This document shows, piece by piece, positions 1 to 64,000 of a DNA stretch of 64,000 bases. Each line of letters opens with the position of its first letter. Within the stretch, counting starts at the first letter, position 1. The stretch is taken from contig DYFC01000017.1 in assembly GCA_020725385.1 (NCBI GenBank), forward strand, positions 9,055 through 73,054. The letters run 5' to 3'. Source of the stretch: Nitrospira japonica (GTDB lineage: Bacteria > Nitrospirota > Thermodesulfovibrionia > Thermodesulfovibrionales > SM23-35). A program made the translations under genes and the position numbers. The notes beneath the pieces are model-generated. The model was not told the DNA's origin. It searched no databases and worked only from the letters and a program-made list of their open reading frames with translations.

Positions 1-493
1 AAAGTTCTTTCCTACAGTATCATGTGGAATGGATGACCCGAGAGTTGAGATAAAGATTATGGATGGTGCTGATTTTATCAAGAAAATAAAAACTCCTGAA
101 ATTGATGCAATTATTATTGACTCAACTGATATTATTGGTTTTGCAAGAAGTCTTTTTACAAAAGAATTTTTCACTTCAGTAAAAAATTGTCTTACACACG
201 AAGGCATGTTCGTTACGCATACAGAGTCAATGCATTTTCACAAAGATATGGTCATAGAACTCCAGGAAGCATTAAAAGAAGTCTTTCCCCTTGTTGATCT
301 CTATTCAGCACCCATAGCAACATACCCGGGGAACTGGTGGGTATTTGCTGTTGCTACAAACGGAGCATCACCGAGAGAAATTAAACGTAATTTTGATATA
401 AATACTAAGTATTATAGCGATGAAATACATCAACAGGCTTTTATAACAAAAGGATTATATGAGAAATTAATGCAAAGAAAACTGCAATGGTAG
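1..493 (+). CDS. speE: Spermidine synthase (polyamine aminopropyltransferase), C-terminal part; 5' end outside window
   Basis: Frame of ORF 29..493 stays open back to nt 2 (KFFPTVSCG-MDDPRVEI). DAIIIDSTD and YPGNWWVFAVA motifs are typical of SpeE. Confidence 0.85.
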   Translation, partial: KFFPTVSCGMDDPRVEIKIMDGADFIKKIKTPEIDAIIIDSTDIIGFARSLFTKEFFTSVKNCLTHEGMFVTHTESMHFHKDMVIELQEALKEVFPLVDLYSAPIATYPGNWWVFAVATNGASPREIKRNFDINTKYYSDEIHQQAFITKGLYEKLMQRKLQW

Positions 494-521
494 CCTTGAA
501 TAATCTATCCTTATAGATTTA
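482..521. repeat. 40-bp direct repeat copy 1; covers speE stop (CAA TGG TAG) and hairpin aatctat-cctt-atagatt
   Basis: Identical 40-mer ctgcaatggtagccttgaataatctatccttatagattta recurs at 1354..1393. Weaker similarity continues about 40 nt further in both copies. Confidence 0.9.
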
Positions 522-639
522 AAGAGAAAAGTTTAAAATTTTGGTCCGGGATTTTAATTCTTCTTTAAGAATAGCTTTTTATAATGAATGTCTTTTTTCT
601 AAAGTAACTCATGCACTCGTATCAATAAAAGCTCTCATT

Positions 640-975
640 TTATTTCAACTTTATCCATACTTCTGAAAGGAAATTGATTATTTCTTCAACAGTTTTCGGA
701 GTTATTTCACTATGAGTTTCAGGATTTTCAAGAGGATGCAAATGCCAACCTCTTATATTATCATAATCAATTCCCCAGATTCTTTTTCCTCTTTCTATGA
801 GCGCAAAAGCTTTTGTTTCTGTAAACTCATTATAATATATCTGCAAAAAACGATTTTTCTTTAAGAACGCACGGCCTTTTAGAATAAAAGCTTCGCTTTG
901 GATGTCAACTTTTTCAACAAAATCTAATCTGGATAGATTTTCAAGTAGTAGAACGAGAAATTGAGTTATGTCCAC
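640..975 (-). CDS. DUF6516/TumE-like toxin-antitoxin family protein
   Basis: 111 aa. The C-terminal pattern WGIDYDNIRGWHLHP...H resembles the conserved (R)YDN..H..HxH core of the TumE/DUF6516 family. Overlaps the upstream small gene by 10 nt. Confidence 0.55.
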   Translation of the reverse strand: MDITQFLVLLLENLSRLDFVEKVDIQSEAFILKGRAFLKKNRFLQIYYNEFTETKAFALIERGKRIWGIDYDNIRGWHLHPLENPETHSEITPKTVEEIINFLSEVWIKLK

Positions 976-1283
976 TGTTCTTTGATTTCGTCATAGTGTT
1001 TTTTTAAACTAACAGCTTCTTCCCATTCCCAAAAATCCTGCTCGGTGTCAAAAGAATATATATCTGCTCTCAGCGTTTTGTCTTTAATATGTTTTTTGAA
1101 TTCTTCAAAAGACATATTCCATTTTTTTTCGAATCCTTCGATAGTTTGTTGTAATTTCTTTAACTTCAACTCTAAATATTCGGAAAAAATTTTATTTAAT
1201 GCATCCTCTATGTCTTTTGAATGTGTTGTTTTAACTAGAACTTCCCCCAATTTAGGTGACACTACAGGCATATTAACCTCCAT
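966..1283 (-). CDS. Hypothetical small acidic protein, putative partner of the TumE-like gene
   Basis: 105 aa, helical/charged composition, overlapping stop/start with 640..975. No recognisable DNA-binding motif. Confidence 0.4.
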   Translation of the reverse strand: MEVNMPVVSPKLGEVLVKTTHSKDIEDALNKIFSEYLELKLKKLQQTIEGFEKKWNMSFEEFKKHIKDKTLRADIYSFDTEQDFWEWEEAVSLKKHYDEIKEQWT

Positions 1284-1353
1284 TAGAAGTAGAATTCTAT
1301 AATTATTATAGCAAATCTAATAGATAAAGACCTTGACTTTTATTTTATCTTCC

Positions 1354-1393
1354 CTGCAATGGTAGCCTTGAATAATCTATCCTTATAGATTTA
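1354..1393. repeat. 40-bp direct repeat copy 2 (duplicate of the speE 3' end)
   Basis: Perfect match to 482..521; lies on the far side of the two-gene TA cassette 640..1283. Confidence 0.9.
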
Positions 1394-1459
1394 TAATAAA
1401 AAAGTTGAAAATCTTTGGTCTGCGGTTTTAAATCACAAAAATTATGGAGGTGTATTATA

Positions 1460-1750
1460 ATGCCTATCTACGAGTACGAGTGCATGAACTGCGGAAAGTA
1501 TTGTGAAATAATTCAGAAATTCAATGACGAACCTTTGGAGACATGTCCCGAGTGCGGCGGACATATGCACAAACTTATATCACAATCTACCTTTGTACTT
1601 AAAGGTTCCGGATGGTATGTTACTGATTATGCATCTCCTGAAAGAAAAAAGGCGATGGAATCTGATGGAACCTTACCGAAAGACTCAAAGCCCTCAAATG
1701 GTGATAAAAAGAAAGAAAATATCAAGACCGAAACCGCTATAAAGAATTAA
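1460..1750 (+). CDS. FmdB-family zinc-ribbon protein
   Basis: [12 protein letters not shown]...CPECGG motif. GGAGG at 1446..1450 precedes ATG 1460, so the track start at 1415 is probably too far upstream. Confidence 0.8.
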
Positions 1751-2502
1751 TGATAGCTCCACATATTCATATGCCCTATCACAGGATAGGGCATTATTTA
1801 TCTTTTATAATTGAACATAAAATAAATCTTGAGTTATATTTTTCATCCAATATACTTGATGAAACAAATATCTCCGAAATCGGGAAAATTTTAGAAAATC
1901 TATCATACAACCCTTCTTTTACCATACATGCACCATTTATGGATTTATCTCCGGGTGCGGTTGATTCCAGAGTAAGGGCTGTGACAATAGAAAGATTCAA
2001 TCAGGTATTTTCATTTGCAGAAATAATAAAACCGAAAGCGATTATATTTCATTCGGGTTACGAAAAATGGAAATACGCTCTTAAAGTTGATGTATGGCTC
2101 GAAAATAGTTTAAAGACATGGGAAGAGTTCATAAAAAGAGCAAAGGAAATAAATACAAAAATAGCCATTGAAAATATATTTGAGGATAATCCTGATAATC
2201 TAAGGCTCTTAATGGAAAAGCTCGCTTCAGAATATTTCGGACTGTGTTTTGATACAGGCCATTTTAATTTATTTTCAAAAACCACATTAAAAGACTGGCT
2301 TAATCAAACAAAAGATTATATCTTTGAACTCCATCTCCATGACAATAATAGAACCTCTGATGCACATCTTGCTATCGGTGAAGGGAATTTTGATTTTGAT
2401 ACGCTTTTTTCGGAATTAAAAGGAAAGAATATTATTTACACAATCGAAGGGCACACCGAACAAGATGTTCTAAAAAGCCTCGAAAGATTAGAGTATATTT
2501 AA
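1750..2502 (+). CDS. Sugar phosphate isomerase/epimerase-like TIM-barrel protein (xylose isomerase-like / AP endonuclease 2 fold)
   Basis: 250 aa with HAPF...D, IIFHSGY, IAIEN and HLHDN metal-ligand-like motifs. Its ATG overlaps the FmdB stop (TAATG). Confidence 0.65.
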   Translation: MIAPHIHMPYHRIGHYLSFIIEHKINLELYFSSNILDETNISEIGKILENLSYNPSFTIHAPFMDLSPGAVDSRVRAVTIERFNQVFSFAEIIKPKAIIFHSGYEKWKYALKVDVWLENSLKTWEEFIKRAKEINTKIAIENIFEDNPDNLRLLMEKLASEYFGLCFDTGHFNLFSKTTLKDWLNQTKDYIFELHLHDNNRTSDAHLAIGEGNFDFDTLFSELKGKNIIYTIEGHTEQDVLKSLERLEYI

Positions 2503-5500
2503 TCCTGCAGAATACCTTCTGTCTTTTTTATAAGACTCAGGATTTCATTGTCATAGGGGTCTATCTTTAGATATGTTTCAAAAAGTCTGCGGGCTTTGGT
2601 TATATCTCCGGCATTTAGTAACATCTGACTGTATGGCAAGACAACCGAACGATTAAATCGGGATGCCTTCAATGCTTCAATAAAATATTCTTCAGCAATT
2701 TTGTAATTTCCTTCTTCCCAGTATATTAATGCAAGGTTCGATAAAAAAACGTAATTCATAGGCCAAAGTCTTACAAGGTCAAGAAGAATTGCTTTTCCCC
2801 TTGCTATATTGCCTGATTTTACATTTACCTCTGCCTGCATATAATTCAGATCAGGAGAATCAGGATACCTGTTAACTGCATTAACCAACAATTCATTTGC
2901 TTTTTTGAGCTCTCCACTTTCAATGATACTCTGTATCTTATCAATCTCCAGGTTTATCTTTACATGTCTTTGTCTTTCTGCTTCTTCTATCCTTAAGTAC
3001 AAATCTTCATATTGCTCTGAAATTTTCTTTATATCAAACATCTCACAAACTCTCTGCCTTGCGCTCTTACCGAATTGCTCCCTTAAATCAGGTGAAAAAG
3101 CTAATCCGGTCAGAGAACTAATCAATGCATCGGTGTCCTTTGTTTCTACAACCAGTCCCTCAATTCCATCCCGGATAATTTCAGGCACTCCTCCGGTTGC
3201 AAATGATACAACAGGCAAACCGCAGGACATTGCCTCAAGAACAGCAAGAGGACAATTCTCTGCCAGGGATGTAAAAAGAAATATATCCAGTGATGAATAA
3301 AGCTTTGCAAGTTCTTTTTCGTCATTTACAGGTGGTATATTCCTGACATATGGCATCCCTGAATCTCCAGATGCTCCAATATTTAGGAACTCACAATCAG
3401 GAAAACTTTCCCTCATCTTCTCCATTGCTTTTAGTACATATTCTCCACCCTTGAAAGTGCTCATCAAAACCCCGCCATTAGAAATGTTACCAAAAAGAAG
3501 TTTATCGGCAGGCAGTCCAAATTCCTTTCGCGCTTTGTCTTTCGGATAAGGTCTGAAGACTTCTGTGTCAACACCATTATATATAAGCTCTATCTGCTGG
3601 TTACCGAGTATGCTCTTTTCAACTTTGTCTTTCAACCACTTAGACGGTACTACTATATAAAGCCTTGAATGTTCATAAATGAATTTCTTATCCTTCCATA
3701 ACTCTGAAGTCGAATCAACTGCAAGTCCGGGATATATCGTAAGATCAGGACAATTACCGCATCCTGTCTGCCATTTTTCACACTCAAAAGAATGTGCGCA
3801 ATGCCCTGTAAATGACTGCATGTCATGTAATGTCCAGACCACCGGTTTAAAATGAGAAAGCGATGAGATTGCAAAGGGACTGAAATAACCTCCGTGAAGA
3901 TTGTGAAAATGTACTATATCAGAAGATTGTATTAATGGATGATTTACCAGTTCATAACTCTTTTGGAATTCATAGTCAAGCCATCCCTCCCTATAACAAC
4001 TCTCGTGTAACGCTGCATCGACCTCATATGGAATTGAAACAGAATGATCCGAATTGCTCCATTTGTTCTTAACCAGCATTTTCGAAGAATGCCCCTTGAG
4101 CCTTTGAGTCTCGGATAATCTCCATGCTACCTTAGCAGCCCCACCTGCTATGTCATCTGTGTTGATATGGACGATGGAAAGACGCTTTTGGGGCGGTGAG
4201 TCATATAGCCCATAAATCATGCCGTTACTATCAAGTTCTGTTTCAACTGGTATTCTACAAAGTAGTGACCGAGGCTGGTTAACAGGTTCATTATTGGATA
4301 TTTTAGATAACATTTTTTCAGCCCATTTAATAGTTTTTAGACTGTACAAATTCGGGTGGTTTAGAACTATTTGGGCTTTCAATTCAATGTCATGTTTATA
4401 CGCATTAGTAAGCATGCTATCGCCTTTGATTCTGTACATAAATAAAAGTTTAGGAACTCTTTTTCCAAAAAAGCCTTTCTCACCACATGCAATCCAGAAA
4501 TCCCAATCCTCATATCCCCAGAGCATCTTAGTGTTATAACCGCCTACAGCTTCCCATGCTTTTCTTCTGAATAAAGAGCAATAATTTAGTATGTTAATTA
4601 AAGAGAGTCTTTTGAGATCATACTCTCCTGTTGGGTATGTATCATTAACCGAGCCAAATCTTATCGTATCTGTATATGCGATAGCAATTTCCGGGTTATT
4701 TTCAAGTAAATCTACTGTATTTTCGAGCATCTCGGGAAGTATTTTGTCATCGGCATCTAAAGGAAGTATATATTTTCCCCGAGAATTTTTAATGCCAAAA
4801 TTCCTTGCGTCAGCAAGTCCGCCATTTTGCTTTTCAGCAAGGATAATTTTCTTGTCAGGATATTTTGAAATTAATTCCCTCGCAACTTCGCTTGTATTAT
4901 CGGGACTCCCATCATTTACTATAATACATTCCCAATCTTGAAATGTCTGATTTACAACACTTTCAACAGCTTCATTTAAAAAATGAGCCTGATTGTAACA
5001 CGGAATTACTATAGAAACCATTGGAGGCCGGTATTCATCAATTTTTATAGGCTCTATAAATTTAAACCTAACTTCCTGATGACAGGCATTAGGGATGAAA
5101 TTAATATATTCATTTATGTCAATTCTCTTTCCCTCAGAAAATATTGCAGCGAGGTTATCGGTAGTATATTTGGTATCTTTATTTGCCCTGTTTTTCCATT
5201 CTGTCTGAACAATATTCATAGGAGCAGAGAAAGCGACAGATTCTTCAAAGCATAAAATCTCGGGGAAATCGGATTGGAAATAAGATTTGTTGCTTGCCAT
5301 AATATATTCAAGAGTGTTTGGATTTTTAAATTCCAGTTTAGCTATAAAGGGTATTATGTCTTCTGCTCTGTATAAAGAACTTGAAACTTCTAATGGATAA
5401 CCAAAATCATGCTCTGCCTTTGTCCAGTCATATTTGAAAAGATTTTTACCAATACTCTGAAGATCCGGAACTCTCTGCGCCTTGTCAAGAGAATAACAAT

Positions 5501-5876
5501 AAATAGTGTTACTTCCCAATCTCAATGAAACACCAATTGCACGGGGTTGCTCTGAAAAACTTTCAATAGTATTTCTTAAACTAAAATCTCTTATAAAAAT
5601 GGTATCATCAACCAGAAAAAGAACATAATCAAAAGGTGCAATCAAGGCAATAACATCTAACCTGAAATTTTCTTCTTTGATGAATTGAATAAAGGGATAT
5701 TTTTGATAGTCATTCTTTAATGCTTCATACTGTATCGCGTGTAAATCAGATGAAGTCTTAAATAATACTCTTGTTTCGAATTCATCTGCGTCTTTACAGT
5801 GAAGCAGAAAAGAACGGATTGTAGCATCAAGCTGTAAAGCACGGTCTTTAGAAAATATAAGAACTATACAACTCAT
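2499..5876 (-). CDS. Multidomain glycosyltransferase: N-terminal GT-A-like domain + GT2 + GT4 (GT-B) + C-terminal TPR repeats
   Basis: 1125 aa. aa 1-280 is a GT-A-like region (LFLVDD). aa ~286-510 is GT2 (VSIVIPCYNQ..FL..AV.S...QT; NDGSPDNT; PLDADD). aa ~565-930 is GT4 (GGAAKVA..., E..P....EAMSCGLPVV). aa ~960-1125 has TPR-like repeats. Confidence 0.85.
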   Translation of the reverse strand: MSCIVLIFSKDRALQLDATIRSFLLHCKDADEFETRVLFKTSSDLHAIQYEALKNDYQKYPFIQFIKEENFRLDVIALIAPFDYVLFLVDDTIFIRDFSLRNTIESFSEQPRAIGVSLRLGSNTIYCYSLDKAQRVPDLQSIGKNLFKYDWTKAEHDFGYPLEVSSSLYRAEDIIPFIAKLEFKNPNTLEYIMASNKSYFQSDFPEILCFEESVAFSAPMNIVQTEWKNRANKDTKYTTDNLAAIFSEGKRIDINEYINFIPNACHQEVRFKFIEPIKIDEYRPPMVSIVIPCYNQAHFLNEAVESVVNQTFQDWECIIVNDGSPDNTSEVARELISKYPDKKIILAEKQNGGLADARNFGIKNSRGKYILPLDADDKILPEMLENTVDLLENNPEIAIAYTDTIRFGSVNDTYPTGEYDLKRLSLINILNYCSLFRRKAWEAVGGYNTKMLWGYEDWDFWIACGEKGFFGKRVPKLLFMYRIKGDSMLTNAYKHDIELKAQIVLNHPNLYSLKTIKWAEKMLSKISNNEPVNQPRSLLCRIPVETELDSNGMIYGLYDSPPQKRLSIVHINTDDIAGGAAKVAWRLSETQRLKGHSSKMLVKNKWSNSDHSVSIPYEVDAALHESCYREGWLDYEFQKSYELVNHPLIQSSDIVHFHNLHGGYFSPFAISSLSHFKPVVWTLHDMQSFTGHCAHSFECEKWQTGCGNCPDLTIYPGLAVDSTSELWKDKKFIYEHSRLYIVVPSKWLKDKVEKSILGNQQIELIYNGVDTEVFRPYPKDKARKEFGLPADKLLFGNISNGGVLMSTFKGGEYVLKAMEKMRESFPDCEFLNIGASGDSGMPYVRNIPPVNDEKELAKLYSSLDIFLFTSLAENCPLAVLEAMSCGLPVVSFATGGVPEIIRDGIEGLVVETKDTDALISSLTGLAFSPDLREQFGKSARQRVCEMFDIKKISEQYEDLYLRIEEAERQRHVKINLEIDKIQSIIESGELKKANELLVNAVNRYPDSPDLNYMQAEVNVKSGNIARGKAILLDLVRLWPMNYVFLSNLALIYWEEGNYKIAEEYFIEALKASRFNRSVVLPYSQMLLNAGDITKARRLFETYLKIDPYDNEILSLIKKTEGILQD

Positions 5877-6307
5877 TTTTTCGAATACTTTTCAAAAGGA
5901 TTTTCTATAAGTATGCCTTCAATAATTTGTCCAGCGTTCAGGTCTTCGGTAAATATTTTATCAACCTTTGCCTCATATGCTGCAACAACTACCAAAGCGT
6001 CCCAGAAAGAGATGCGATATTTTTCCTCAATTTCGGATGCTCTTATAATAGACATCGGATGGTTTTCTTTAATATCCCAACTTAAATATGCCCTGATTAT
6101 TTCCCTTGCTTCTAAAGGTGAGATAGGCGATAGAATCTTTTTTGTTACATTAATATAAAATTCTTGCAATATCTGTGTGCTTAATACACCATTCCTCTTT
6201 TCCCACAGATCTTTTACAATTTGAAGTGCAATAGTGTGTTTCATACCCGCATCAAGATCATGTGCATAAATAAGGATATTTGTATCAAGAAAGATTTTAT
6301 CGCTCAT
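5873..6307 (-). CDS. vapC: PIN-domain ribonuclease toxin (VapC-like)
   Basis: FLDTNILIYA N-terminal acidic motif plus a later D/E (FTEDLN). Stop overlaps the glycosyltransferase ATG by 4 nt; start overlaps the antitoxin gene. Confidence 0.8.
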   Translation of the reverse strand: MSDKIFLDTNILIYAHDLDAGMKHTIALQIVKDLWEKRNGVLSTQILQEFYINVTKKILSPISPLEAREIIRAYLSWDIKENHPMSIIRASEIEEKYRISFWDALVVVAAYEAKVDKIFTEDLNAGQIIEGILIENPFEKYSKK

Positions 6308-6542
6308 GAATCTCTTCTCTTGAGCAAGTTATCTTGCCACCCATATGAAAACCTTTATCCAATATGGATAGTGCCTTCTTTTTGGAAATCGCATAAGATT
6401 CTTCTTGATTGATAATTTCTTTTAAAAAATCACTTAAGAGCCGGCTCAATGATGTGTCTCTTTTAGATGCAATAACTTTGCCTTTTTTTATCAAATCTTT
6501 TTCTAAACTCAAAGTAATATTTTGTTTCATTCTTATTTTCAT
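6297..6542 (-). CDS. vapB: VapB-type antitoxin (small, N-terminal ribbon-like DNA-binding segment)
   Basis: 81 aa, directly upstream of and overlapping the PIN gene by 11 nt. ITLSLEKDLIKKGK resembles the start of ribbon-helix-helix/DUF6364-type antitoxins. Confidence 0.6.
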   Translation of the reverse strand: MKIRMKQNITLSLEKDLIKKGKVIASKRDTSLSRLLSDFLKEIINQEESYAISKKKALSILDKGFHMGGKITCSREEIHER

Positions 6543-6568
6543 ACGCTATAAAATTTGTGGTTGATTTT

Positions 6569-6597
6569 AAATTAACACGTAATTTACGTGTTGTCAA
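6569..6597 (-). promoter_or_regulatory. Putative sigma70-type promoter with palindromic operator for vapBC
   Basis: Minus-strand reading gives TTGACA (6597..6592), a 17-nt spacer, then TAATTT (6574..6569). The spacer is filled by the perfect inverted repeat aacacgt-aattt-acgtgtt (6574..6592). Confidence 0.45.
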
Positions 6598-6673
6598 TAT
6601 AACATCTTCGAACGGTTATTATTAAAATATCCAGTTTTTATAATTAATGCTATCTGTAAGAGATAAAGAACTC

Positions 6674-9061
6674 TTAATCTTTCTTTAATTTTTCCAATAA
6701 TTTCTTAGCGTTATTATTTTCAGGATCAAGTGTTAAAGCTGCAATTAAAAGATTCTGTGCTTTTTTATAATTTGAATTTTCTATTTCAATCTCTGCAAGA
6801 TTAATAAAAGATGGAACATGCCTGAAATCTTTCTGTAACCTTCTACTTAGCATTAAACTTTTTTCATTTCTTTTTGAAGAAGAAATAGGTTTGACCATTT
6901 CAACATGGTAACCTACTGTAAACTGATCAATAAAACATTTGTCATCTAATTCGAAAAGATAACGAGGTAATATCTCGTTAAATAGTTTGTAAATAAATTC
7001 AGCATATTCATGGTGTAAATGCTTATGTTTTTCAAATGTCCAAGCTACACGTGCGCATTCTTGAGAAAGCAACTTAAAAAAACCACCATTTGGTACGATT
7101 TCTATAATCTGTAAATTGAATTTATTCGCTATAAATTTATACCATTCTGGGGTAAATCCACCATAATAATGATAAGGAAGTTGGTGTAATCCGGAACCAA
7201 GTGGAGCTGTGAGCAATAGATGTCCATCTGGTTTTAATATACGTACAATTTCTCCAATCGCTTTAATTGGCTCGGGAACATGTTCAAGAACTTCGGTGCA
7301 AAGAATAACGTCAAAGTAATTATCTGGCACAGGAATATTAGTAATATCAGATTCAAAATCTATTGCTCCATATTCTGTTGTGCCACCGAGTTTTTCCCCA
7401 GTATATTTTTTAAAATCATGTGTTTTGTAATCACAGTGAACAAAATATGACCTATAAGGGCATGTTCCAGCACCAACATCTAATACACGTGCACCTTTAG
7501 GAATAGTTTTAGCTTTTTTCTGAACCCAATAGTCGCGATATAATTGATTAAACCCGTGAATTTCTGAAAGTGTTCTTTGATTTTTAGAGGAAAAACAAAT
7601 TGAGTCTAAAATTGAGTTATTTTGAAGGTAACTAAAAGCCTTCGGGGAATTTATAACATTATGTTGTTTGTTAAACATATCCCGGAGTTGTTTTTTCCAT
7701 ATTTCAAAAGAAGCTTTTTCATTAATTGATACAGTGCTTTCTAAAAGCAATTCGTCAGCGACTCGAAGGAGTTCATTAAAAGATAAAGTACGAGATTTAA
7801 ATGCAACTGCCTGTACATTTGATAAAAAAGGTTCTTTTTGCCATTGTGTTGTTTTTATATCGACTGGGTCAAATCCAAACTTAGTTAGCGTATGTTTGAA
7901 TCTATCAGAAAACCAATTGTCTAAATGAAAAGCCCACTCCGCGGTCTGGTCACCTGTTAAGTGACGGATAGCAGCTATTTTGAAACGCCACGGAGCATCT
8001 GAGATTATCATTTTTGCACTTCCAACAAAATCAGGTGTTTCGATACAAAGTTTTCCTCCAATTTTTAACCATTGATGCCATTTTATTAATAAATAAAGTG
8101 CAGTTACCCTGCTAAAATGTTCGAAGACATGATGTAAACGAATCTCGTCTACCGAGTCGGATGGAAAACCAAGGGTAAGAATATCAGCATAAATATCAGC
8201 CTTGACTTCCATCACGTTATGTTCTGATGGTGGAAAATCAATATTTACATAACCTTCAAGATACTGTTCTCCGCAACCGAGATGAAGACGAAGAGGTTGG
8301 TTTTCAGACCAGAGACCTTTTTGTCGTATTATATCGTATAAATTAATTTCCTGTTTTTCTACTAAATTTATTTCATTATCATTATCATGCTTTTTATACA
8401 TATCTGAATCTCTTGTGTAAATATCTCCCCATAATAAATCATTATTTAGACTTTCTTTTTCTATATAATTGAAGAGGATATCTTTACTAACCCATTTAGA
8501 AAAATTAAAGTTATTATTTTCTCCAAATGCAACATTGAATTCACTATATCCAATATCTTGAAGATATTGGATACATTTTTTAGCATCGTCCAAAAATTCG
8601 ATGGTAAATTCGAAAGATAAGAATGGAATTTTTTTTGATAAACCCCTTAGTACTTCATATTCAAATCCTTCAACATCAATTTTGCAATATTTTGGAACTC
8701 CATATTGTTGTATTACTTCATCCAATGTGGTTACTTCTACTTCTATTTGTTGATCCCATTCATAATTAGAAAATCTACCTTTTTTCCACCTATTTGATAA
8801 GGAAGAAATTGTAGGGGCAACGCTACAAATAGAAAGTAACATTTTGCCAGATTTTGCAGCAATACCTTTCCCGATAATAATTACATTTACATTATTGTTA
8901 AACCTTTTATGTAATTCTTTAACACAACTTGGTTGTGGCTCAATACATATAACTTTTGCACCTTTTTGAAGAAATTTATCAGCTTTACTACCAATATGTG
9001 CTCCTATATCAAATACTAAATCACCTTCTGAAATAAATAATTCTTCTAAAATTGTGCCCAT
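6674..9061 (-). CDS. Triple methyltransferase fusion: FkbM-family MTase + two class I SAM-dependent MTase domains + C-terminal TPR-like tail
   Basis: 795 aa. N-terminus has VFDIGAHIG...CIEP...KIDVEGFE (FkbM). The middle has LHLGCG...FEH..R (class I MTase). The third domain has VLDVGAG...VLEHV..P...I.RILKPGG. Confidence 0.8.
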   Translation of the reverse strand: MGTILEELFISEGDLVFDIGAHIGSKADKFLQKGAKVICIEPQPSCVKELHKRFNNNVNVIIIGKGIAAKSGKMLLSICSVAPTISSLSNRWKKGRFSNYEWDQQIEVEVTTLDEVIQQYGVPKYCKIDVEGFEYEVLRGLSKKIPFLSFEFTIEFLDDAKKCIQYLQDIGYSEFNVAFGENNNFNFSKWVSKDILFNYIEKESLNNDLLWGDIYTRDSDMYKKHDNDNEINLVEKQEINLYDIIRQKGLWSENQPLRLHLGCGEQYLEGYVNIDFPPSEHNVMEVKADIYADILTLGFPSDSVDEIRLHHVFEHFSRVTALYLLIKWHQWLKIGGKLCIETPDFVGSAKMIISDAPWRFKIAAIRHLTGDQTAEWAFHLDNWFSDRFKHTLTKFGFDPVDIKTTQWQKEPFLSNVQAVAFKSRTLSFNELLRVADELLLESTVSINEKASFEIWKKQLRDMFNKQHNVINSPKAFSYLQNNSILDSICFSSKNQRTLSEIHGFNQLYRDYWVQKKAKTIPKGARVLDVGAGTCPYRSYFVHCDYKTHDFKKYTGEKLGGTTEYGAIDFESDITNIPVPDNYFDVILCTEVLEHVPEPIKAIGEIVRILKPDGHLLLTAPLGSGLHQLPYHYYGGFTPEWYKFIANKFNLQIIEIVPNGGFFKLLSQECARVAWTFEKHKHLHHEYAEFIYKLFNEILPRYLFELDDKCFIDQFTVGYHVEMVKPISSSKRNEKSLMLSRRLQKDFRHVPSFINLAEIEIENSNYKKAQNLLIAALTLDPENNNAKKLLEKLKKD

Positions 9062-9084
9062 TATTTACCTGGTTCTTCTCCAAA

Positions 9085-9655
9085 TTAGTTGGTATAAGCG
9101 AAAGCATTTTTAATGATTAAAGAGAAATATTCTATATCATGAAACCCATAAGCTTTACGTTTAATAACCTTAAATTTTATTGTTAATCCCCTCCATACGG
9201 CTTGTATGAATTGGAAATCTGCAATGGTTAATAATCCCATAAGCATATTTCTCAAGGGTTTTGTCAAAGGCTATGACAGGCTTTATAGCACTTTCTTTAG
9301 CTATAGAACACCAGTGTTTCAAAAAGCTTTCCGCACATTTCCGATAGCGATACTGCCAAAGTTTTTTCAGATAATCTTTCAGGATATAAACTATTGTAAG
9401 GGCTTCATTCAACTTAAGAAGAACTTTAAGTTTTGGTTTTTCTTCTGGAAGAAGATTACTCTTATTCTTCAGAAGAATATATTTACTCCCTTTAATAACT
9501 TCTTTGCCCTCTTTATTTGCCTTTCTGTATTCCATATTACGAACTTTATCTATTACCTGACCAAAGGCTTTGACTACATGAAACTGGTCAAACACAATTG
9601 CAGCATGGGGACAACTTTCTTTTACTGCTTTGATATAAGGATCCCACATGTCCAT
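9085..9655 (-). pseudogene. ISL3-family transposase remnant (5'-truncated, frameshifted)
   Basis: MDMWDPYIKAV...FDQFHV...EGINNKI continues in another frame as KVIKRKAYGFHDIEYF (ORF 9085..9267). An extra T in the run near 9175..9185 breaks the frame. The N-terminal half of the usual ~400-aa protein is absent. Confidence 0.8.
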
Positions 9656-9973
9656 CGCAATAGCCTGTATAGAATTTTTTGTTCCTCAAAAAGGTTGTGT
9701 AACATATACTTGATTTTTAAATCTATTCATCTGATGCACTCTTTAGAGTAAATTTTTATTTTTAGACAATCTTTTAGGATGTCTATATTAACAAATGGCA
9801 GATATACAAAATCTGGTAATTGGTTACAAGCAGGCGAGTGCCCAAAAATATTAGGATGAATGAAATGAGGAGCGAAAAACGAACCCAACCTCTAAACTCC
9901 TTTTGATTTTTTTATTTAATTTTTACATAAAATGTCCTTTCTTTTCAATTAAAATCGTAGAAACGTGAATATA

Positions 9974-10140
9974 ATTAAAAGCGTAGAGCAGAGAGCTAAG
10001 AGCATAGAGTGAAAAACCGTAAGGCGTAAAACGGGAAAAACCGGGAATCGTGTCCGCTGCCCGTGACCGTAAGTAAAAATGTAAAACGTAAAATGTAAGG
10101 CGTGAAACGTAAAGCGTAAACGCGTAAAACGTAAGGCGTC
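9974..10140 (+). repeat. Heptad-repeat mosaic element, copy A (AGAGNNN x4, conserved core, then NNNNCGT heptads)
   Basis: agagcag/agagcta/agagcat/agagtga at 9985..10012. CGT or TGT recurs every 7 nt from 10080 to 10139. About 140 bp is homologous to 11981..12122. Confidence 0.85.
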
Positions 10141-10346
10141 TTATTTGCCCGAAGAATGCAGTTAAAAAAATTAGAAAGCAGACTTGCCTAGATTTATGAA
10201 GACTTATGCAAATAAGTCTTGAATATTTTTATTCAATGGAAAAAGATAAATTTCTTTTTATAATCCTATACGTTCTGCGTTTATCTGTGTCCCAATGCAT
10301 TTTTCGGGTGTATTACCATATTTATTCAGCATTTACTATAATTCCT

Positions 10347-10372
10347 GTCATCCTGAACTCGTTTCAGTATCT
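10347..10372 (+). repeat. GTCAT-hairpin element (solo copy)
   Basis: gtcatcctgaa-ctcgt-ttcagtatc; same architecture as the cluster at 15116..15304. Confidence 0.5.
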
Positions 10373-10511
10373 CTATATTTTTAAAAATAGATTCTAAAAT
10401 TCAGTGCGACATTGTATATATAGACTTTGAATCGAGAGCAGAGTCACATGAAAGGAGGTTTTGGACAGTCTGTAAATATTTTTTCTTGAAAAATCAACTA
10501 TTCACTTATCT

Positions 10512-10685
10512 CTACGACAACCTTTTAATGATTCTTTTAGCTAAGCCGTCTTCAATCTCTTTATGTCTTGGAATAGGTTGACTTTTACCTGTTTTAGGAT
10601 TTTTATACCAATCATGATTAGCACCGTGGCGAACGAAAATACAACCAATTGAATTAATTATTTTTATCAATTTTTCTCTTTTCAA
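10512..10685 (-). CDS. hicA: HicA-family mRNA interferase toxin (absent from ORF track)
   Basis: My translation: LKREKLIKIINSIGCIFVRHGANHDWYKNPKTGKSQPIPRHKEIEDGLAKRIIKRLS*. TTG start overlaps the hicB stop (TTTGA). The GxxH...P.H.KEI pattern is typical of HicA. Confidence 0.7.
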   Translation of the reverse strand: MKREKLIKIINSIGCIFVRHGANHDWYKNPKTGKSQPIPRHKEIEDGLAKRIIKRLS

Positions 10686-10873
10686 ATTGCTACTTCTAAT
10701 ATACTAAAAGGTTCTGCATCTGGTACTAATCCTTCTTTAATATCATTAGCTATTTCTATTAAATTATTTTTTAATTCTTCCAATGTCTTACCCTGACTTT
10801 CATAATCAGGATATTCCTGAATATGTCCTACATACCATTCTTTTTCTTTTTTATATATAATATTTATCTTCAT
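10682..10873 (-). CDS. hicB: HicB-like antitoxin (UPF0150 fold)
   Basis: MKINIIYKKEKEWYVGHIQEYPDYESQGKTLEELKNNL matches the HicB N-terminal domain pattern. Directly followed by hicA. Confidence 0.7.
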   Translation of the reverse strand: MKINIIYKKEKEWYVGHIQEYPDYESQGKTLEELKNNLIEIANDIKEGLVPDAEPFSILEVAI

Positions 10874-10999
10874 AATTTTATCCTTACAGCACTTTTTATG
10901 AATTTAAAAAGGTTTAGGGGTCAATCAGTCATCTCCTTACTTTTCATATTTTATTGATTTATATTAAAGTATAACCTTCTTTTGTTTCAACAGAATTTT

Positions 11000-11148
11000 G
11001 ACAATAGCGAGCAAGCCTGCAAGCAAACAACAATTGTTCTATGTACAATGTTCTAAGTTCTAAGTTCTATGTTCCATGTTCTACGTTCTAAGTTCTATGT
11101 TAAAAAGATAGCAGCAGCAGAAGAAGAAGTTATCAAGAAGCCAAGCAA
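11000..11148 (+). repeat. 149-bp direct repeat R1, left copy (contains 9 GTTCTAN-type heptads and a GCA/GAA triplet run)
   Basis: Matches 11801..11949 with 3 mismatches by manual alignment. Heptads gttctat gtacaat gttctaa gttctaa gttctat gttccat gttctac gttctaa gttctat lie at 11036..11098. Confidence 0.9.
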
Positions 11149-11330
11149 CAGCCGCAAGGCGTGAAACGTGAAACCGTAAAACGTAAAGTGTGATTTTTTT
11201 AACATTTTACTCTTTACGATTTACTTTTTATAGGAGAAAACGTAAATCTAAGAGTAAAAATAGCGTGAAATGTACGCACGTTAGGAGTAAAATTAAACTC
11301 TAAAATATTAAACATAAAACCGTAAAACGT
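11149..11330 (+). repeat. CGTAAAN heptad tract ending in a forward/reverse heptad hairpin
   Basis: cgtgaaacgtgaaaccgtaaaacgtaaagtg (forward), then tgatttttttaa, then cattttactctttacgatttac (reverse) form an imperfect hairpin around 11175..11218. More CGT-phased heptads extend to ~11330. Confidence 0.7.
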
Positions 11331-11401
11331 GCAACTTTGCTTTTTTTTACTAATAAAAGGTAAAATTGAATCTAACGTATATGAGAGGAGGTTTTTTCCC
11401 T

Positions 11402-11605
11402 TTGATTAAAAATTTTACTCTTGAATATTGGCTTGACGAAGGTTGGTATGTAGGTAGGTTAAAAGAAGTTCCCGGGGTGTTCAGTCAAGGTGAGACTATT
11501 GAAGAATTAGAAAAAAATATACAAGAAGCTTATAAATTAATGTTGGAAGAAGAGGAGCCAATCCGGGATAATGTTCAAGAAAAGGAGATTGAAGTCAAAG
11601 TTTGA
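11402..11605 (+). CDS. hicB: HicB-like antitoxin
   Basis: A TTG 11402 start (GAGGAGG at 11385..11391) gives IKNFTLEYWLDEGWYVGRLKEVPGVFSQGETIEEL, which aligns with the N-terminus of the 10682..10873 product. Alternative starts are ATG 11381 and TTG 11366. Confidence 0.7.
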   Translation: MIKNFTLEYWLDEGWYVGRLKEVPGVFSQGETIEELEKNIQEAYKLMLEEEEPIRDNVQEKEIEVKV

Positions 11606-11781
11606 AAAGACAAGAATTCATTAGGGAACTTGTCAATGCAGGATGTTACCTCAAAAGGCATGGTTCAAACCATGATATTTACATAAATCCTAAAACTGGC
11701 AGTAAATCACCTGTTCCAAGACACCATGAAATCAAAGGCAGTCTTTGTAAACTAATTAAAAAACAACTTGGTATCATATAA
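11602..11781 (+). CDS. hicA: HicA-family mRNA interferase toxin (absent from ORF track)
   Basis: My translation: LKRQEFIRELVNAGCYLKRHGSNHDIYINPKTGSKSPVPRHHEIKGSLCKLIKKQLGII*. TTG start overlaps the hicB stop in the same TTTGA arrangement as the first pair. Confidence 0.7.
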   Translation: MKRQEFIRELVNAGCYLKRHGSNHDIYINPKTGSKSPVPRHHEIKGSLCKLIKKQLGII

Positions 11782-11800
11782 ATATATCTATTAACCCGAT

Positions 11801-11949
11801 GACAATAACGAACAAGCCTGCAAGCAAACAACAATCGTTCTATGTACAATGTTCTAAGTTCTAAGTTCTATGTTCCATGTTCTACGTTCTAAGTTCTATG
11901 TTAAAAAGATAGCAGCAGCAGAAGAAGAAGTTATCAAGAAGCCAAGCAA
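11801..11949 (+). repeat. 149-bp direct repeat R1, right copy
   Basis: See 11000..11148. Together the two copies bracket the hicBA pair 11402..11781. Confidence 0.9.
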
Positions 11950-12233
11950 AAAAGACCGTAAAACGTAAAGTGTAAGTATGATTAAAAGCGTAGAGCAGAG
12001 AGCTAAGAGCATAGAGTGAAAAAACCGTAAGGCGTAAAACGTGGAAAACCGGGAGTCGTGTCCGTTGTCCGTGACCGTAAGCAAAAACGTGAACTGTAAA
12101 CACGTAAAATGTAAGGCGTGAAATGTAAAAAAGTAGCCAAGTAGCCAAGAAGCCAAGAACAGCCATAAAGCGTAAAGCGTTAAACGCTAAATGTGGATGA
12201 TGATTTTCTTACACTTTATTTGTACGATTTATG
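11950..12233 (+). repeat. Heptad-repeat mosaic element, copy B
   Basis: Order of modules: CGTAAAN heptads, AGAGNNN x4, core homologous to copy A, (T/A)AGCCAAG x3, then forward/reverse heptads (gcgtaaagcgttaaacg ... cttacactttatttgtacgattt). The two ORFs 11882..12166 and 11896..12156 are translations of this repeat. Confidence 0.85.
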
Positions 12234-12381
12234 AAAATTTGTATTCTAACTAAAAAATGCAGATATTGTCATAAAGCCCCTTAAATGCTGGAGATGCTAA
12301 AATAATCTGAACTTGTTCAGAATCTAAATCTTTCCACCTTTAAACTAACAGGGATTAGAGGTGATTTTATGTTTCTTACTC

Positions 12382-12648
12382 TTAGACTATTCCTTTTTCT
12401 ATTAATACCCTTAGATAGTCTTCGCGTGACATGGGACATGATATTAAATCTTTAAAGTCTTTTTGTGAAAGCTTTAATTGTCCTCTAATTTTATTTACTA
12501 CCTTTTCTGAAATTTCTCCTTTACCATGTGAATAATGAACCCTAAGAATTTTTTTTCCGTTAACTATCAGCCATCCATAATTATGACCTGTGGAACGCAC
12601 TTGTAGTTTTAGTTTCCTAAAGACTTTTTCAATAGAGCTTTTCTTCAT
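12382..12648 (-). CDS. Divergent HicA-like toxin candidate
   Basis: 88 aa. The pattern LKLQVRSTGHNYGWLIVNGKKILRVHYSHGKGEI resembles HicA (G.H....P.H.GK.I) with a C-terminal extension. 4-nt overlap with the upstream gene. Confidence 0.45.
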   Translation of the reverse strand: MKKSSIEKVFRKLKLQVRSTGHNYGWLIVNGKKILRVHYSHGKGEISEKVVNKIRGQLKLSQKDFKDLISCPMSREDYLRVLIEKGIV

Positions 12649-12989
12649 TTAATTTCAATAAATTCTTCTAAATATGCAAGCCATTTTGCTGGCAATTTCC
12701 CTAAATTCGTTCTGTCGTTTTTCAAATCCTCATACAATGCTATAATCTCATCGCATAAAAGATTAATCGCCTCAAACTCTGTATCAGCATATGCAAAAGC
12801 TTCAATTTCATCAAGAGAAGAAATGACTGAATTTTTATCCATCTCTATGGTAATATAAAGGGGTTTTCTTAAAACATAATTTGGATGCTTCAAAGAGTTT
12901 ATAGGCAATACTTTATAATTTTTTTCTATTTTATTAAGTATTTTTCTCGAAAGTAAATTATATTGCTTATCAGTCAATATTGTCTGCAT
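12645..12989 (-). CDS. HicB-like antitoxin candidate
   Basis: 114 aa. The segment LYITIEMDKNSVISSLDEIEAFAYADTEFEAINLLCDEIIALYEDL resembles the HicB/UPF0150 beta-alpha core. Translationally coupled to 12382..12648. Confidence 0.45.
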   Translation of the reverse strand: MQTILTDKQYNLLSRKILNKIEKNYKVLPINSLKHPNYVLRKPLYITIEMDKNSVISSLDEIEAFAYADTEFEAINLLCDEIIALYEDLKNDRTNLGKLPAKWLAYLEEFIEIK

Positions 12990-13102
12990 AATTCAACTCC
13001 TTATATATATTTTTAAATATCTTTATTTTATCACAATAAAATATATATTTATCAGCAGAATAAAAATTAAAGCAATTATAAGATTGTTAAATGGCAACCG
13101 GG

Positions 13103-13252
13103 TATCAAGAAGCCAAGCAACAACCGTAAGGCGTGAAACGGGAAAAACCGGTAATCGTGTCCGTTGTCCGTGACAGTAAGTAAAAACGTAAAATGTAAAT
13201 TATGGAAATTGATTTTTCTAACATTTTACTTTTTACGATTTACTGTTTACGG
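13103..13252 (+). repeat. Heptad-repeat mosaic element, copy C
   Basis: Order of modules: tatcaagaagccaagcaaca (3' end of R1), core ccgtaaggcgtgaaacgggaaaaaccggtaatcgtgtccgttgtccgtgac, then a hairpin pairing cgtaaaatgtaaa (13187..13199) with tttactttttacg (13225..13237) at 12 of 13 positions. Confidence 0.85.
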
Positions 13253-13291
13253 AATAGAGAGAAAAGCAAAGAATTTGATTCATTTTTCTTG

Positions 13292-14326
13292 TTAAGCTTC
13301 TATAAACTTTTTATAAAAATCTAAGAGATTAGGTGGCACTTGATGAATAAAAGGATTAATTTCCTCAGCTTTTGCGTAATGAAATAAAGCTTTTGATGTA
13401 TTACCGAGTATATCGTGGATTGAGCTTATAAAATTGTGCAAAAAAGCAAACCCCGGGTATTTTTTAAGAAGATTTTCTGCTTCATTGATTGCTTCGCTAT
13501 ATTTTTTATTCTTCGCAAAAGAAAACATTTTCCTTTGAGAATCTTGTAAATCATTTGCAGTTTTACACTTAATACAAAGATATTCTTCTGCATAAGTAGA
13601 TTTGTAGTATAATGGTCTGAAGCCTTTGAAAAATCCATAAACATTATTGACAATTTTTTCATAGTTGTTGTTCTTTTCAAATTGCTCATTTTTCCAAGTA
13701 GTATATTGGGGATTATCACTAAAATTCATGTGTAATGCTGTTTGTTTATCATTCAGATAAATGTTCAATAATCCTACAAGTTGAATTCTTATTCCATAAT
13801 CAAGATCTTCTTGCCCATATACTCCATAATCTTCACACCAATAACCAAGTAGTTTTTCGGTTCTCTTTGGAATTAAAATACAAGCTCCTCCTAAATTGCC
13901 ATGTTTGATTATTACATGATGTCCGTTAATTTCTTGAGGAGGATATTCTTTGTTTTCGAAATTATAGGCAACAGCTCCGGCTACAGGTATATCTTCAATT
14001 GTTTTAACCATTGGAGCAAGCCATGGAGATTTTTGAATCATAACATCGTTATCTAATTTTAAATAATATTCAGCATCTGGCTCACATAGCCATCCAATAT
14101 TTGATGCCTTTGCAACTCCTAAATTGCTATCAAGACAAAAAAGATTTTTTATCAATTCTCTCGACTTCAAATTGTTCAAATATTTTCTTGTACCGTCAGT
14201 GCTATTGTTATCCACAACAGTAATTACATGAGGGTAATCAGCATATGCAAATATAGATTCAATGCATTTTTTAGTGTATTCAAGTCTATTGAAGGTAACA
14301 ATACAAATATTTATAAAATTGTTCAT
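13292..14326 (-). CDS. Family 2 glycosyltransferase with C-terminal TPR-like segment
   Basis: ICIVTFNRLEYTKKCIESI...VVDNNSTDGT...LDND motifs; helical repeat tail. Confidence 0.8.
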   Translation of the reverse strand: MNNFINICIVTFNRLEYTKKCIESIFAYADYPHVITVVDNNSTDGTRKYLNNLKSRELIKNLFCLDSNLGVAKASNIGWLCEPDAEYYLKLDNDVMIQKSPWLAPMVKTIEDIPVAGAVAYNFENKEYPPQEINGHHVIIKHGNLGGACILIPKRTEKLLGYWCEDYGVYGQEDLDYGIRIQLVGLLNIYLNDKQTALHMNFSDNPQYTTWKNEQFEKNNNYEKIVNNVYGFFKGFRPLYYKSTYAEEYLCIKCKTANDLQDSQRKMFSFAKNKKYSEAINEAENLLKKYPGFAFLHNFISSIHDILGNTSKALFHYAKAEEINPFIHQVPPNLLDFYKKFIEA

Positions 14327-15115
14327 ATATATTGATATAATTTAACATAAAAATGTATTTTAAAAAGCAAAAAACTAAATTGCCAATAATTTATGAAGAT
14401 TAAAGAGCATATAGTGGATAGCGAAGTTTTAAAACATACCATTCAACCATATTTTTAAAGTCTAAAAGGAAAAAAGACTTTATTTTTGGTTCTTCTCAAA
14501 TCGATTCTTTCTGAGTCGTTTTTTAAAACTTTCATTAATAATGTTTCTTAATGGCGCTATATCTGAATAATATATAAATGTATCTTTCTTAAACTGAATA
14601 AATTTTTCCTTATCCCTGCAGAAAATCAATTGTCTCTTTGATACTATCTCAAATGCAATGACAGGTTTCTTTGTTAGAGTTCACTGAAAGTTGATTCCTG
14701 ATTATTGTCTTTTTCCATTATGCCCGAAGCCTGCCCTCGAAATACTTTGCCGGAGTTTTCAATCGGGCATCCAATTTCTTTATATTATGGATTCCCCCTT
14801 AATGACTGCAGTGATGACGACATTAACGTATGTTTTTTTATACAATGTTTTTAGGTACTATTATAAGAAGATTAATAAAAAAGAGTGAAATGCTGACCCC
14901 TTTTTATTTCAGATTATTACATGTTATATTTATTACACATTATTTATTACACACTATTTATACGGTTTACCCAGTTTATATGGTTTGCACGGTTTAATCC
15001 AGATAACATAGGAATTGTATTTGCAGGATACAAGATGCAAAAATAAAAGACAAAAAAGACAGGATATAAAATTCCCATTAGAAAAGGGGAATGAGGGTGG
15101 TTATAATTATATGTT

Positions 15116-15304
15116 GTCATTCTCTGGCTCTCTGGTTCCACCAAACAAATGTCAGACAAGCCAGAGTATAAACTTGACCAGATAATTCCAGTGTCATACC
15201 ATGATTTGATCGTGGTGTTCAGAGGAAGTATAGGAAATGGATTCCCCGATTAAATCCGGGAATGACTCTTTTTTCTGTCATTCTCGGGCTTGACCCGAGA
15301 ATCC
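15116..15304. repeat. Cluster of four GTCATTC-stem-loop-stem-GAATCC hairpin elements
   Basis: Copies: 15116..15170 (gtcattctctggct...agccagagta); 15193..15222 (gtcataccatga-tttga-tcgtggtgttc); 15239..15266 in reverse orientation (ggattccccgattaaatccgggaatgac); 15277..15304 (gtcattctcgggcttgacccgagaatcc). A stemless relic lies at 14789..14806. Confidence 0.75.
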
Positions 15305-15448
15305 AGAAGATTGAAATAATGATTCCCTGAGCCTGCAAAAAAAACGACGGGTGGGAAAGTTAGGGAGTGACAATATAAATTATAAAAGGAAAATGTAAAA
15401 GTTAGATGATAAAGTTAATTTTAATAATAACTTGTGAGGAATGATTCT

Positions 15449-16693
15449 ATGTTGATAGTTCAAAAATACGGAGGAACATCTGTTGGCAGCATTGAAAGAA
15501 TAAAAGCTGTAGCTGATCGTGTATCGAATACAAAAAAACAAGGAAATGATGTTGTTGTAATCGTTTCGGCAATGTCAGGTGAAACCGATAAATTAATCGG
15601 TCTTGCAAATCAAATCTCGGCAGAACCGGATGGACGGGAGATGGATCTTTTACTTTCTTCAGGAGAACGCATCAGCGCAGCGCTTACTGCCATTGCAATT
15701 TCAGAACTTGGATTTAAATCAATGTCTTTTACCGGAAGACAGACAGGTATTATTACAGATGAAGCACATACAAAAGCCAAAATTGAATATATCTCTGGAG
15801 AAAGAATTAAAAAGGCTATAAAAAAAGGAATTATTCCGGTAATTGCAGGATTTCAGGGTGTTACAGAAACATCCGATGTAACAACATTAGGCCGTGGTGG
15901 CTCAGATCTTTCCGCTGTTGCGGTTGCTGCTGCGTTAAAGGCAGACTTGTGCGAGATTTACACGGATGTTGATGGTGTATATACAACCGATCCGAATATT
16001 GTGCCTGATGCAAGGAAATTAGATAAAATATCTTATGATGAGATGCTTGAATTAGCAAGTCTTGGAGCAAAAGTTCTTCAGACGAGGTCTGTTGAATTTG
16101 CCAAGAAATATAATGTTCCTGTTGTTGTAAGATCAAGTTTCAACAATAATCCCGGTACACTTGTTGTTAAGGAGGATAAGGATATGGAAAAAGTTGTTGT
16201 TTCAGGTGTAGCCTACGATAAAAATCAGGCAAAAATTACAGCTATTGCTGTGCACGATAAACCAGGTGTCGCTGCAATGTTGTTTAAGGCTATTGCAGAT
16301 GCAAATATAGTTGTCGATATGATAGTGCAAAATATAAGCAGTGATGGCAAATCTACCGATATTTCTTTTACAGTGCCTAAAACTGACAGCAGAAAGGCTT
16401 TAAAGATTACCGAAGAAATCGTATCTGAAATAGGTGCAAAGGAAGTTAAATTGAGGGAAGACATCGCAAAAATTTCAATTGTCGGTGTAGGTATGAGAAC
16501 ACATTCAGGAGTTGCAGCTACAATGTTTGATACACTCGCAAAGCATAATATAAACATAATGATGATTAGCACATCGGAAATAAAAATTTCCTGTATTATT
16601 GATGTGAAATATACAGAGCTTGCGGTGAGGGTATTACATGAAGCTTTCGGGCTAAGCAAGAATGTAAAAACAAAATCAAAAAAGAAGCTTTAA
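15449..16693 (+). CDS. lysC: Aspartate kinase (two C-terminal ACT domains)
   Basis: [12 protein letters not shown] start, [14 protein letters not shown] motifs. GAGGA sits 8 nt upstream of ATG 15449; the track start GTG 15434 is less likely. Confidence 0.9.
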
Positions 16694-16694
16694 A

Positions 16695-18260
16695 GTGAGA
16701 ACAATAGAAATATACGATACAACTTTAAGGGATGGTGCACAAACAGAAGGAATTGCTTTTTCTGTAGATGACAAACTTCGCATTACAGAAAAATTGGATG
16801 AACTTGGAGTTCATTATGTAGAAGGTGGATGGCCAGGTGCCAATCCGAAAGACATTGAATATTTCAGGAAAGCAAAAAAACTAAAACTCAAGACAGTCAG
16901 GGTAACAGCATTTGGAAGCACACACAGACCTAAACATAAACCCTCTGATGACTCGATATTCAAATCCCTTATAGAGGCAGGTGTCCAGACTATAACAATA
17001 TTTGGCAAGACATGGGATTTTCATGTTAGAGAAGCTCTAAAAATTAGTCTCGAAGAAAACCTTGAGATAATTTATAACTCGGTTGCTTTTCTGAAAAAAT
17101 ATGCGGAAAAAGTATTCTTTGATGCCGAACATTTTTTTGATGGTTATAAAGATAACCCTGAATATGCACTCAAATGTCTTAAATCTGCACAGGAAGCAGG
17201 CGCTGATTGCATAATTCCATGTGATACAAATGGCGGTACATTGCCTTCTGATGTAAAAAGAATTTTCCTTGAGCTAAATCCCCATATAAATGTTCCTTTA
17301 GGAATACATGCTCATAATGATTCTGAATGCGCAGTCGCAAATTCAATTGTAGCGGTTGAACAGGGAGCATCACAGGTGCAGGGCACAATAAATGGTCTCG
17401 GTGAAAGATGCGGCAATGCAAATTTATGTTCTGTAATCCCGAATTTGCAGTTAAAGGCAGGCTTTAGTTGTATTTCATCCGAACAATTAAAAAAGCTAAG
17501 AGAAGTTGCACGTTTTGTTAATGAAATTGCAAATATCAGACATTTTGCGAGACAGCCTTTTGTAGGTGACAGCGCTTTTGCGCATAAAGCAGGAATACAT
17601 GTAAGTGCAATTAGAAAACGTCCGGAGACTTATGAACACATTAATCCTGAACTTGTAGGAAATCTACAAAGAGTAATAATATCAGACCTGGCAGGTAAAA
17701 GTAATGTTCTCAAAAAAGCAGAGGAATTTGGCATCAGCCTTTCACCCGATTCACCTCAATTACAGGATATTGTCGCAACACTCAAGAATCTTGAGAATGA
17801 AGGGTTTCAATTTGAAGCTGCGGAAGCATCGTTTGAACTTCTTATGAAAAAAGCGCTGGGACTTCATAAAAGATTTTTCGACCTTATAGGATTCAGGGTT
17901 ATTATTGAAAAAAGAAAAGAGAACGAAGAGGCGATTAGTGAAGCAACAATTATGGTAAAAGTAGGCGGAAGAATCGAACATACTGCTGCTGATGGTAAAG
18001 GGCCTGTGAATGCGATTGACAATGCTTTAAGAAAGGCTCTCGATAAATTTTATCCAGCACTTAAAAATGTTAAATTACATGACTATAAAGTACGCGTAAT
18101 TACAGCAGGGAAGGGCACATCTGCAAAGGTCAGGGTATTAATTGAATCCGGAGATGAAGAAGAACGCTGGAGCACAATAGGTGTTTCAGAAAACATAATA
18201 GAAGCATCATATCAGGCTCTTGTTGACAGTATAGAATATAAATTACTAAAAGAACAATAA
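16695..18260 (+). CDS. cimA: Citramalate synthase (IPMS/homocitrate synthase family, CimA-type)
   Basis: IYDTTLRDGAQ, HAHND, GERCGNA motifs. The 521-aa length and a C-terminal regulatory domain match TIGR00977-type CimA. Confidence 0.8.
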   Translation: MRTIEIYDTTLRDGAQTEGIAFSVDDKLRITEKLDELGVHYVEGGWPGANPKDIEYFRKAKKLKLKTVRVTAFGSTHRPKHKPSDDSIFKSLIEAGVQTITIFGKTWDFHVREALKISLEENLEIIYNSVAFLKKYAEKVFFDAEHFFDGYKDNPEYALKCLKSAQEAGADCIIPCDTNGGTLPSDVKRIFLELNPHINVPLGIHAHNDSECAVANSIVAVEQGASQVQGTINGLGERCGNANLCSVIPNLQLKAGFSCISSEQLKKLREVARFVNEIANIRHFARQPFVGDSAFAHKAGIHVSAIRKRPETYEHINPELVGNLQRVIISDLAGKSNVLKKAEEFGISLSPDSPQLQDIVATLKNLENEGFQFEAAEASFELLMKKALGLHKRFFDLIGFRVIIEKRKENEEAISEATIMVKVGGRIEHTAADGKGPVNAIDNALRKALDKFYPALKNVKLHDYKVRVITAGKGTSAKVRVLIESGDEEERWSTIGVSENIIEASYQALVDSIEYKLLKEQ

Positions 18261-19043
18261 CTATGGATAGTTTAATTGTAATCTTTGAATCGCAGTTGCT
18301 TTTCCTGTTTCTTCATTAATTTCTAAGATTACTGCTGATAATGTACAATTTCCCTTGGCAACTTCAAATCGCATCGGCATATTAGTAAGAAATCTCTGTA
18401 TGATTTGATCTATTTCTATACCAATTATAGAATGTACCGGACCTGTCATTCCAACATCAGTAATGTAAGCAGTTCCACCCGGAAGTATTTTTTCATCTGC
18501 GGTTTGAACATGAGTATGTGTTCCGATGACGGCGCTTACATTACCATCAACATAATAACCAAATGCGATTTTTTCAGAAGTGGCTTCAGCATGAAAATCT
18601 ACTATGATAATATTAGTTTGCTCTTTTAGCTTTTCTATTTCTTCCAGGCCTTTTCTAAAAGGACAGTCTGTGTTTGACATGAACACTCTTCCAGAAAGGT
18701 TAAGTACAGCAATTTTTTTACCATTACTTGTCTGTATAACGACACTTCCATAACCCGGAACACCCGGTGGATAGTTTAACGGCCTGATTATTCTGTCAAT
18801 TTTTGATATTTGTGGTATAAATTCCTTTTTATCCCAGACGTGATTGCCAGTTGTAATAACATGAATTCCTATATTGAATAAATCATTTGCAATTTTTTCG
18901 GTTATCCCGAATCCACCGGCAGCATTTTCGCCATTTGCAATAACGAAATCTAATTTAAATTTATTTATAATCGAAGGCAGTAATGCTTTGACAGCATTCC
19001 TGCCTCCTTTTCCAACTATGTCTCCAATAAAAATTATTCTCAT
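18261..19043 (-). CDS. ymdB: YmdB-family metallophosphoesterase (TIGR00282)
   Basis: MRIIFIGDIVG...GENAAGG...GNHVWD...HAEATSEK motifs. Immediately downstream of rny, as in many bacteria. Confidence 0.85.
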   Translation of the reverse strand: MRIIFIGDIVGKGGRNAVKALLPSIINKFKLDFVIANGENAAGGFGITEKIANDLFNIGIHVITTGNHVWDKKEFIPQISKIDRIIRPLNYPPGVPGYGSVVIQTSNGKKIAVLNLSGRVFMSNTDCPFRKGLEEIEKLKEQTNIIIVDFHAEATSEKIAFGYYVDGNVSAVIGTHTHVQTADEKILPGGTAYITDVGMTGPVHSIIGIEIDQIIQRFLTNMPMRFEVAKGNCTLSAVILEINEETGKATAIQRLQLNYP

Positions 19044-20612
19044 TTATTTTGCATATTCGACATAACGGGATTCTCTTATGACAGTGACTTTAATTTGCCC
19101 CGGATATGTCAATTCCGATTCTATTTTTCTTGCGAGTTCTCTTGAGATCATGGCTGATATTTCATCGGTTACATCTTCAGGCTTCACTATAATCCTTATT
19201 TCTCTACCAGCCTGAATTGCATAACATTTATCAACACCTTTGTATGAGAGAGCCATTTGTTCAAGTTTTTCAAGACGTTTGAGGTAATTTTCTATACTTT
19301 CTTTCCTAACACCCGGACGGGCAGCAGAAAGCGCATCAGCAGCAGCAATTAATGCTGCTTCAACAGTTAGAGGTTCACCTTCACCATGATGTACAAGTAT
19401 AGCATTTATTACCTTTGGATTTTCACCATATTTTTTTGCCAGGTTCATTCCTATCTCCTGATGTGAACCTTCGATTTCATGATCAACTGCCTTTCCAATA
19501 TCATGTAATATCCCGGCTCTCTTAGCGAGTTTAACATCAACCTTTAATTCACCTGCCATCATTCCCGCAAGATACGCTACTTCTCTTGAATGCTGGAGCA
19601 CATTCTGTCCGTAAGATGTCCTGTATTTTAATCTACCAATTAATTTTACAAGTTCAGGATGAATGCCTGAAAGTCCAAAATCAAAAACAGCTTTTTCTCC
19701 TTCTTCCCTAATATGAGCTTCAACTTCTTTTTTGACTTTCTCGACTATTTCTTCAATTCGGGTGGGATGGATTCTGCCATCTGTAATCAATCTTTCAAGA
19801 GAAATACGTGCTATTTCACGTCTGACAGGGTCAAAAGCTGAAAGGGTAACAGTCTCGGGTGTATCATCTACAATTAAATCAACTCCTGTTGCAGCCTCAA
19901 GTGCCCTAATATTTCTACCTTCTCTGCCGATAATCCTTCCTTTCATTTCGTCGTTAGGAAGGCTTACGGATGTTACGGTTGAATCACTAACATAATCACT
20001 TGCATATCTCTGAATTGAGAACCCTATAATTTCTTTTGCTTTCTTTTCAGCGTTTTCCCTTGCTTCATCTTCGATTTTCTTAGCAAGTTTGGCAGCTTCA
20101 AATTTAGATTCTTCTTCGACTTTTTTCAAAAGTTCTTGTTTTGCTTCTTCAGAACTCAGCCCGGAAAGCTTTTCGAGAAGTTCGGTTTGATCCTTGAGTA
20201 ATTTATTAATAGTGTTTTCTTTTTCCTGAATACTGCGTTCTCTTGAAGTAAACTCTCTTTCCCGCTTTGAGAGTTCTTGCTCTCTTTTTTCAATTTGTTC
20301 ATATTTTTTATCAAGTACTTCTTCTTTTTGCCTGAGCCTCTTATCAAGATGATTTAGCTCGGAACGTCTTTCTCTTATTTCTTTTTCAGCTTCTGCTTTT
20401 GACTGATAGACAATGTCTTTTGCTTCAACATGTGCTTCTTTTCTAATACTTTCTGCTTCTTTTTGGGCTTCCTCGATTAATTTTGCCCTCTGCTTTTCAA
20501 TTTCAATCTTTTCGTTTTTTATTTTTGAATGTAAAACGAAAAACAACACAAGTCCTGATATAAGACCAGCAACAACACCGATAATAATAAACATGATATT
20601 TGAACCAAGCAT
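19044..20612 (-). CDS. rny: Ribonuclease Y
   Basis: N-terminal TM helix, long coiled coil, KH domain ([15 protein letters not shown]) and HD domain (HSREVA...LHDIGK). Confidence 0.9.
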
Positions 20613-20672
20613 CTATAGTTAAACCCCCTTCCTCAGAATTTCCCCATAAGATGAGGGATTGGATTTTGAGGC

Positions 20673-20701
20673 ATTATACTCCATTTCATATTTTTGATTA
20701 A
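20673..20701 (-). promoter_or_regulatory. Putative promoter of rny
   Basis: Minus-strand reading gives TTAATC (20701..20696), a 17-nt spacer, then TATAAT (20678..20673), about 60 nt upstream of ATG 20612. RBS gaggaaggggg. Confidence 0.35.
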
Positions 20702-20849
20702 GGGGCCGGGGTATGACTTTACAGAATCATAGAGGAGGTGAGAAAGACGGTGTTTTAAGTAAAAATTCCCATTTTTTCTCTATGTTATAAAGTAATTCTT
20801 TATTTCTCCTCGATAAATTTGTCATAACAACCAGCCTGTTAAATATTCC

Positions 20850-21025
20850 CACCCTGCCGTGTAAAGCGAAATTAGATCCCATTTTTGTTATAAGTGGGTG
20901 CCCTGAAAGGACCCGTAGGCTTCCCAGTATTAAACAGGGCATGCACAAAAGGCCTTTACACAGGCTCCCTAAAGATCTAATTTGCCGGATCAACATGTTC
21001 GCCTTATCACTAACAGGGCAGGTAA
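20850..21025. ncRNA. Candidate structured RNA / GC-rich element of unknown class
   Basis: Locally GC-rich island in an AT-rich spacer. Complementary pairs: 20856..20866 with 20954..20965 (11 bp, 1 bulge); 20869..20878 with 20974..20983 (10 bp); 20899..20905 with 20935..20941 (7 bp). The strand is not determined. Confidence 0.25.
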
Positions 21026-21129
21026 TTTATTACCCTGAAATATATTCCTCCTGAATTAATTAATTTTATTCTTAGATTTAGAATATACTATAAAAGGGTT
21101 TTAAGGCAAGAAGAAAATTTTAAAATTAA

Positions 21130-21774
21130 CTAGTTTTTCAAAGACGTTTTGGGGATGATATAAGTGCAGGAAGGATGCCCGTCTATAATGCATTCATGGC
21201 GTGTTAAGTCTTTGCTTATAAGTTCTTTAAACATCTGAAGATCATGTTTACAGACTTCTTTATATACCAAGGCAAGTTTATAAATGGGACAATTGTATAG
21301 TTTTAAGGTATAATGATTATTTGAACCATTCAATTCGGCAAAATATCCTTCATTTTCAAGGATATCCCGCATTGCCAATACTCTTTCCTGAATAGTCTTC
21401 TTGTCACCGATAAGCTCTTTGACTTCTCTAATTATCCTATTTTTTCTCCATCTGAATATCTCGTCAATTTTTTCTCTTCCTTCATTTTTCTCAATATCCT
21501 GAAAAAGGTTAAGAATAAGTTTGTCGTATTCTTTTGGGAAAAGATCATTAGCTTTCTCTGAAAGTTTGTAAAGGAAAGCGGGTCTTCCGATTCCTTGTCT
21601 TTTAGTTATATATTCAATCAATCCCCGTCTTTCCAGTGAAAGAAGATGTTGTCTGATGCCCATCGAAGTGATGTTTAGTTCTTTGCTAAGTTCTTCAATT
21701 GCAAGAGGACCTCTTTTTTTGAGAAGAAGAATTATTTTTTCACGTGTTGGATTTTCATTTAATACTGCCCACAT
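21130..21774 (-). CDS. Winged-HTH transcriptional regulator (ArsR/DeoR-like N-terminus) with C-terminal Cys cluster (SufR-like architecture)
   Basis: The N-terminal segment ILLLKKRGPLAIEELSKELNITSMGIRQHLLSLERRGLI is a winged HTH. Four Cys residues lie in the last ~60 aa. Confidence 0.55.
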   Translation of the reverse strand: MWAVLNENPTREKIILLLKKRGPLAIEELSKELNITSMGIRQHLLSLERRGLIEYITKRQGIGRPAFLYKLSEKANDLFPKEYDKLILNLFQDIEKNEGREKIDEIFRWRKNRIIREVKELIGDKKTIQERVLAMRDILENEGYFAELNGSNNHYTLKLYNCPIYKLALVYKEVCKHDLQMFKELISKDLTRHECIIDGHPSCTYIIPKTSLKN

Positions 21775-21842
21775 GTTTTTTTATACCATAAAATATAAAG
21801 TTTTGTAAATAATTTAAATAAAAACTTTTCTATTATTTTTGC

Positions 21843-22787
21843 TTATTTAATCTCTATTTGTTCGGCAATTTCAATCCTATTCCTACCCTTATTTTTTGCT
21901 TTGTAAAGAGCAATATCAGAGGCATCAATTAATTTTTCAGCGCTGTTAACTTTAAGTTCTGGCATAGTTGCAATCCCTATACTTACAGTTATCTGCTGAT
22001 TTATTCCGGTGTAATTAAAATCAGAAACCATTCTTAGAATTCTTGAGGCAACAATGAAAGCGTCTTCCTTTTTAGTGCCGGGAAGAAGAACTACAAATTC
22101 TTCACCACCCCATCTTGCGATAGTATCAATTTTTCTAAGGCAGTTCTTTATATTCTGGGCAATTTCTTTTAATACTATATCTCCTGCACTGTGACCAAAA
22201 TTATCATTGACATCTTTGAAATGGTCGACATCAACCATCAGACAAGAGAGAGGAGAATTATACCTTAAAGTTCTTGCAAATTCTTTCTGAATAATAAGGC
22301 TAAAGTGCCGTCTATTATAAATTTCAGTTAAAGAGTCTGTTATAGCAAGAATTTCGACTGTTGATAATACATCTTCGAGTTGACGGTTTTTTTCCTTGAG
22401 TTCATCTCTAAGATATTTTGTTCTTAAAGATGCATATATCCTTGCATTAAGTTCGATTTCATTATAAGGTTTTGGTAAATAATCATCAGCACCTGCTTCA
22501 AGCCCATCAACTTTCTCCAAAACAGACCCCTTTACAGTAAGCATAATAATAGGAATTCCTCTTGTATCTTTATTCAATCTTAACCATCTACATACTTCGC
22601 TACCATCCATGTCAGGTAAAATTCTGTCAAGTAAAATGAGCTCTATATTTTCGGTTTTAGCGATTTTCAAAGCTGATTTGCCGTTTTCGGCTAAGATAAC
22701 ATCGTAACCGTTTGCTTCAAGATATTTTTTTGTTTTATCTGCCTGCAGTTGATCATCTTCAACGAGAAGAATTGATGCTTTTGCCAT
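21843..22787 (-). CDS. Response regulator-diguanylate cyclase (REC + coiled-coil + GGDEF)
   Basis: ILLVEDD...LLD...KP REC motifs. GGEEF active site with an RKID I-site 5 residues upstream. Confidence 0.9.
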   Translation of the reverse strand: MAKASILLVEDDQLQADKTKKYLEANGYDVILAENGKSALKIAKTENIELILLDRILPDMDGSEVCRWLRLNKDTRGIPIIMLTVKGSVLEKVDGLEAGADDYLPKPYNEIELNARIYASLRTKYLRDELKEKNRQLEDVLSTVEILAITDSLTEIYNRRHFSLIIQKEFARTLRYNSPLSCLMVDVDHFKDVNDNFGHSAGDIVLKEIAQNIKNCLRKIDTIARWGGEEFVVLLPGTKKEDAFIVASRILRMVSDFNYTGINQQITVSIGIATMPELKVNSAEKLIDASDIALYKAKNKGRNRIEIAEQIEIK

Positions 22788-22978
22788 TTTATGCCTTTTA
22801 ATTACTTATAAAAATTAAGAAATTATCCGAAATTTACTACTTAATAAAGATATAATAATTCAATTAATTTATCAATATAAATTTATATTATTGCTAAAGA
22901 TTTTATCAGGCAGTTTTATTAACAAAAACCTATTTTTGTTAGCCGGAAGGATCCAGTTAATTTGGATATATACCTTAA

Positions 22979-23908
22979 TTATTCCGATATAATTACTCTA
23001 TTTCGCCCGTGTTTTTTTGCTTCATACATTGCTGTATCAGCTTTATGTATTAATTTCTCAGCGTTGTCAATAGATTCATCGGGTATGCTGGCAATTCCTA
23101 TACTTATTGTAATTGGTCTATTGACACCTTCAAATTCATTATCAGAAATAGCTTTTAAAATTCTTTGTGCAGCGACAAATGTATCTTCTTTTGTAGTTCT
23201 TGGTAAGATTGCAATGAATTCTTCACCGCCCCAACGGGCAACAACATCTACTTTGCGAAGATTGTTTTTAATAATATTGGCGATGCCTTTTAGAACAACA
23301 TCACCAATACGATGTCCGAATTCGTCATTAACACTTTTAAAATTATCAATATCTATCATCATACAAGATGCGGGCGTTTTGTACCTTAAAGTATTTTCGA
23401 ATTCTTTTTCAATAACAGATTCAAAATATCTTCTATTATAAATCTGGGTTAATGAATCTGTTATTGCAAGAATTTCGAGTTTTGTAAGCAAGTCTTCAAG
23501 CTGACGGTTCTTCTCACGAAGTTCATCCTGCAGTGCTTTTGTTCTAAGACAGGCATATATACGGGCGCTTAGTTCAGATTCATTAAATGGTTTTGTAAGA
23601 TGGTCGTCAGCGCCTGCTGTAAGGCTTGCTACTTTATCCGATGTTGAGCCCTGTGCTGTAAGCATTATGATAGGTATTCCTCTTGTATCCTGATTCAATT
23701 TCAACCATCTGCAAACTTCATTACCGCTCATATCAGGTAAAACTAGATCGAGAACAACCAGATCAATATCCTGCGTTTTAACAATTTTGATAGCTGATTT
23801 TCCATCTTCTACCCATGTGACATTATAACCCGATGATTCAAGGTAATGTTTTGTCGCACTACCCTGAACTTTATCGTCTTCTACAAGTAATATTTTCGAT
23901 TCAGCCAT
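22979..23908 (-). CDS. Response regulator-diguanylate cyclase, paralog of 21843..22787
   Basis: Same architecture, GGEEF with an RKVD I-site. Roughly 60% identical to the neighbour by eye. Confidence 0.9.
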   Translation of the reverse strand: MAESKILLVEDDKVQGSATKHYLESSGYNVTWVEDGKSAIKIVKTQDIDLVVLDLVLPDMSGNEVCRWLKLNQDTRGIPIIMLTAQGSTSDKVASLTAGADDHLTKPFNESELSARIYACLRTKALQDELREKNRQLEDLLTKLEILAITDSLTQIYNRRYFESVIEKEFENTLRYKTPASCMMIDIDNFKSVNDEFGHRIGDVVLKGIANIIKNNLRKVDVVARWGGEEFIAILPRTTKEDTFVAAQRILKAISDNEFEGVNRPITISIGIASIPDESIDNAEKLIHKADTAMYEAKKHGRNRVIISE

Positions 23909-24206
23909 AATAAAAGTATATCAAAAATAATCTAAAAAAACTTATAGTTTAGTTAAGATATTCAAGTTTTCTTAAGTATTATAGCTGAAATTGATATTAT
24001 ACTGGTAATTATCAGCTAAATAATTCATAATGCAAGATATTATGTGAGTAAGATAGCAAGCCACCGAGCTATCAAGCGAAAAAGCGGAGAGCATAGAGCT
24101 TAGAGAAGCAATACACTTGATCTAATAGGCTATATTTTTTTATTTAAAATAGATTAATTTATTGAAAAGATTTCCCAAGGTGAACAAGGTGATAAAAATA
24201 TCAGAA

Positions 24207-25715
24207 ATGTCTTTAATGGAAAAATTATATCAACTAATTATTCATAGACTGGATGGGGATAAAATTAATTCTGATTCATATAGAAAATATATTTATTCTT
24301 TAATACAGAAAGGTGTGGGTGGTTTCATACTTTTTAACGGGGAATCAGAAGAAATAAAGGAATTTATAGATGAAATACAAAAGCGTTCGGAAATAATTTT
24401 ATTTATCGCATCTGACATTGAAAGGGGTGTCGGGCAACAGGTTTTAGGCTGTACACATTTTCCACCCCAGATGGCAATCGCTGCTGCTATAAAAAGAAAT
24501 TTTCAAGAAGATGTTTCTTTAATATGTCAAACAGTCAAAGCAATTACAGATGAAGCATCATACATTGGAATAAATATGCCTTTAATTCCTGTGCTTGATA
24601 TTAACCTCAATCCAGATAATCCAATAATATGTACGAGAGCTTTCTCAGATAATCCTGAAGTAGTATCATGGTTTGGCAATGAATATATTAAAATCTTAGA
24701 AGAAAATGGCATGATAAGCTGTGCCAAACATTTTCCCGGACATGGAGATACATCAGAGGACTCTCATTTAAGTCTTCCTGTAATAAAAAAATCTAAGAAT
24801 GAACTTATGTCTATGGAACTGAAACCCTTTAAAAAAGCTATTGAACAAGGTGTTAGCAGCTTGATGATCGGGCATCTTCTGTTGCCGGAGATTGATAATA
24901 TGCCTGCAAGCTTATCATATAATGTAATAACTAACTTGTTGCGCAAAGAAATGGGATTCGATGGCCTTGTTCTATCAGATGCACTTAGTATGAAAGCATT
25001 GAACGGCATTCAGAGTATATCTGCTCTATGTATCAAAGCAGGTACTGATATACTTCTCCATCCAAATAATCCTGATATTACCGTAAAAGAGCTTGTTTCT
25101 GCTCTTGAATTGAATATAATAACTGAAGAACATATAGATAAAGCGATAAATAGAATTTTAAAAACAAAACAAAAAATAAAGAGTAATTTAAAAGATGAAA
25201 TTAATTATAAAATTCATGAAGATATATCATGCCGGATTACTAAAAAATCAATTACCCTTGTTAGGAATACTCAAAGCATAATACCTATAAAGGGGTTAGA
25301 TTCTACAACTGTTGTATTAGCTGGTGATGAACAATATTTTAATGATTGCTTTTTTAAGAATACGTTTAGTAATGTTTGCACATTAAAAGATATTAAAGAC
25401 ATAACGTTACAGACGCCGGAACAGATTATTGTTAATATATTTACGAGTGTCTCTGCATGGAAAGGTAGTTCAGGTATTTCAGATATTGAAAGAGATTATA
25501 TAAAAAAATTAATCCAGAAGTCTTCACGTTCAATAGTAATTTCTTTTGGAAGCCCGTATGTTTTAAGACATTTTATGGAAGCAAATACTCTGATCGCAGC
25601 ATATGAACCATCACTTCAAGCTCAAACTGTTGTTTTAAAGTGTATTTTAGGTAAAACAAAAATATCTGGAACACTTCCAGTTAAGTTAACAAATTTTACT
25701 AAGAATGATACTTGA
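24207..25715 (+). CDS. Glycoside hydrolase family 3 (NagZ-like beta-N-acetylhexosaminidase with extra C-terminal domain)
   Basis: KHFPGHGDT...DSH motif, SD(A/S)L...M motif. The start is uncertain: track TTG 24162, or ATG 24207 giving MSLMEKLYQLIIHRLDG. Confidence 0.8.
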   Translation: MSLMEKLYQLIIHRLDGDKINSDSYRKYIYSLIQKGVGGFILFNGESEEIKEFIDEIQKRSEIILFIASDIERGVGQQVLGCTHFPPQMAIAAAIKRNFQEDVSLICQTVKAITDEASYIGINMPLIPVLDINLNPDNPIICTRAFSDNPEVVSWFGNEYIKILEENGMISCAKHFPGHGDTSEDSHLSLPVIKKSKNELMSMELKPFKKAIEQGVSSLMIGHLLLPEIDNMPASLSYNVITNLLRKEMGFDGLVLSDALSMKALNGIQSISALCIKAGTDILLHPNNPDITVKELVSALELNIITEEHIDKAINRILKTKQKIKSNLKDEINYKIHEDISCRITKKSITLVRNTQSIIPIKGLDSTTVVLAGDEQYFNDCFFKNTFSNVCTLKDIKDITLQTPEQIIVNIFTSVSAWKGSSGISDIERDYIKKLIQKSSRSIVISFGSPYVLRHFMEANTLIAAYEPSLQAQTVVLKCILGKTKISGTLPVKLTNFTKNDT

Positions 25716-26580
25716 TATTGTTAGAAACGAAGGTGATAAAAGCAAATATGCTATTGTTTTTATTCATGGACTTGGTATGGATAAAAACATATGGCTCGAT
25801 CCTTCAAAATCAAGAATACTCGGTGGAATGTTTCCGCTTAAAGTTCTCCTCAGAAAATATCCGAAAGTTAAAACTGTTTTCAATGATCTAAGTAAATTTA
25901 ATTACCCTTTAATAACATGGAGTCAAAGGAATCCTGCAGGCGAAATTGACACTGTTGTGAAAGAACTAAATGAAATTATGTCTATTGCTTCTAATATGAC
26001 AAAAGCAGGAATAATTATTATTTGCCATAGCAGAGGCGGGCTAATTGCAAGAAAATATCTCATGAATCAAGTAGTGCCTATTAAAGCATTGATAACGATT
26101 TCAACCCCTCACAGAGGAAGTTCCCTGGCAAAGATTTCAAAATATCTTTCACCTATTGTTTCTTTATTTTTTCCGTTTGTTCCTGAAGGAAGAAGAAATT
26201 CTACAAGAAGTGCAATTAGAAAAATTATGCAATTTCTCAGAAGCAAAGCCCTAAATGAATTGCTCCCTGATTCAGAGTTTTTCCTATCGTTGAATGATTC
26301 TCCAATTGAGGGAGTAAAATATTTTTCCATAGGGGGCACGATACCAACACTATTTAGGTTATATAAAATGTCGTTTCCTGACATTTTAGAAAAAATAATT
26401 CCAGCCGGGCTATTCCCTGATGAATTCAGAAAAAACAAAGGCGATGGACTTGTTACAGTTGAAAGCTCAAAATTGCAATGGGCACAGGAGCATTGTAATT
26501 TCCCTTGTAATCATGCAGGAATTTTGTTTAATAAGAATGTTAGGAATTATATTATGAAAATAATAAGAGGAATACGATAA
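25705..26580 (+). CDS. Alpha/beta-hydrolase, lipase/esterase-like
   Basis: VFIHGLG oxyanion region and a CHSRGG nucleophile-elbow variant. 11-nt overlap with the GH3 gene. Confidence 0.65.
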   Translation: MILDIVRNEGDKSKYAIVFIHGLGMDKNIWLDPSKSRILGGMFPLKVLLRKYPKVKTVFNDLSKFNYPLITWSQRNPAGEIDTVVKELNEIMSIASNMTKAGIIIICHSRGGLIARKYLMNQVVPIKALITISTPHRGSSLAKISKYLSPIVSLFFPFVPEGRRNSTRSAIRKIMQFLRSKALNELLPDSEFFLSLNDSPIEGVKYFSIGGTIPTLFRLYKMSFPDILEKIIPAGLFPDEFRKNKGDGLVTVESSKLQWAQEHCNFPCNHAGILFNKNVRNYIMKIIRGIR

Positions 26581-26583
26581 TAA

Positions 26584-26616
26584 AAGAAGGGTTAAGCAAT
26601 TAAACTTACCCTTCTT
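26584..26616. terminator. Bidirectional hairpin between convergent genes
   Basis: aagaagggt (26584..26592) pairs with acccttctt (26608..26616). Flanked by A-run/T-run. Confidence 0.5.
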
Positions 26617-26639
26617 TTATTAAATTAATAGTATCGATA

Positions 26640-28505
26640 TTAAAAACTAAAACTCATGCCCGCTGAAAATTGAACAGGCGGCATTGGATAATCTTTAAGA
26701 ATCTCGAAATTTCTATCAAATATATTTTTACCTATGACAAAGATTTCTGTAGGAATCTTCCAGATATCTAATTTTTGAGCAATTTTCCCGTCGAGCAAGA
26801 AATAGCAACCCGGATCTCCTTTCTCTACTTTATAACGATGTATGTAACTTCCTTCAAAAGCAATAGTATTTCCCTTGAAAGGATGCAGGGAAACATTTCC
26901 TTTAATCTGATGGCGGGTGCTAAAGCGTATTTTTTTGTCTGAAGTTCTATCCTGAGGGTCCATAAAAGTATAGCTTAACCCGATGTCAAGATAATCAAGG
27001 TGTAAGCTACTTTCTGTTTCAAATCCAGCAACACGTGTTTTTGCAATATTCACAGGAGACCATTTGAAAGGGCTAATTTCCTGCCATTGGATAAGGTCTT
27101 TTGATTGTTTAATAAATCCAACTGCTTTTATATTTGCAATCTTTCCGAAGAATTTATTTATATTTACCTCAAATTCTGTTGACTTTTCCGGTTTTAAATC
27201 CGGATTACCCTCAGCCCATCCAGTATCAGGCCAGTAAAGAGCATTCATTTCAGGAATACGGAATCCCTGTCCTATAGAGAAAGAAAGATTTGTCTCGTAC
27301 GGGAGTTTTATTAATAAAGAAGCTTTCGGGCTGAACCTATCCTCTGATGAAATGGAATCATATCTTAGCCCGAGAGTCAATATTAAATATTTTTTCAAAG
27401 AAGTTTCATTTTGAAGGAATATCCCTTTTCTTGTTCTGCTATGTCTTCCAATTGACTCATTTTCATTAATATTGTTAGTGCTATCAATATCCTCTTCGAG
27501 AACTTCAATTCCACCTGTCAAGAGATTCATTGAGCCTAAAGAAAGACTATGCTGAAGATCAAATCCAAGAACATGGTTTTTATGAGTATTATCTTCAAGA
27601 CCTGGATTCATATAATCAATTGTTGAGTTGTGACTGTAAAATTTCATGATAGAATCTTTATATTTAATATTAATCCCGGCAAGAAAATTCTTGTCTTTTT
27701 CGTTTGCTTTTGGTGTTGGCCATGATAATGAACCCGGAGAGCCAGCGTCTCTGAAATTATAATCAAAGGAAATATCTGTTCTAATGTCTTTAGAAATATC
27801 ATAGGTTATTTTAACGCTTGCGGATTCTGAATCATATTCACTATTTTCTCTAAAACCGGCTGAGGAATTTTTTGATAGAGAAAGATAGAAACCAGCGTTT
27901 CTTATGCGTTGTGATGTATTAAAATTCAAGTCTTTTGTAACAAATCTACCATATGATGCTGAGATACTTGTCTTTGGAGTTTCAGGTATTTTTGTAATGA
28001 TATTTATAACACCTCCCATAGCATCCGCACCATATAATGCTGATGAAGCTCCACGCAATATCTCTATTCTTTCTATATTATCAACCGGTATTGAAAGAGC
28101 GTTTATGTCAACCTGTCCATCGCCCGGCTTGTTAAGTCTCTTACCATCAATAAGCACAAGAACCTGTGCTGAAGTTGAAGACCTCAGACTTACACTCGAT
28201 GATGAACCTTTATTACCATATTCAAAGAAAGTTAAACCTGTAATGTTCCTTAGAATCTCGGATATATTTGTATAACTGCTATTTTCAATTTCCTTTTTTG
28301 TTATAACAGTAACATCCTGTGGAATATCCTCAATTGATTCCTCAATTTTTGTTGCAATAACAACAATCTCCTCAAATGATACGACTTTTTCTTCTGCAGA
28401 TAAAGAAGTAATAAGTGAAAAGTAATAAGTGAGAAGTAAAGAAATGCAAATAATGAATTTTGAAAAGTGATGACTGATGACTGATGACTGATAACTTTTT
28501 TCCAT
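26640..28505 (-). CDS. btuB: TonB-dependent outer-membrane receptor, cobalamin/corrinoid type (riboswitch-controlled)
   Basis: TonB box-like EEIVVIATK, plug domain motifs, terminal aromatic F. GAGGGAGGA precedes ATG 28505 (the track TTG start at 28535 is unlikely). A cobalamin riboswitch lies directly upstream. Confidence 0.85.
   Translation of the reverse strand: MEKSYQSSVISHHFSKFIICISLLLTYYFSLITSLSAEEKVVSFEEIVVIATKIEESIEDIPQDVTVITKKEIENSSYTNISEILRNITGLTFFEYGNKGSSSSVSLRSSTSAQVLVLIDGKRLNKPGDGQVDINALSIPVDNIERIEILRGASSALYGADAMGGVINIITKIPETPKTSISASYGRFVTKDLNFNTSQRIRNAGFYLSLSKNSSAGFRENSEYDSESASVKITYDISKDIRTDISFDYNFRDAGSPGSLSWPTPKANEKDKNFLAGINIKYKDSIMKFYSHNSTIDYMNPGLEDNTHKNHVLGFDLQHSLSLGSMNLLTGGIEVLEEDIDSTNNINENESIGRHSRTRKGIFLQNETSLKKYLILTLGLRYDSISSEDRFSPKASLLIKLPYETNLSFSIGQGFRIPEMNALYWPDTGWAEGNPDLKPEKSTEFEVNINKFFGKIANIKAVGFIKQSKDLIQWQEISPFKWSPVNIAKTRVAGFETESSLHLDYLDIGLSYTFMDPQDRTSDKKIRFSTRHQIKGNVSLHPFKGNTIAFEGSYIHRYKVEKGDPGCYFLLDGKIAQKLDIWKIPTEIFVIGKNIFDRNFEILKDYPMPPVQFSAGMSFSF
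28403..28496 (-). repeat. Heptanucleotide repeats inside the btuB signal-peptide coding region
   Basis: Plus strand: gatgact x3 perfect (28469..28489) plus gataact; NNNAAGT x5 (28403..28437: aagaagt aataagt gaaaagt aataagt gagaagt). Confidence 0.85.
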
Positions 28506-28559
28506 TTTTCCTCCCTCGGGAAATAATTTATTCAAAGCATGTTGTTAGCTCTGAAATTT

Positions 28560-28812
28560 TAGTTTCTACTGATCTGGATAGGTCTTCCGGCTTCAGGCAA
28601 TTTTATGTTTCCTACTAACCTTCCTTCCCGGAGAAACCGTTCAAACCATTTAAGCAGTTAAAACAGTTCTACTCCAGTGGATTAAAGACAGTGATTGAGA
28701 TTCTTCTAATTCACTACCTCACTAATTTCTAATTTACTGTCTTTCCGGGTTTTCGTTCCATTCACGGCTGCGGGGCAGCGATGGCTTTCCACCATTCTTC
28801 CCTGAATCCAGA
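28560..28812 (-). promoter_or_regulatory. Cobalamin (AdoCbl-type) riboswitch 1
   Basis: Minus-strand reading contains agggaagaatggtggaaagccatcgctgccccgcagccgtga, then ccactggag, then a B12-box-like gaagccggaagacctatcc. Sits upstream of btuB. Confidence 0.85.
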
Positions 28813-28880
28813 TTTATTAATAATTACCTGAATACATAGACTTAATTTATATCACCTCCTTTCATGTAAATTTTGATTAA

Positions 28881-29666
28881 CTAAAAAACCCTGTACCATA
28901 TCAGAGTAAAAAACAAAAATAATAATTCCGAAATTTCGCTTATAGCACCGAGAGTATCTCCTGTAAGACCTCCAAATTGTTTATTAAACAAAATGATTGA
29001 TAATCTACAAAAAATATATATCAAAGAAATTAAAAGGCAGCAGAAGATGAAGTCCATAACTTGGAAGGAATGATAAAAAATTGTTTTTAAAGATAAAAAT
29101 AAAATAATGAAAAATAAGAGAGAGATAAGGACTTCTTTAAATTTTAATTTTCCTATAAACAGATTTCCCATGCCTTCTTGTCTTGCCGGTTTAGCTTGAA
29201 ACATCGAGATAATAATTGACAATTTAGAAAAAACGGGCATTAAAAGAATTGATGTGTAAAAAACTGATGAGGTATAAAGCATAAGATTCTTTATAGAAAG
29301 AAATTTCAAAAGCAATATAAAAAATATTGCTGTAACACCAATTGGTCCTGCTGTGCCCTCTTTCATAATGGATAGTTTTTTTTCTTTGTCACCATTCATT
29401 GCAATACCATCAAAAGTATCTGAAAGTCCATCAATATGAAAGCCAGCATTATATAAAACAGAAGTCATTAGAATAATTCCTGCAACTATCTCATTATCAA
29501 AGAGATGTTTGGTTACTAAATAAATCAAAATAAGAATTATGCCCTGAAATACGCCAACCGGAACAAATGCAATTGAGCATCTTGGAATCCCGGATTTTTC
29601 AATGCTTATATTTTTGTTTAATGGAATAATTGTTAAAAGCTGTAAAGCAACTATGAACGTTTTCAT
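28881..29666 (-). CDS. cobS: Adenosylcobinamide-GDP ribazoletransferase (cobalamin synthase)
   Basis: Polytopic membrane protein with the DGLSDTFDG motif. Overlaps cobT by 4 nt. Confidence 0.85.
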   Translation of the reverse strand: MKTFIVALQLLTIIPLNKNISIEKSGIPRCSIAFVPVGVFQGIILILIYLVTKHLFDNEIVAGIILMTSVLYNAGFHIDGLSDTFDGIAMNGDKEKKLSIMKEGTAGPIGVTAIFFILLLKFLSIKNLMLYTSSVFYTSILLMPVFSKLSIIISMFQAKPARQEGMGNLFIGKLKFKEVLISLLFFIILFLSLKTIFYHSFQVMDFIFCCLLISLIYIFCRLSIILFNKQFGGLTGDTLGAISEISELLFLFFTLIWYRVF

Positions 29667-30739
29667 TCCTGAACCTTTTTATTTGATACTCCAGCTTTAT
29701 CAAATGTAGCCATTTCTTTATATATCTTTAGTCCTGCTTCTATGATAGTTAACGCAAGTGCTGCGCCGGTACCTTCACCGAGTCTCAAATCAAGGTCAAG
29801 TATGGGCTTAATACCTATTTTTTCAAGAATAGCTTTATGACCCTTTTCAACAGAATTGTGTGCGGCAAACATGTAATCTTTTGTATTTGATTCAATCGAA
29901 TAGGCGATAAGAGCACCTGCTGTTGAGATAAAGCCATCTATAACAACAGGTATTTTCTTTGCAGAAGCACCTAATATAAGACCTGCAATGCCTCCAATTT
30001 CAGCTCCTCCGACTTTTGAGAGAATGTCAATTGGATCAGTAATGTCAGGCTTATTAATTAAAATTGCTTTTTCTATTATTTCACATTTTTTTCTTAATGT
30101 AATATTATCAATTCCAGTGCCTCTGCCTGTTACTCCATAAATCGGTTTGCCTGTTAATAAAGAAGCAATTGCAGATGATGGTGTTGTATTCCCAATTCCC
30201 ATTTCACCTGTGCAGAAAATGTTATAGCCTTCATTTGCATATTCAATTGCAATCTCTATTCCTGTCTCTATACACTTTATAGCTTCATCCCTTGTCATAG
30301 CAGGATAATTCTTAATGTTTTTAGTGCCATAGATAACTTTTCTTGTAATAAAATGGCAATTTTCGGAAATATATATGGATTTCTCAAAGTCATACTTAAC
30401 TCCCAAATCAATGACAACAACATCCGCGCCTGCATGTTTTGCAAGAACATTTATACCCGCTCCGCCATTAATAAAGTTAAAGATCATTTGTTTTGTAACT
30501 TCTTGTGGATATGCACTTACTCCTTCTTCTGCAACTCCATGGTCACTCGCAAAAATGAAAATTGCTTTTTTATCCAATACTGGCATTGGATTTTCAGAGA
30601 TTACCACAAGTCTTTTTGCGAATTCCTCAAGTCTTCCAAGACTTCCTTGAGGCTTTGTTAGATTATCAAGATGTTCTTGAGCAATTTCACCAAATTTTGT
30701 ATTAACAGGTTTTATACTTTTAATTATTTTCTTAAGCAT
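29663..30739 (-). CDS. cobT: Nicotinate-nucleotide--dimethylbenzimidazole phosphoribosyltransferase
   Basis: KPQGSLGRLEE, GEMGIGNTT, LRLGEGTGA motifs. Confidence 0.9.
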   Translation of the reverse strand: MLKKIIKSIKPVNTKFGEIAQEHLDNLTKPQGSLGRLEEFAKRLVVISENPMPVLDKKAIFIFASDHGVAEEGVSAYPQEVTKQMIFNFINGGAGINVLAKHAGADVVVIDLGVKYDFEKSIYISENCHFITRKVIYGTKNIKNYPAMTRDEAIKCIETGIEIAIEYANEGYNIFCTGEMGIGNTTPSSAIASLLTGKPIYGVTGRGTGIDNITLRKKCEIIEKAILINKPDITDPIDILSKVGGAEIGGIAGLILGASAKKIPVVIDGFISTAGALIAYSIESNTKDYMFAAHNSVEKGHKAILEKIGIKPILDLDLRLGEGTGAALALTIIEAGLKIYKEMATFDKAGVSNKKVQE

Positions 30740-31277
30740 GGGTTCCCTTTATTTTTAATGGTATCCCGGCAATCATCATATATACTTCATCTGCAATTTC
30801 TGCAATGCTTTGATTCAATATTCCTAAATTGTCTCTAAATTTCCTTGCAAGTTTATTTTCAGGAACAATACCCGAACCAACCTCATTGGAGACAATAAAA
30901 ACTGTACAATAAAGAGAAGATAGAGTGTTACAAAGAGATTCTATATCCTTTTCAACATTCTTATTATTAAAAAAAAGATTAGAAAGCCAGAGAGTTAGAC
31001 AATCAATGACTATTACATTATATTTGTCTTTTATATTTTTGATTACATCTGAAATTTTAACCGGCTCTTCATATGTATCCCATTCATTACCTCTTTGCTT
31101 TTTATGTTTTTCTATCCTCTCTTTCATTTCCTCATCCTGTATGGGAGTATCGCCATACGTCCATATCGCTGTTGCAATAAATGCTTTATTTCCCAAAATC
31201 TTTGATGCTTCTTTCAAAGCAAAAGTGCTTTTACCACTTCTTGCTCCGCCTGTTATAAAAACTATTTTTTTATTCAT
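30732..31277 (-). CDS. cobU: Bifunctional adenosylcobinamide kinase / adenosylcobinamide-phosphate guanylyltransferase
   Basis: P-loop ITGGARSGKS, 181 aa, within the cob cluster. Confidence 0.85.
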   Translation of the reverse strand: MNKKIVFITGGARSGKSTFALKEASKILGNKAFIATAIWTYGDTPIQDEEMKERIEKHKKQRGNEWDTYEEPVKISDVIKNIKDKYNVIVIDCLTLWLSNLFFNNKNVEKDIESLCNTLSSLYCTVFIVSNEVGSGIVPENKLARKFRDNLGILNQSIAEIADEVYMMIAGIPLKIKGTHA

Positions 31278-31285
31278 CTTAGATT

Positions 31286-32086
31286 CTATACCCTTATAGA
31301 TTTTTTTCTGTCTTCCTCGTTGACTAAAAAAATATATGGTTTTGATGAAACCGGATTATTTCCGACAATCACGACAGTTTTATAAACTTCCTCAATAATC
31401 TGATAAGTCAATATTTCTTGAGGTGAACCGATTTTATGTATAAGGCCATTATTAAGCAGGATTATCCGGTCACAATATTCGCTGGCTAAATTAAGGTCAT
31501 GCAAAACTATTATTACAGTGAGTCCCGATTCTTTGTTCAATTTTCTTATAAGATCTAATATTTTTATCTGATGTGTTATATCAAGATGAGCTGTTGGCTC
31601 ATCTAATAAAAGTAGTTCAGGCTCCTGAGCCAATGCTCGTGCGATTGATATAAGTTGTTTTTCGCCACCGCTTATCTGATTTAGAAATTTATCTTTTAGT
31701 CTTATGGTGTCTGTTTGAAGCATACATTTTCTGACAACCTCATAATCTTTTTTTGTCTCTAAAAACTGAAATTTTTTGTAATGAGGGCTCCTGCCTAAAA
31801 GTATAAATTCTTCTACATTCATAAAATTAGGCTGGAGATTCTGGGTAACAACAGCTATTTTTTTAGACAATTCTTTATGAGTAATCTGCCAAATATTTTT
31901 CCCTTCAAAAATGACTTCTCCTTTTAGAGGTTTAATCAAGCGAGTTAATGCTTTTATTAATGTAGTCTTTCCAGAACCATTTGGACCGATTATGCCCAGA
32001 AGTTCCTTTTTATTGACATTAAAAGTTATATCTTTAAGTAAAAAATCTGAATTATATCCACATGTTAAATTTTTTATCTCAAACAT
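31286..32086 (-). CDS. btuD: ABC transporter ATP-binding protein (corrinoid/iron-siderophore type)
   Basis: Walker A GPNGSGKTT, signature SGGEKQ, Walker B LLLDEP. Confidence 0.85.
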   Translation of the reverse strand: MFEIKNLTCGYNSDFLLKDITFNVNKKELLGIIGPNGSGKTTLIKALTRLIKPLKGEVIFEGKNIWQITHKELSKKIAVVTQNLQPNFMNVEEFILLGRSPHYKKFQFLETKKDYEVVRKCMLQTDTIRLKDKFLNQISGGEKQLISIARALAQEPELLLLDEPTAHLDITHQIKILDLIRKLNKESGLTVIIVLHDLNLASEYCDRIILLNNGLIHKIGSPQEILTYQIIEEVYKTVVIVGNNPVSSKPYIFLVNEEDRKKSIRV

Positions 32087-33102
32087 TATTTTTCTCCGAA
32101 GAAAGCCGAACGTCTGGTAAGGGCATAAATAAAAAGGCTTCCGCCTAATATGCCGGTAATCACGCCGATTGGAAGTTCTACAGGTGAGATAATTGTTCTG
32201 GATAGCGTATCGCAGAAAATCAAAAAGCCTGCTCCAGAAAGAAAAGAACTTATTAAAACTATTTTGTGGTCTGTGCCTGCAAATATTCTGACAAAATGAG
32301 GTACAACAAGACCGACAAATCCGACCATGCCTGTAATAGAAACACTAAATCCTGTGAGAATGGAAGCCAAGAGGAAAAGTATTTTCTTAACCTTTTCTAC
32401 ATCTATACCAAGATGAGCTGCTTCTTCTTCACCTAATGAAATTGCGTTTAAATCCAGACAGAATAAGTAAGATATGAAAAGCCCGGAAATTGAGACAATA
32501 ACCATCAATTTTATTAGTAGCCAGTTCGGCTCTTCCAAAGAACCCATAACCCAGAAAACTATACTATGTAAATCTTCTGTACGGGATAAAGCCATAATCA
32601 GCATAATTAGAGATGAAGATATAAAGCTTATCATTACTCCGGTAAGTAGAATTTCGTGTATTTTAAAAACTTCTCTTTTCAAACTAAAAAAATAAAGTAA
32701 AACAATCACTGTAATTGCACCGGTAAACCCGCTTAATGGCAATGATAGAAAGCCTAATATTTCGTTTAACTTAAAAAGAATATTCAAGCATACTCCCAAT
32801 GCTGCTCCACCCGATATGCCAAGTGTATATGGTTCAACCAGTGGATTACGGAATATTCCCTGTAGAATAACACCTGCAAGACTTAATGCTCCTCCGGTAG
32901 CAAACCCTAAAATAATTCGTGGCAGGCGTATGTCGAAAATGATGCTGTATTCAGTGGTACACCTACTATATATAATAGAAGAAAAAATTTTTTTGGCAGG
33001 AATTCCTGATGAACCAACAGACAAAGAAAAAAGAATTATTACTGAAAGAATAATTCCTAAAATAAATAACCAGATAAGCCAATGTATTAATTTGTTTCTC
33101 AT
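32086..33102 (-). CDS. btuC: FecCD-family ABC permease
   Basis: About 10 TM segments. RLPRI and conserved G-rich motifs of FecCD/BtuC. Confidence 0.85.
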   Translation of the reverse strand: MRNKLIHWLIWLFILGIILSVIILFSLSVGSSGIPAKKIFSSIIYSRCTTEYSIIFDIRLPRIILGFATGGALSLAGVILQGIFRNPLVEPYTLGISGGAALGVCLNILFKLNEILGFLSLPLSGFTGAITVIVLLYFFSLKREVFKIHEILLTGVMISFISSSLIMLIMALSRTEDLHSIVFWVMGSLEEPNWLLIKLMVIVSISGLFISYLFCLDLNAISLGEEEAAHLGIDVEKVKKILFLLASILTGFSVSITGMVGFVGLVVPHFVRIFAGTDHKIVLISSFLSGAGFLIFCDTLSRTIISPVELPIGVITGILGGSLFIYALTRRSAFFGEK

Positions 33103-33938
33103 ATGTTTGGATGTAAGATATGAAATATTTCTTCCAATGTCTTAACAAAACTTACTGGAGTAGGGCTACAGAGTTTATTAGAATCGACAATGTAGATTCT
33201 ATTCTTTCTTATTGCATTTATAGTCTTATAATTTTGCCAGATTTTCTTTTCTTCTTCTCCAGCAATACCCATAGTAGCAATAATTATTACATCAGGGTTT
33301 TGTTTTAGTACTTCTTCTCGACTGTATATTCCCATTTCGTTGTTAGGACCAATATTTATCCCTCCTGCAAATTTAATAAAATCATCTATAAAAGAATCTT
33401 TTGGCGCTACCCATAAAGGTTTTGTGCCAATCTGTACAAGAACCTTTGTTTTTGGTAGATTCTTGACTTTATTTTGAATAGAGGATACATCTTTTTTAGC
33501 CTTATGAACTAGTTCCAGTGCCTTTTTTTCTTTTCCAACAATCCTGCCTAATTCAACAAATTGATTACATATCTCGTTGAAGCTTTTTGGTGCAGGAAAA
33601 GTAATTACCTTTATCCCCAGTCTTTTTAATTTTTCCTTAGCTTTTGGATTTATTAAAGACGTTGCAATAATTAAATCAGGATGAAGGCTTATTATCTTTT
33701 CAATGTTAACTTCTATTATATTGCCTATTTTTTCTATTTTCTGTGCTTCTTCCGGTCTATTACAATAAGTTGTAACGCCGACAAGTTTATCACCTCCACC
33801 CAAAAGAAAAAGTTGTTCTGTTATTGAAGGACATAAGGATATTATTCTTTGGGGATAAGTGGAACAAAAACCTATATTACAAATGCTAAACACAAAGATA
33901 ACTGTTATTAGTATTGGCATAATTATATATTTCTTCAT
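33099..33938 (-). CDS. btuF: Periplasmic corrinoid-binding protein (class III/cluster A SBP)
   Basis: Signal peptide, RIISLCPSITE, DLIIAT motifs typical of BtuF-like binding proteins. Confidence 0.8.
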   Translation of the reverse strand: MKKYIIMPILITVIFVFSICNIGFCSTYPQRIISLCPSITEQLFLLGGGDKLVGVTTYCNRPEEAQKIEKIGNIIEVNIEKIISLHPDLIIATSLINPKAKEKLKRLGIKVITFPAPKSFNEICNQFVELGRIVGKEKKALELVHKAKKDVSSIQNKVKNLPKTKVLVQIGTKPLWVAPKDSFIDDFIKFAGGINIGPNNEMGIYSREEVLKQNPDVIIIATMGIAGEEEKKIWQNYKTINAIRKNRIYIVDSNKLCSPTPVSFVKTLEEIFHILHPNI

Positions 33939-33959
33939 TTTAAATATATTCTTCTCATT

Positions 33960-34634
33960 TTATATTTCAAATTTGCTCCGTCTATTTTTTCTAAGCTTTA
34001 AGAACCAGTGTTTATCTTTTAAAACTTTTTCACCAGCTGTAAACTCAATAGTATTTTTAAAAATAGGGCCGTCATAAACAAAAGTATGATATTCACCTCT
34101 TTCGCCGCAAAGATCTACATTCAATAAAGCTTTTAAATCATCGATAAAACTTCCATCAATTTCGCGTCCTAACCAATCTTTATCTAGAAACTCAGAATTA
34201 GTAGCCACTATTATGGCTTTGAACCCTACGTCAATAAATTCATTAAGCAATTTTATTCTTTTTTCTTTCCATAAAGGCAAAATTGGCTTTATATTTATTT
34301 CTTTACAAACCCTTTCTACCCAATCTCTGTGCTCCTGAAGGTCAATATCTCCGAATATACCCGCTTCAATGCCATTTTTTTCTAAATTATAAACAGCTTT
34401 TTTGAATTCTTCTTCGTAATTTTTCCACGAAGTCTTTCTCTGAATAATGGATAATCCTATTGCTTCTGCCTGTGCTCTCAATAAATCAGAGCCAATTCCG
34501 TGAGAACGGGAACGATTTCCATCCTCTGTAGCCATATTTAAAAGGTATTTAATCTCGACTTTACCGAGATTCTTTGCCCTATAAAAGGCTAATGATGTAT
34601 CTTTGCCGCCGCTCCATGAAATAAATGCTTTCAT
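33960..34634 (-). CDS. PP-loop ATP pyrophosphatase of the Dph6/MJ0570 (ATP_bind_4) family
   Basis: MKAFISWSGGKDTS PP-loop at the N-terminus. ATG 34634 lies 1 nt after the stop of the upstream gene (the track start at 34661 is less likely). Confidence 0.7.
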   Translation of the reverse strand: MKAFISWSGGKDTSLAFYRAKNLGKVEIKYLLNMATEDGNRSRSHGIGSDLLRAQAEAIGLSIIQRKTSWKNYEEEFKKAVYNLEKNGIEAGIFGDIDLQEHRDWVERVCKEINIKPILPLWKEKRIKLLNEFIDVGFKAIIVATNSEFLDKDWLGREIDGSFIDDLKALLNVDLCGERGEYHTFVYDGPIFKNTIEFTAGEKVLKDKHWFLKLRKNRRSKFEI

Positions 34635-34635
34635 A

Positions 34636-35553
34636 TTATTTATTTCTCCAATCCAAAACATAACCGCATACCTTGCAGTGAAAAGCCGTAAGTTTCATTC
34701 CTGCTCCGCATCCCGGACATTCCTTCTGAGAATATTTTGGTCTGGGGATGTCTCCAATTTCTTTTCTATAAATCTCATAATAATAAAGGTGTTCCTTATT
34801 CAAAAAGTTTATGGGATATAGCTTTTTCTTTTCTTCAAACTCATCGTCAGAGATTTTTAATGAAATAATTTCTCTCAACTTAGTCATTCCCGAACCATAC
34901 TCAAGTGGCCTTTTATCCTGCCAGATAATTTCTGGCGGCAATGTATTTTCAAACGCTTTACGCAATATCCATTTGCCGAAGATTTTACCGTTATGTTTTT
35001 TTATTTTTGAATCAACAGGTATTTGTAAAGCAAAATCTATAATATCCTTATCCATAAAAGGTTGGATTATCTTAATTTTAAAAAACTTACCAATATTATT
35101 AGAGCTAAAACTCATGTTTCTTGAGATTCTTTTGATATAATTTTCTAAATCATTTATATCTTTCATAAAAGAATATCCGCCAAATAACTCGTCACTTCCA
35201 TCACCTGTTGCTACTTCATCTAATCCTAAATTTTTAGCTAACTCAAGGCCAAAGTAAACCACTAAATCATTTGGTAAGGCAGGGTCAAAAGATTTCAATA
35301 TTTTTATTACTTCTGGAATTTTTTCTATTGCCTCATTTACTCTTACCTTCCTCATGATGTGTTTAATATTAAGAAAACTTGCCAGAGATTTTGAATAATG
35401 GACATCTTCTCCATCAGATTCTAAATTTACTGTAATAGCTGTGATTTTAGGATTAATAACTGCTAAAATTGAAGTATCCAAACCACCAGAAAAAAGCAAA
35501 CATTTATAGGAGTTTTTTCTTACTATTTCAGAAATTACTGTCTTTAAAAACAC
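34636..35553 (-). CDS. Asparagine-synthetase-like PP-loop adenylating enzyme (synthetase domain only) with C-terminal zinc ribbon
   Basis: LLFSGGLDTS PP-loop, ATGDGSDELFGGY motif, no N-terminal glutaminase domain, C-terminal CPGCG...CKVCG. GTG start with AAGGAG 9 nt upstream. Confidence 0.7.
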   Translation of the reverse strand: MFLKTVISEIVRKNSYKCLLFSGGLDTSILAVINPKITAITVNLESDGEDVHYSKSLASFLNIKHIMRKVRVNEAIEKIPEVIKILKSFDPALPNDLVVYFGLELAKNLGLDEVATGDGSDELFGGYSFMKDINDLENYIKRISRNMSFSSNNIGKFFKIKIIQPFMDKDIIDFALQIPVDSKIKKHNGKIFGKWILRKAFENTLPPEIIWQDKRPLEYGSGMTKLREIISLKISDDEFEEKKKLYPINFLNKEHLYYYEIYRKEIGDIPRPKYSQKECPGCGAGMKLTAFHCKVCGYVLDWRNK

Positions 35554-35567
35554 TGGTCCAAGCTCCT

Positions 35568-35690
35568 TTAGTTATTATGGCAATTTTCTATTGGCAAAAT
35601 TAGGAAGAAAAAATTGAAAAGTAATTTAATACAGATAATAAAGTTAGAAAACCCGAAGCTTAAAACTGAAAATTGAAAACTTATTTTCAT
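35568..35690 (-). CDS. Leader mini-ORF: relic of a btuB-type signal peptide
   Basis: My translation: MKISFQFSVLSFGFSNFIICIKLLFNFFFLILPIENCHNN*. It aligns with the btuB N-terminus MEKSYQSSVISHHFSKFIICISLLL. GAGGGAG SD. Its TAA stop overlaps the SD (TAAAGGAG) of the next gene. Confidence 0.35.
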   Translation of the reverse strand: MKISFQFSVLSFGFSNFIICIKLLFNFFFLILPIENCHNN

Positions 35691-35759
35691 CTTTTCTCCC
35701 TCGAGAAAATTTTCAGGTTGTTTGTCCAAGTTTTAAAGTTCTTTTTAAACTTTTAACTT

Positions 35760-35997
35760 GGAACTTTTTGCTCTGGATAGGTCTTCCGGCTTAGGGCAGT
35801 TTAATTTCTTTTCTACTAACCCGCCTTCCCGGAGAAACCGTTCAAACTGTTCAATCAGTTCTAACAGTCTTACTCCAGTGGCTTAAAGACAGTGATTGAA
35901 ATTCTTCTAATTCACTGTTTTCCCGGGTTTTCGTTCCCATCACGGCTGCGGGGCAGCGGGAGAATTGCCATTGGCTCACTCCTCTTCCCTGACTTCC
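35760..35997 (-). promoter_or_regulatory. Cobalamin (AdoCbl-type) riboswitch 2, paralog of riboswitch 1
   Basis: Minus-strand reading contains cagggaagaggagtgagccaatggcaattctcccgctgccccgcagccgtga, then gccactggag, then taagccggaagacctatcc. Long stretches are near-identical to 28560..28812. Confidence 0.85.
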
Positions 35998-36175
35998 GAA
36001 TATTTTATAACATATCACACAGATAATTTTCAATTGAAAAGCGAATAGCGTAGAGCGAAGAGCAAAGAGAAAAAAATTTATAACTCGATACACGAAACTG
36101 AAAATTAGCTAACTGTAAAAAAGTTGTTAGTAATCTGTATGGAACGGATATGGAGAAAGGACACTGCTAACGGAT

Positions 36176-36574
36176 TTATTTTTTATCTGTTGATGTAAAT
36201 TTGTCTATGATTTTAGTTTCGTATTCCGGGAAATCTTCAAATGTTAGAGGCTTTTTGCGGGTAAGATTGACTTTTAAAAGTTTGAAATTAAGTTCCCTTA
36301 TTTTCTTTAAACGTTCTTTATCATCATCAATCGTATTAATCAAAGCACACATATTCATAATTTCTTTTCTTTCTTCAAGTTCTGGTGGGATACAACCTGC
36401 ATTTTTTAAAAATTTATAAGCTATTCTTAAATCTTCAGGAATCCATGTATCATCTTCAATCTCAATGGGTTTTCCCATATTTTCAAGATTGTCAAATTCA
36501 CCATTTGCCATTGCTTCACTGATACGTCTCTCGGCTATTTTCCAGAATATTTCCATAATATCTTCATTATACAA
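36176..36574 (-). CDS. DUF1992 (DnaJC28-like) domain protein
   Basis: AERRI.EA...GEFDNL...GKP motif. Confidence 0.7.
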   Translation of the reverse strand: MYNEDIMEIFWKIAERRISEAMANGEFDNLENMGKPIEIEDDTWIPEDLRIAYKFLKNAGCIPPELEERKEIMNMCALINTIDDDKERLKKIRELNFKLLKVNLTRKKPLTFEDFPEYETKIIDKFTSTDKK

Positions 36575-36668
36575 AAAATATAACTTTTTAAAATACAGAT
36601 AATTGATCTGAAAAATATTTTTTCTAATTAAGCTTGTTATTGCAACATTAATACGATAAAGTATAAAT

Positions 36669-37592
36669 ATGGCTAATAATTTACTGAATCAACTTCAGAG
36701 TCAGATTGAAATAGTTATAAAAGGTAAGAGTAATGCCATAAAAATGGCTCTTTTGACATTGCTTTCAAAAGGGCATTTGCTCATTGAAGATATTCCCGGT
36801 GTTGGAAAAACAACTCTTGCCTATACAATTGCGAAATCAATAAACTGTTCATTTCAGAGAATACAATTCACAAGCGACCTGCTGCCCACAGATATAATCG
36901 GGGTGAATATTTATAATCCAGAAACAAGAGAATTTGAATTTAGAAGAGGGCCGATCTTTTCGAACATTGTACTTGCTGATGAAATAAACAGAACAAATCC
37001 CAAGACACAATCAGCACTTCTTGAAGCAATGAATGAAAGAAGGATATCTGTTGAAAGGAAAACTTATTTATTACCCGAACCATTTATGGTAATAGCTACA
37101 CAGAATCCGGTTGAATATCACGGGACTTTTCCATTACCTGAAAGCCAGCTTGACAGGTTTATGATGCATATAAAGATCGGATATCCTGAAAGAGAATATG
37201 AAAAACAAGTTTTATTGCAGCCATCACCAATCGAAATTGCCGATACAATAAAGCCGATTATTACTTCTAATGATATTATCAAAATGCAAAAAGAAATTGA
37301 AAATATAGAAGTTGAAGAAAGTCTTCTCGATTACATTATGTCAATTATTGCTGAAACAAGAAAAGATGATAGAATAAGACTCGGAGTTAGTCCGAGAGGA
37401 GGACAATTTCTTTTACGTGTCTCAAAATCTGCTGCATACTTTGAGGGAAGACATTATGTTCTTCCTGGAGATATAAGGGAGCTCGCTCCATTAGTATTCG
37501 GACATAGAATTATACTTAAAACAAAATCTTATATATCGGATGCAGAAAAAGTAATAGAAGATATACTTCATAAAATTCCCTTACCACTATGA
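36669..37592 (+). CDS. MoxR-family AAA+ ATPase
   Basis: Walker A GVPGVGKT, Walker B LADEINR, ATQNP sensor motif. Confidence 0.9.
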   Translation: MANNLLNQLQSQIEIVIKGKSNAIKMALLTLLSKGHLLIEDIPGVGKTTLAYTIAKSINCSFQRIQFTSDLLPTDIIGVNIYNPETREFEFRRGPIFSNIVLADEINRTNPKTQSALLEAMNERRISVERKTYLLPEPFMVIATQNPVEYHGTFPLPESQLDRFMMHIKIGYPEREYEKQVLLQPSPIEIADTIKPIITSNDIIKMQKEIENIEVEESLLDYIMSIIAETRKDDRIRLGVSPRGGQFLLRVSKSAAYFEGRHYVLPGDIRELAPLVFGHRIILKTKSYISDAEKVIEDILHKIPLPL

Positions 37593-38593
37593 GACTTACA
37601 AAAGAGGGCAGGAGACTTGTCATTGCCACAGCGCTTATAAGCATTACCGCTCTTAACACAGGAAATAATCTAATTTATCTCATACTTTCACTTCTACTAT
37701 CCATTATATTTATATCGATTATTATTCTTAGAAATAACATGAAAAACCTTACTTTAAATGTAATTCAAAATAAACCTATTTTTGCAAACACACCTTCTGA
37801 GATTTTATTGAGACTAAAAAATATGAAAGGCTTCCCGGCCCGTTCTATAAAAGTTTTATCATCAAGTGGTATGAAAGAGGATGCTTATTTCCCCGAGATT
37901 CTTCCATATAAAGAGATATTTGCCAATGTCAATGTGATTTTTAAGAAAAGAGGATTATACAAGTATGGTGATTTTTATCTTGAATCAGGCTATCCTTTCA
38001 TTTTTTTTAAAAGAACAATTTTATGCAATGTTAAAGGAGAAATAATTGTCTATCCCGAGATTAAAGAACAGTCACATTTTTTGCAATCTTATATCAGAGA
38101 AGGTCAAGAAAGTATTAGTCAAAAGATAGGCGAGGGTGAGGATTTTTCGATGGTTAGAGAATTCAGATATGGCGATGATAGCCGTAAAATACACTGGAAA
38201 GCATCAGCAAAAACAGAAAAACTTCTTGTTATGGAATACGATGCTTCTGAGATCAGAAAATTAACTATAATTCTTGATAACCTTGATGTACCTGATAAAT
38301 ACGATTTTGAAAAAGCTGTTTCATTTGCAGCATCTGTTGCTGATTATTATATAACACAAGGTTACTATGTAAGGCTCTTAACCTGTGGAAAAGTTGTGCC
38401 TTTTGGCATAGGGCAGGAACATTTATTCAAAATACTTGATGTTCTTGCTGTTATTGAAAGTAAAAGCTTATGGGAATGTCCTCTTACTTTTTATTCAGAT
38501 GGTATTACTTTATTAATACTAAATTCATATGTATCTTCGATGAATAAATTTATTTCATCAGCAGACATGGTTTTTTATGCTCAGGACTTATAA
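37589..38593 (+). CDS. DUF58-domain protein (MoxR partner)
   Basis: N-terminal TM hairpin and the REFRYGDDSRKIHWKASAK motif typical of DUF58. 4-nt overlap with moxR. Confidence 0.8.
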   Translation: MRLTKEGRRLVIATALISITALNTGNNLIYLILSLLLSIIFISIIILRNNMKNLTLNVIQNKPIFANTPSEILLRLKNMKGFPARSIKVLSSSGMKEDAYFPEILPYKEIFANVNVIFKKRGLYKYGDFYLESGYPFIFFKRTILCNVKGEIIVYPEIKEQSHFLQSYIREGQESISQKIGEGEDFSMVREFRYGDDSRKIHWKASAKTEKLLVMEYDASEIRKLTIILDNLDVPDKYDFEKAVSFAASVADYYITQGYYVRLLTCGKVVPFGIGQEHLFKILDVLAVIESKSLWECPLTFYSDGITLLILNSYVSSMNKFISSADMVFYAQDL

Positions 38594-40487
38594 TATATTA
38601 ACAGCCATAATTGCTCTTACAGGAAGTGTAAGTCTTTTCATATCAGGGGAGATAAATCCAGTTTTTTTATTCAGCCTTGTTGTAATGATATATGGGTATT
38701 TCCGCGTGGTAAAAAATATGCCACAGGCTCCAAAGTGGACTATAAATTTACTTTCTATTACAACTTTAATTATTTTCTTGCTGGATGCATTTATTGCATC
38801 TGATGATTATCTTGTAAGTGTTGCAAATCTTACGATATTATTTCAGGCAATAAAAAGCTTTGATTTAAGGGAACCATGGGATAATCTTCAAGTCTTTTTC
38901 ATGTCTTTATTGCAGTTAATAATCACCTCTGAATTTACGAATTCAATATTATTTGGTGGAATATTTATTGTTTTTCTATCGTCATCAGTCAGTGCAATTA
39001 TACTCGCTCATTTTATAAAAATAGGTTTGAAAGAAAAAATAGTTCTTACAAAACCAATGGTTTTAATTACTCTGATAACATTTGCTCTTACAACAATTTT
39101 ATTTATAAGTATTCCAAGAATTGCAGGTGGTATTTGGGGTAAGGGTCATAAAAAAGGCATAAAAACAGCAGGATTTTCAGAAAGAGTTAATTTTGGATCA
39201 TTTGGAACTGTAAAACTCGACCCGACAATTGTAATGCGTATTGAATTAAGCGGCAAAGAAAGAAAAGACTTTTACTGGAGAGGTATGACGCTTGATTATT
39301 TTAACGGAATAATGTGGGAGAATACGGAAAGTGGAAGGAGATTGATATATAAACGTGAAGGATTTTTTACAATAAAACCTTTTAAAAAAGAAAATACATT
39401 AATACAGAAAATTTATCTTGAACCAATTGATACTGAAATCATCTTCGGAATCCCGTTAATTGTAGCTATTGAAACAAACAGCAGGATCATCTCAATGGAT
39501 GAAACAAATACAATATATGTACCAATGAAAAAAAATAAACAATTATTTTACACAGTGTATAGCGTTGATGAACCAATTTATTCAGGCTTTATAGAGAAAA
39601 AATATCTTCAATTGCCTGAGAGTATGGATAGAATCAAAGAGCTTGCAAGTAATATAGTTAAAGGAAAAAATAAAACTTTAGATAAAGCTATGGCAATTGA
39701 AAAACATCTTAAAGAAAAATACTCTTATACACTTAATGTTCCGGAACCTTCACGTGGAATGAATCCGATTGATGATTTTTTATTTAGGACAAAAAAGGGG
39801 TACTGTGAACATTACGCTACTGCAATGGTACTTATGTTAAGGTCTATCGGGATACCTTCCCGTATTGTAACAGGATTTTATGGTGGTGAAATCAATTCTT
39901 ATGGAGGTTATTTAATAGTCAGGCAAAGTAACGCACATTCCTGGGTGGAGGCAGTTATAGGCAATGAATGGAGAAAATTTGATCCAACTCCTGCAGTTTC
40001 TGTTGAAAAACCATCGATAATAATGCTCTATCTTGATATGATGAAAATGCAATGGAATAGATACGTTGTATCATTTAGTTCGTCGGATCAAAAAAACATT
40101 TTTAATTTATTAACATTTCCATTCAGAATACCTGACATGCCTGATTTCAGATTAAAAAAGATAAAGGATATACTATCCTTCGTTTTAATTGCTCTTATAA
40201 TAAGCACAATAGCGTTATTAATTCATAAATCATCAAAGAAAAAACATTATACCTATCCGACAATTCAATATATAAAAGCAATCGGAATATTAAAGAAAAA
40301 AGGGATAAAAATAACCGATAAAATGACTTCAACTGATATTAGGAGATTTATTAAAAAAGATGGTTTGAAAGAAAAAGTAGAAGAATTAATCACCATGTAC
40401 GAAGAACATAGATTCGGCAAAAAGACATTAACTCATGAAGAAAAGAAAAGATATAAAATGCTTTTGAAACAAATAAAAGCAATCTAA
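38577..40487 (+). CDS. Transglutaminase-like membrane protein (TgpA-type: polytopic N-terminus + TGase core + C-terminal TM)
   Basis: GYCEHYATAMVLMLRSIGIPSRIVTGF...NAHSWVE...FDPT catalytic Cys-His-Asp core. Confidence 0.8.
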   Translation: MLRTYNILTAIIALTGSVSLFISGEINPVFLFSLVVMIYGYFRVVKNMPQAPKWTINLLSITTLIIFLLDAFIASDDYLVSVANLTILFQAIKSFDLREPWDNLQVFFMSLLQLIITSEFTNSILFGGIFIVFLSSSVSAIILAHFIKIGLKEKIVLTKPMVLITLITFALTTILFISIPRIAGGIWGKGHKKGIKTAGFSERVNFGSFGTVKLDPTIVMRIELSGKERKDFYWRGMTLDYFNGIMWENTESGRRLIYKREGFFTIKPFKKENTLIQKIYLEPIDTEIIFGIPLIVAIETNSRIISMDETNTIYVPMKKNKQLFYTVYSVDEPIYSGFIEKKYLQLPESMDRIKELASNIVKGKNKTLDKAMAIEKHLKEKYSYTLNVPEPSRGMNPIDDFLFRTKKGYCEHYATAMVLMLRSIGIPSRIVTGFYGGEINSYGGYLIVRQSNAHSWVEAVIGNEWRKFDPTPAVSVEKPSIIMLYLDMMKMQWNRYVVSFSSSDQKNIFNLLTFPFRIPDMPDFRLKKIKDILSFVLIALIISTIALLIHKSSKKKHYTYPTIQYIKAIGILKKKGIKITDKMTSTDIRRFIKKDGLKEKVEELITMYEEHRFGKKTLTHEEKKRYKMLLKQIKAI

Positions 40488-40538
40488 TTTATAAAGTTAG
40501 AGCAAAAATATAATATATATGCTATCGTAAAAAGTTAT

Positions 40539-41639
40539 ATGTTAGCTTTACGAAACATTTTAAGGAGAAAGGTCAGAACACTAATAACTATTCTTGGTGT
40601 AGCGATTGGAATTTCACTTTTTGTTACTGCAATTTCTTTCAGTCATGGTTTTCAGAAGCAAATGTATGACATAATAAAAAATTACCAGGTTGATATTACT
40701 ATTCAAAGAAAAGGCTCCCCAACTCCTATACATTCAAGAATTACACGGGAAGATTATCAGAGACTTCAAAATATTGAGGAAATAGAGGGGATTTCAAGCA
40801 TGATTATAGGAACTATAAGGACAAAATGGAATCCATATTTCATGATAATCGGAGTTTCAAATGACATTTTGAATTATAGGATTGGATTACTTGAGGGCAG
40901 GGTAATGCTTCCAGATAAAAAGGAAGCAATTATTGGCCAGCTTGCTTCTGAAATGTTTAATTATGGAATTAATAGCGAGATTGAGATTGGAGAAGATGAA
41001 GTTTATAAAATTACAGGTATATATTCTACCTCGATAAGAATAATTGATGGAGCAATTTGCCTTAATTTAGAAGATGTTAGAAGGATACTAAGATTCAGTG
41101 ATTATGCCAATATGCTTTTTATTCGTGTTAAACATGATGCCGATCCTGTAACTGTAATACGGAAGATTAACAATAATTTTCCCGAACTTTATGCTGCAAG
41201 GAGCAGTGATTTTTCATCTCAAATGAGATTAAATAATACTGTTAAAGCTTTTGTATGGGCAATAACTGTTATTTCACTTTTTACTAGTTGCATCATTGTA
41301 AGCAATACATTAATTATGTCTATAACCGAAAGGACACGTGAAATAGGTATCCTTGTGGCTGTCGGATGGAGCAGACTCAGAATAATCAAAATGATTATGA
41401 ATGAAGCATTGTTGATAAGTTTTGCAGGGTGTCTTCTTGGAAATATTATCGGGATAATTCAATTGTGGATACTTAATTATGTAAATATAGCAGGACCGGG
41501 GTGGATTCCTGTTTCAATATCATTCTGGATATTTCTTCAATCTATTATATTCTCCACCATTGTTGGTGTTTTAAGTGCTATTTCACCAGCAATAATAGCG
41601 TCGAAATTACTTCCTGCAGAAGCATTAAGATATGAATAA
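40539..41639 (+). CDS. FtsX/MacB-like ABC transporter permease
   Basis: N-terminal TM, periplasmic domain, and a C-terminal FtsX 3-TM bundle (TERTREIGILVAVGW). Confidence 0.7.
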   Translation: MLALRNILRRKVRTLITILGVAIGISLFVTAISFSHGFQKQMYDIIKNYQVDITIQRKGSPTPIHSRITREDYQRLQNIEEIEGISSMIIGTIRTKWNPYFMIIGVSNDILNYRIGLLEGRVMLPDKKEAIIGQLASEMFNYGINSEIEIGEDEVYKITGIYSTSIRIIDGAICLNLEDVRRILRFSDYANMLFIRVKHDADPVTVIRKINNNFPELYAARSSDFSSQMRLNNTVKAFVWAITVISLFTSCIIVSNTLIMSITERTREIGILVAVGWSRLRIIKMIMNEALLISFAGCLLGNIIGIIQLWILNYVNIAGPGWIPVSISFWIFLQSIIFSTIVGVLSAISPAIIASKLLPAEALRYE

Positions 41640-41674
41640 TCCGGATATTTTTATGGAAATACTATATTAATATT

Positions 41675-42265
41675 ATGAAAATTAAAAGTTTCGATATTTT
41701 TATTTTTTTTAATATTATTCTTTTTATACTAATGTGCATATTTGTATATTACGATAGATTTATACTTTATAGAGGGTCAGAAAATATTCTCGAATTTTAT
41801 GCATATGCTTTTTTTGATCTTTTAATAATAACAATATGCTGGATATATTTTAGGAATTATGAAATAAATTTGATTACGCTCTGTCTTATAGAATTCGGAA
41901 TACTTATTCATTTTGGAGGTGGTCTTATAAATATTGATGGCAAAAGGCTGTACGATAATTATTTTTTCCAGATACGCTATGATAAGTATGTTCATTTTAT
42001 AAATTCATTTATTGCATGTGTAATTACAAGAAAAGTACTTAATAATTTTGGTTTCAGTATAAGAAGACTTGAAGGGTTTGTAGTGATTTTGATTGTTCTT
42101 GGTATGGGGGCTTTAATCGAAATAGTAGAGTATATTGTTGTCAGTACAGTGCCAGGTGCAGGAGTTGGAGGCTATGACAATAATATGCAGGACATGATTG
42201 CTAATTTTGCCGGAGGGACATTTTATTCAATAATAAAGAGATTAATACAAAAATTTTATCTTTAA
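41675..42265 (+). CDS. Integral membrane protein, possibly DUF2238/YjdF-like
   Basis: 5-6 predicted TM helices. YDKYVHF and IEIVEY motifs are reminiscent of DUF2238. Confidence 0.4.
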   Translation: MKIKSFDIFIFFNIILFILMCIFVYYDRFILYRGSENILEFYAYAFFDLLIITICWIYFRNYEINLITLCLIEFGILIHFGGGLINIDGKRLYDNYFFQIRYDKYVHFINSFIACVITRKVLNNFGFSIRRLEGFVVILIVLGMGALIEIVEYIVVSTVPGAGVGGYDNNMQDMIANFAGGTFYSIIKRLIQKFYL

Positions 42266-42281
42266 TTCGGTTAATTTCAGG

Positions 42282-42950
42282 CTAAACATAATAGTCTTCA
42301 TCTTTTTGCCAGCCATGCTTTCCAATTAAAGGCACAAAAACACATGGTGTATGTGTTTCTTTCTCAAGTTTACCTTTTGATTTTATGACTTTAAGAAGAA
42401 CTTGTGAAAATCTATCCCCGACAGGCGCAATTATTATTCCATTGTTATCTGAAAGCTGCTCAATTAAAGGCTGTGGTATTTGAGGTGTTCCGGCAGTTAT
42501 TAATATTCTGTCAAAAGGTGATTTTTCTTCCCATCCCAATGTCCCATCACCTGTTTTTATGTTTATATTTTTATAGAAAAGCGAATTTAAGATATTTTTT
42601 GCACTTTCCGCAAGTTGTTCGATACGTTCAATGGAATATACTTCTTTTGCAAGTTCAGCGAGAATTGCTGTCTGGTATCCTGATCCAGTTCCTATTTCAA
42701 GCACTTTTTCATCTCCTTTGAGCTCAAGAAGTTCTGTCATTATAGCTACCATATATGGTTGGGAAATTGTTTGACCTTCTCCAATTGAAAGAGCCATGTC
42801 ATCATAGGCTCTTGGTTGTATATTTTCCGGAACGAACAAATGTCTTGGAACTTTTCTCATGGCATCAAGGACACGATCATCGCTGATACCACGGGGTATC
42901 AGCTGGGTTCTAACCATATATTCTCTTAAATCTTTAAAATCCATCATCAT
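42282..42950 (-). CDS. pcm: Protein-L-isoaspartate O-methyltransferase
   Basis: TISQPYMVA, VLEIGTGSGYQTA motifs. Confidence 0.9.
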   Translation of the reverse strand: MMMDFKDLREYMVRTQLIPRGISDDRVLDAMRKVPRHLFVPENIQPRAYDDMALSIGEGQTISQPYMVAIMTELLELKGDEKVLEIGTGSGYQTAILAELAKEVYSIERIEQLAESAKNILNSLFYKNINIKTGDGTLGWEEKSPFDRILITAGTPQIPQPLIEQLSDNNGIIIAPVGDRFSQVLLKVIKSKGKLEKETHTPCVFVPLIGKHGWQKDEDYYV

Positions 42951-44326
42951 ATCCTCTTTAGTATTTCTCTTGCAGCGATTACTCCTGAAGCAGAAGCCTG
43001 TATTAATCCTCTGCTTACACCTGCGCCATCTCCCACTGCAAAAAGATTTCTAATCTCAGTTTCGAGTTGATTAGAAAGTTTCAATTGTATTGAATAAAAT
43101 TTTACCTCAACTCCATATAAAAGTGTATGCTCTGAATTAACACCAGAAGCAATACAATCAAGCGCTTCGATCATTTCTGTAATATCTGCAAGATAACGAT
43201 AAGGGAGTGCAAAGCTAAGATCGCCCGGAGTTGCATCAGACAATGTTGGAACAACTTCTCCTTTTTCAATTCTTTCAGCAGTTGATCTTCTGCCATTTTT
43301 CAGATCTCCCAGACGTTGAACCAGTACACCTTTGCCAAGTAGATTAGCGAGTCCTGCTATATATCTTCCATAAGATATAGGATCTTTAAAGGGTTCTGTG
43401 AATGTAGTGCTTACAAGAATCGCAAAATTTGTATTTAATGTTTTTTTGTCAGTATAGCTGTGACCGTTAACTGTCCATATACCTTTTAAATATTCTTTTA
43501 CTACCTCTCCATAAGGATTTACACAGAAAGTTCTTACTCGATCATTAAATTTTTTTGATTTAAAAATAAGTTTTGGTTCGTATGTAATTTCTGTTATTTT
43601 TTCAAGCACTTTCGCGGGCAATTCTACTCTAACACCAATGTCAACCGGATTTTGAAGTACAGGAAGTTTTAAACGTTTCACCTCTTTTTCAAGCCATCTT
43701 GAACCTTCACGCCCGGGTGCGAGAATGAGGTATTCAGAAAAATATTTTGTGCCATTCTTTAATTTTATACCGCAGACACTGTTTCTATGCATCAATATCT
43801 TTTCAGCTTCGGATAAAAATAAAATATCTATTTTATCTTTAATATATGCTTTTATATTTTCAAGAACAATTCTGCATCTGTCAGTTCCTATATGCCTTAT
43901 CTTTGACGGGATTAAAGATAAATCATATTTTAAGGCAATCGAAGAAAGATTTTTAATTGCTTCTTTATCTTCACCATAAATATGGTCAGGGGCACCATAT
44001 TTAACATAGATACTATCCGTGTAATTTATTAAATCTTCGAGCGAATTTTTATCAATATATCTCGAAAGAAAACCACCAATATCAGTCGAAAGTGTGAGCT
44101 TACCATCACTAAAAGCACCTGCTCCTCCCCAACCACTCAAAAGTGCGCACTCAGGACAGGTCATGCATTTTGTTTTTTTAACCTTCATCGGGCAGATTCT
44201 ATTATGAATATCTTTGCCTTTATCTATCATTAAAATGTGTAAATTATTATCTTCTCTGAGAAGTTCAAGAGCAGCAAATATACCGGCAGGACCCGCACCT
44301 ACAATTATGACATCATATCTTTTCAT
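42947..44326 (-). CDS. FAD-dependent oxidoreductase (COG2509-like)
   Basis: N-terminal VIIVGAGPAGIFAA dinucleotide-binding motif and C-terminal GDGAG motif. Confidence 0.75.
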   Translation of the reverse strand: MKRYDVIIVGAGPAGIFAALELLREDNNLHILMIDKGKDIHNRICPMKVKKTKCMTCPECALLSGWGGAGAFSDGKLTLSTDIGGFLSRYIDKNSLEDLINYTDSIYVKYGAPDHIYGEDKEAIKNLSSIALKYDLSLIPSKIRHIGTDRCRIVLENIKAYIKDKIDILFLSEAEKILMHRNSVCGIKLKNGTKYFSEYLILAPGREGSRWLEKEVKRLKLPVLQNPVDIGVRVELPAKVLEKITEITYEPKLIFKSKKFNDRVRTFCVNPYGEVVKEYLKGIWTVNGHSYTDKKTLNTNFAILVSTTFTEPFKDPISYGRYIAGLANLLGKGVLVQRLGDLKNGRRSTAERIEKGEVVPTLSDATPGDLSFALPYRYLADITEMIEALDCIASGVNSEHTLLYGVEVKFYSIQLKLSNQLETEIRNLFAVGDGAGVSRGLIQASASGVIAAREILKRI

Positions 44327-44329
44327 GTA

Positions 44330-45094
44330 TTATATTTTAATCTTAAATCTATTTTGCAGAAACTTCAGTGCATCATAATTTGTCAGGTCAAGATGAATTG
44401 GCGTAACAGAGACATAGTTATCGAGAATAGCCTGAATGTCGGTATCTTCACCATGTTCCCAGTATGGCATTCCACCGCCTATCCAATAATGCTTTTCTCC
44501 ATGTGGGTCAAATGTTTCATGAATTGAACCATCATATACTCTCTTCCCTTGACGTGTAAGTTTAAATCCTTTGAGATTGTTTATTGGTATATCGGGTACA
44601 TTTACATTGAGAAATGTATCATAAGGAAGGGAATTTTCAAGTATATACTTACCGATTTCGACCGCAACTTTCGAGGCAGTATCAAAATTAAAGGGTAGAC
44701 CGGGTTTTTTACTTAATACAAGAGAGATAGCAAAAGCAGGAATACCCATTATTGTGCTTTCAATAGCAGCTGAAACTGTTCCAGAGTAAGTTATATCATC
44801 ACCAAGGTTTGCTCCTTTATTTATTCCTGAGACAACAAATGCTGGTTTATCAGGAATGATTTTATTTATACCAACTGCAACACAATCAGTAGGGGTGCCA
44901 TTCAGACTAAATATATGATCATCAAGATGTTCTACTTTTAAGGGTCTATGCATTGTCAGAGCATGACTTACAGCGCTTCTTTCTCTGTCTGGAGCAACAA
45001 CATAAACATCACCGATTTCTTTCATTATTTTATAAAGTGAAATAATACCGGGAGAATGAACCCCGTCATCATTTGTAACAAGAATTATATTCAT
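44330..45094 (-). CDS. surE: 5'/3'-nucleotidase SurE
   Basis: MNIILVTNDDG start, GINKGANLG, YSGTV motifs. ATG 45094 is preferred over the track TTG 45109. Confidence 0.9.
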   Translation of the reverse strand: MNIILVTNDDGVHSPGIISLYKIMKEIGDVYVVAPDRERSAVSHALTMHRPLKVEHLDDHIFSLNGTPTDCVAVGINKIIPDKPAFVVSGINKGANLGDDITYSGTVSAAIESTIMGIPAFAISLVLSKKPGLPFNFDTASKVAVEIGKYILENSLPYDTFLNVNVPDIPINNLKGFKLTRQGKRVYDGSIHETFDPHGEKHYWIGGGMPYWEHGEDTDIQAILDNYVSVTPIHLDLTNYDALKFLQNRFKIKI

Positions 45095-45279
45095 ATGATA
45101 TTGTATCAAAAATATTGATGTTGTGTAATATTTTGATAAAAAGCTTGCTCTAATTGCTATTTTTATGCAAAATATATAGGTGCTTTTTTCAAAAATTCAT
45201 CCTGAAGGGGTTGGGAGAAGGATGAGCTTAATAATTTTAAAGAACAATTATCTCAGATATTTTTGTCTTTATAAATCAA

Positions 45280-46320
45280 ATGGAACAAAAACTAACTTAT
45301 AAAAAATCCGGTGTTGATATTGATGAAGGTGAACGTTTTGTTCATATTATTTCACCGATGGTCAAAAAGACGTTCCGTAAGGAAGTCTTAACCGGAATAG
45401 GTTCTTTTAATGCTCTTTTTAATATTGATACCCGAAAATACAAATCACCTGTTCTTGTAAGCGGAACAGATGGTGTAGGGACAAAACTTAAAATTGCTTT
45501 TATGATGGATAAACATGACACCGTGGGGATTGACCTTGTTGCCATGTGTGTCAATGATATTCTTACAAGTGGTGCCGAACCTTTATTTTTCCTTGATTAC
45601 TTTGCTTCCGGTAAATTGAATTCAAAAACAGCTATTAATGTAATTAAAGGTATAGTTAAAGGATGTAAGGAGGCAGGCTGTGCTTTGGTTGGTGGAGAAA
45701 CAGCAGAAATGCCGGGATTTTATCCCGAGAACGAATATGATCTTTCAGGGTTTGCTGTTGGAGTAGTTGAAAAAAAAGAAATAATTAATGGCTCAAGAAT
45801 AAGACAAGGGGATTTGCTTATAGGTATTGCTTCTGATGGTATTCATAGTAACGGATATTCATTGGTTCGTAAGTTGTTTTTTGATATAAAAAAAATGAAA
45901 GTTGATACCTATTTCCCAGAATTAAAAAAGACTCTTGGTGAAGAATTACTAAGACCGACTAAGATTTATGTTAAAGCATTTATGGCTTTAAAGAATCAAG
46001 TTGATATTAAAGGAATGGCACATATTACAGGCGGAGGGATTCCCGGAAACTTACCAAGAATTTTTCCAAGAGGTATAAGTGCTGTAATTAAAGAAAATTC
46101 ATGGGATGTCCCGGAGATTTTTAAGATTATAAGAGAAATGGGAAATGTGCCTAAAGATGATATGAGAAGAACCTTTAATATGGGTATTGGATATATTATA
46201 GTAGTACCTGAAGTTGATGCATATAATGCATTGAAAATATTAAAAAAAATAGGTTATAAGTCTTTTCTTATTGGAAATATTGTGAAAGGAGGTAAAGATG
46301 TTAGATATTCTGAAAATTAA
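45280..46320 (+). CDS. purM: Phosphoribosylformylglycinamidine cyclo-ligase (AIR synthetase)
   Basis: YKKSGVDID, GTDGVGTK, DYFA, GGETAEMPG motifs. Confidence 0.9.
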   Translation: MEQKLTYKKSGVDIDEGERFVHIISPMVKKTFRKEVLTGIGSFNALFNIDTRKYKSPVLVSGTDGVGTKLKIAFMMDKHDTVGIDLVAMCVNDILTSGAEPLFFLDYFASGKLNSKTAINVIKGIVKGCKEAGCALVGGETAEMPGFYPENEYDLSGFAVGVVEKKEIINGSRIRQGDLLIGIASDGIHSNGYSLVRKLFFDIKKMKVDTYFPELKKTLGEELLRPTKIYVKAFMALKNQVDIKGMAHITGGGIPGNLPRIFPRGISAVIKENSWDVPEIFKIIREMGNVPKDDMRRTFNMGIGYIIVVPEVDAYNALKILKKIGYKSFLIGNIVKGGKDVRYSEN

Positions 46321-47149
46321 GAATTTTCTAAGAAAAGTATTTACCCCTGTAACTATAATGTTTGTTCCTCACAGTAAGACCGAACCTTTGAACTTCAAGG
46401 TGCCTTTTATAGGAATTTTTACAATTGTTATTCTATGTTGTTTTGGTATTGTATATATAAGTATTATTGCAGTTAATACTTATGAATACTATAGAATGAA
46501 AAATAAATTAAATTATTATTCTCAACAATTTACGGAACTAAATTCAACTATTACTTCATTAAAAAAAGCTGATGATGATTTCAGGCAGTTGTTTTCACTC
46601 AAAAATAGGGATAGAATCTTGGAGCACGCTGATGTTATCGATAGCGGCTCCATAGATTTAGATATGGAAAGCTTAAAGAAACAGATTAGCAAAACTATTG
46701 AAAATATAGATGAAATAAAAAAATATTTGCGTTCTGAAAGAGATATATATCTATCCACGCCAAAGGGTTTTCCTGTAAATGGTAATATATCTTCTCCATA
46801 TGGAATGAGAGAACATCCAAATACAGGTTACAGAGATTTTCATTCAGGGATAGATATTTCAACTGATTCCGGTACTCCTGTGAAAGCAACTGCGGATGGT
46901 ATTGTTACTTTTGCCGGTTGGAATGGTGGAAGCGGCAATCTTGTAGCTATTGAACATGGACATGGATTTTCTACCTTTTATGCACATAATCGGTCAATTA
47001 ATGTTAGAGTGGGACAAAAAGTAAAAAGAGGTGAGGTTATAAGTTATTCCGGTTCAACAGGAAATTCAACGGGACCACATGTCCATTATGAAATATGGAA
47101 AAATGGAAGAGCAGTAAATCCTTATGAATACATAAAAGGGAGGTCATGA
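46298..47149 (+). CDS. M23/LytM-family metallopeptidase with N-terminal TM and coiled coil
   Basis: HSGIDI...GTPV.A..DG...HGHG..T.Y.H...GSTGNSTGPHVHYE. Confidence 0.85.
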   Translation: MLDILKIKNFLRKVFTPVTIMFVPHSKTEPLNFKVPFIGIFTIVILCCFGIVYISIIAVNTYEYYRMKNKLNYYSQQFTELNSTITSLKKADDDFRQLFSLKNRDRILEHADVIDSGSIDLDMESLKKQISKTIENIDEIKKYLRSERDIYLSTPKGFPVNGNISSPYGMREHPNTGYRDFHSGIDISTDSGTPVKATADGIVTFAGWNGGSGNLVAIEHGHGFSTFYAHNRSINVRVGQKVKRGEVISYSGSTGNSTGPHVHYEIWKNGRAVNPYEYIKGRS

Positions 47150-47517
47150 TGTTTTCCCGTAATTCTGAAAAACTTGAGGCATTAATTGGTGTTAATACAG
47201 AATTTAGAGGCAATATTGACACAAAAGGAACTCTTAGAATTGATGGTATTTTCGAAGGAAATATTAATGCTGATTGGGTAATACTCGGTGAAAAAGCTTC
47301 AGTAAAAGGAGACATTGAATCAAGAGGCATTGTTGTTGGAGGAAAAATAGAGGGAAACTTAAAAGCAAAAGAAATAGTTGAGATAAAATCAAAAGGTCAG
47401 GTTTTGGGGGATATTCATACAACAAAGTTAACAGTGATTGAGGGTGGAATTTTCGATGGAAGGTCAACAATGATAAAAGAAGGATCGAATGTTGTTGAAT
47501 TCCAGGTAAAAAATTAA
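47146..47517 (+). CDS. Bactofilin (DUF583 polymer-forming cytoskeletal protein)
   Basis: Repetitive beta-helix pattern G.I...G.L.I.G...G.I. 4-nt overlap (ATGA) with the M23 gene. Confidence 0.85.
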   Translation: MMFSRNSEKLEALIGVNTEFRGNIDTKGTLRIDGIFEGNINADWVILGEKASVKGDIESRGIVVGGKIEGNLKAKEIVEIKSKGQVLGDIHTTKLTVIEGGIFDGRSTMIKEGSNVVEFQVKN

Positions 47518-47572
47518 TTAGCCTAAAATGCAGTTTGAGAATTCTGTATAAAGTTCAGATAATATAAAAAAT

Positions 47573-47600
47573 GAGGGTAGTTTTAGCTACCCTCTTTTTG
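47573..47600. terminator. Rho-independent terminator (bidirectional)
   Basis: gagggtag-ttttag-ctaccctc followed by ttttt. An A-run upstream gives the same structure on the other strand for the convergent dehydrogenase gene. Confidence 0.6.
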
Positions 47601-47693
47601 CCTCTGGATTGCACCCGATAACCCAGAGCATATACGGTGTTTGACCCACTTAAATTATGTTAGCATATGCTTTAATATGTGTCAACAATAATA

Positions 47694-49004
47694 TTATGCT
47701 TTGATTATTTTTTTACTTTTGATATTTTTAATGGCATTTCTTGTATCAATTATAAGTGAACTGTTTTTTAGAATGAAATGGTAATTATATTTTGAATGGT
47801 CTGTAACTATTACAACACAGTCATATTGTTTAAGCTTTCTTTCTGTTAATGGAACACTTTTCATAGAAAGTTCAGGATAATGTCTCATGCCTGAAAATGA
47901 AGGAATATACGGGTCATTATAATCAACTTTTGCCCCTTTGTCTTTTAAGATGCTTATTATTTCAACTGCAGGTGATTCGCGGATGTCATCAGTGTCTTTT
48001 TTGTAAGCAACTCCGAGAATTAGGATTTTTGATTTTTTTAAGCATTTGCCATGCATGTTTAATCCATCTAAAATTTTTGAGACTACATATTCTGGCATAC
48101 TTGTATTTATTTCGCCAGCAAGTTCTATAAAGCGGGTGTTAAAATCATATTCCTTTGCTTTCCATGATAAATAAAAAGGATCAATCGGTATGCAATGACC
48201 TCCTAGCCCGGGTCCGGGATAGAATGGCATAAAACCAAAAGGCTTTGTTGATGAAGCATCTATAACTTCCCAAATATCGATTCCCATTTTATCAGAGAGG
48301 ATTTTTAGTTCATTTACAAGTGCGATATTTACACTTCTGAATATATTTTCAAGTAGCTTTGTAAATTCAGCAACTTCAGGAGAGGAAACCGGAATAATTT
48401 TATTAATAACCTGTTCATATAAGACTCTACCTATTTCTGTGCAATATCTGCTTATACCTCCGACTACTTTCGGAATATTTTTAGTGTTAAATTTTGGATT
48501 ACCAGGGTCTTCTCTTTCTGGAGAAAAAACTAAGTAAAAGTCTTTTCCGACTTTTAATCCTTTTTTTTCAAATTCTGGAAGAAGTATTTCCCTTGTAGTT
48601 CCAGGATATGTTGTACTTTCAAGAGATATCAGATGATTTCTTCTTAAATATTTAGCAATTTCAAGTGTAGTATTTTTGATATAACTTAGATCAGGTTCTT
48701 TGTTCTTTTTTAAAGGTGTTGGAACGCAGATTATTATACAATCTGTATTCCTGAGCCTTGAATAATCTGTTGTAGCTTCAAATAATTTTTTTTCTCTGAC
48801 AGCCAAAATATTCTCAGAAGGAATATGTTTTATATAACTTATACTATTATTGAGTTTCTGAACTTTTTTTATATCAATATCAAATCCTGTTACTTTAAAT
48901 TGCTCCTGTGAAAAACGAATACATAATGGAAGTCCAACATAGCCAAGGCCGATAACACCAACAGTTGCTTCTCTGTCCTTTATTTTCTGAATTAAATTTT
49001 TCAA
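47694..49004 (-). CDS. Nucleotide-sugar dehydrogenase (WbpA/WecC-like UDP-N-acetyl-hexosamine 6-dehydrogenase)
   Basis: N-terminal GVIGLGYVGLP Rossmann motif and catalytic GGHCIPIDP. Confidence 0.85.
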   Translation of the reverse strand: MKNLIQKIKDREATVGVIGLGYVGLPLCIRFSQEQFKVTGFDIDIKKVQKLNNSISYIKHIPSENILAVREKKLFEATTDYSRLRNTDCIIICVPTPLKKNKEPDLSYIKNTTLEIAKYLRRNHLISLESTTYPGTTREILLPEFEKKGLKVGKDFYLVFSPEREDPGNPKFNTKNIPKVVGGISRYCTEIGRVLYEQVINKIIPVSSPEVAEFTKLLENIFRSVNIALVNELKILSDKMGIDIWEVIDASSTKPFGFMPFYPGPGLGGHCIPIDPFYLSWKAKEYDFNTRFIELAGEINTSMPEYVVSKILDGLNMHGKCLKKSKILILGVAYKKDTDDIRESPAVEIISILKDKGAKVDYNDPYIPSFSGMRHYPELSMKSVPLTERKLKQYDCVVIVTDHSKYNYHFILKNSSLIIDTRNAIKNIKSKKIIKA

Positions 49005-50410
49005 TGGGGTTTTCTCCCATAAATATCATCCAATCTCACAATATCATCTTCTCCTACATATTCGCCATTTTGAACTTCTATTATTTCAAGAGGAACTTTA
49101 CCAGGATTTTCAAGCCTGTGAAGGGTTGATTTAGGAACATAGATTGACTCATTTTCATGGATATAACTCTCTTTGTCTCCAATAGTTACCTTTGCCGCTC
49201 CTTTTATTACCACCCAATGTTCCGAGCGATGATAGTGCATTTGAAGGCTGAGTCTTTCTCCCGGATTAACAACTATTCTTTTTATCTTATATCTTGTACC
49301 TTCTTCAAGAATTGTATAGCTGCCCCATGGTCTATAAGTAGTTAAATGTTCAAGAGCTTCTTTTCTTTTACTATTATTAAGAGTCTTCACTATTTCACGA
49401 ACTTTCTGTGTCTCACCTTTTTTAGCGATCAACACAGCATCATCAGTGTCTATTATAAGACAGTCTTCAATGCCTATTGTAGAAATAAGCCTTTTATTGC
49501 TGATTATTAGAGTATCCTTAGTATCAACAGTAATAGTATCACCCATTTTTACATTGCCTTTTTCATCTTTATTAGCAACATCATAAAGTGAATCCCATGA
49601 ACCAATATCATTCCAATAAATATCAAGAGGTAGTACAGTCATTTTATCGGATTTTTCTGCAATAGAATAATCGAGTGAAATATCAGGCATCTCATCAAAT
49701 CTTTCAACTAATTCATCGAATCCTAACTCATACATATTAGCAATTTCTGGAGCGTATTTTTTGAACTCTTTTTGCATTGTCCTGATTTTAAATGCAAACA
49801 TACCTGAATTCCAGTAATAATTGCCATCTTTTATATATTTTTCAGCTGTTTTAGTATCAGGTTTTTCAGTAAATTTATCTACTTTAAAAAATACTTGATT
49901 TCTTTGATGTCCCTTGTTTTCTACCTTTATATAACCGTAACCTGTTTCGGGTCTTGTTGGCTTTAGTCCAAATGTAACAATATAACCTTTACGGGATATT
50001 TCTTCTGCTGTTTTTACATATTCTGAAAACTTTTCAGCCGGTCTTATCATATGATCTGAAGGAGAAACGAACAATACTTCGTCCTCTGCAGTTCCAAGCT
50101 TATCAAGACAATATTTCATGCCCAAGGCTATTGCAGGTGCTGTATTCCTTCCAACCGGTTCGAGAATAATATTATTTACCGTTTTTTTACTATTGGATAT
50201 AGAATTAAGATCGGAAATAACGTGAAATTTATATTCATTGTTAGTCATTACAATTATGTCTTCAGGTGAAAAAATATTCAAAAGCCTTTTAATAGTTTGC
50301 TGTAATAGAGAGTTGTTGTCACCTAATTTCAAAAATTGTTTCGGGAAATTTTTCCTGCTCAAAGGCCATAACCTTGTGCCAGACCCCCCCGCGAGAACTA
50401 AAGCTTTCAA
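49001..50410 (-). CDS. manC: Mannose-1-phosphate guanylyltransferase / mannose-6-phosphate isomerase
   Basis: [14 protein letters not shown] at the N-terminus. C-terminal cupin with RPWG.Y and QMH.HR.EHW. Confidence 0.9.
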   Translation of the reverse strand: MKALVLAGGSGTRLWPLSRKNFPKQFLKLGDNNSLLQQTIKRLLNIFSPEDIIVMTNNEYKFHVISDLNSISNSKKTVNNIILEPVGRNTAPAIALGMKYCLDKLGTAEDEVLFVSPSDHMIRPAEKFSEYVKTAEEISRKGYIVTFGLKPTRPETGYGYIKVENKGHQRNQVFFKVDKFTEKPDTKTAEKYIKDGNYYWNSGMFAFKIRTMQKEFKKYAPEIANMYELGFDELVERFDEMPDISLDYSIAEKSDKMTVLPLDIYWNDIGSWDSLYDVANKDEKGNVKMGDTITVDTKDTLIISNKRLISTIGIEDCLIIDTDDAVLIAKKGETQKVREIVKTLNNSKRKEALEHLTTYRPWGSYTILEEGTRYKIKRIVVNPGERLSLQMHYHRSEHWVVIKGAAKVTIGDKESYIHENESIYVPKSTLHRLENPGKVPLEIIEVQNGEYVGEDDIVRLDDIYGRKPH

Positions 50411-50424
50411 TTTATAACCTCCGG

Positions 50425-51837
50425 TTACTTATAAAATTTTATACATTTATTTAATTCGTTTTCCATAAACTTTTTGTAGATATTCAAAGATTCCCGATCT
50501 TCAGCTTCAAAACGCATAACTATAACAGGCTGTGTATTACTTGTTCTTACAAGTCCCCATCCTTTCTCAAATACCACTCTTACACCATCTATGTCATAAA
50601 TTCTCTTAACTGGAAAAGGACTTTGTCCTGAAGAGATATAATTTCTAAATCTATCAACAAGTCTATCAACAATTTTTTTCTTCATATTTTCTTCGCATTC
50701 AAGGCGAATTTCCGGAGTATGATGTAATTGAGGGATTCCTGATAACAATTTCTTCAAATTCAAGCCGGTTTTTTTCATTATTTCGATAATTCGGAAAGAT
50801 GTATATAATGCATCGTCAAAACCAAAATAATCATCAGCTATAAAAATATGTCCGCTGAATTCTCCTGCAAGAATTGCTTTTTCTTCTTTCATTTTGTTTT
50901 TTACAAGAGAATGTCCTGTTTTCCACATTATGACTTTTCCACCATTTTTTTCAATATCTTCAAATACTGATTGAGAACATTTTACATCTCCTATAAAGAC
51001 TGAACCTGGCAATCTTTTTAGAATATCTCTTGCAAGTATAACCATTAATTGATCTCCCCATATAATATTACCATTATCGTCAATTACACCAATACGATCA
51101 GCATCTCCGTCATATCCTATTCCGATATCTGCTTTTTCTTCGATAGTAGTATGAATCAGATCTTTTATATAATCTACTACAGTGGGATCCGGATGATGAT
51201 TTGGGAATCTACCATCGGGTTCACAATAGAGTTGGATTACTTCACACCCCATTGATTGAATTATCTCAGGACTTACTATACCTCCGGTACCATTTCCTGC
51301 ATCAATAACTACTTTTAATTTTCTATAATCATTACTGGAAAGATAAGAAAACTTTTTTTTCATGAAGTCTTTATATGCGGTATTTATCTCGAAATACTCC
51401 ATATATCCTTTGACTTTATTATTTATAAATACCTTTTCTTCGATAATATATTTGAGTTCCTGTATCTTTTCTCCAAAAATTGTATCTTTGCCAACACTAA
51501 TTTTAAAACCATTGTATTCTGGTGGATTATGACTTCCTGTTACCATTATGCCACCATCAAGATTTAGATGAAAGATTGAAAAATATTGTAGAGGGGTAGG
51601 GCATAAACCTATATCATATACATTTATGCCTGTTCCAATAATACCTCTGATAACAGAATTAGCCAATGATTCAGAACTGAGTCTTCCATCCCTGCCAACA
51701 CTTACCCATTTTGCATCAGGATTTACTTTTTTAAGATAAGTTCCAAAAGCAAGGCCGAGATTATAGGCAAAGTCTTCATTTATATCTTTCCCTGAAATAC
51801 CACGAATATCGTATTCTCTAAAGATGTTCTTATCCAT
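50425..51837 (-). CDS. manB: Phosphomannomutase/phosphoglucomutase
   Basis: TGSHNPPEYNG active-site loop, DGDADR metal loop, GEFSGH sugar loop. Confidence 0.9.
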   Translation of the reverse strand: MDKNIFREYDIRGISGKDINEDFAYNLGLAFGTYLKKVNPDAKWVSVGRDGRLSSESLANSVIRGIIGTGINVYDIGLCPTPLQYFSIFHLNLDGGIMVTGSHNPPEYNGFKISVGKDTIFGEKIQELKYIIEEKVFINNKVKGYMEYFEINTAYKDFMKKKFSYLSSNDYRKLKVVIDAGNGTGGIVSPEIIQSMGCEVIQLYCEPDGRFPNHHPDPTVVDYIKDLIHTTIEEKADIGIGYDGDADRIGVIDDNGNIIWGDQLMVILARDILKRLPGSVFIGDVKCSQSVFEDIEKNGGKVIMWKTGHSLVKNKMKEEKAILAGEFSGHIFIADDYFGFDDALYTSFRIIEIMKKTGLNLKKLLSGIPQLHHTPEIRLECEENMKKKIVDRLVDRFRNYISSGQSPFPVKRIYDIDGVRVVFEKGWGLVRTSNTQPVIVMRFEAEDRESLNIYKKFMENELNKCIKFYK

Positions 51838-51840
51838 TTT

Positions 51841-52833
51841 TTAACTATATACTTTCTTCCAGTATTTTCTTAAAAATTTAAGTTTACGTTTTACCCAATC
51901 TAAGTTTTGTATGTACCATTTAACAGTTTTTTCAATTCCTACATCGAAAGTTACTTTTATATCCCATCCTGTTTCATTACGGATTTTTGATGAATTTAAA
52001 GAATACCTGAAATCGTGTCCAGGTCTGTCTTTAACAAATTCAATAAGACTATAGTCTTTTTCGAGCAAGTCTAATATTTTCTTAACAACTTCAATATTTT
52101 TCTTTTCCTGACCGCTCCCAACATTATATATTTCTCCTGCAATTCCTTTATTTATAATTTTAAAAATTGCTTCGGCACAATCAGAAACATAAAGCCATTC
52201 CCTTATATTTTCACCTTTACCATAAACTGGAATCTTTTCGTTATTTAATGCTTTTAAAATCACAACAGGTATAAGTTTTTCAGGATATTGCCATGGACCA
52301 TAATTATTTGATGGCCTGACTGTTATAACAGGAAGTCCATATGTTCTGAAATATGCTCTCCCAAGCATATCTGCTGATGCTTTGCTTACTGAATATGGGG
52401 AATTTGGATTAATTGCGCTTGTCTCGGTGAAATGCCCATTATAACCGAGTTCTCCATAAACTTCATCGGTGGAAATATTAATAAATTTTTTAATGCATTT
52501 TTCTTTTGATACATCCAGAAGAACTTGAGTGCCTTTAATATTTGTATCAATAAAAGGTGAAGCATTAAGAATACTTCTATCAACATGACTCTCTGCAGCC
52601 CAATGAACAACAATATCAGGTTTGAATTTATCGAAAATAATTCTTAAAGTTTTTATATCAGTAATGCTTCTTCTGTGAAAATCAATTTTATCAATGATAT
52701 TTTTAAGACGTTCCAAATCACCGGCGTAACTGAGATTATCAACTACAGCTATTGAGTAACCCTTTTTTACTCCTGATCTTACAAATTCACTACCTATAAA
52801 ACCTGCTCCACCTGTAACAAGAATTCTTTTCAT
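51841..52833 (-). CDS. rfbB: dTDP-glucose 4,6-dehydratase
   Basis: VTGGAGFIGS, STDEVYG, YSVSKA motifs. Confidence 0.9.
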   Translation of the reverse strand: MKRILVTGGAGFIGSEFVRSGVKKGYSIAVVDNLSYAGDLERLKNIIDKIDFHRRSITDIKTLRIIFDKFKPDIVVHWAAESHVDRSILNASPFIDTNIKGTQVLLDVSKEKCIKKFINISTDEVYGELGYNGHFTETSAINPNSPYSVSKASADMLGRAYFRTYGLPVITVRPSNNYGPWQYPEKLIPVVILKALNNEKIPVYGKGENIREWLYVSDCAEAIFKIINKGIAGEIYNVGSGQEKKNIEVVKKILDLLEKDYSLIEFVKDRPGHDFRYSLNSSKIRNETGWDIKVTFDVGIEKTVKWYIQNLDWVKRKLKFLRKYWKKVYS

Positions 52834-52839
52834 GGTTTA

Positions 52840-53697
52840 CTAAATATCTTCCTTTTTATATAGAGTTTCAATATATCTATCAATACCTGTTTTCCAATCA
52901 GGTATATCAACATTTAAAGCTCCGGAAAGCTTCTTATTAGACATTGCTGAAAAAAAAGGCCTTTTTGCAGGAGATGGAAAGTCATTTGAATTTGCCGGTA
53001 GAACAAGATTTTCTAAGCCTGCACGTTCTATGAAGTATCTTGCCACCTCATATCTCGAAGCATATCCGCTGTTTGTTAAGTGATAAACTCCACGAAGTCT
53101 TTTATTTATCGAAAAAAGCGTTAGGCTGACAATATCGTTGGTGTAAGTTGGAATGGAAATCTGGTCACATACTATCTTAAGAACTTTATTATTTTTAGCC
53201 CAATCCAATAACTTTGATAAGAAATTTTGTCTTCCTTGACCAAAAACCCAGCTAACTCTGAATAAAAGAAAATTATTCATGGTATCCTGAAGATATTTTT
53301 CACCTAATAATTTACTTTGCCCATATTTATTCAGGGGATTAGGTTCATCATCTTCATTATAAAAGTCTCTCTTCAACCCATCAAAAATATAGTCTGTACT
53401 GTAATGAACAAGCAAAATATTGTTCTTTTTACATGCAATGGCAAGATTCATAACACCTTCTGCATTTACTCGGAGAGCTATTTCATAATCATCTTCAGCC
53501 TTATCAACAAAATTATACGCTGCACAATTTAATACAATATCAGGTTTATTTTCCTCTATTTTTTTTAGGACAGCATCCATATTTGAGATGTCAAGACTTG
53601 CCTTATCAAAAGAACAATAATCATGTCCAAAATCTTTTAAATATTCAGGAAATTCTTTTGCAAGCTGTCCGTTAGCCCCTGTGATTAAAAATTTCAT
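52840..53697 (-). CDS. rfbD: dTDP-4-dehydrorhamnose reductase
   Basis: ITGANGQL, STDYIFDG, YGQSKLLGE motifs. Confidence 0.9.
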   Translation of the reverse strand: MKFLITGANGQLAKEFPEYLKDFGHDYCSFDKASLDISNMDAVLKKIEENKPDIVLNCAAYNFVDKAEDDYEIALRVNAEGVMNLAIACKKNNILLVHYSTDYIFDGLKRDFYNEDDEPNPLNKYGQSKLLGEKYLQDTMNNFLLFRVSWVFGQGRQNFLSKLLDWAKNNKVLKIVCDQISIPTYTNDIVSLTLFSINKRLRGVYHLTNSGYASRYEVARYFIERAGLENLVLPANSNDFPSPAKRPFFSAMSNKKLSGALNVDIPDWKTGIDRYIETLYKKEDI

Positions 53698-53727
53698 AAA
53701 ATCTTATAAAAGTAATGAAGATTAATG

Positions 53728-54282
53728 TTAATAAACAAAATTATTATCTGCTTCCTTCAAATAAGGATGCTTTTTATCTTTTTCTGAAAGTATAGGTTCT
53801 AATATAGGCCAGTTAATATTTATATCAGGATCATTCCATATTATACCTCTATCACAAACAGGGGAATATTCTCTTGTGCATTTATAAAGAACTTCAGCAG
53901 TTTCTGAGATTACAACAAAACCATGTGCAAAACCTGATGGGACATAGAGCATTAACCTGTTTTCTCCTGATAACTCAACTCCAATCCATTTTGAATAATA
54001 AGGTGAATTTTTACGTATATCCACTACAACATCAAATATTTTACCTCTTAAGCACTGAACAAGCTTTGCCTGAGCATCGGGATTTTTTTGATAATGAAGT
54101 CCGCGCAAAACCCCTTTATATGAAAATGAGAAATTATCCTGTAAAAAGTATTCTTTGATTCCAGCTTTTAGAAAGTCTGAATATTTGTAAGTCTCAGCAA
54201 AATACCCTCTTGAATCAGAAAAAATTTCAGGTGTTATTAAAATTACTCCCGGGATTTCTAATTGCTTAAAAGTAAATGGCAT
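53728..54282 (-). CDS. rfbC: dTDP-4-dehydrorhamnose 3,5-epimerase
   Basis: D.RG.F.E, LRGLHYQ, KLV.C..G...DV.VD.R motifs. Confidence 0.9.
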   Translation of the reverse strand: MPFTFKQLEIPGVILITPEIFSDSRGYFAETYKYSDFLKAGIKEYFLQDNFSFSYKGVLRGLHYQKNPDAQAKLVQCLRGKIFDVVVDIRKNSPYYSKWIGVELSGENRLMLYVPSGFAHGFVVISETAEVLYKCTREYSPVCDRGIIWNDPDININWPILEPILSEKDKKHPYLKEADNNFVY

Positions 54283-54286
54283 ATAT

Positions 54287-55159
54287 TTATTTAATCAATC
54301 TCATTAAATATTTTCCGTATTCATTCTTATTAAGATTTTGGGCAAGTTTAATTAACTGTTCCTTATTTATGTAACCTAATTTAAAAGCTATTTCTTCAAT
54401 ACATGCAATCTTAAGCCCCTGTCTTCTCTCGATTGTTGCTATAAATTCACCTGCTTCAAGAAGGCTTTCATGTGTCCCTGTGTCAAGCCATGCAAAACCT
54501 CTACCCATTAATTCTACCCTTAATTTTTTATTTTTCAGGTATTCTTTGTTTACATCTGTTATTTCAAGTTCTCCTCTATGTGAGGGTTTTATTCTTTCTG
54601 CGATACAAATTACTTGATTATCATAGAAATAGAGTCCTGTAACCGCATATTTTGATTTTGGAGTTTTTGGTTTTTCTTCGATTGAAAGAACATTACCGTT
54701 TTCATCAAACTCTACAACCCCGTATCTTTCAGGATCATTTACATAATATCCAAATACTGTGGCTCCTCCAAGATTCTCAATATCAGAATATGCTTTTTTC
54801 AGTAAATTTGTGAAACCATGACCGTAAAATATATTATCTCCAAGAACAAGGCAAACATTATCATCTTTTATGAATTCCTTAGCGATTATGAATGCCTGGG
54901 CAATTCCACCGGGATGTGGCTGTTCTTTGTATGAAAAATTCAGACCAAGATTTTCTCCTGTCCCAAAAATCTGGATAAAGCGGGGCAAATCAGCAGGTGT
55001 TGAAATGATAATAATATCCCTTATCCCTGCGAGCATTAAAACAGATAAGGGATAATAAATCATCGGTTTATCGTATATAGGTAACAACTGTTTACATACC
55101 CCTAAAGTAATGGGGTATAATCTTGTTCCGCTTCCGCCTGCTAAAATTATGCCTTTCAT
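54287..55159 (-). CDS. rfbA: Glucose-1-phosphate thymidylyltransferase
   Basis: [29 protein letters not shown] motifs. Confidence 0.9.
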
Positions 55160-55245
55160 TTTGTATTTTATTTTACATTACATTAATAAATATTAAAATA
55201 CCTTGTTATTCACATTATTTCAAATTTTGTGATAAGATTAGTCTG

Positions 55246-56106
55246 ATGAAAATAATTGATATTCATACTCATGGGATTGGCGGGTATGACACAAGAACTA
55301 CAGATTTTAAACACCTCTTAAACATAGCACATCTTCATGGCTTAAAAGGTGTAGAAGAAATTCTCCTTACAATTTATCCAGCAACAATCAAATTAATGCG
55401 TGAGAACATGGAAAATATAAGAAAAGCTATGGAAATACAAAATCAATTAATTGATAATGGTTCTAAAATTATTGGAATTCATCTTGAAGGTCCTTTTCTT
55501 AATCCTGCCTATTGTGGCGCTTTAAATGCTATGACTTTTCTTGAACCTTCTGAAAAATTATTTTATGAATTGGTGGAAGGTTATGAAAATATTATTAAGA
55601 TTATAACAATTGCACCGGAACTTGATGGTGCTCCTGAACTTATTAAAAAAATTTCCGACATTGGAATCATGGTAAACATGGGACATTCAGAGGCAACATA
55701 CAATGAAGCTGAAAATGGATATAATCATGGGGCAAAAGGAGTTACACATATATTCAATGCCATGAAAGGGTTACACCATAGGGAACCGGGGCTTGCAGGT
55801 TTTGGTTTGTTAAATAAGGATGTTTTTATAGAAATGATTGCTGACCCTTTTCATCTTAGTGAAAAAACAATCGAATTAATTTTTAAAGTTAAAGACCCTG
55901 AAAAAATAATTATTGTTTCCGATTCTGTAAAAGAGACAGAAACTTATCCGGAAAACAAAGGGATATATAGCAATTATGGCAAATTGCTCGGTGGTAGTAT
56001 GACTATAACTGAGTCTGCAAAAAGGCTAATTGATTCAGGATATGAAAAAGAAATAATAATGAATTGCATCACATCAAACCCAAAAAAATATTTAGAAAGG
56101 GAGTAA
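55246..56106 (+). CDS. NagA-like amidohydrolase (N-acetylglucosamine-6-phosphate deacetylase family, lacking the N-terminal beta-sandwich)
   Basis: IDIHTHGIGGYD, GIHLEGPF, ITIAPEL, MGHSEAT, THIFNAM, ADPFH match the NagA metal/catalytic motifs. ATG 55246 is preferred, because the track start at 55123 overlaps rfbA and encodes low-complexity sequence. Confidence 0.6.
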   Translation: MKIIDIHTHGIGGYDTRTTDFKHLLNIAHLHGLKGVEEILLTIYPATIKLMRENMENIRKAMEIQNQLIDNGSKIIGIHLEGPFLNPAYCGALNAMTFLEPSEKLFYELVEGYENIIKIITIAPELDGAPELIKKISDIGIMVNMGHSEATYNEAENGYNHGAKGVTHIFNAMKGLHHREPGLAGFGLLNKDVFIEMIADPFHLSEKTIELIFKVKDPEKIIIVSDSVKETETYPENKGIYSNYGKLLGGSMTITESAKRLIDSGYEKEIIMNCITSNPKKYLERE

Positions 56107-56110
56107 ATTA

Positions 56111-56317
56111 ATGTCAGAGAAAGTTATTATTTATGGAAAGCCGGGTTGACCATATACAAAAAAAGCACTTGATGCTTATGGAGATAATGTTGAATATTAT
56201 GATGTGAAAGCAGATGATAAAAATATGGAGAATATGCTAAAGATTTCAGGCGGAATAAGAAAAGTGCCTGTAATAGTAGAAAAAGGTAAAGTTACGGTAG
56301 GATTTGGTGGTGCATGA
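56111..56317 (+). CDS. Glutaredoxin-like selenoprotein (in-frame TGA = Sec at 56147..56149; UxxT redox motif)
   Basis: My translation: MSEKVIIYGKPG-U-PYTKKALDAYGDNVEYYDVKADDKNMENMLKISGGIRKVPVIVEKGKVTVGFGGA*. The thioredoxin-fold pattern (VPV...G..V.GF) continues after the TGA. A candidate SECIS hairpin lies at 56150..56181. Confidence 0.7.
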
Positions 56318-56328
56318 ATTGTTTAATA

Positions 56329-56346
56329 ATTTAGCGGCAGCTAAAT
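56329..56346 (+). terminator. Hairpin after the selenoprotein gene (weak terminator candidate)
   Basis: atttagc-ggca-gctaaat forms a perfect 7-bp stem, but no clear T-run follows. Confidence 0.25.
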
Positions 56347-56443
56347 AAAACAAAAATTTGCAGATTATTTATGCTTATCATACATAATGGCAATTCTTGG
56401 AGCTTCATCCTGAATAAATCCAGTAAATATGATTAAATAAAAT

Positions 56444-56926
56444 ATGTGGTATGCAATTTATTTGAAATCAGGAAAAGAAGATTCGGTTTCCTCACATCTC
56501 AAGAATGCTGGGATTGAAGTAATTAATGCAAAGCTAAAAATAAAAAAGTTTAAAAATAATAAATTAACAGAGGTTATCGAGCCTTTATTTCCCTGTTATA
56601 TATTTGCCAATTTTGATAAGGATAAATATTCTCATATGATTACGTTTACCAGAGGAGTTCGTTATATAGTTGGAAAAAGTAATCCGTTAGTTGTAAGTGA
56701 AGATATAATTCAAGCTATTAAAGAAAATATGAATGAAAATAATTTTGTAATTATAAAACCCCGTAAATTTTCAAAAGGGGAAAAAGTTATTATTAAAGAA
56801 GGTCCTTTGAAAAATTTTTATGGAATATTTGAGAAAGAGCTTAAAGGACCAGAAAGAGTAATGATACTTCTTGAAACTCTTAATTATAAAGTGGAGATTG
56901 ATGGAAGTTATCTTGAAATAGCTTAA
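56444..56926 (+). CDS. NusG-paralog transcription antiterminator (UpxY/RfaH-like)
   Basis: The MWYAIYLKSGKE NGN-domain start with PLFPCYIF, plus a C-terminal KOW (KGEKVIIKEGPLKNFYGIF). Confidence 0.75.
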   Translation: MWYAIYLKSGKEDSVSSHLKNAGIEVINAKLKIKKFKNNKLTEVIEPLFPCYIFANFDKDKYSHMITFTRGVRYIVGKSNPLVVSEDIIQAIKENMNENNFVIIKPRKFSKGEKVIIKEGPLKNFYGIFEKELKGPERVMILLETLNYKVEIDGSYLEIA

Positions 56927-57022
56927 AAGAAATAATTAAGACAATGTCCAATACTACTAAAGATATTTTGACTGTAAATATCTTTATCTGTTATCTTATT
57001 CAAAATTGATAAATATTTAGAA

Positions 57023-58303
57023 ATGGTAAAAAAATCAGAAAATAAAGAATATATCAGACCCCTTGAAAGAAAAGTCGAAGCTTTAAGAATTCTTACAGAG
57101 GTATCTTCAATAATATCATCTACACTTGATATCCGAGAATTGATGTCTCTTGTTATGGAAAAAGCAAAAGAAATTTTAAGTGCAGATGCATGTTCGATTC
57201 TTATTTATAACAAAAAGACCAATAAACTCGAGTTTGAAGTTGCTATATGCGGTGAAGAATCAACTTCAGAAATGTTAAAGGAAAAAATAACTCTTGATAT
57301 GGGGCAGGGCATAGCTGGTTGGGTTGCACAGAACCAGCAAATTCTTGTAATTAAAGATGTAAAAAAAGATAAAAGGTTTTTTCATGATGTAGATAAAATG
57401 ACTGGTTTTGAAACAAAATCTCTTATCGCTGCTCCTTTAATTGGAAGGCGTGGTTTAATCGGAGTTGCCGAAATAATCAATCCGCAAAAAGAAGATTATG
57501 ACCTTGAAATATTAAGTATCCTTACAAAGCATTTTGCAACTGCAATAGAGAATGCTATATACCATTCTGAATCTCTTGAAAGAGAAAGAATTAAACAGGA
57601 ACTCGAAATTGCAGCAACATTGCAAAAAAGTTTTTTGCCTGAAAACCCTATTTTTGAAAAAGGAAAAATTAAAGTTTTCGCAATAAACATACCAGCAAGA
57701 CATGTAGGTGGAGACCTTTATGATTTTGTAGAACCGGTCAGGGGAAAAGTAGGAGTTTTTATTGGAGATGTTTCAGGTAAAGGTGTATCTGCTGCTTTAT
57801 ATATGGCTAAAATTATAAGTGATTTCAGGTATATTGCACGTGGAATTAATTCTCCTTCAGAAGTTATGGGTAAATTGAATAAAGTACTATCTGGTGCGCC
57901 TAGAGGGATGTTTCTTACTGCTATATATCTTATTATTGATGTGGGAAATGGAGAATCGGTTATTTCAGTTGCAGGGCATCCTCCCTGCATACTCATAAAT
58001 AAAGATGGAATAAAGGTTCTGGAAATGCAGACGGGGCCGCCGCTTGGAATTATTGAAACTGATTTTAAGGAGAATAAGATTAGTCTAAGGAGCGGTGACA
58101 GATTAATTATGCTTACAGATGGAGTATTTGAAGCAAAAAATATTTCAGGAGAAAGAATAGGTTTTAATGCTATATTGGAGTTTATTGGAGAAAACCAAAA
58201 TATTGAAAATTTGTCTGAAAAAATAATAGGCCATATTAATGAATATTCAAAAAATACAGAAATGGCTGATGATATCACAATTGTAGAAATTAAAATCCGG
58301 TGA
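57023..58303 (+). CDS. GAF-domain PP2C-type serine phosphatase (RsbU/SpoIIE family)
   Basis: GAF region (aa ~25-180). PP2C motifs are GGDLYDF, GDVSGKGVSAA, TDGVFEA, DDITIVE. Confidence 0.85.
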   Translation: MVKKSENKEYIRPLERKVEALRILTEVSSIISSTLDIRELMSLVMEKAKEILSADACSILIYNKKTNKLEFEVAICGEESTSEMLKEKITLDMGQGIAGWVAQNQQILVIKDVKKDKRFFHDVDKMTGFETKSLIAAPLIGRRGLIGVAEIINPQKEDYDLEILSILTKHFATAIENAIYHSESLERERIKQELEIAATLQKSFLPENPIFEKGKIKVFAINIPARHVGGDLYDFVEPVRGKVGVFIGDVSGKGVSAALYMAKIISDFRYIARGINSPSEVMGKLNKVLSGAPRGMFLTAIYLIIDVGNGESVISVAGHPPCILINKDGIKVLEMQTGPPLGIIETDFKENKISLRSGDRLIMLTDGVFEAKNISGERIGFNAILEFIGENQNIENLSEKIIGHINEYSKNTEMADDITIVEIKIR

Positions 58304-58707
58304 AAGATTCGGTTAAAATAATAATACCTTCACATCCAAAGTATTTATCTGTGGTCAGGAATGTTACTTCAAAGATTGGTGAAATATACGGGATTGATGA
58401 AACAATAGTGAATGATTTAAAACTTGCAATTGATGAAGCATGTACAAATATAATCAGACATGCTTATAAAGGTGATACAACAAAGAGAATTATAATTAGA
58501 TATACAGTTAATCCCGGGCAATATACTGTTGTTCTTGAAGATAATGGAATAAAAGCCGATAAAAATAAACTAAAGGGAAGAGATCTGAACGATATAAAAC
58601 CTGGCGGACTCGGAATACATTTTATAAAAAGAGTTTTTGATATTTTTATGCTTGATGAAAAAAAGAAAAAAGGCAATAGGCTTATTCTTGTTAAATATCT
58701 TAAATGA
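58300..58707 (+). CDS. Anti-sigma-type serine kinase (RsbW/SpoIIAB-like HATPase_c)
   Basis: EACTNIIRHAY N-box and DNG...GGLGIHFI G-boxes. 4-nt overlap on both sides. Confidence 0.8.
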   Translation: MKDSVKIIIPSHPKYLSVVRNVTSKIGEIYGIDETIVNDLKLAIDEACTNIIRHAYKGDTTKRIIIRYTVNPGQYTVVLEDNGIKADKNKLKGRDLNDIKPGGLGIHFIKRVFDIFMLDEKKKKGNRLILVKYLK

Positions 58708-59036
58708 AAACTGAAATAACAGATTTTAAAGGGAATAAAAGAATTAAGATAACAGGTGATATTGATATGCATACTTCTCCTGAACTCAGAGAAGTTCTTT
58801 TATCAATAATAAAGAAGTCAAAAAATCAGTGCGTCTGTGTGGATTTTACGGATGTTACTTATATAGATAGCTCAGGTATTGCCACATTTGTTGAAGGACT
58901 TAAAGCAATAAGGGCATCCGGGAGTAGATTATTTTTCTACGGATTACCTGAAAGTATAATGGAAATCTTCAGGTTCTCAAGACTTGATAGGGTATTTGAG
59001 ATATTCAGGACATTTGAAGATGCCTTCGGAATCTAA
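58704..59036 (+). CDS. STAS-domain protein (anti-sigma antagonist RsbV/SpoIIAA-like; possible MlaB analog)
   Basis: 110 aa with the YIDSSGI phosphorylatable-serine motif. Directly abuts and overlaps mlaE. Confidence 0.85.
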   Translation: MKTEITDFKGNKRIKITGDIDMHTSPELREVLLSIIKKSKNQCVCVDFTDVTYIDSSGIATFVEGLKAIRASGSRLFFYGLPESIMEIFRFSRLDRVFEIFRTFEDAFGI

Positions 59037-59826
59037 GAATATTGTAGAAGTTATAGGAAGTAAAACAAAACCTATTAAGATAAGCATACATAATATTTCA
59101 TGCATTATTAATGATATTTTTTACTGGACTTTTATCTCTCCTTTTAAAGGATTTCCCATAAGGTTTAAGGCTTGTGTTAATGAAATGGTTAAAGCAGGAT
59201 ATAATTCAGTTCCTATAATCTCTGTAATCTCTTTTTTTATAGGTGTTATTCTTGCTTTTCAGGCTGCTTATCAACTTAAAAAAGTAGGGGCTTTGATTTA
59301 TGTTGCAAATCTCGTTGGAGTGTCTCTTACAAGAGAACTCGGACCGATAATTACAGCAATAATTGTCTCTGGAAGAAGCGGCTCTGCTTATGCCGCAGAG
59401 ATAGGTTCAATGAAAGCTGCTGAAGAGATTGATGCATTGATAAGTATGGGAATAAATCCTGTCAGGTTTATTGTTGTTCCAAAACTCATAGCTCTGATGG
59501 TAATGGTTCCCGCTCTTACGATTTTTTCTGACTTGATTGGAATATTCGGTGGCTTCGTATTATCAACTACTATTCTTGAAATACATCCTTCAAATTATTT
59601 CCAGCAAACTATAAATGCACTTCTTGTTAAAGACATCCTAACCGGGCTCATGAAAGCATGGGCATTCGGAGTTGTAATAACAATAGTCGGTGTTTATCAA
59701 GGGTTTATGGTAAAAGGCGGAGCTGAAGAAGTAGGCCGTAGAACTACATCAGCTGTTGTTGCTTCTATCTTTTTAGTAATTGTATCGGATTTATTTTTCA
59801 CAGCATTATTTTATTATTTCACGTAA
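59020..59826 (+). CDS. mlaE: MlaE-family ABC permease
   Basis: REL.P.....V.GRSGSA..AEIG.M...EEIDA motif. ATG 59020 is preferred over the track start at 58984. Confidence 0.85.
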   Translation: MPSESKNIVEVIGSKTKPIKISIHNISCIINDIFYWTFISPFKGFPIRFKACVNEMVKAGYNSVPIISVISFFIGVILAFQAAYQLKKVGALIYVANLVGVSLTRELGPIITAIIVSGRSGSAYAAEIGSMKAAEEIDALISMGINPVRFIVVPKLIALMVMVPALTIFSDLIGIFGGFVLSTTILEIHPSNYFQQTINALLVKDILTGLMKAWAFGVVITIVGVYQGFMVKGGAEEVGRRTTSAVVASIFLVIVSDLFFTALFYYFT

Positions 59827-59827
59827 T

Positions 59828-60613
59828 ATGGAAAAAGCAATAGAAGTAGAAAACTTAGTAACACATTACGGAGATAGAGAGATATTAAAGAATATATCTT
59901 TCTCAATACCAAAAGGTTCGATTACTGTAATACTCGGAGGAAGCGGATGCGGTAAAAGCACTTTGCTAAAACACCTTATAGGATTGCTCAAGCCAACTTC
60001 AGGAAGGATAATTATAAAGGGAAATGATATAACAAAAATGAATGAAGATCAGATGAATGAGATAAGAAAAAAAATGGGTATACTTTTTCAGGGTGCTGCT
60101 TTGCTTAATTCAATGACAATTCTTGATAATGTTGCTTTGCCTTTACACGAACATACAAAACTTAAAGAATCAACAATTGAAATAATGGTCAGGATGAAAC
60201 TTGACCTTGTTGGGCTGTCAGGTTTTGATTCTTTCTATCCTTCTCAACTTTCAGGTGGAATGAAAAAAAGGGCAGGACTTGCGAGAGCCCTTGCCTTAGA
60301 CCCTGAAATGCTTTTTTTCGATGAGCCTTCAGCAGGACTTGATCCTGTTACTGCTGCCGGACTTGATGAACTTATTATTAAATTGAATAAGGTTTTCAGA
60401 ATGACAATTATAGTGGTAACTCATGAATTGCCGAGTGTATTCAAAATAGCTGATTATGTTATTATGCTTGACAAAGGCTATGTGATTTTCTCGGGAACTC
60501 TTAATGAACTGAAGACTTCTGATAATCCAAGAATCAGAATGTTTCTTGAAAGGCAGCCTGAAGAGGAAAAATATTCACCAGATGATTATTTCAAGGTAAT
60601 TGCAGGAGAGTAA
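59828..60613 (+). CDS. mlaF: MlaF-family ABC ATPase
   Basis: GGSGCGKST Walker A, LSGGMKKRAGLARA signature, FFDEP Walker B. ATG 59828 lies 1 nt after the mlaE stop. Confidence 0.9.
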   Translation: MEKAIEVENLVTHYGDREILKNISFSIPKGSITVILGGSGCGKSTLLKHLIGLLKPTSGRIIIKGNDITKMNEDQMNEIRKKMGILFQGAALLNSMTILDNVALPLHEHTKLKESTIEIMVRMKLDLVGLSGFDSFYPSQLSGGMKKRAGLARALALDPEMLFFDEPSAGLDPVTAAGLDELIIKLNKVFRMTIIVVTHELPSVFKIADYVIMLDKGYVIFSGTLNELKTSDNPRIRMFLERQPEEEKYSPDDYFKVIAGE

Positions 60614-60614
60614 T

Positions 60615-61490
60615 ATGAAAGAAGAGTTTAAGGCCGGTATAATTATTGTTTCAGCTATTGTAATCCTTAGTATTTTCATAATCCTTATAGGTGGCGGCCA
60701 GTTGTTCGAGAAGTTTGATATTTACTATGTAAAAGTAATGAACGCAGCAGGGCTCGAGACAGGTGCTCAGGTAAAGCTCGGAGGAGTTAAAGTTGGCAGG
60801 GTTTTAAATGTAAAACCTCCGGTATCTTTTGGTGAACCTGTTAATATAGAAATAGGTCTAAAAAAAGGCACAATTCTATATAAAGGAACAAAAGCTTATA
60901 TAACACAAATTGGTTTTGTTGGAGATATTTACCTGCTTCTTTCTGTAAAAGATACAACCAATGAAATTATAAAAGTCGGCTCGGTTATTCCATCTGAAGA
61001 GCATATGCAGATGGATGTTCTCATGGCAAAGCTGAATAACCTTTCTTCATCTGTTGATAAACTCATAAATGACGTAGATAAAATATTTAGCGAAAGAAAT
61101 GTAAAAGGAATCGAGAATATTATAGGCAATACTAATAAAGCAATTGTCACAAGTTCAGAAAATATTGATAAAGTTGCGCTTGGCTTGAAGAATACAACAG
61201 AAAGACTTGAAAAAGTATTAAATGAGATTGAAAGTCTTCTTAAAGAAAATAAAGGTGATGTTGCCCAACTTCTGAAAAGGGCGCGTGAAAATATAGACAA
61301 AGCCGGTGATATGATGAAAAGCATAGAAAAAACTTCAAAATCGGTTGATAAAACAGTTTTGCACCAATCAAAAAATATTGACCAATTAATTAACTCTATG
61401 ACAAGAACTACCGAAGAGCTTCAGGAAGTTTTACAAGAAATAAAAAATAAACCATGGAGTCTTATTTATAAAGATGGGAGGGGAGAATAA
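60615..61490 (+). CDS. mlaD: MlaD/MCE-domain substrate-binding protein with long C-terminal coiled coil
   Basis: N-terminal TM, MCE domain (V.LGGVKVGRV), helical tail. Confidence 0.8.
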   Translation: MKEEFKAGIIIVSAIVILSIFIILIGGGQLFEKFDIYYVKVMNAAGLETGAQVKLGGVKVGRVLNVKPPVSFGEPVNIEIGLKKGTILYKGTKAYITQIGFVGDIYLLLSVKDTTNEIIKVGSVIPSEEHMQMDVLMAKLNNLSSSVDKLINDVDKIFSERNVKGIENIIGNTNKAIVTSSENIDKVALGLKNTTERLEKVLNEIESLLKENKGDVAQLLKRARENIDKAGDMMKSIEKTSKSVDKTVLHQSKNIDQLINSMTRTTEELQEVLQEIKNKPWSLIYKDGRGE

Positions 61491-61491
61491 G

Positions 61492-62094
61492 ATGGAAAAG
61501 AAGACTAAACTAATTTTAATATACCTTTCAATAATAGTATTTTCTATAAGTTTATTAATGAGTGCATGTACAATGCCCCAGACAAAAATTTATAGCCTTG
61601 ATTTGAATTATCCTTATAATGAAAAAGATTTGAAAAGCAAATTCTCTGAAAAGGCAGTTACGATTATTGTTAATGCACCAAGACATCTTTCGCAACCTTA
61701 TATTGTCTATAGAACCTCACCATATGAAATGGAAATATCAAAATACTCAAAATGGGAAGCTTCTCCGCAAGAGATTATAAAAAAAGCAATGAAAGATTAC
61801 CTTTCATCCTCAAGAATATTTAAAGAAGTTAAAACATCATATACTTTTCAGGAAGGCTATTATACTCTTGAGATTGATTTGAAAAAATTTGAAAGATTTG
61901 ATTCAGAGAATAAATCATATGGAGAATTATTATTTGATTATATACTAATTTCTCCTGAAGGAAATGAGATTGTGTGCTCAACAATAAATAAAAGAATGGA
62001 ACTTCAGGAAAAATCATTTCTCGGTCTTGCAAAAATTCTTACTAATGCAATAAAAGAAGCCTCCATTGAAATCGGTGATAAGATTGTAAAATGA
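61492..62094 (+). CDS. ABC-type transport auxiliary lipoprotein (DUF330/PqiC-like)
   Basis: Signal peptide ending in LLMSAC (lipobox-like). Size and position downstream of an MCE protein fit this family. Confidence 0.6.
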   Translation: MEKKTKLILIYLSIIVFSISLLMSACTMPQTKIYSLDLNYPYNEKDLKSKFSEKAVTIIVNAPRHLSQPYIVYRTSPYEMEISKYSKWEASPQEIIKKAMKDYLSSSRIFKEVKTSYTFQEGYYTLEIDLKKFERFDSENKSYGELLFDYILISPEGNEIVCSTINKRMELQEKSFLGLAKILTNAIKEASIEIGDKIVK

Positions 62095-62170
62095 TAAATT
62101 GTCCTGAATTTAATGTGTTCCAGCTTGTAAGCTTTTTCAACCGCATTACTTGTTTGAATATATTCAATAT

Positions 62171-63526
62171 TTATAGTATCGGAAGATAACGCATATGTTC
62201 ATACGGATGAATTTGAATACTATACTCATCCCACTCAATTTTTTTGCTCATTATAAACTGCTCAAATATATGATCTCCAAGTGTTTCTTTTAAAAGTTCA
62301 CTTTCTTCAGCAAATTCCAAAGCTCTGTTAAGGCTTCCCGGAAGACTATCTATATTATATTTTTTTCTTTCTTCTTCAGTCATATGATAAACATCCATTT
62401 CTATTGGATCGGGCAGGATATATCCTTTTTCGATTCCTTTTAGCCCGGCGTTAAGCATACACGCAAATGCAAGATATGGATTGCAGGAAGGATCAGGTGA
62501 GCGAAGTTCAACACGTGTTGCTTTTTCTTTGCCGGGTTTGTATAAAGGAACTCTTACCAGAGTTGATCTATTACGTCTTGCCCAGCATATATAGACAGGA
62601 GCTTCGTAGCCCGGAACTAATCTTTTATATGAATTAACCCATTGATTGAGTACAAGTGTTATCTCTTTTATATGTGTGAGGAGCCCTGCAATGTATTTTT
62701 TTGCAATATCCGATAGGAAGAATGGATCTTTTGAGTCAAAAAAAGCATTTTTATCGCCAGTAAATAATGACTGATGTGTATGCATGCCACTTCCATTCTG
62801 CCCGAATATAGGCTTTGGCATAAATGTAGCATATACATTGTATTGTTTGGCTATCTCTTTAACGATGATTCTGTATGTCATAACAATATCGGCCATTGTC
62901 AAAGCATCAGCATATCTTAAATCTATTTCATGCTGTGAATGGGCGACTTCATGATGCGAATATTCAACCTGTATTCCCATTGTTTCAAGAGCAAGTATAG
63001 TGTCTCTCCTCAAGTCTTCAGCAGCATCCAGAGGATAATCAAAATAGCCTCCTTCATCAAGTGGTTCTGTACTTTTATCGTTTTTAAAATAAAAATATTC
63101 CAATTCAGGTCCAACATAAAAGGTAAAGCCTTTTTGTTTTGCTTTATCAAGATTTACTTTTAATATGTATCGGGGGTCTCCTTTGTATGGAGAGCCATCA
63201 GGTTCGTAAATATCACAAAACATTCTTGCAACAGCCTTTTCTTTAGGTCTCCAGGGAAGCATTACAAAAGTAGCAGGATCCGGTCTTGCTATCATATCGC
63301 TTTCATCAATTCTTGCAAAGCCTTTTATTGAAGAACCATCAAAACCCATGCCTTCATTGAATGCAAATTCAAGTTCATCAACAGGAACCGCAAAGCTTTT
63401 CAATTGTCCATGAATATCAGCAAACCATAATCTAACAAATTTGACATCATATTTTTTTACAATTTCAAGAACATCTTTTTTATCCCTTGGTTTTTGTCCT
63501 GATTTTTTAATTTTTGCTTTTGCCAT
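62171..63526 (-). CDS. glnA: Glutamine synthetase, type I
   Basis: FDGSS, GSGMHTHQS, NPY motifs; 451 aa. Confidence 0.9.
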   Translation of the reverse strand: MAKAKIKKSGQKPRDKKDVLEIVKKYDVKFVRLWFADIHGQLKSFAVPVDELEFAFNEGMGFDGSSIKGFARIDESDMIARPDPATFVMLPWRPKEKAVARMFCDIYEPDGSPYKGDPRYILKVNLDKAKQKGFTFYVGPELEYFYFKNDKSTEPLDEGGYFDYPLDAAEDLRRDTILALETMGIQVEYSHHEVAHSQHEIDLRYADALTMADIVMTYRIIVKEIAKQYNVYATFMPKPIFGQNGSGMHTHQSLFTGDKNAFFDSKDPFFLSDIAKKYIAGLLTHIKEITLVLNQWVNSYKRLVPGYEAPVYICWARRNRSTLVRVPLYKPGKEKATRVELRSPDPSCNPYLAFACMLNAGLKGIEKGYILPDPIEMDVYHMTEEERKKYNIDSLPGSLNRALEFAEESELLKETLGDHIFEQFIMSKKIEWDEYSIQIHPYEHMRYLPIL

Positions 63527-63550
63527 TTTAATTCCTCCGGAGTTTATTAA

Positions 63551-64000
63551 TTACTTAATTTCTTTAAAAAATAATTTGTAAAAATTTCTTGCCCTACCTT
63601 TATATTCCTCATATATGCGTTCAGTTTCATTAATTATATTTTCTATGTCTGGATTATCATTCAACCATTCAAGGATCATCTCACGTGTAACCTCTATATG
63701 AAATTGGAATGCATATATATTATTCCCATATCTGAATGCCTGGTGTTTATACATTTTAGAACTTGCGAGAAGAACAGCGCCATTAGGTAAAGTAAATGTG
63801 TCGCCATGCCAGTGGAATACTTTAAATTTTTTCCAGAAATCTCCAACAGCAGGATGCTTTGCAAGTTGTCTCATTAAAGGATCTTTGATCCCTTCGCCTG
63901 TAAGTTCAATATGGTGCCAGCCTATTTCTTTCTCATCACCGGGATAAACGTCGGCACCAAGACAATGTGCAAGTAGTTGTGCTCCAAGACATATACCCAT
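63551..64000 (-). CDS. Class I glutamine amidotransferase-like protein, C-terminal part (5' end outside window)
   Basis: GICLGAQLLA nucleophile elbow and the FQFHIE catalytic His/Glu region. The ORF runs off the window edge. Confidence 0.75.
   Translation of the reverse strand: MGICLGAQLLAHCLGADVYPGDEKEIGWHHIELTGEGIKDPLMRQLAKHPAVGDFWKKFKVFHWHGDTFTLPNGAVLLASSKMYKHQAFRYGNNIYAFQFHIEVTREMILEWLNDNPDIENIINETERIYEEYKGRARNFYKLFFKEIK

Follow-up and report, generated by a model that had tools for sequence, protein, structure and literature searches.

The four non-coding composites described here are probably heptanucleotide simple-sequence DNA, of the STRR or long-SSR type, linked to an imperfect palindrome in which heptads run forward and then reverse; this assessment covers that composition and the mechanism given below as one reading. 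The composites lie in an island within a 64 kb stretch of DNA (the window) from a host of the Thermodesulfovibrionales (Nitrospirota), and alternate there, as the earlier note had recognized, with three small two-gene cassettes of toxin-antitoxin type (Table 1). The transposase remnant at the left boundary covers only positions 60-220 of the 240 in the DDE_Tnp_ISL3 profile. Synteny between the window and a 97% relative ends just upstream of the aspartokinase gene, and the island evidently belongs to a strain-specific region, adjoining the IS remnant.

Table 1. Features of the island and similar repeats elsewhere in the window. Arrays in the last five rows were detected with Tandem Repeats Finder.
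Feature	Coordinates	Strand	Details
ISL3-family transposase remnant, truncated	9085..9655	-	left bound; Pfam DDE_Tnp_ISL3 E=6.3e-45
Composite A	9955..10140	+	short CGT heptads; M1 9965-10016 (AGAGCNN x4 at 9985-10012); 81-nt core 10012-10092; CGTAAAN run 10076-10139; without reverse arm
Cassette 1	10512..10873	-	hicA 10512-10685; short hicB-like gene 10682-10873; Pfam
Composite D	10999..11253	+	M2 10999-11148 (GTTCTAN x9-10, GCA/GAA triplet run, AAGCCAAG tail); core-start remnant and CGT heptads 11149-11191; loop and reverse heptads; hairpin 11161-11231
Cassette 2	11366..11781	+	hicB; hicA 11602-11781; Pfam
Composite B, most complete copy	11800..12236	+	M2 11800-11949; CGT units; M1 11972-12023; core 12020-12100; CGT heptads; (T/A)AGCCAAG x3 12131-12157; CGTAAAG heptads; weak forward/loop/reverse unit 12164-12233
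Cassette 3	12382..12989	-	114-aa gene 12645-12989, overlapping 88-aa gene 12382-12648
Composite C	13103..13258	+	M2 tail 13103-13120; core 13119-13199; loop and reverse heptads; strong hairpin 13167-13253
GT2 glycosyltransferase with TPR	13292..14326	-	right bound; Glycos_transf_2 E=1.1e-14
Degenerate M2/M1-like stretch (…atagcaagcc…tatcaagcgaaaaagcggagagcatagagcttagag)	24050..24110	+	other intergenic spacer
Two heptad arrays, AAGTRAN x5 and TGATGAC/TGACTGA x4	28403..28508	-	TonB-dependent receptor gene
AGAGCNN-type heptad array	36032..36076	+	adjoins second cobalamin riboswitch
Period-7 array, 4.3 copies	9980-10009
Period-7 array, 8.3 copies	10076-10134
Period-7 arrays, 7.4 copies	11050-11101 and 11851-11902		period 28 at 92% match
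Period-7 arrays	11160-11187, 11197-11230, 11987-12016, 12166-12180, 13224-13250
Period-8 array	12131-12157

The full composite has the order M2 (GTTCTAN), CGT heptads, M1 (AGAGCNN), 81-nt core, CGTAAAN heptads, loop and reverse heptads, and the four composites are evidently copies of one element in direct orientation, each deleted differently. Direct-repeat families among them were defined as D1-D9. The conserved core that the earlier note had counted three times was confirmed at 10012, 12020 and 13119, with a length of 81 nt and 88-90% identity. A 150-nt module is repeated at 10999 and 11800 (98% identity), a 52-nt module at 9965 and 11972 (94%), and a 63-nt module of loop and reverse heptads at 11191 and 13210 (79%); the M2 tail with the start of the core is 93% identical between 11131 and 13103. 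Composites are 88-98% identical, as against only 52% for HicA1 and HicA2, and by this comparison the composite copies are closer to each other than are the cassettes that they flank. A BLAST search found no other copy of the M1, M2, core and M5 modules within the window, and the composites had no match in Rfam. All the modules listed earlier (AGAGNNN, CGT/CGTAAAN, GTTCTAN, (T/A)AGCCAAG, GCA/GAA and the core) were present where they had been placed, but the statement that they make up all non-coding DNA of the island was too broad, since the composites account for 1034 of 1995 non-coding nt (52%).

Lag-7 autocorrelation was strong in all four composites relative to 300 shuffles (z = 5.8 for A, 8.5 for D, 8.4 for B and 5.9 for C), as the earlier note had anticipated, and lag 14 was likewise elevated. 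Strictly period-7 DNA occupies 421 of the 1995 non-coding nt (21%) in 9950-13291 and 282 of the 60,658 nt (0.5%) in the rest of the window; control lags of 5, 6, 8, 9 and 10 covered 0-46 nt of the island. Each heptad unit combines constant positions with one to three variable positions. The forward arrays have stop codons in all three + strand frames, and the argument that DNA with a period not divisible by three must be non-coding holds for the island. It fails as a general rule, because relatives have in-frame heptad arrays of 30-46 nt within genes.

Three composites had been proposed to end in a forward/loop/reverse hairpin. Those of C and D folded better than shuffled sequences: the C hairpin, at -30.9 kcal/mol (z = -6.6 on the + strand and -7.0 on the - strand), was equalled in only 0.8% of unit permutations, and the D hairpin reached -24.2 kcal/mol (z = -3.7). 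The B hairpin (-14.2 kcal/mol, z = -1.2) was no better than shuffles, and the same was true of the core region (z = -0.15). The pairing of 13187-13199 with 13225-13237 at 12 of 13 positions was correct as described. Most hairpins lost no stability when the 7-nt blocks in one of their arms were permuted; the arms therefore have a unit core in common and are not collinear copies. Neither a terminator-type T run nor, in a consensus terminator scan, a terminator was found 3' of the window hairpins.

All three cassettes had been called hicBA-type, and two of them are recognized as HicA/HicB by Pfam. Cassette 1 matches HicA_toxin (E=1.5e-11) and, under the Pfam cut-off, UPF0150 (E=0.0018). Cassette 2 matches HicA_toxin (E=1.3e-12), HicB_lk_antitox (E=8.6e-5) and UPF0150 (E=1.1e-5); the true start of its hicB is likely the TTG near 11405, 3' of GAGGAGG. 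The proteins of cassette 3 have no family in Pfam, NCBIfam or PADLOC. For the 88-aa protein, a family profile searched against the PDB gave HicA 9svk_A (E=0.19), 1 of 30 family members matches HicA_toxin (E=0.011), and in the AF2 model (pLDDT 75) the elements follow the order alpha-beta-beta-beta-alpha, with two further helices; its top Foldseek match is 1whz (prob 0.99, TM 0.58/0.70). The modelled protein is thus remotely HicA-like, and the label fits the third cassette only to that extent.

Comparison of the elements among strains revealed unit-step indels within composites, not presence or absence of whole elements. Strain L088 has 0 differences from the window in 741 columns of the D tail and cassette 2, and all 44 differences fall in 11841-12044, inside composite B. 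They comprise a 21-nt indel (three heptads), a 6-nt indel (two triplets) and 17 substitutions, four of which bring the L088 core closer to window copy C. In strain L083, cassette 3 is 95.9% identical, but the heptad part contains indels of -7 and +7 nt, and other sequence stands in place of the 8-mer array. The short contigs of both strains stop within repeated modules or at their edges, which would fit assemblies breaking at repeats. In these alignments, near-identical strains differ by whole array units, and the composite is a hot spot of mutation. Such unit-step indels and clustered substitutions are the behaviour of simple-sequence repeats.

The earlier note had assigned the repeats a special cassette-flanking architecture. 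This was not borne out, as heptad arrays and hairpins of the same unit types occur elsewhere in the window and in unrelated contexts in related MAGs. The 97% relative lacks the stretch at 24050..24110 in its orthologous spacer. The arrays at 28403..28508 are in frame in signal-peptide codons of a receptor gene downstream of a cobalamin riboswitch, and heptad arrays or heptad-built hairpins are also found at 35662-35681. In L058, prs, a tRNA, the gene upstream of pth (read as ctc/L25) and pth itself are separated by hairpins, and pth has a CTTGACC x4.3 array in frame. In L059, a riboswitch loop and genes read as cbiP, cbiB and cobD contain arrays, and L086 has hairpins in eight spacers of an operon read as ribosomal-protein, with a different unit in each. 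In M_MaxBin.054, elements adjoin leuA, hisD and an aminotransferase gene, and the motif TCGTGTCCGTTGTCCGTGAC(C)GTAA belongs to a ~250-nt element that has a hairpin at its centre and flanks that look partly inverted by eye, found at 12 or more loci and often at contig ends. To judge from these housekeeping, ribosomal, riboswitch and in-gene contexts, the repeats are lineage-wide and not tied to cassette boundaries, and the repeat style is widespread in Thermodesulfovibrionales-like Nitrospirota. The unit vocabulary is common to genomes of 33-56% GC, and the exact 20-25-nt motif is common to the window and several MAGs; the common unit types were not found in 457 kb of control loci, one Acidobacteriota MAG excepted.

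It should be noted that pure in-situ slippage of arbitrary local sequence predicts neither a common vocabulary across 33-56% GC genomes nor the recurrent forward/loop/reverse design, and likewise does not predict the exact motif. From such features one may suspect a binder, a generator or a mobile element.

One alternative, which we regard as unlikely, is that the composites are REP/BIME-like or MITE-like selfish palindromes mobilized in trans, for example by a RAYT-type Y1 transposase, with the heptads as internal structure. To our knowledge, no RAYT is known for heptad hairpins. The M_MaxBin.054 element and the exact motif in genomes differing in GC are consistent with mobility, and RAYT-associated REPs and BIMEs are abundant imperfect palindromes, intergenic and intercistronic, in mosaics (PMC3333891), features resembled by the shuffled modules and by the hairpins in operon spacers. 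However, compared with those elements, the window hairpins have arms with 7-nt periodicity and sequences that vary by hairpin, and the four copies share one orientation where BIME REPs alternate. The units of L086 also change from hairpin to hairpin, so those are not copies of one element. As had been noted, the arrays are not CRISPR and no IS or MITE termini are apparent: a repeat search of the window composites and their surroundings gave no terminal inverted repeats, and the only transposase among the genes scanned around the island is the ISL3 remnant. Strain variation by unit-step indels, and not by whole elements, also argues against mobility.

That the heptad arrays are protein binding sites, with one protein per 7 nt regulating or insulating neighbouring genes, seems to us quite improbable. 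Candidate binders would be an omega-repressor-like DNA-binding protein or a single-stranded nucleic acid binder such as a cold-shock-domain protein; omega dimers and cold-shock domains both have a 7-nt footprint. In inc18 plasmids such as pSM19035, the omega-repressor operators are 7-bp units, direct and inverted, that adjoin a toxin-antitoxin operon, and the window likewise has 7-nt units in direct and inverted runs by toxin-antitoxin genes. However, omega-type WATCACW pairs are not enriched (10 found, 11.5 expected), scans of the island proteins, whose HicB members are short forms, gave no ribbon-helix-helix or other DNA-binding domain, and the units are heterogeneous and also occur within genes. 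The constant and variable unit positions, the tolerance of arm permutation with a unit core in common, and the vocabulary common to several genomes would suit binding sites, and MacGregor proposed S1, Csp or CsrA as binders of TAACTGA (PMC4679880). Against this are the many distinct unit sequences in one island and in one genome, the in-frame arrays in housekeeping genes and signal peptides, and the rapid unit-step turnover among strains, which speaks against tight constraint.

An integron-like cassette array, with composites as attC-type sites capturing toxin-antitoxin cassettes, is largely refuted and very improbable. Similar imperfect-hairpin elements in direct orientation do alternate with dissimilar small cassettes, and toxin-antitoxin cassettes are frequent in chromosomal integrons. 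However, no integrase was found among the genes ~9 kb to either side of the island, RYYYAAC…GTTRRRY pairs coincide with no composite (a single pair at 12991-13092 is within chance), the cassettes lie in both orientations, housekeeping and ribosomal genes of relatives are flanked by like repeats, and composite variation consists of simple-sequence indels. It is equally hard to credit that the composites give rise to a small RNA, or that peptides are made from composite B, whose - strand has overlapping open frames of up to 94 codons (11882-12166, 11896-12156, 12003-12140): despite the translated in-frame arrays of relatives, the core does not fold better than shuffles and lacks an Rfam match, no Shine-Dalgarno motif was seen before these ORFs on reading the sequence, the 7- and 21-nt indels and substitutions among strains would not keep a product intact, and the - strand is open because the + strand is A-rich and stop-rich (composite A, for example, has 21 + strand stops and 2 - strand stops).

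Among known repeats, the STRR of heterocystous cyanobacteria comprise several heptanucleotide families per genome, dispersed and largely non-coding, with units such as CCCCAGT, TTGGTCA and CAACAGT; published work on STRR employs them as markers for fingerprinting. The composites resemble these in having heptanucleotide tandem arrays of several unit families; the unit sequences, as correctly stated before, and the phylum differ, which sets them outside STRR as strictly defined. The earlier suggestion that such repeats were undescribed was not supported: MacGregor (2015) reported heptamer assemblages, including TAACTGA, in Beggiatoaceae, Cyanobacteria and Bacteroidetes, with different heptamer repeats mixed intergenically and near-identical between loci in Microcystis, Gramella, Aequorivita and Elizabethkingia (PMC4679880), and heptanucleotide arrays are described in PMC2700814. 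The former repeats share with ours tandem 7-nt units, mainly intergenic and with several heptamers per spacer, repeat-rich spacers that are near-identical at two or more loci, variation among strains that is 'mostly indels in 7 nt increments', occasional arrays in ORFs and contig breaks in repeats (PMC4679880); an array resembling TGACTGA/TAACTGA is present even in the window, at 28468-28496. Ours differ in occurring in Nitrospirota, in their main units (CGTAAAN, GTTCTAN, AGAGCNN), in the forward/loop/reverse hairpins and the 150-440-nt composite present four times around toxin-antitoxin cassettes, and in showing no concentration just upstream of start codons. In Geobacter metallireducens, arrays of four to five heptanucleotides occupy dozens of sites between and within genes, with some site classes mostly paired and drawn across both strands, interpreted as regulator sites or RNA elements (Aklujkar 2009, PMC2700814); unlike those in the window, they are GC-rich (GGACCGG, MTYCTGA) and fixed in copy number, and no multi-array composite is described. 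Borg tandem repeats are fast-evolving, arose independently and lie between genes as well as inside them, in the latter case adding new peptide segments, but Borgs are archaeal extrachromosomal elements, and their abstract mentions no 7-nt period and no hairpin design (PMC9879509).

If the composites are simple-sequence heptad DNA with a palindrome, as we favour, slipped-strand mispairing would expand and contract the arrays, and recombination or gene conversion between composites would duplicate, delete and homogenize the copies, as their sequence patterns suggest. Selfish toxin-antitoxin cassettes may then collect between copies because this DNA is permissive and prone to recombination, with no dedicated cassette system. 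Any function of the composites would be secondary; the hairpins may serve as RNA 3'-end or stability barriers, or may insulate cassettes of opposite orientation from one another. The repeats are genuine and evolve rapidly, and they place heptamer mixtures already known elsewhere in a further lineage.

The island (window 9950-13291) extends from an ISL3 remnant to a GT2 gene and carries four repeat elements, composites A, D, B and C in window order, which alternate with three small two-gene cassettes. The composites share one orientation and are variants of a single module order: M2 (the GTTCTAN module), CGT heptads, M1 (the AGAGCNN module), the core, CGT heptads, a loop and reverse heptads. 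When the sequence from 9000 to 14500 was read, the AGAGNNN arrays were found where an earlier note on this DNA had placed them, and the GTTCTAN arrays proved to have 9-10 units. The other modules described there, namely the CGT or TGT anchor, the (T/A)AGCCAAG units and the GCA/GAA triplet run, were also present, and Tandem Repeats Finder called period-7 arrays at all of the module sites that had been named. Direct-repeat analysis identified two copies each of M2 (150 nt, 98% identical), M1 (52 nt, 94%) and M5, the loop plus reverse-heptad module (63 nt, 79%), together with the three reported copies of the conserved core (81 nt, 88-90%). The claimed period of 7 rose above the shuffled background in every composite, with lag-7 autocorrelation z values of 5.8 (A), 8.5 (D), 8.4 (B) and 5.9 (C). 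Strict period-7 DNA accounts for 421 of the 1995 non-coding bases in the island (21%), compared with 282 of 60,658 bases elsewhere in the window (0.5%). In that remainder, three segments were found at lag 7, two at lag 14 and none or one at each other lag from 4 to 15; its dominant short tandem periods are thus 7 and the multiple 14. That all non-coding DNA of the island is built from these modules was an overstatement, as the composites make up 52% of it.

Coordinates (window) of the repeat elements and of the features discussed with them
Feature	Position (strand)	Description
Composite A		without M2, without reverse arm
Composite D		without M1, without centre of core
Composite B	11800-12236	nearly complete copy
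Composite C		M2 tail, core and hairpin only
AGAGNNN arrays	9985-10012; 11992-12019	x4 each
CGT/TGT anchor	10080-10139	7-nt spacing, with one 8-nt unit
GTTCTAN arrays	11036-11105; 11837-11906	M2 units
GCA/GAA triplet run	11111-11130	
(T/A)AGCCAAG array	12131-12157	x3
Overlapping ORFs in composite B	11882-12166 (-)	94, 86 and 45 codons; probably not genes
Cassette 3		overlapping genes, 114 aa and 88 aa
Left of island		truncated ISL3 transposase, methyltransferase and glycosyltransferase genes
Right of island		GT2 gene
Palindromic motifs	14700-14810; 15225-15300	short, GC-richer
Non-heptad arrays	14927-14996	period 14 and period 9/18, upstream of aspartokinase
6S RNA gene	20842-21027 (-)	Rfam, 75.9 bits
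Further array	24050-24110	
TonB-dependent receptor gene	26640-28535 (-)	
Further arrays	28403-28508	two arrays, first ~35 codons of TonB-dependent receptor gene
Cobalamin riboswitch	28560-28826	just upstream of TonB-dependent receptor gene
Further array	35662-35681	AAAACTG type, in start of gene downstream of second riboswitch
Second cobalamin riboswitch	35759-36034 (-)	
Further array	36032-36076	AGAGCNN type, other side of second riboswitch

BLAST found no more copies of M1, M2, the core or M5 in the rest of the window, apart from short AGAGC-type arrays detected by regular expression, and a first search of metagenomes with the left half of the core (28 nt) gave no match. In a permissive Rfam scan of the island and five related loci, the only matches were a tRNA and cobalamin riboswitches. 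Enrichments within the units were not built upon: those of a GT anchor (21 of 27 units, 65% expected) and of [AC]GT (16 of 27, 37% expected) were weak, and that of GTRA (8 of 16 against 12%) came mostly from one locus. The overlapping minus-strand ORFs of composite B arise because the stop triplets of the heptads fall on the plus strand.

Two short contigs from other samples, L088 and, from SRR27730030, L083, carry the same locus in near-identical strains. L088 and the window do not differ in 741 aligned columns, comprising the tail of D and the whole of cassette 2, and all 44 differences of L088 lie within 11841-12044, inside composite B. They consist of a 21-nt deletion in the GTTCTAN array, equal to three heptads, a 6-nt deletion in the triplet run, equal to two triplets, and 17 substitutions, four of which make the core match the variant of copy C in the window. 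In L083, cassette 3 is present at 95.9% identity, the heptad part of B has indels of -7 and +7 nt, and the 8-mer array is replaced. The ends of both contigs lie in repeated modules or at their edges. Head-to-tail 7-nt units in more copies than expected by chance, and whole-unit length polymorphism between close strains (the indels of L088 and L083), are the marks of heptanucleotide simple-sequence repeats (SSRs), and both were found here. The strain differences are direct evidence that the arrays behave as simple-sequence repeats do and that mutations are concentrated in a local hot spot; they are consistent with conversion between composite copies, without proving it.

Three forward/loop/reverse hairpins had been proposed in the composites. 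Those of C and D fold far better than shuffled sequences (z = -6.6 and -3.7), but that of B is weak (z = -1.2). When the 7-nt blocks of the 3' arm were permuted, most hairpins of the window and of the related loci were unaffected, the fraction of permutations folding at least as well being 0.26-1.0; those that were sensitive include window hairpin C (0.008) and hairpins L054 (0), L058_d (0.017) and L058_b (0.043). Since most hairpins tolerate permutation, their arms pair through the core that the units have in common, and mismatches recur periodically where the units vary; in most of them the arms are not collinear inverted copies. An intrinsic terminator has a GC-rich stem with a T run directly after it; a terminator scan found none at the window hairpins, and no T run follows any of them. 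In the related MAG M_MaxBin.054, CCTTTTT follows the hairpins. No window hairpin matched Rfam. The hairpins might serve as RNA barriers or as insulators.

The cassettes had all been described as hicBA-type. Cassettes 1 and 2 are HicAB by Pfam, with HicA_toxin scores of 44.7 and 48.1 bits (cut-off 27) and a HicB-like gene upstream in each. Their HicA proteins are 52% identical, whereas the composites are 88-98% identical, and the cassettes are therefore not recent duplicates. For cassette 3 the assignment is plausible but unproven. It matched no Pfam, NCBIfam or PADLOC family, and its 88-aa protein is a member of a widespread family of ~88-aa proteins. The profile of this family matched HicA 9svk_A weakly in the PDB (E=0.19), and one family member matched HicA_toxin weakly (E=0.011). 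An AlphaFold model of the protein (pLDDT 75) shows the order alpha-beta-beta-beta-alpha plus two helices, and its best structural match was 1whz (prob 0.99, TM 0.58/0.70), which we take to be a HicA-family structure. These weak but convergent matches suggest that the 88-aa protein may be HicA-like.

The genes neighbouring the island include a methyltransferase, glycosyltransferases, the ISL3 remnant, an aspartokinase and a citramalate/isopropylmalate synthase-like gene. The aspartokinase shares 83-88% identity with proteins labelled as coming from Nitrospirota, Thermodesulfovibrionales or Thermodesulfovibrio MAGs and 97% with its counterpart in a close relative; in window 15434-15449, alignment with the latter indicates that the gene starts at the ATG at 15449 and not at the upstream GTG. 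Synteny with this relative is kept downstream of the aspartokinase gene and lost immediately upstream, which makes the polysaccharide and toxin-antitoxin region specific to the strain. The loci around a 63%-identical GT2 homologue (L079-L082) have no shared synteny and no period-7 arrays, and were therefore uninformative. The arrays upstream of the aspartokinase read TATTTATTACACAC and …ACGGTTT…; a similar 9-nt array, TGACACGGT x8, lies between two multihaem cytochrome genes in the close relative (L089 7671-7743). The nearby palindromic motifs, of the ggattcccc…gggaatgac type and gtcattctcgggcttgacccgagaatccag, look like another dispersed repeat family.

Further heptad arrays were found elsewhere in the window. 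Dispersal over many sites of a genome is another mark of heptanucleotide SSRs; in the 64 kb analysed, arrays outside the island lie at 24050-24110, 28403-28508, 35662-35681 and 36032-36076. The arrays of the TonB-dependent receptor gene, AGTYATC x4 followed by the reverse of AAGTRAN x5, are in frame and read MEKSYQSSVISHH…LLLTYYFSLITS, so that repeats encode the hydrophobic core of the signal peptide. In the counterpart of this array in Nitrospirota MAG042 (L059), TGTCACC x4, the frame is broken, which may reflect phase variation or an assembly error.

Relatives were found by scanning one genome per species for a 20-mer taken from the core and rich in GC. Chance matches in GC-rich genomes made up most of the 78 genome hits and were kept only as controls; the genuine ones were in Nitrospirae, Thermodesulfovibrio, 'Deferribacteres' and 'Deltaproteobacteria' MAGs, and in most of these the 20-mer is the left hairpin arm of CGTGNNN heptads, followed by NNNCACG heptads. 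At one locus (L058, where gene names are our reading of translated ends), hairpins lie between prs, a tRNA, the gene upstream of pth (read as ctc/L25) and pth; at 2248-2277, CTTGACC x4.3 is in frame in the C-terminal part of pth, read as peptidyl-tRNA hydrolase, and adds ~10 residues (QGQGSRVKGQ). L059 has at least 12 arrays in 8 kb, mostly within genes read as cbiP, cbiB and cobD, in which arrays of 30-46 nt are in frame (3400-6320). It also has a forward/reverse AGTGAAT hairpin in a variable loop of a cobalamin riboswitch and an array at the start of a gene reading as a TonB-type receptor, and it shares the unit types AGAGCNN, CGTRANN and AGTRANN with the window. In an operon read as the S10-spc ribosomal-protein operon (L086 640-10070; also L084 and L087), eight intergenic spacers each contain a forward/loop/reverse heptad hairpin of 50-100 nt, with a different unit in each spacer and a mismatch about every 7 nt. 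M_MaxBin.054 has an element of ~250 nt, with a CGTG-heptad hairpin at its centre, at many contig ends (L002, L011, L014, L018 and others), adjoining leuA, hisD, an aminotransferase gene and VapBC-type genes; its flanks appear by eye to be partly inverted (gtggcataaa…ctttataaagg), and a fragment of it occurs in a Thermodesulfovibrio MAG (L075/L085). In the relatives, arrays occur at housekeeping, ribosomal-protein and riboswitch sites, and they are thus a property of the lineage and not of cassette boundaries. Among the unrelated control loci, 457 kb in total, the unit types matched only in one Acidobacteriota MAG (L071). Its four arrays at 5311-6042 (AGGTCAC, ACCAGTG, AGTTCTC and ACTGAGA) include a GTTCNNN pair, forward and reverse, and the same repeat style therefore also occurs outside Nitrospirota.

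As the earlier note had argued, the repeats are neither CRISPR arrays nor cyanobacterial STRRs. CRISPR repeats are 23-50 nt long and split by unique spacers of similar length, whereas the present units are 7-8 nt and contiguous. STRRs sensu stricto have the units CCCCAGT, TTGGTCA or CAACAGT and belong to heterocystous cyanobacteria; they are ruled out by the unit sequences found here (CGTAAAN, GTTCTAN, AGAGCNN) and by the Thermodesulfovibrionales-like host. The view that no such arrays had been described does not hold, as mixed heptamer arrays are already in the literature. The spacers between genes of Microcystis, Gramella, Aequorivita and Elizabethkingia contain mixtures of heptamers, TAACTGA among them, and nearly identical repeat-rich spacers, arrays within ORFs, contigs that break in repeats and 7-nt-step indels between Cyanothece strains are reported in the same paper (MacGregor, PMC4679880). 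Heptanucleotides are, as Mrazek 2007 is cited there, the most abundant class of longer SSR in most surveyed prokaryotic genomes. In Geobacter metallireducens, heptanucleotide arrays lie between and within genes, some of them drawn spanning both strands (Aklujkar, PMC2700814). Given these precedents, the repeats of the island are of a known kind, here in a new lineage; nothing specific on heptamer repeats in Nitrospirota or Thermodesulfovibrio was found in the literature searched.

The best-supported explanation is that the island contains unstable heptanucleotide simple-sequence DNA, in the form of a composite element duplicated four times. What the strains show is that the composite gains and loses whole units and is a hot spot of mutation. 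Slipped-strand mispairing would drive the indels, recombination or conversion between copies would shuffle and homogenise the modules, and toxin-antitoxin cassettes would pile up in a permissive, IS-scarred, strain-specific region. The 7-nt period, the unit vocabulary common to several genomes and the recurrent hairpin design are left unexplained, and these are the basis of another reading, which we consider unlikely: that Thermodesulfovibrionales-like bacteria and some other anaerobe MAGs share a heptad 'grammar' that would point to an undescribed sequence-specific generator or binder, with the island as one hot spot. Such a grammar would comprise units such as CGTGNNN/CGTRANN, AGTRANN, AGTTNNN, AGTCNNN, GTTCNNN and AGAGCNN, arranged in direct arrays and in forward/loop/reverse hairpins whose mismatches are periodic, and placed in intergenic spacers (even those of ribosomal-protein operons), in the loops of riboswitches and, in frame, within housekeeping genes. 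Candidates for the generator or binder are a single-stranded-nucleic-acid protein with a heptamer footprint, a repair pathway that switches templates or a mobilising enzyme acting in trans.

Mobilisation in trans of a REP/BIME- or MITE-like element is a weakened alternative. REP/BIME elements are short imperfect palindromes in hundreds of copies per genome, associated with a RAYT (Y1 transposase) gene, and MITEs have terminal inverted repeats and a target-site duplication. The high-copy element of M_MaxBin.054 and the shared motif fit this idea, but the window composites lie in a single orientation and vary in unit steps, and the units are specific to each hairpin. No terminal repeats were found around them, the only inverted repeats being the heptad arms, which agrees with the lack of MITE termini noted earlier, and no RAYT was seen among the neighbouring genes, although a gene present in one copy could be located anywhere in the genome. 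Likewise weakened is an omega-like or Csp-like binding-site array, which would account for units of fixed and variable positions and for the permutation result on the hairpin arms; against it, the units are diverse, arrays lie inside genes, no DNA-binding gene was found in the island and omega-type heptads occur at chance level. A coding or sRNA role for the composites is opposed by their lack of structure and conservation. An integron-like cassette array is very unlikely, there being no intI integrase among the neighbouring genes and no RYYYAAC…GTTRRRY pair (attC core) in any composite, with one chance-level pair at 12991-13092.

To our knowledge, neither a reason for the 7-nt period of heptanucleotide repeats nor any function for them has been described. 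With its two near-identical strain variants, this locus offers a compact natural case, from a new phylum, of arrays that visibly gain or lose whole units next to unchanged flanking genes. In related MAGs the same units form hairpins in operon spacers and insert extra peptide segments into the products of essential genes. The existence of a binder or generator would account for an old oddity in the texture of bacterial genomes; if there is none, the locus would simply be an unstable stretch of repeats in which selfish cassettes become trapped and metagenome assemblies break.

What the first reader, a model, noticed from the sequence alone, without database searches (positions are those of the whole stretch)
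33960..35553. Two PP-loop ATP-pyrophosphatase (amidoligase-type) enzymes are the first genes of the B12-riboswitch-controlled salvage operon
Directly behind riboswitch 2, and ahead of btuFCD-cobUTS, lie two genes. The first is a 305-aa asparagine-synthetase-like synthetase domain (SGGLDTS PP-loop, no glutaminase domain, C-terminal Zn ribbon). The second is a 224-aa Dph6/MJ0570-family protein (SWSGGKDTS). The two are 1 nt apart and tightly packed with the transport genes.

Both families activate a carboxylate by adenylation and usually amidate it with ammonia (asparagine synthetase; diphthine-ammonia ligase). The canonical corrin amidases CbiA and CbiP belong to a different family, and neither protein matches a standard cobalamin salvage step that I know.

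Hypothesis: they re-amidate or otherwise ligate carboxylate side chains of scavenged, partly deamidated or incomplete corrinoids, or attach a non-standard linker. That would be a new branch of corrinoid remodelling.
Basis: inference. Interest (0 to 1): 0.7.

Follow-up and report, generated by a model that had tools for sequence, protein, structure and literature searches.

The report
Two uncharacterised ATP-dependent ligases for B12 salvage
Two adenylate-forming enzymes of untested function lead a riboswitch-controlled vitamin B12 salvage operon; one was tied to B12 by a 2012 prediction, and the other belongs to an undescribed family found with B12 genes in bacteria and archaea and in B12-using eukaryotes.

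Summary
A cobalamin riboswitch (36034-35759, minus strand) precedes a tightly packed eight-gene operon. It opens with a 305-aa asparagine-synthetase-like synthetase domain ("AsnBL": PP-loop, no glutaminase domain, C-terminal zinc ribbon). One nucleotide later comes a 224-aa DUF71/Dph6-like protein, then btuFCD and cobUTS.

The linkage to B12 is conserved.
- All 80 fetched AsnBL loci, out of 417 species genomes that encode a relative, carry B12 salvage genes on the same strand.
- 64 of them carry the DUF71 gene.
- 12 of 14 sampled loci have an upstream cobalamin riboswitch.
- An archaeal cluster keeps the pair at 33% identity.

The DUF71 half is not new. De Crécy-Lagard et al. (2012) defined a "DUF71-B12" subgroup, and the window protein carries its signature motif (ERGEYH).

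The AsnBL half turned up in none of ten literature searches. AsnBL is fused to the cobalamin-processing protein CblC/MMACHC across oomycetes. It is fused to CobY in Thermoprotei archaea. It stands alone in non-Dikarya, B12-using fungi.

Best reading, inferred and not shown: both enzymes adenylate corrinoid carboxylates and amidate them with ammonia, which would repair or complete scavenged corrinoids. Biochemistry is untested.

The parts
35759..36034 (-). Cobalamin riboswitch aptamer, 205 nt upstream of the first gene of the operon
   Evidence: Rfam RF00174, 48.7 bits against a gathering score of 31.5, full model 1-189. No expression platform could be defined.
34636..35553 (-). AsnBL: a 305-aa asparagine-synthetase-like synthetase domain. 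It has the PP-loop SGGLDTS, no glutaminase domain, and a C-terminal CxxC...CxxC zinc ribbon.
   Evidence: Pfam Asn_synthase 2.2e-32. It aligns to AsnB profile positions 232-504 only and scores below all NCBIfam cut-offs. The AlphaFold2 model has pLDDT 89 and best matches the AsnB C-terminal domain 1ct9, TM 0.74. Invariant residues are listed.
33960..34634 (-). DUF71-B12-type PP-loop ATP pyrophosphatase (Dph6/MJ0570 fold), 224 aa. Its start lies 1 nt after the AsnBL stop.
   Evidence: PF01902 4.7e-59. It carries CGERGEYHTFV, the DUF71-B12 signature, instead of the Dph6 motif EGG[ED]xE. The AlphaFold2 model has pLDDT 90 and matches PH1257/PF0828, TM 0.83.
33099..33938 (-). BtuF-like periplasmic corrinoid-binding protein
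   Evidence: Pfam Peripla_BP_2 2.4e-35
32086..33102 (-). BtuC-like ABC permease
   Evidence: Pfam FecCD 2.2e-91
31286..32086 (-). BtuD-like ABC ATPase
   Evidence: Pfam ABC_tran 1.5e-33
30732..31277 (-). CobU, cobinamide kinase / cobinamide-phosphate guanylyltransferase
   Evidence: Pfam CobU 2.1e-58
29663..30739 (-). CobT, lower-ligand phosphoribosyltransferase
   Evidence: Pfam DBI_PRT 5.1e-136
28881..29666 (-). CobS, cobalamin-5'-phosphate synthase. Last gene of the operon.
   Evidence: Pfam CobS 5.3e-44
28560..28826 (-). Second cobalamin riboswitch aptamer, ahead of the outer-membrane receptor gene
   Evidence: Rfam RF00174, 48.1 bits
26640..28535 (-). BtuB-like TonB-dependent outer-membrane receptor
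   Evidence: Pfam Plug 2.8e-29 and TonB_dep_Rec_b-barrel 2.4e-38

Best explanation
Both genes encode enzymes dedicated to corrinoid salvage.

Proposed sequence of events:
1. When B12 is scarce the riboswitch lets the operon be expressed.
2. BtuB and BtuFCD import whatever corrinoids are available.
3. AsnBL and the DUF71-B12 protein each bind ATP at their PP-loop and adenylate a free carboxylate on the imported corrinoid, releasing PPi.
4. The acyl-adenylate is resolved with free ammonia into an amide. Neither protein has a glutaminase domain.
5. Under-amidated or deamidated corrinoids are thereby completed or repaired before CobU, CobT and CobS attach the lower ligand.

Two different enzyme families suggest two different side-chain positions or substrate classes. 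Each gene also occurs without the other elsewhere, so the two are not an obligate complex.

What is shown: the family membership, the intact adenylation motifs, the conserved genomic and fusion links to corrinoid handling in three domains of life, and riboswitch aptamers upstream of the clusters.

What is inferred: that the substrate is a corrinoid carboxylate, and that the nucleophile is ammonia.
For: Adenylation machinery is intact.
- AsnBL keeps SGGLD, TGDGSDE and the lysine equivalent to AsnB K449 (QDK214RPLE), all invariant across 24 sequences from different phyla.
- DUF71 keeps SGGKD.
- Both models are confident and match the AsnB synthetase domain and archaeal Dph6 folds.

Conserved context.
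- All 80 AsnBL loci, from Nitrospirota, Omnitrophota, Desulfobacterota, Elusimicrobiota, Firestonebacteria and other phyla, carry B12 salvage genes on the same strand.
- DUF71 is present in 64 of the 80 (72 have room downstream) and lies immediately downstream in 46.
- Riboswitches lie upstream in 12 of 14 sampled loci.
- An archaeal cluster at 33% identity reads btuFCD-AsnBL-DUF71-cobD-cbiB-cbiZ-cobS-cobY.

Fusions.
- CblC/MMACHC-AsnBL occurs throughout oomycetes.
- CobY-AsnBL occurs in Thermoprotei, next to cobS.
- AsnBL is also fused to the PF04071 domain found on archaeal CobD.

Eukaryotic distribution.
- Stand-alone AsnBL with the zinc ribbon occurs in non-Dikarya fungi. These are the fungal lineages that use cobalamin (PMC8085122).
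- These eukaryotes use finished cobalamin and are not known to build nucleotide loops (my knowledge). That favours a reaction on the corrin periphery over one on the linker.

Other points.
- No CbiA or CbiP gene lies in any of the 80 loci.
- Asparagine synthetase, NAD synthetase and Dph6 all amidate a carboxylate through an acyl-adenylate (established family chemistry).
Against: - No substrate evidence exists. Nothing here distinguishes ammonia from another amine, or a corrinoid from another carboxylate.
- Thermodesulfovibrio yellowstonii has DUF71-B12 next to a canonical CbiP and no AsnBL. DUF71-B12 is therefore not simply a CbiP substitute.
- In DUF71-B12 the catalytic-site Glu of Dph6 is replaced by His. 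The 2012 authors read this as a change in the reaction.
- In 17 of 80 loci a peptide precursor (CbpA) with its radical-SAM maturase (CbpB where the contig reaches it) sits directly after AsnBL, in most of them between it and DUF71. That hints at a peptide substrate.
- Whether deamidated corrinoids are abundant enough in nature to select for such enzymes is not established here.
Confidence: 0.4

Rival explanations
1. Nucleotide-loop remodelling. One or both enzymes act on the f-side chain. They might ligate aminopropanol, aminopropanol-phosphate or another linker to cobyric acid, as a soluble bypass of or helper for CbiB. Or they might provide the CbiZ-equivalent route for pseudo-B12 salvage proposed in 2012.
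For: - The pair sits directly after cbiB-cobD in about half of the loci (CbiB in 41 of 80, CobD in 43 of 80).
- CobY-AsnBL fusions lie next to cobS.
- AsnBL is fused to the PF04071 domain that archaeal CobD carries.
- Locus L017 has CbiZ but no CbiB or CobD within 10 kb either side.
- The 2012 phyletic argument points the same way.
Against: - CbiZ lies beside the pair in 8 of 80 bacterial loci and in the archaeal cluster. The 'strict anticorrelation' behind the CbiZ-replacement idea therefore does not hold.
- CbiB co-occurs with the pair, so the pair does not replace it.
- A PP-loop ligase acting as an amidohydrolase has no precedent, as a reviewer of the 2012 paper noted.
- Oomycetes and early-diverging fungi carry AsnBL although they are not known to have any loop-assembly pathway (my knowledge).
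Confidence: 0.2
2. Peptide or protein modification. The two enzymes modify a protein or ribosomal peptide involved in corrinoid handling rather than the corrinoid itself. Candidates are the CbpA peptide or a B12-binding protein. The chemistry would be macrolactam formation or side-chain or C-terminal amidation.
For: - Dph6 amidates a protein side chain, and AsnB-like lasso-peptide and macrolactam cyclases act on peptides. AsnBL has weak NCBIfam hits to these at 7e-10 and 5e-8.
- CbpA (TIGR04164) is found in 17 of 80 loci, directly after AsnBL and upstream of DUF71 in nearly all. Its maturase CbpB (TIGR04163, 2.8e-202 for the L003 example) is detected in 14 of them.
- The zinc ribbon could mediate contacts with a macromolecule.
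Against: - 63 of 80 loci, and the window itself, have no CbpA-like peptide.
- The fusion partners CblC and CobY are small-molecule corrinoid enzymes.
- Residues predicted to bind EF-2 in Dph6 are replaced in DUF71-B12.
Confidence: 0.1
3. A non-corrinoid small-molecule carboxylate tied to loop assembly. Examples are nicotinate released by CobT from NaMN, or a precursor of the lower ligand.
For: - CobT is present in 52 of 80 loci.
- NAD synthetase, which amidates a nicotinate-derived carboxylate, is a PP-loop relative. AsnBL homologues have weak NAD_synthase hits.
Against: - The CblC fusion, and the presence in fungi and oomycetes, which are not known to have CobT, argue against it (my knowledge).
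- The tightest synteny is with btuFCD and cbiB-cobD rather than with cobT.
Confidence: 0.05
4. Unrelated housekeeping enzymes, such as asparagine synthesis or tRNA modification, that are co-transcribed by accident.
For: Public annotation calls them 'asparagine synthase' and 'diphthine--ammonia ligase'.
Against: - Synteny with B12 genes holds in all 80 loci across many phyla and in archaea.
- The fusions point to corrinoid enzymes.
- Scores are far below the equivalog cut-offs: 137 against 499 for AsnB, and 132 against 197 for Dph6.
- Bacteria lack diphthamide.
Confidence: 0.02

Closest known systems
DUF71-B12 subgroup of the DUF71/COG2102 (MJ0570, Dph6) family, de Crécy-Lagard et al. 2012, Biol Direct 7:32
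   Same: Gene 2 has the PF01902 fold, the SGGKD PP-loop and the subgroup signature E-x-G-E-Y-H in place of the Dph6 motif EGG[ED]xE. It sits next to btuFCD, as 75 of the paper's 102 members sit next to B12 transporter genes such as btuCDF.
   Different: - Nothing separates gene 2 from that subgroup. The paper's function (a stand-in for CbiZ) was tentative and remains untested.
- The 'strict anticorrelation' with bacterial CbiZ that the paper reported fails in 8 of 80 loci here.
- The paper does not report the conserved AsnB-like partner.
Asparagine synthetase B (AsnB/ASNS), C-terminal synthetase domain
   Same: AsnBL shares the fold (TM 0.74 to 1ct9), the PP-loop SGGLDxS, the motif xGDGSDE-FGGY and the conserved lysine. 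The expected chemistry is carboxylate adenylation followed by amide formation.
   Different: - AsnBL has no N-terminal glutaminase domain and no ammonia tunnel.
- It has an added C-terminal zinc ribbon.
- It is only 26% identical and scores far below the equivalog cut-off.
- Its context is always B12 salvage and never amino-acid metabolism.
Glutaminase-inactive AsnB-like ligases: beta-lactam synthetase, carbapenam synthetase, lasso-peptide cyclases
   Same: These are AsnB-type synthetase domains that have been re-purposed to form an amide on a substrate other than aspartate without using glutamine. They are structural matches (TM 0.60-0.64).
   Different: - Those enzymes keep a degenerate N-terminal domain and form intramolecular amides.
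- AsnBL lacks that domain altogether.
- Sequence matches are weak.
CbiA/CobB and CbiP/CobQ, the canonical corrin side-chain amidotransferases
   Same: They carry out the proposed kind of reaction: ATP-dependent amidation of corrin acetate and propionate side chains.
   Different: - They are an unrelated fold, a MinD-like P-loop ATPase with a GATase_3 domain (seen in L085).
- They depend on glutamine and activate the carboxylate with ATP yielding ADP and phosphate (my knowledge).
- They are absent from all 80 AsnBL loci.
CbiZ and CbiR cobamide-remodelling enzymes
   Same: They are accessory enzymes encoded in salvage clusters that act on imported corrinoids before the loop is reassembled.
   Different: - They are hydrolases that use no ATP.
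- CbiZ co-occurs with the pair instead of replacing it.

Membership tests
Asparagine synthetase B (glutamine-hydrolysing) | N-terminal class II (Ntn) glutamine amidotransferase domain | tested here: not met
   The protein is 305 aa and aligns only to positions 232-504 of the 554-position AsnB profile. No GATase Pfam hit.
Asparagine synthetase B (glutamine-hydrolysing) | Synthetase domain with the PP-loop SGGxDS and the catalytic motifs | tested here: met
   SGGLDTS at residues 22-28. TGDGSDELFGGY and K214 align to the AsnB motif SGEGSDEVFGGY and to K449. Fold TM 0.74 to 1ct9.
Asparagine synthetase B (glutamine-hydrolysing) | Score above the curated equivalog cut-off | tested here: not met
   NF006949: 137.4 bits against a cut-off of 499. 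TIGR01536: 92.8 against 267.1.
Dph6 diphthine-ammonia ligase | PF01902 / MJ0570-type PP-loop fold | tested here: met
   PF01902 4.7e-59. Model TM 0.83 to PH1257 and PF0828.
Dph6 diphthine-ammonia ligase | C-terminal EGG[E/D]xE motif with the catalytic-site Glu (E188 of PF0828) | tested here: not met
   The window protein has ERGEYH. The His is invariant in 24 homologues.
Dph6 diphthine-ammonia ligase | Score above the curated cut-off, and an organism that makes diphthamide | tested here: not met
   TIGR03679: 131.9 bits against 197.3. Bacteria lack diphthamide (PMC3541065).
DUF71-B12 subgroup (de Crécy-Lagard 2012) | Signature ENGE[F/Y]H replacing EGG[E/D]xE | tested here: met
   CGERGEYHTFV in the window protein. 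Homologues read E[K/R/N/A/E]GEYH. The second position varies. The Gly-Glu-Tyr-His core is invariant.
DUF71-B12 subgroup (de Crécy-Lagard 2012) | Physical clustering with btuFCD or cbiB | tested here: met
   btuF starts 21 nt downstream in the window. DUF71 is next to salvage genes in 64 loci.
Cobalamin-riboswitch regulon | RF00174 aptamer above the gathering score, upstream on the same strand | tested here: met
   48.7 bits in the window. Present in 12 of 14 related loci. Actual regulation was not tested.
CbiA/CbiP corrin amidotransferases | CbiA-type P-loop ATPase domain plus a GATase_3 domain | tested here: not met
   Neither protein has a PF01656 or PF07685 hit. A true CbiP is seen in L085.
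Lasso-peptide / macrolactam cyclases (AsnB-like) | Score above the family cut-off, and an adjacent precursor peptide and protease | tested here: not met
   NF033535: 38 bits against 525. NF033561: 32 against 300. No peptide precursor in the window.
AsnBL family (defined here) | About 300-330 aa, glutaminase-less Asn_synthase domain, C-terminal CxxC...CxxC ribbon, B12-salvage context | tested here: met
   Enzymatic activity cannot be tested with these tools.

The most novel reading that the evidence does not exclude
AsnBL, with DUF71-B12 in prokaryotes, is a previously unrecognised corrinoid repair or completion amidoligase. It restores amide groups on deamidated or under-amidated corrinoids. 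It would be conserved from bacteria and archaea to B12-using eukaryotes, and physically fused to the cobalamin-processing chaperone CblC in oomycetes. That would add a new step to cobalamin salvage in prokaryotes and to intracellular cobalamin processing in eukaryotes.
Probability: 0.35. Interest if true: 0.85.

Novelty: new variant of a known kind. Interest (0 to 1): 0.62.

Why it matters
B12 salvage and remodelling decide which microbes can live on which corrinoids, and the pathway is considered nearly fully mapped. This operon carries two conserved ATP-dependent ligases, placed among or at the head of the salvage genes, that have no assigned step.

One has waited since 2012 for a test. The other appears undescribed. 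It occurs in at least 417 species genomes, in archaeal clusters, and in oomycetes and early-diverging fungi, where it is fused to or accompanies the cobalamin-processing machinery.

If they re-amidate corrinoid carboxylic acids, that would be a case of cofactor damage repair. It could explain how scavengers cope with degraded or incomplete corrinoids, which can act as antivitamins. It would also give a concrete and cheap biochemical assay.

Public annotation currently labels these proteins 'asparagine synthase' and 'diphthine--ammonia ligase'. Both names are almost certainly wrong for these proteins.

Tried and rejected
- Literature. The only prior art found is the 2012 DUF71 paper. Nothing was found on an AsnB-like partner, on CbpA/CbpB, or on CblC-AsnBL fusions. 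Subscription-only papers were not searchable.
- Curated families. Neither protein reaches any NCBIfam cut-off.
- Missing salvage genes in the window. I searched the 64-kb window for cbiB, cobD, cobC, btuR, cbiZ, cbiP, cbiC and CbpB. None was found.
- CbpA-like peptide in the window. None was found.
- ORF in the spacer. A 40-53-aa ORF lies between the aptamer and gene 1 (35568..35729). It was not pursued because the closest relatives have a different upstream gene.
- Expression platform. The fold of 35535-35775 is no better than shuffles (z = -0.51). The count of terminator-like sites is at chance and none lies in the spacer.
- AsnBL-DUF71 fusion proteins. None appear among the top 120 hits of either family or among the 150 listed representatives.
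- CbiP or CbiA in the 80 loci. None was found.
- Complete-genome phyletic profile. I could not build a profile of AsnBL and DUF71 against CbiA, CbiP, CbiZ and CbiB, because only one scan of the genome collection is allowed.
- Hypotheses rejected. I rejected 'the pair replaces CbiZ' because CbiZ lies beside the pair in 8 loci and in the archaeal cluster. I rejected 'accidental read-through' because the synteny holds in all 80 loci.
Full report
**Observation**

The minus strand of the window carries a Cobalamin riboswitch aptamer at 36034..35759 (Rfam RF00174, 48.7 bits against a gathering score of 31.5). A 205-nt spacer follows, and then eight genes with gaps or overlaps of 21 nt or less:

| Gene | Coordinates |
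|---|---|
| AsnBL, a 305-aa asparagine-synthetase-like protein | 35553..34636 |
| DUF71/Dph6-like protein, 224 aa | 34634..33960 |
| btuF | 33938..33099 |
| btuC | 33102..32086 |
| btuD | 32086..31286 |
| cobU | 31277..30732 |
| cobT | 30739..29663 |
| cobS | 29666..28881 |

A second aptamer (28826..28560) then precedes a TonB-dependent receptor gene (28535..26640). Pfam confirms every transport and loop-assembly assignment.

The junction reads AAA TAA T ATG.

I could not define the riboswitch expression platform. The spacer folds no better than shuffled sequence (z = -0.51) and holds no terminator-like site. Regulation is therefore inferred from position only.

**What the two proteins are**

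AsnBL matches Pfam Asn_synthase at 2.2e-32. It aligns only to the synthetase half of AsnB (profile positions 232-504 of 554), and its scores are far below the curated cut-offs (137 against 499).

- It keeps the PP-loop SGGLDTS.
- It keeps the motif TGDGSDELFGGY and a lysine that aligns with AsnB K449.
- It ends in a CxxC...HCxxC zinc ribbon that is invariant in 24 homologues.
- Its AlphaFold2 model (pLDDT 89) superposes best on the C-terminal domains of E. coli and human asparagine synthetase (TM 0.74-0.77). Beta-lactam and carbapenam synthetases come next.

The second protein matches PF01902 at 4.7e-59. Its model (pLDDT 90) superposes on the archaeal Dph6 structures PH1257 and PF0828 (TM 0.83). 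It is below the Dph6 cut-off (131.9 against 197.3). It also carries CGERGEYHTFV where Dph6 has EGG[E/D]xE.

**Prior art for the Dph6-like half**

De Crécy-Lagard et al. (Biol Direct 2012, PMC3541065) split the DUF71/COG2102 family into Dph6 and a 'DUF71-B12' subgroup.

- 75 of its 102 members lie next to B12 transporter genes such as btuCDF, and 18 lie next to cbiB.
- The subgroup is defined by ENGE[F/Y]H replacing EGG[E/D]xE.
- It was reported to be strictly anticorrelated with bacterial CbiZ.
- From that, the authors cautiously proposed a CbiZ-like role in pseudo-B12 salvage. A reviewer objected that PP-loop ligases are not known to act as hydrolases.

The window protein is a plain member of this subgroup. 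This half of the finding is therefore a known, still untested prediction.

I found no later experimental work. NCBIfam release 20 has no equivalog model for it.

**The AsnB-like half is a distinct, widespread, B12-linked family**

AsnBL has 1639 homologues at E of 1e-5 or better. The closest 120 are 60-84% identical across phyla, all about 300-350 aa, and none carries a glutaminase-domain hit.

A scan of one genome per GTDB species found relatives in 417 genomes. The best 80 loci were fetched, and I compared them by tblastn with the window's genes and with reference salvage genes.

- All 80 loci carry B12 salvage genes on the same strand as AsnBL.
- DUF71 is present in 64. Seventy-two loci have room downstream. 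It lies immediately downstream of AsnBL in 46.
- The typical order is cobC-cobU-cobT-cobS-cbiB-cobD-AsnBL-DUF71-btuF-btuC-btuD-btuR-btuB.
- Rfam finds a Cobalamin aptamer upstream, on the same strand, in 12 of 14 sampled loci.

A member at 33% identity sits in an archaeal-type cluster: btuFCD-AsnBL-DUF71-cobD(zf)-cbiB-cbiZ/pgpA-cobS-cobY, with cobT nearby.

Each gene can also occur without the other.

- Several loci have AsnBL alone between cobT and btuC.
- Thermodesulfovibrio yellowstonii has btuB-DUF71-cobT-cobS-cbiP-cbiB-cobD-cobU-btuF with no AsnBL.
- The DUF71-B12 family is about four times larger, with 7244 hits.

**New evidence on function**

1. CbiZ (Pfam 2.1e-53) lies right next to the pair in 8 of 80 bacterial loci and in the archaeal cluster. 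The anticorrelation that motivated the CbiZ-replacement idea therefore does not hold.

2. No CbiA or CbiP gene occurs in any of the 80 loci.

3. A search of 1.84 billion representative proteins shows the family extending to about 30% identity with the zinc ribbon retained. It also reveals fusions.
   - In Thermoprotei archaea the N-terminus is CobY. It matches PDB 3RSB and 2MZB (adenosylcobinamide-phosphate guanylyltransferase) at 9e-19, and the gene follows cobS.
   - In oomycetes the N-terminus is an MMACHC/CblC-like domain. It is weak in Pfam for Aphanomyces (4.5e-5). However, its only PDB matches are MMACHC (4e-4), and precomputed PF16690 hits exist in Saprolegnia, Achlya and Thraustotheca.
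   - One group fuses AsnBL to PF04071, the small Cys-rich domain that the archaeal CobD of L087 also carries.

4. The CblC-AsnBL fusion spans Aphanomyces, Saprolegnia, Achlya, Pythium, Globisporangium, Phytophthora and Lagenidium.

5. Stand-alone AsnBL with all motifs and the zinc ribbon occurs in Mortierellomycotina, Umbelopsis, Kickxellomycotina and many chytrids. No Dikarya appear among the 120 listed hits.
   - These are the fungal lineages reported to retain cobalamin-dependent enzymes and CblC/CblD, whereas Dikarya lost them (PMC8085122).
   - That paper does not mention this family.

**Mechanism**

*Shown.* Both proteins retain the ATP-pyrophosphatase machinery of families that adenylate a carboxylate and resolve it with ammonia. 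Neither has a glutaminase domain. Both are genomically, and AsnBL also physically, tied to corrinoid transport and processing in three domains of life.

*Inferred.* The substrate is a corrinoid carboxylate and the product an amide.

I favour amidation of peripheral side chains, meaning repair of deamidated corrinoids or completion of under-amidated ones. The reason is that the family is also found in eukaryotes that only use finished cobalamin and, to my knowledge, cannot rebuild the nucleotide loop. In oomycetes it is welded to the protein that holds incoming cobalamin. I put this at about 0.4.

Rival explanations:

| Rival | Main support | Main objection | Confidence |
|---|---|---|---|
| Linker ligation or remodelling on the f-side chain | cbiB-cobD adjacency; the CobY and PF04071 fusions | Co-occurrence with both CbiB and CbiZ; the eukaryotic distribution | 0.2 |
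| Peptide or protein modification | CbpA (TIGR04164) in 17 of 80 loci and its CbpB maturase (TIGR04163) in 14, directly after AsnBL | 63 loci and the window have no CbpA-like peptide | 0.1 |
| A non-corrinoid carboxylate such as nicotinate from the CobT reaction | CobT in 52 of 80 loci; weak NAD_synthase hits | CblC fusion; presence in fungi and oomycetes | 0.05 |
| Accidental co-transcription | Public annotation names | Synteny in all 80 loci | 0.02 |

**Novelty and verdict**

The Dph6-like half is an already published prediction. The AsnB-like half, its pairing with DUF71-B12, its fusions to CblC and CobY, and its distribution in B12-using eukaryotes were not found in any searchable literature. 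Together they make a new variant of a known kind: a PP-loop adenylating ligase recruited to corrinoid handling.

The decisive experiment is simple: ATP-PPi exchange and LC-MS with corrinoid carboxylic acids.

Noticed in passing
Related loci, e.g. L022:10922-11029, L023:7179-7286, L039:10942-11049; not in the window: A small basic peptide gene (CbpA, TIGR04164 'cobo_pep') occurs in 17 of 80 AsnBL loci. Its consensus is ...RKKCKAxGTGLSHY[VI]LLDKK. Its radical SAM/SPASM maturase (CbpB, TIGR04163) is detected in 14 of them. In nearly all loci the peptide gene lies directly after AsnBL, and in most it lies upstream of DUF71. Its function is unknown, and no paper on it was found.
   Followed up: partly
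Proteins P0328, P0403-P0425 (oomycetes); P0438-P0483 (fungi); P0516 (Pyropia): AsnBL is fused to a CblC/MMACHC-like domain throughout oomycetes. It stands alone in non-Dikarya fungi (Mortierellomycotina, Umbelopsis, Kickxellomycotina, chytrids). This matches the reported distribution of cobalamin use in fungi. No Dikarya appear among the 120 listed hits.
   Followed up: partly
L086:3152-4738 (P0264); P0487, P0497; P0494: Thermoprotei archaea encode a CobY-AsnBL fusion directly after cobS. Another group fuses AsnBL to the PF04071 Cys-rich domain that is also attached to the archaeal CobD in L087.
   Followed up: partly
L017:11595-12326; also L006, L013, L027, L032, L038, L040, L071; L087:11943-13073: CbiZ lies next to the AsnBL-DUF71 pair in 8 of 80 bacterial loci and in an archaeal cluster. 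This contradicts the strict anticorrelation between bacterial CbiZ and DUF71-B12 reported in 2012 from far fewer genomes.
   Followed up: yes
L023:9434-10168; L001:14291-14956; about 15 of the 80 loci: A small radical SAM protein of about 220-245 aa recurs inside the transport part of the cluster. In L001 it sits between two BtuF-like binding-protein genes. No specific family was assigned.
   Followed up: no
L085:8049-17659 (Thermodesulfovibrio yellowstonii): In this cultured relative, DUF71-B12 lies directly after btuB in a cluster that contains a canonical CbiP but no AsnBL. DUF71-B12 therefore also occurs together with a canonical corrin amidotransferase.
   Followed up: no
window 35568-35729 (-): A 40-53-aa hydrophobic ORF lies in the spacer between the aptamer and the AsnBL start. 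It has a GGGAGA Shine-Dalgarno-like sequence before an internal ATG. It is probably spurious in AT-rich sequence, but conservation could not be checked.
   Followed up: no
window 28560-28826 (-) and 35759-36034 (-): Both cobalamin aptamers are long (267 and 276 nt against a 189-position model) and score modestly (about 48 bits). Aptamers in related loci score 57-102 bits. They probably carry large insertions in peripheral helices.
   Followed up: no
window 20842-21027 (-): A 6S RNA gene (RF00013, 75.9 bits).
   Followed up: no
L087:3132-4184: A CN_hydrolase (nitrilase-superfamily) gene lies just upstream of the archaeal btuFCD-AsnBL-DUF71 cluster. The glutaminase domain of NAD synthetase belongs to that superfamily (my knowledge), so it could be an ammonia donor. 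This is a single case and the gene is separated from the cluster by a gene on the other strand.
   Followed up: no

Follow-up and report, generated by a model that had tools for sequence, protein, structure and literature searches.

A UXX-star family 1 gene with two predicted selenocysteine codons, each followed by a candidate SECIS hairpin, in a Nitrospirota-like genome

Background

The closest described relatives of the gene considered here are small, glutaredoxin-like selenoproteins. The family itself is entered as "Distant Grx-like protein 1", with the motif UxxT, in two reviews (PMC9312934 and PMC13188914), both of which, in their entries for it, credit it to Zhang & Gladyshev (2008). PMC13188914, a review of 2026, equates the family with NF041114 and assigns it 2 Sec residues. 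UXX-star families 2 and 3, together with the HUGP/GUXX-star fusion, are attributed to Haft & Tolstoy (2025) in the part of PMC13188914 that treats them. A table in the same review lists more distant CPYC-type relatives that keep CxxC and therefore have one Sec, in contrast to the two predicted for the protein described below. NF041114 is an NCBIfam equivalog model with a cut-off of 72 bits.

The DNA analysed (hereafter the window) is a stretch of 64 kb from an AT-rich genome (~33% GC) that is Nitrospirota-like in character. The protein of interest resembles the other members of UXX-star family 1 in its length of about 70 residues, its glutaredoxin-like fold, its [U/C]-x-x-T motif, and a second Sec placed three residues from the C-terminus. 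It also has the same small glutaredoxin-like domain ending in U-x-x-stop that is seen in families 2 and 3 and in the HUGP/GUXX-star fusion. With the small glutaredoxins, NrdH, and YruB it shares the thioredoxin fold, an active site at the N-terminus of helix 1, a V-P at the cis-proline position, and a Gly-Gly motif. Unlike classical glutaredoxins, however, it has a Thr where they have the resolving Cys, and a Sec-bearing tail replaces their C-terminal helix.

A selenocysteine close to the C-terminus is also present in mammalian thioredoxin reductase, whose tail is Gly-Cys-Sec-Gly. In 1999, Arner and colleagues reportedly produced this enzyme in E. coli by placing an engineered bacterial SECIS 3' of the stop codon. 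Two features would link the window protein to that construct: a redox-active Sec among the last three residues, and a bacterial-type SECIS element past the stop, in untranslated sequence. However, thioredoxin reductase is a large flavoenzyme and its post-stop SECIS was introduced by design, whereas the arrangement in the window is natural and the protein has only 71 residues. The residue that would pair with the tail Sec also differs: it is adjacent in sequence in thioredoxin reductase and lies in the glutaredoxin active site in the window protein.

In the E. coli SECIS of the fdhF type, about 11 nt separate the UGA from a minimal upper stem-loop whose loop is AGGUCU. Rules of the bSECISearch type place the apical loop about 16-37 nt after the UGA and call for a G in the first two loop bases. 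The UXX-star family resembles the fdhF system in that a small hairpin follows the UGA at a short, constant spacing; in most members the loop is AGGUC at the first site, and loops at the second are G/U-rich (GGU, GUU). The window gene differs from fdhF in that its first loop is CUUGA, its stems are 5-7 bp, and its second element is wholly untranslated.

The gene and its corrected 3' end

On the forward strand, positions 56111..56326 hold a coding sequence of 71 codons plus TAA, for which 80 homologous loci with the same architecture were found. This is very probably a working gene for a 71-residue UXX-star family 1 protein with two selenocysteines, and two hairpins in its mRNA would serve the two UGA codons. 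It starts at ATG 56111, after a gap of 4 nt from the TAA (56104-56106) that ends a NagA-like gene. A Shine-Dalgarno-like sequence, AAAGGGAG (56096..56103, forward strand), is found 7 nt 5' of the ATG, where it overlaps the last NagA-like codons; it is a candidate ribosome-binding site.

Direct translation from 56111 gives MSEKVIIYGKPG*PYTKKAL...KVPVIVEKGKVTVGFGGA*, and the frame up to 56317 can be written MSEKVIIYGKPG-TGA-PYTKKALDAYGDNVEYYDVKADDKNMENMLKISGGIRKVPVIVEKGKVTVGFGGA-TGA. The preliminary description had treated this as a 68-codon frame interrupted only by the TGA at 56147-56149, and had pointed out that the standard list of open reading frames misses it. Both the single internal TGA of that frame and its absence from the list were confirmed. 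The 68-codon extent, however, was not borne out. The TGA at 56315-56317 is followed by ATT GTT TAA TAA, so that the true stop is the TAA at 56324-56326, with a second TAA directly after it (56327-56329). The product is thus a 71-residue protein of glutaredoxin fold, MSEKVIIYGKPG-U-PYT...GFGGA-U-IV. In this protein the first TGA (56147..56149, forward strand) specifies the predicted Sec13 of a U-P-Y-T motif (residues 13-16), which codon alignment places at the glutaredoxin active-site position. The second (56315..56317, forward strand) specifies the predicted Sec69, third from the C-terminus in U-I-V-stop, which is the "UXX-star" signature. By all the comparisons below, 56315-56317 is to be read as a second predicted Sec codon rather than a stop, and the protein as one that carries two selenocysteines. 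A scan of the 64-kb window for other TGA-interrupted open reading frames returned only this gene and implausible frames.

Profile searches place the protein in a family that has already been catalogued. When Cys is entered at both TGA positions, its score against NF041114 ("UXX-star selenoprotein family 1") is 108 bits, well over the cut-off. The match runs from residue 5 to 71 of the protein and from position 1 to 70 of the 70-position profile, and it is complete only when the second TGA is read through; the 68-residue version scores 102 bits and ends at profile position 67. Because read-through extends the match, and because TGA occupies this position in 81 of 81 homologous genes, the gene is taken to end at 56326 and not at 56317. 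The parent subfamily model NF041212 is also passed (82 bits against a cut-off of 66), as is the Pfam Glutaredoxin domain PF00462 (38.4 against 22.9), although this generic domain is all that Pfam provides. Other models fall short. NF041211, NF047338, and NF045501 give 47, 45, and 54 bits, far below their cut-offs of 100, 97, and 325. TIGR02196 (35 bits against 88.6), TIGR02181 (28 against 90), and TIGR02194 (26 against 86) are likewise below cut-off. None of the specific glutaredoxin, NrdH, or YruB models searched is reached, and the active site is UxxT rather than CxxC or CxxS. The closest solved structures by sequence are the glutaredoxin 2klx and the NrdH 4fiw, both with weak E-values.

These scores uphold the original proposal of a glutaredoxin-like selenoprotein with a U-x-x-T active site, and they show that the NCBIfam family cited there under the name "Uxx-star" was the right one. 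The name itself refers to the second Sec, which had been taken for the stop. Since all of the sequence-level features that define the family are present, the window protein is an ordinary member of a known selenoprotein family. What is added here is the second Sec, the corrected 3' end, the untranslated second SECIS element, and the scope of the link to the NagA-like gene.

Conservation of the two TGA codons

Protein searches retrieved 44 relatives, many of which have W at both TGA positions (GK.GWP.T and GGAWGV). This is best explained by a gene caller that reads TGA as Trp. A scan of one genome per species then gave 252 relatives, of which 80 loci were kept, so that n = 81 with the window. 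Most of these loci belong to Nitrospirota/Thermodesulfovibrionia, Desulfobacterota, and Pelotomaculum; the nearest, L001, is 84% identical and comes from a Nitrospirae metagenome-assembled genome (MAG).

At site 1 the codon is TGA in 65 of the 81 genes, TGC in 11, TGT in 4, and TAA in 1, and the lone TAA is from a contig with 3x coverage. Homologues with Cys at the U position, which had been suggested as a check, are therefore present: 15 of 81 have Cys at site 1. Conservation also continues 3' of the TGA, where its lack had been named as a refuting observation: at the protein level it extends over both TGAs in 80 genomes, which represent several phyla. At site 2, TGA is found in every one of the 81 genes, and in each case two sense codons, no more and no fewer, separate it from a stop. 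The two residues past it are Gly-Val in 67 genes and Gly-Ile in 6; others account for 7, and Ile-Val occurs only in the window, whose U-I-V tail (1 of 81) thus departs from the usual U-G-V. The codons used in the tail are GGG (35), GGC (24), GGA (8), and GGT (7) for the first position, and GTG (22), GTC (19), GTA (18), and GTT (11) for the second. Synonymous variation of this kind in the two tail codons is the pattern that would be expected if they are translated. The final stop of the gene varies as well, being TGA in 46, TAA in 29, and TAG in 6. Taken together with the hairpins described next, the comparison shows two UGA codons under selection, each with its own covarying hairpin at a fixed distance.

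Within the 64-kb window, selA, selB, selD, and tRNA-Sec were not found, and there are no tRNA genes there at all. The ten open reading frames of the size of SelA, SelB, or SelD are other genes, among them a B12 receptor, GlnA, PurM, and sugar-nucleotide enzymes. In one relative, the Nitrospirae MAG locus L046, a tRNA-Sec gene does lie about 700 nt upstream of the family gene, in surroundings that include leuB, thiC, thiE, and a transposase.

The hairpin within the coding region

The first candidate SECIS element (SECIS-1) is the hairpin AAGCA-CUUGA-UGCUU at 56163..56177 on the forward strand. It has 5 bp and a 5-nt loop that starts 21 nt after the U of the first TGA, and it is formed by codons 18-23 of the UXX-star gene. 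The hairpin of the preliminary description is the minimum-free-energy fold of the region, which pairs CCAUA (56150-56154) with UAUGG (56177-56181) and AGCA (56164-56167) with UGCU (56173-56176), leaving CUUGA (56168-56172) as the loop. Taken alone, the fold of the window sequence does not exceed chance: its energy is -5.1 to -5.9 kcal/mol, z is -0.9 to -1.2, and 29-33 of 200 shuffled sequences fold equally well or better. The relevance of this hairpin is shown only by the comparison of homologues.

That comparison is informative. The 57 distinct Sec-type sequences show pairing in 96.1% of cells and compensatory changes in 24, and none of 500 column shuffles does as well; sliding the register reduces pairing to 10-57%. 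The pair that closes the loop connects two synonymous sites, position 3 of codon 19 and position 3 of codon 21. All 57 Sec-type sequences form it, compared with just 5 of the 15 of Cys type (Fisher p = 5.6e-9). The Cys-type genes, in which the pair is mostly lost, thus provide an internal negative control. Of the hairpin first proposed for this site, then, the inner stem is retained and gains one A-U pair, but the outer stem (CCAUA/UAUGG, 56150-56154/56177-56181) was rejected as a conserved element: 43 of 57 sequences cannot form the one pair that varies, and its other pairs are fixed by Pro and Gly codons.

The loop of the window hairpin is unusual. CUUGA lacks the G-rich start, and it has no G in the first two bases as the bSECISearch-type rule would have it, although its distance of +21 is within that rule. 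Most family 1 members have AGGUC instead (39 of 59 distinct homologues). The CUUGA loop and the U-I-V tail are differences that are shared, in kind only, with the closest relative, L001. Rfam returned no match at its gathering thresholds, and a permissive local scan gave only chance matches to snoRNAs.

The hairpin beyond the stop codon

The second candidate element (SECIS-2) is the hairpin AUUUAGC-GGCA-GCUAAAU at 56329..56346 on the forward strand, with 7 bp and a loop that starts 21 nt after the U of the second TGA. The final A of the second TAA is also the first base of the hairpin. The spacing of the loop from the second TGA thus puts the hairpin past the true TAA, so that the element is wholly untranslated, and 56329-56346 is also part of the UXX-star feature. 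Its loop, GGCA, agrees with the bSECISearch-type rules both in having an early G and in its distance (+21). In the window alone, the fold has an energy of -6.9 kcal/mol with a z of -2.5, and 4 of 200 shuffled sequences fold as well.

A counterpart is present in every homologue, with 54 distinct 5' arms among the 81 sequences. Pairing is 86.8%, and 120 cells are compensatory versus 41.7 +/- 6.9 in shuffled alignments, none of 500 of which does as well. Slid registers give 22-46% pairing. In the RNAalifold consensus, each of the 6 pairs shows compensatory changes. Across the family the loops are G/U-rich (GUU, GGU, AGUU, GUG).

Alternative readings of the locus

Were the two TGAs ordinary stops or inactivating mutations, the frame would be a pseudogene or a chance open reading frame and its hairpins incidental. 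Two observations would suit such a reading: the first hairpin of the window is no better than shuffled sequence, and the Sec machinery was not found in the 64-kb window. It does not account for protein conservation across both TGAs in 80 genomes of several phyla, for the alternation of TGA with Cys codons at site 1, or for the covariation of both hairpins, which at site 1 is confined to Sec-type genes. The comparative data effectively refute this explanation, and we consider it extremely improbable. The W at both positions of many database homologues could also be taken at face value, with TGA as a sense codon for Trp or Gly (genetic code 4 or 25). In the window, however, TGA ends 9 of the 43 open reading frames that reach 200 aa or more, among them genes in which the curated profile ends at that very point; TGA is therefore a normal stop in this genome and an alternative genetic code is excluded. 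Moreover, the residue aligned in homologues is Cys rather than Trp or Gly, and 46 of the 81 family genes themselves have TGA as their final stop. A reassigned TGA is next to impossible here.

A reading closer to the preliminary description accepts Sec13 and has a 68-residue protein stop at TGA 56315-56317. The 68-residue form is already above the NF041114 cut-off at 102 bits, and many database entries end at this TGA. Sec insertion is rarely fully efficient, so some ribosomes probably do terminate at UGA 56315-56317. Yet termination alone would not explain why TGA, two codons, and a stop recur in 81 of 81 genes with synonymous variation that keeps Gly-Val/Ile, or why a covarying hairpin lies at SECIS distance past the second TGA. 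The curated profile also is three positions longer, and those positions are matched; furthermore, PMC13188914 gives 2 Sec for the family. A single-Sec protein is thus very unlikely. The remaining alternative concerns the second hairpin, which might be a transcription terminator or an mRNA-stabilising stem-loop instead of a SECIS element. Its location suits such a role, for it lies just past the stop at the end of the probable NagA-like/UXX-star transcript, and the next gene begins only about 100 nt further on. However, a T-run after the stem is absent, both in the window and in most homologues, and no terminator-like site was found. The hairpin is held in a fixed register to the second TGA (51 of 81 sequences have a loop start of +20 or +21), and most loops begin with G or AG. 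The terminator reading was consequently rejected, and we hold it to be highly improbable, although the hairpin at 56329-56346 may have a dual role as SECIS element and terminator or stabiliser.

The NagA-like neighbour

The gene upstream (55243..56106, forward strand; 287 codons including the stop, 286 residues) encodes a short NagA-like amidohydrolase that consists of the catalytic barrel only. It scores 180.3 bits against TIGR00221 (NagA), below the cut-off of 225.65, and the match is limited to positions 58-327 of the 380 in the profile; about the first 57 and the last 50 profile positions have no counterpart. Similarly, it aligns to residues 57-270 of the 376 in the T. maritima NagA structure 1o12. 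The barrel matches solved NagA structures (E-values from 1e-35 to 1e-16), and within the alignment lie the segments IDIHTHG, HLEGPF, and GHS, which we read as probable metal-binding motifs. The protein thus shares the catalytic barrel with NagA but has 286 residues versus about 380. Since numerous database homologues are of similar length (~284-348 aa), the gene represents a distinct short subfamily and not a decayed one.

The NagA-like and UXX-star genes are probably co-transcribed. The preliminary description had presented the UXX-star gene as coupled to a truncated NagA-like amidohydrolase. The truncation holds, in that N- and C-terminal segments are missing, but the coupling is confined to one Nitrospirota sub-clade. 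Upstream sequence of 950 nt or more is available for 64 loci; in 7 of them a NagA-like gene lies directly upstream on the same strand, and in another locus (L002) such a gene is about 3 kb from the UXX-star gene. All NagA-positive loci are from relatives of the window organism, so the pairing seen in the window is specific to its lineage. In the opposite direction, four records were fetched for more distant short-NagA loci, one of which (L084) duplicates another (L083). None of the three distinct loci (L081, L082, and L083) has a UXX-star gene downstream, and an obligatory coupling was therefore rejected. The neighbours in these distant loci are a family-3 glycosidase, an AmpG-like permease, an AmiA-like amidase, and an NTP-transferase/kinase fusion, which suggests that the short NagA-like protein may act in amino-sugar or cell-wall recycling.

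Neighbour clustering over the 81 UXX-star loci found no conserved neighbour across the family and nothing that points to a pathway. Only lineage-specific neighbours were seen, such as sensor kinases, an NADPH-oxidoreductase-like gene, an isochorismatase, and TsaD/GNAT, among others.

Proposed mechanism and chemistry

By analogy with other bacterial selenoproteins, SelB carrying Sec-tRNA(Sec) would bind each hairpin and deliver Sec at the corresponding UGA. The product is predicted to adopt a minimal thioredoxin fold. In such a fold, Sec13 would occupy the position of the nucleophilic cysteine of glutaredoxins, and Thr16 would stand in place of the usual resolving cysteine. The conserved V-P is at residues 52-53 and the Gly-Gly at residues 66-67. 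In glutaredoxins, the Gly-Gly motif lines the active-site groove. Sec69 would be carried on a short C-terminal tail, two residues past this motif.

An intramolecular Sec13-Sec69 couple is favoured by these placements, since Sec13 would be nucleophilic, residue 16 is Thr and not Cys, and Sec69 would be near Gly-Gly. We put at about even the chance that the redox pair of the protein is a reversible Sec13-Sec69 diselenide or, for the 15 genes of Cys type, a Cys13-Sec69 selenenylsulfide. It is possible, though rather unlikely, that the selenols instead clamp a soft metal or metalloid, and a role of selenols as metal or metalloid ligands is raised in the review literature (PMC13188914). That the tail Sec is never replaced by Cys, while the active-site Sec sometimes is, would fit either redox or metal chemistry, provided that the tail residue is the chemically demanding one. 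A broader proposal, which we regard as doubtful, is that in the Thermodesulfovibrionia-like sub-clade the short NagA barrel and the double-Sec UXX-star protein form a functional pair, and that in general the protein would work through a Sec13-Sec69 couple and not through CxxC.

Conclusions

The practical value of these results lies mainly in annotation. Standard gene callers miss the UXX-star gene, truncate it, or write Trp at its Sec positions, and its 3' end lies past the apparent stop codon. For the study of the protein, a C-terminal Sec that is invariant in 81 of 81 genes, as opposed to the exchange of Sec and Cys at the active site, is a useful constraint. The mRNA would be a clean natural example of one short bacterial message with two independent SECIS elements, and the second of these would lie fully in the 3' UTR, against the usual statement that bacterial SECIS elements are within coding regions. 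If the doubtful pairing with the NagA-like enzyme were true, the window organism and its relatives would have a diselenide "selenoredoxin" possibly serving an amino-sugar deacetylation step, which may in turn be part of cell-wall recycling or help to make a sugar-linked low-molecular-weight thiol.

Reading of TGA codons in the UXX-star family

Among 81 members of the UXX-star family (the gene in the window and 80 related loci), 46 use TGA as the true stop codon, located just 9 nt past the selenocysteine (Sec) TGA of site 2. Thus, the same codon is read in two ways at positions only three codons apart. Presumably, the different readings of these two TGAs arise from the distance of each from the hairpin.

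Many of the predicted UXX-star family 1 proteins in public databases (P0001-P0027) have Trp entered at both Sec positions, and some carry spurious C-terminal extensions; these records appear to have been made by calling genes with a code in which TGA specifies Trp. Others are truncated, ending at the second TGA. In L046, a related locus on a Nitrospirae MAG contig, the UXX-star gene (~5113) is preceded at a distance of about 700 nt by a gene for tRNA-SeC(tca) (4310-4407). Site 1 of the UXX-star gene in L046 is TAA, neither TGA nor a Cys codon; because coverage of the contig is only 3.2x, the TAA may be an error.

Other features of the window

A full-length 6S (SsrS) RNA gene is present at 20842-21027 on the minus strand (Rfam RF00013; 75.9 bits versus a gathering score of 46.4). 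Two cobalamin riboswitches lie on the same strand. The one at 28560-28826 is immediately upstream of an ORF resembling a TonB-dependent B12 receptor (26640-28535), and the other, at 35759-36034, heads a minus-strand gene run (28881-35553). Within 9170-12989, which contains no long ORFs, inspection of translations by eye yielded a transposase fragment (9170-9655, minus), two small HicA/HicB-like toxin-antitoxin pairs (10512-10873, minus; 11366-11781, plus), and a further small pair (12382-12989, minus).

The plus-strand interval 57023-59036 is likely a partner-switching module of three genes: the first (57023-58303) resembles a GAF-PP2C phosphatase gene, the second (58300-58707) is RsbW-like, and the third (58704-59036) encodes a STAS domain. 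The module is followed by MlaE/MlaF-like transporter genes (58984-60613); these assignments were made mostly by eye, and the accompanying matches are weak.

Neighbors of the UXX-star and short NagA-like genes

The next gene downstream of the UXX-star gene in the window (56444-56926, plus strand) encodes a specialized NusG paralogue, RfaH/UpxY-like, which scores under all curated cut-offs. It adjoins a sugar-nucleotide cluster containing PgmG-like, GMP/PMI, and NDP-sugar dehydrogenase genes (47694-51837) and rmlBDCA (51841-55159).

In more distant, Thermodesulfovibrionia-type genomes (loci L081, L082, and L083/L084, the last two duplicates), the short NagA-like gene (~3001-3950) is found beside a GH3 glycosidase gene. 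Its other companions there encode an MFS/Acatn permease, an AmiA-like amidase, and an NTP-transferase/APH fusion, a neighborhood that suggests a role in cell-wall amino-sugar recycling. In 11 related loci, the region downstream of the UXX-star gene contains a large gene for a Fer4_20/Pyr_redox_2 NAD(P)H oxidoreductase-like protein (for example, L031, 6195-8477). This gene is missing from the window; its product could be a candidate reductase.
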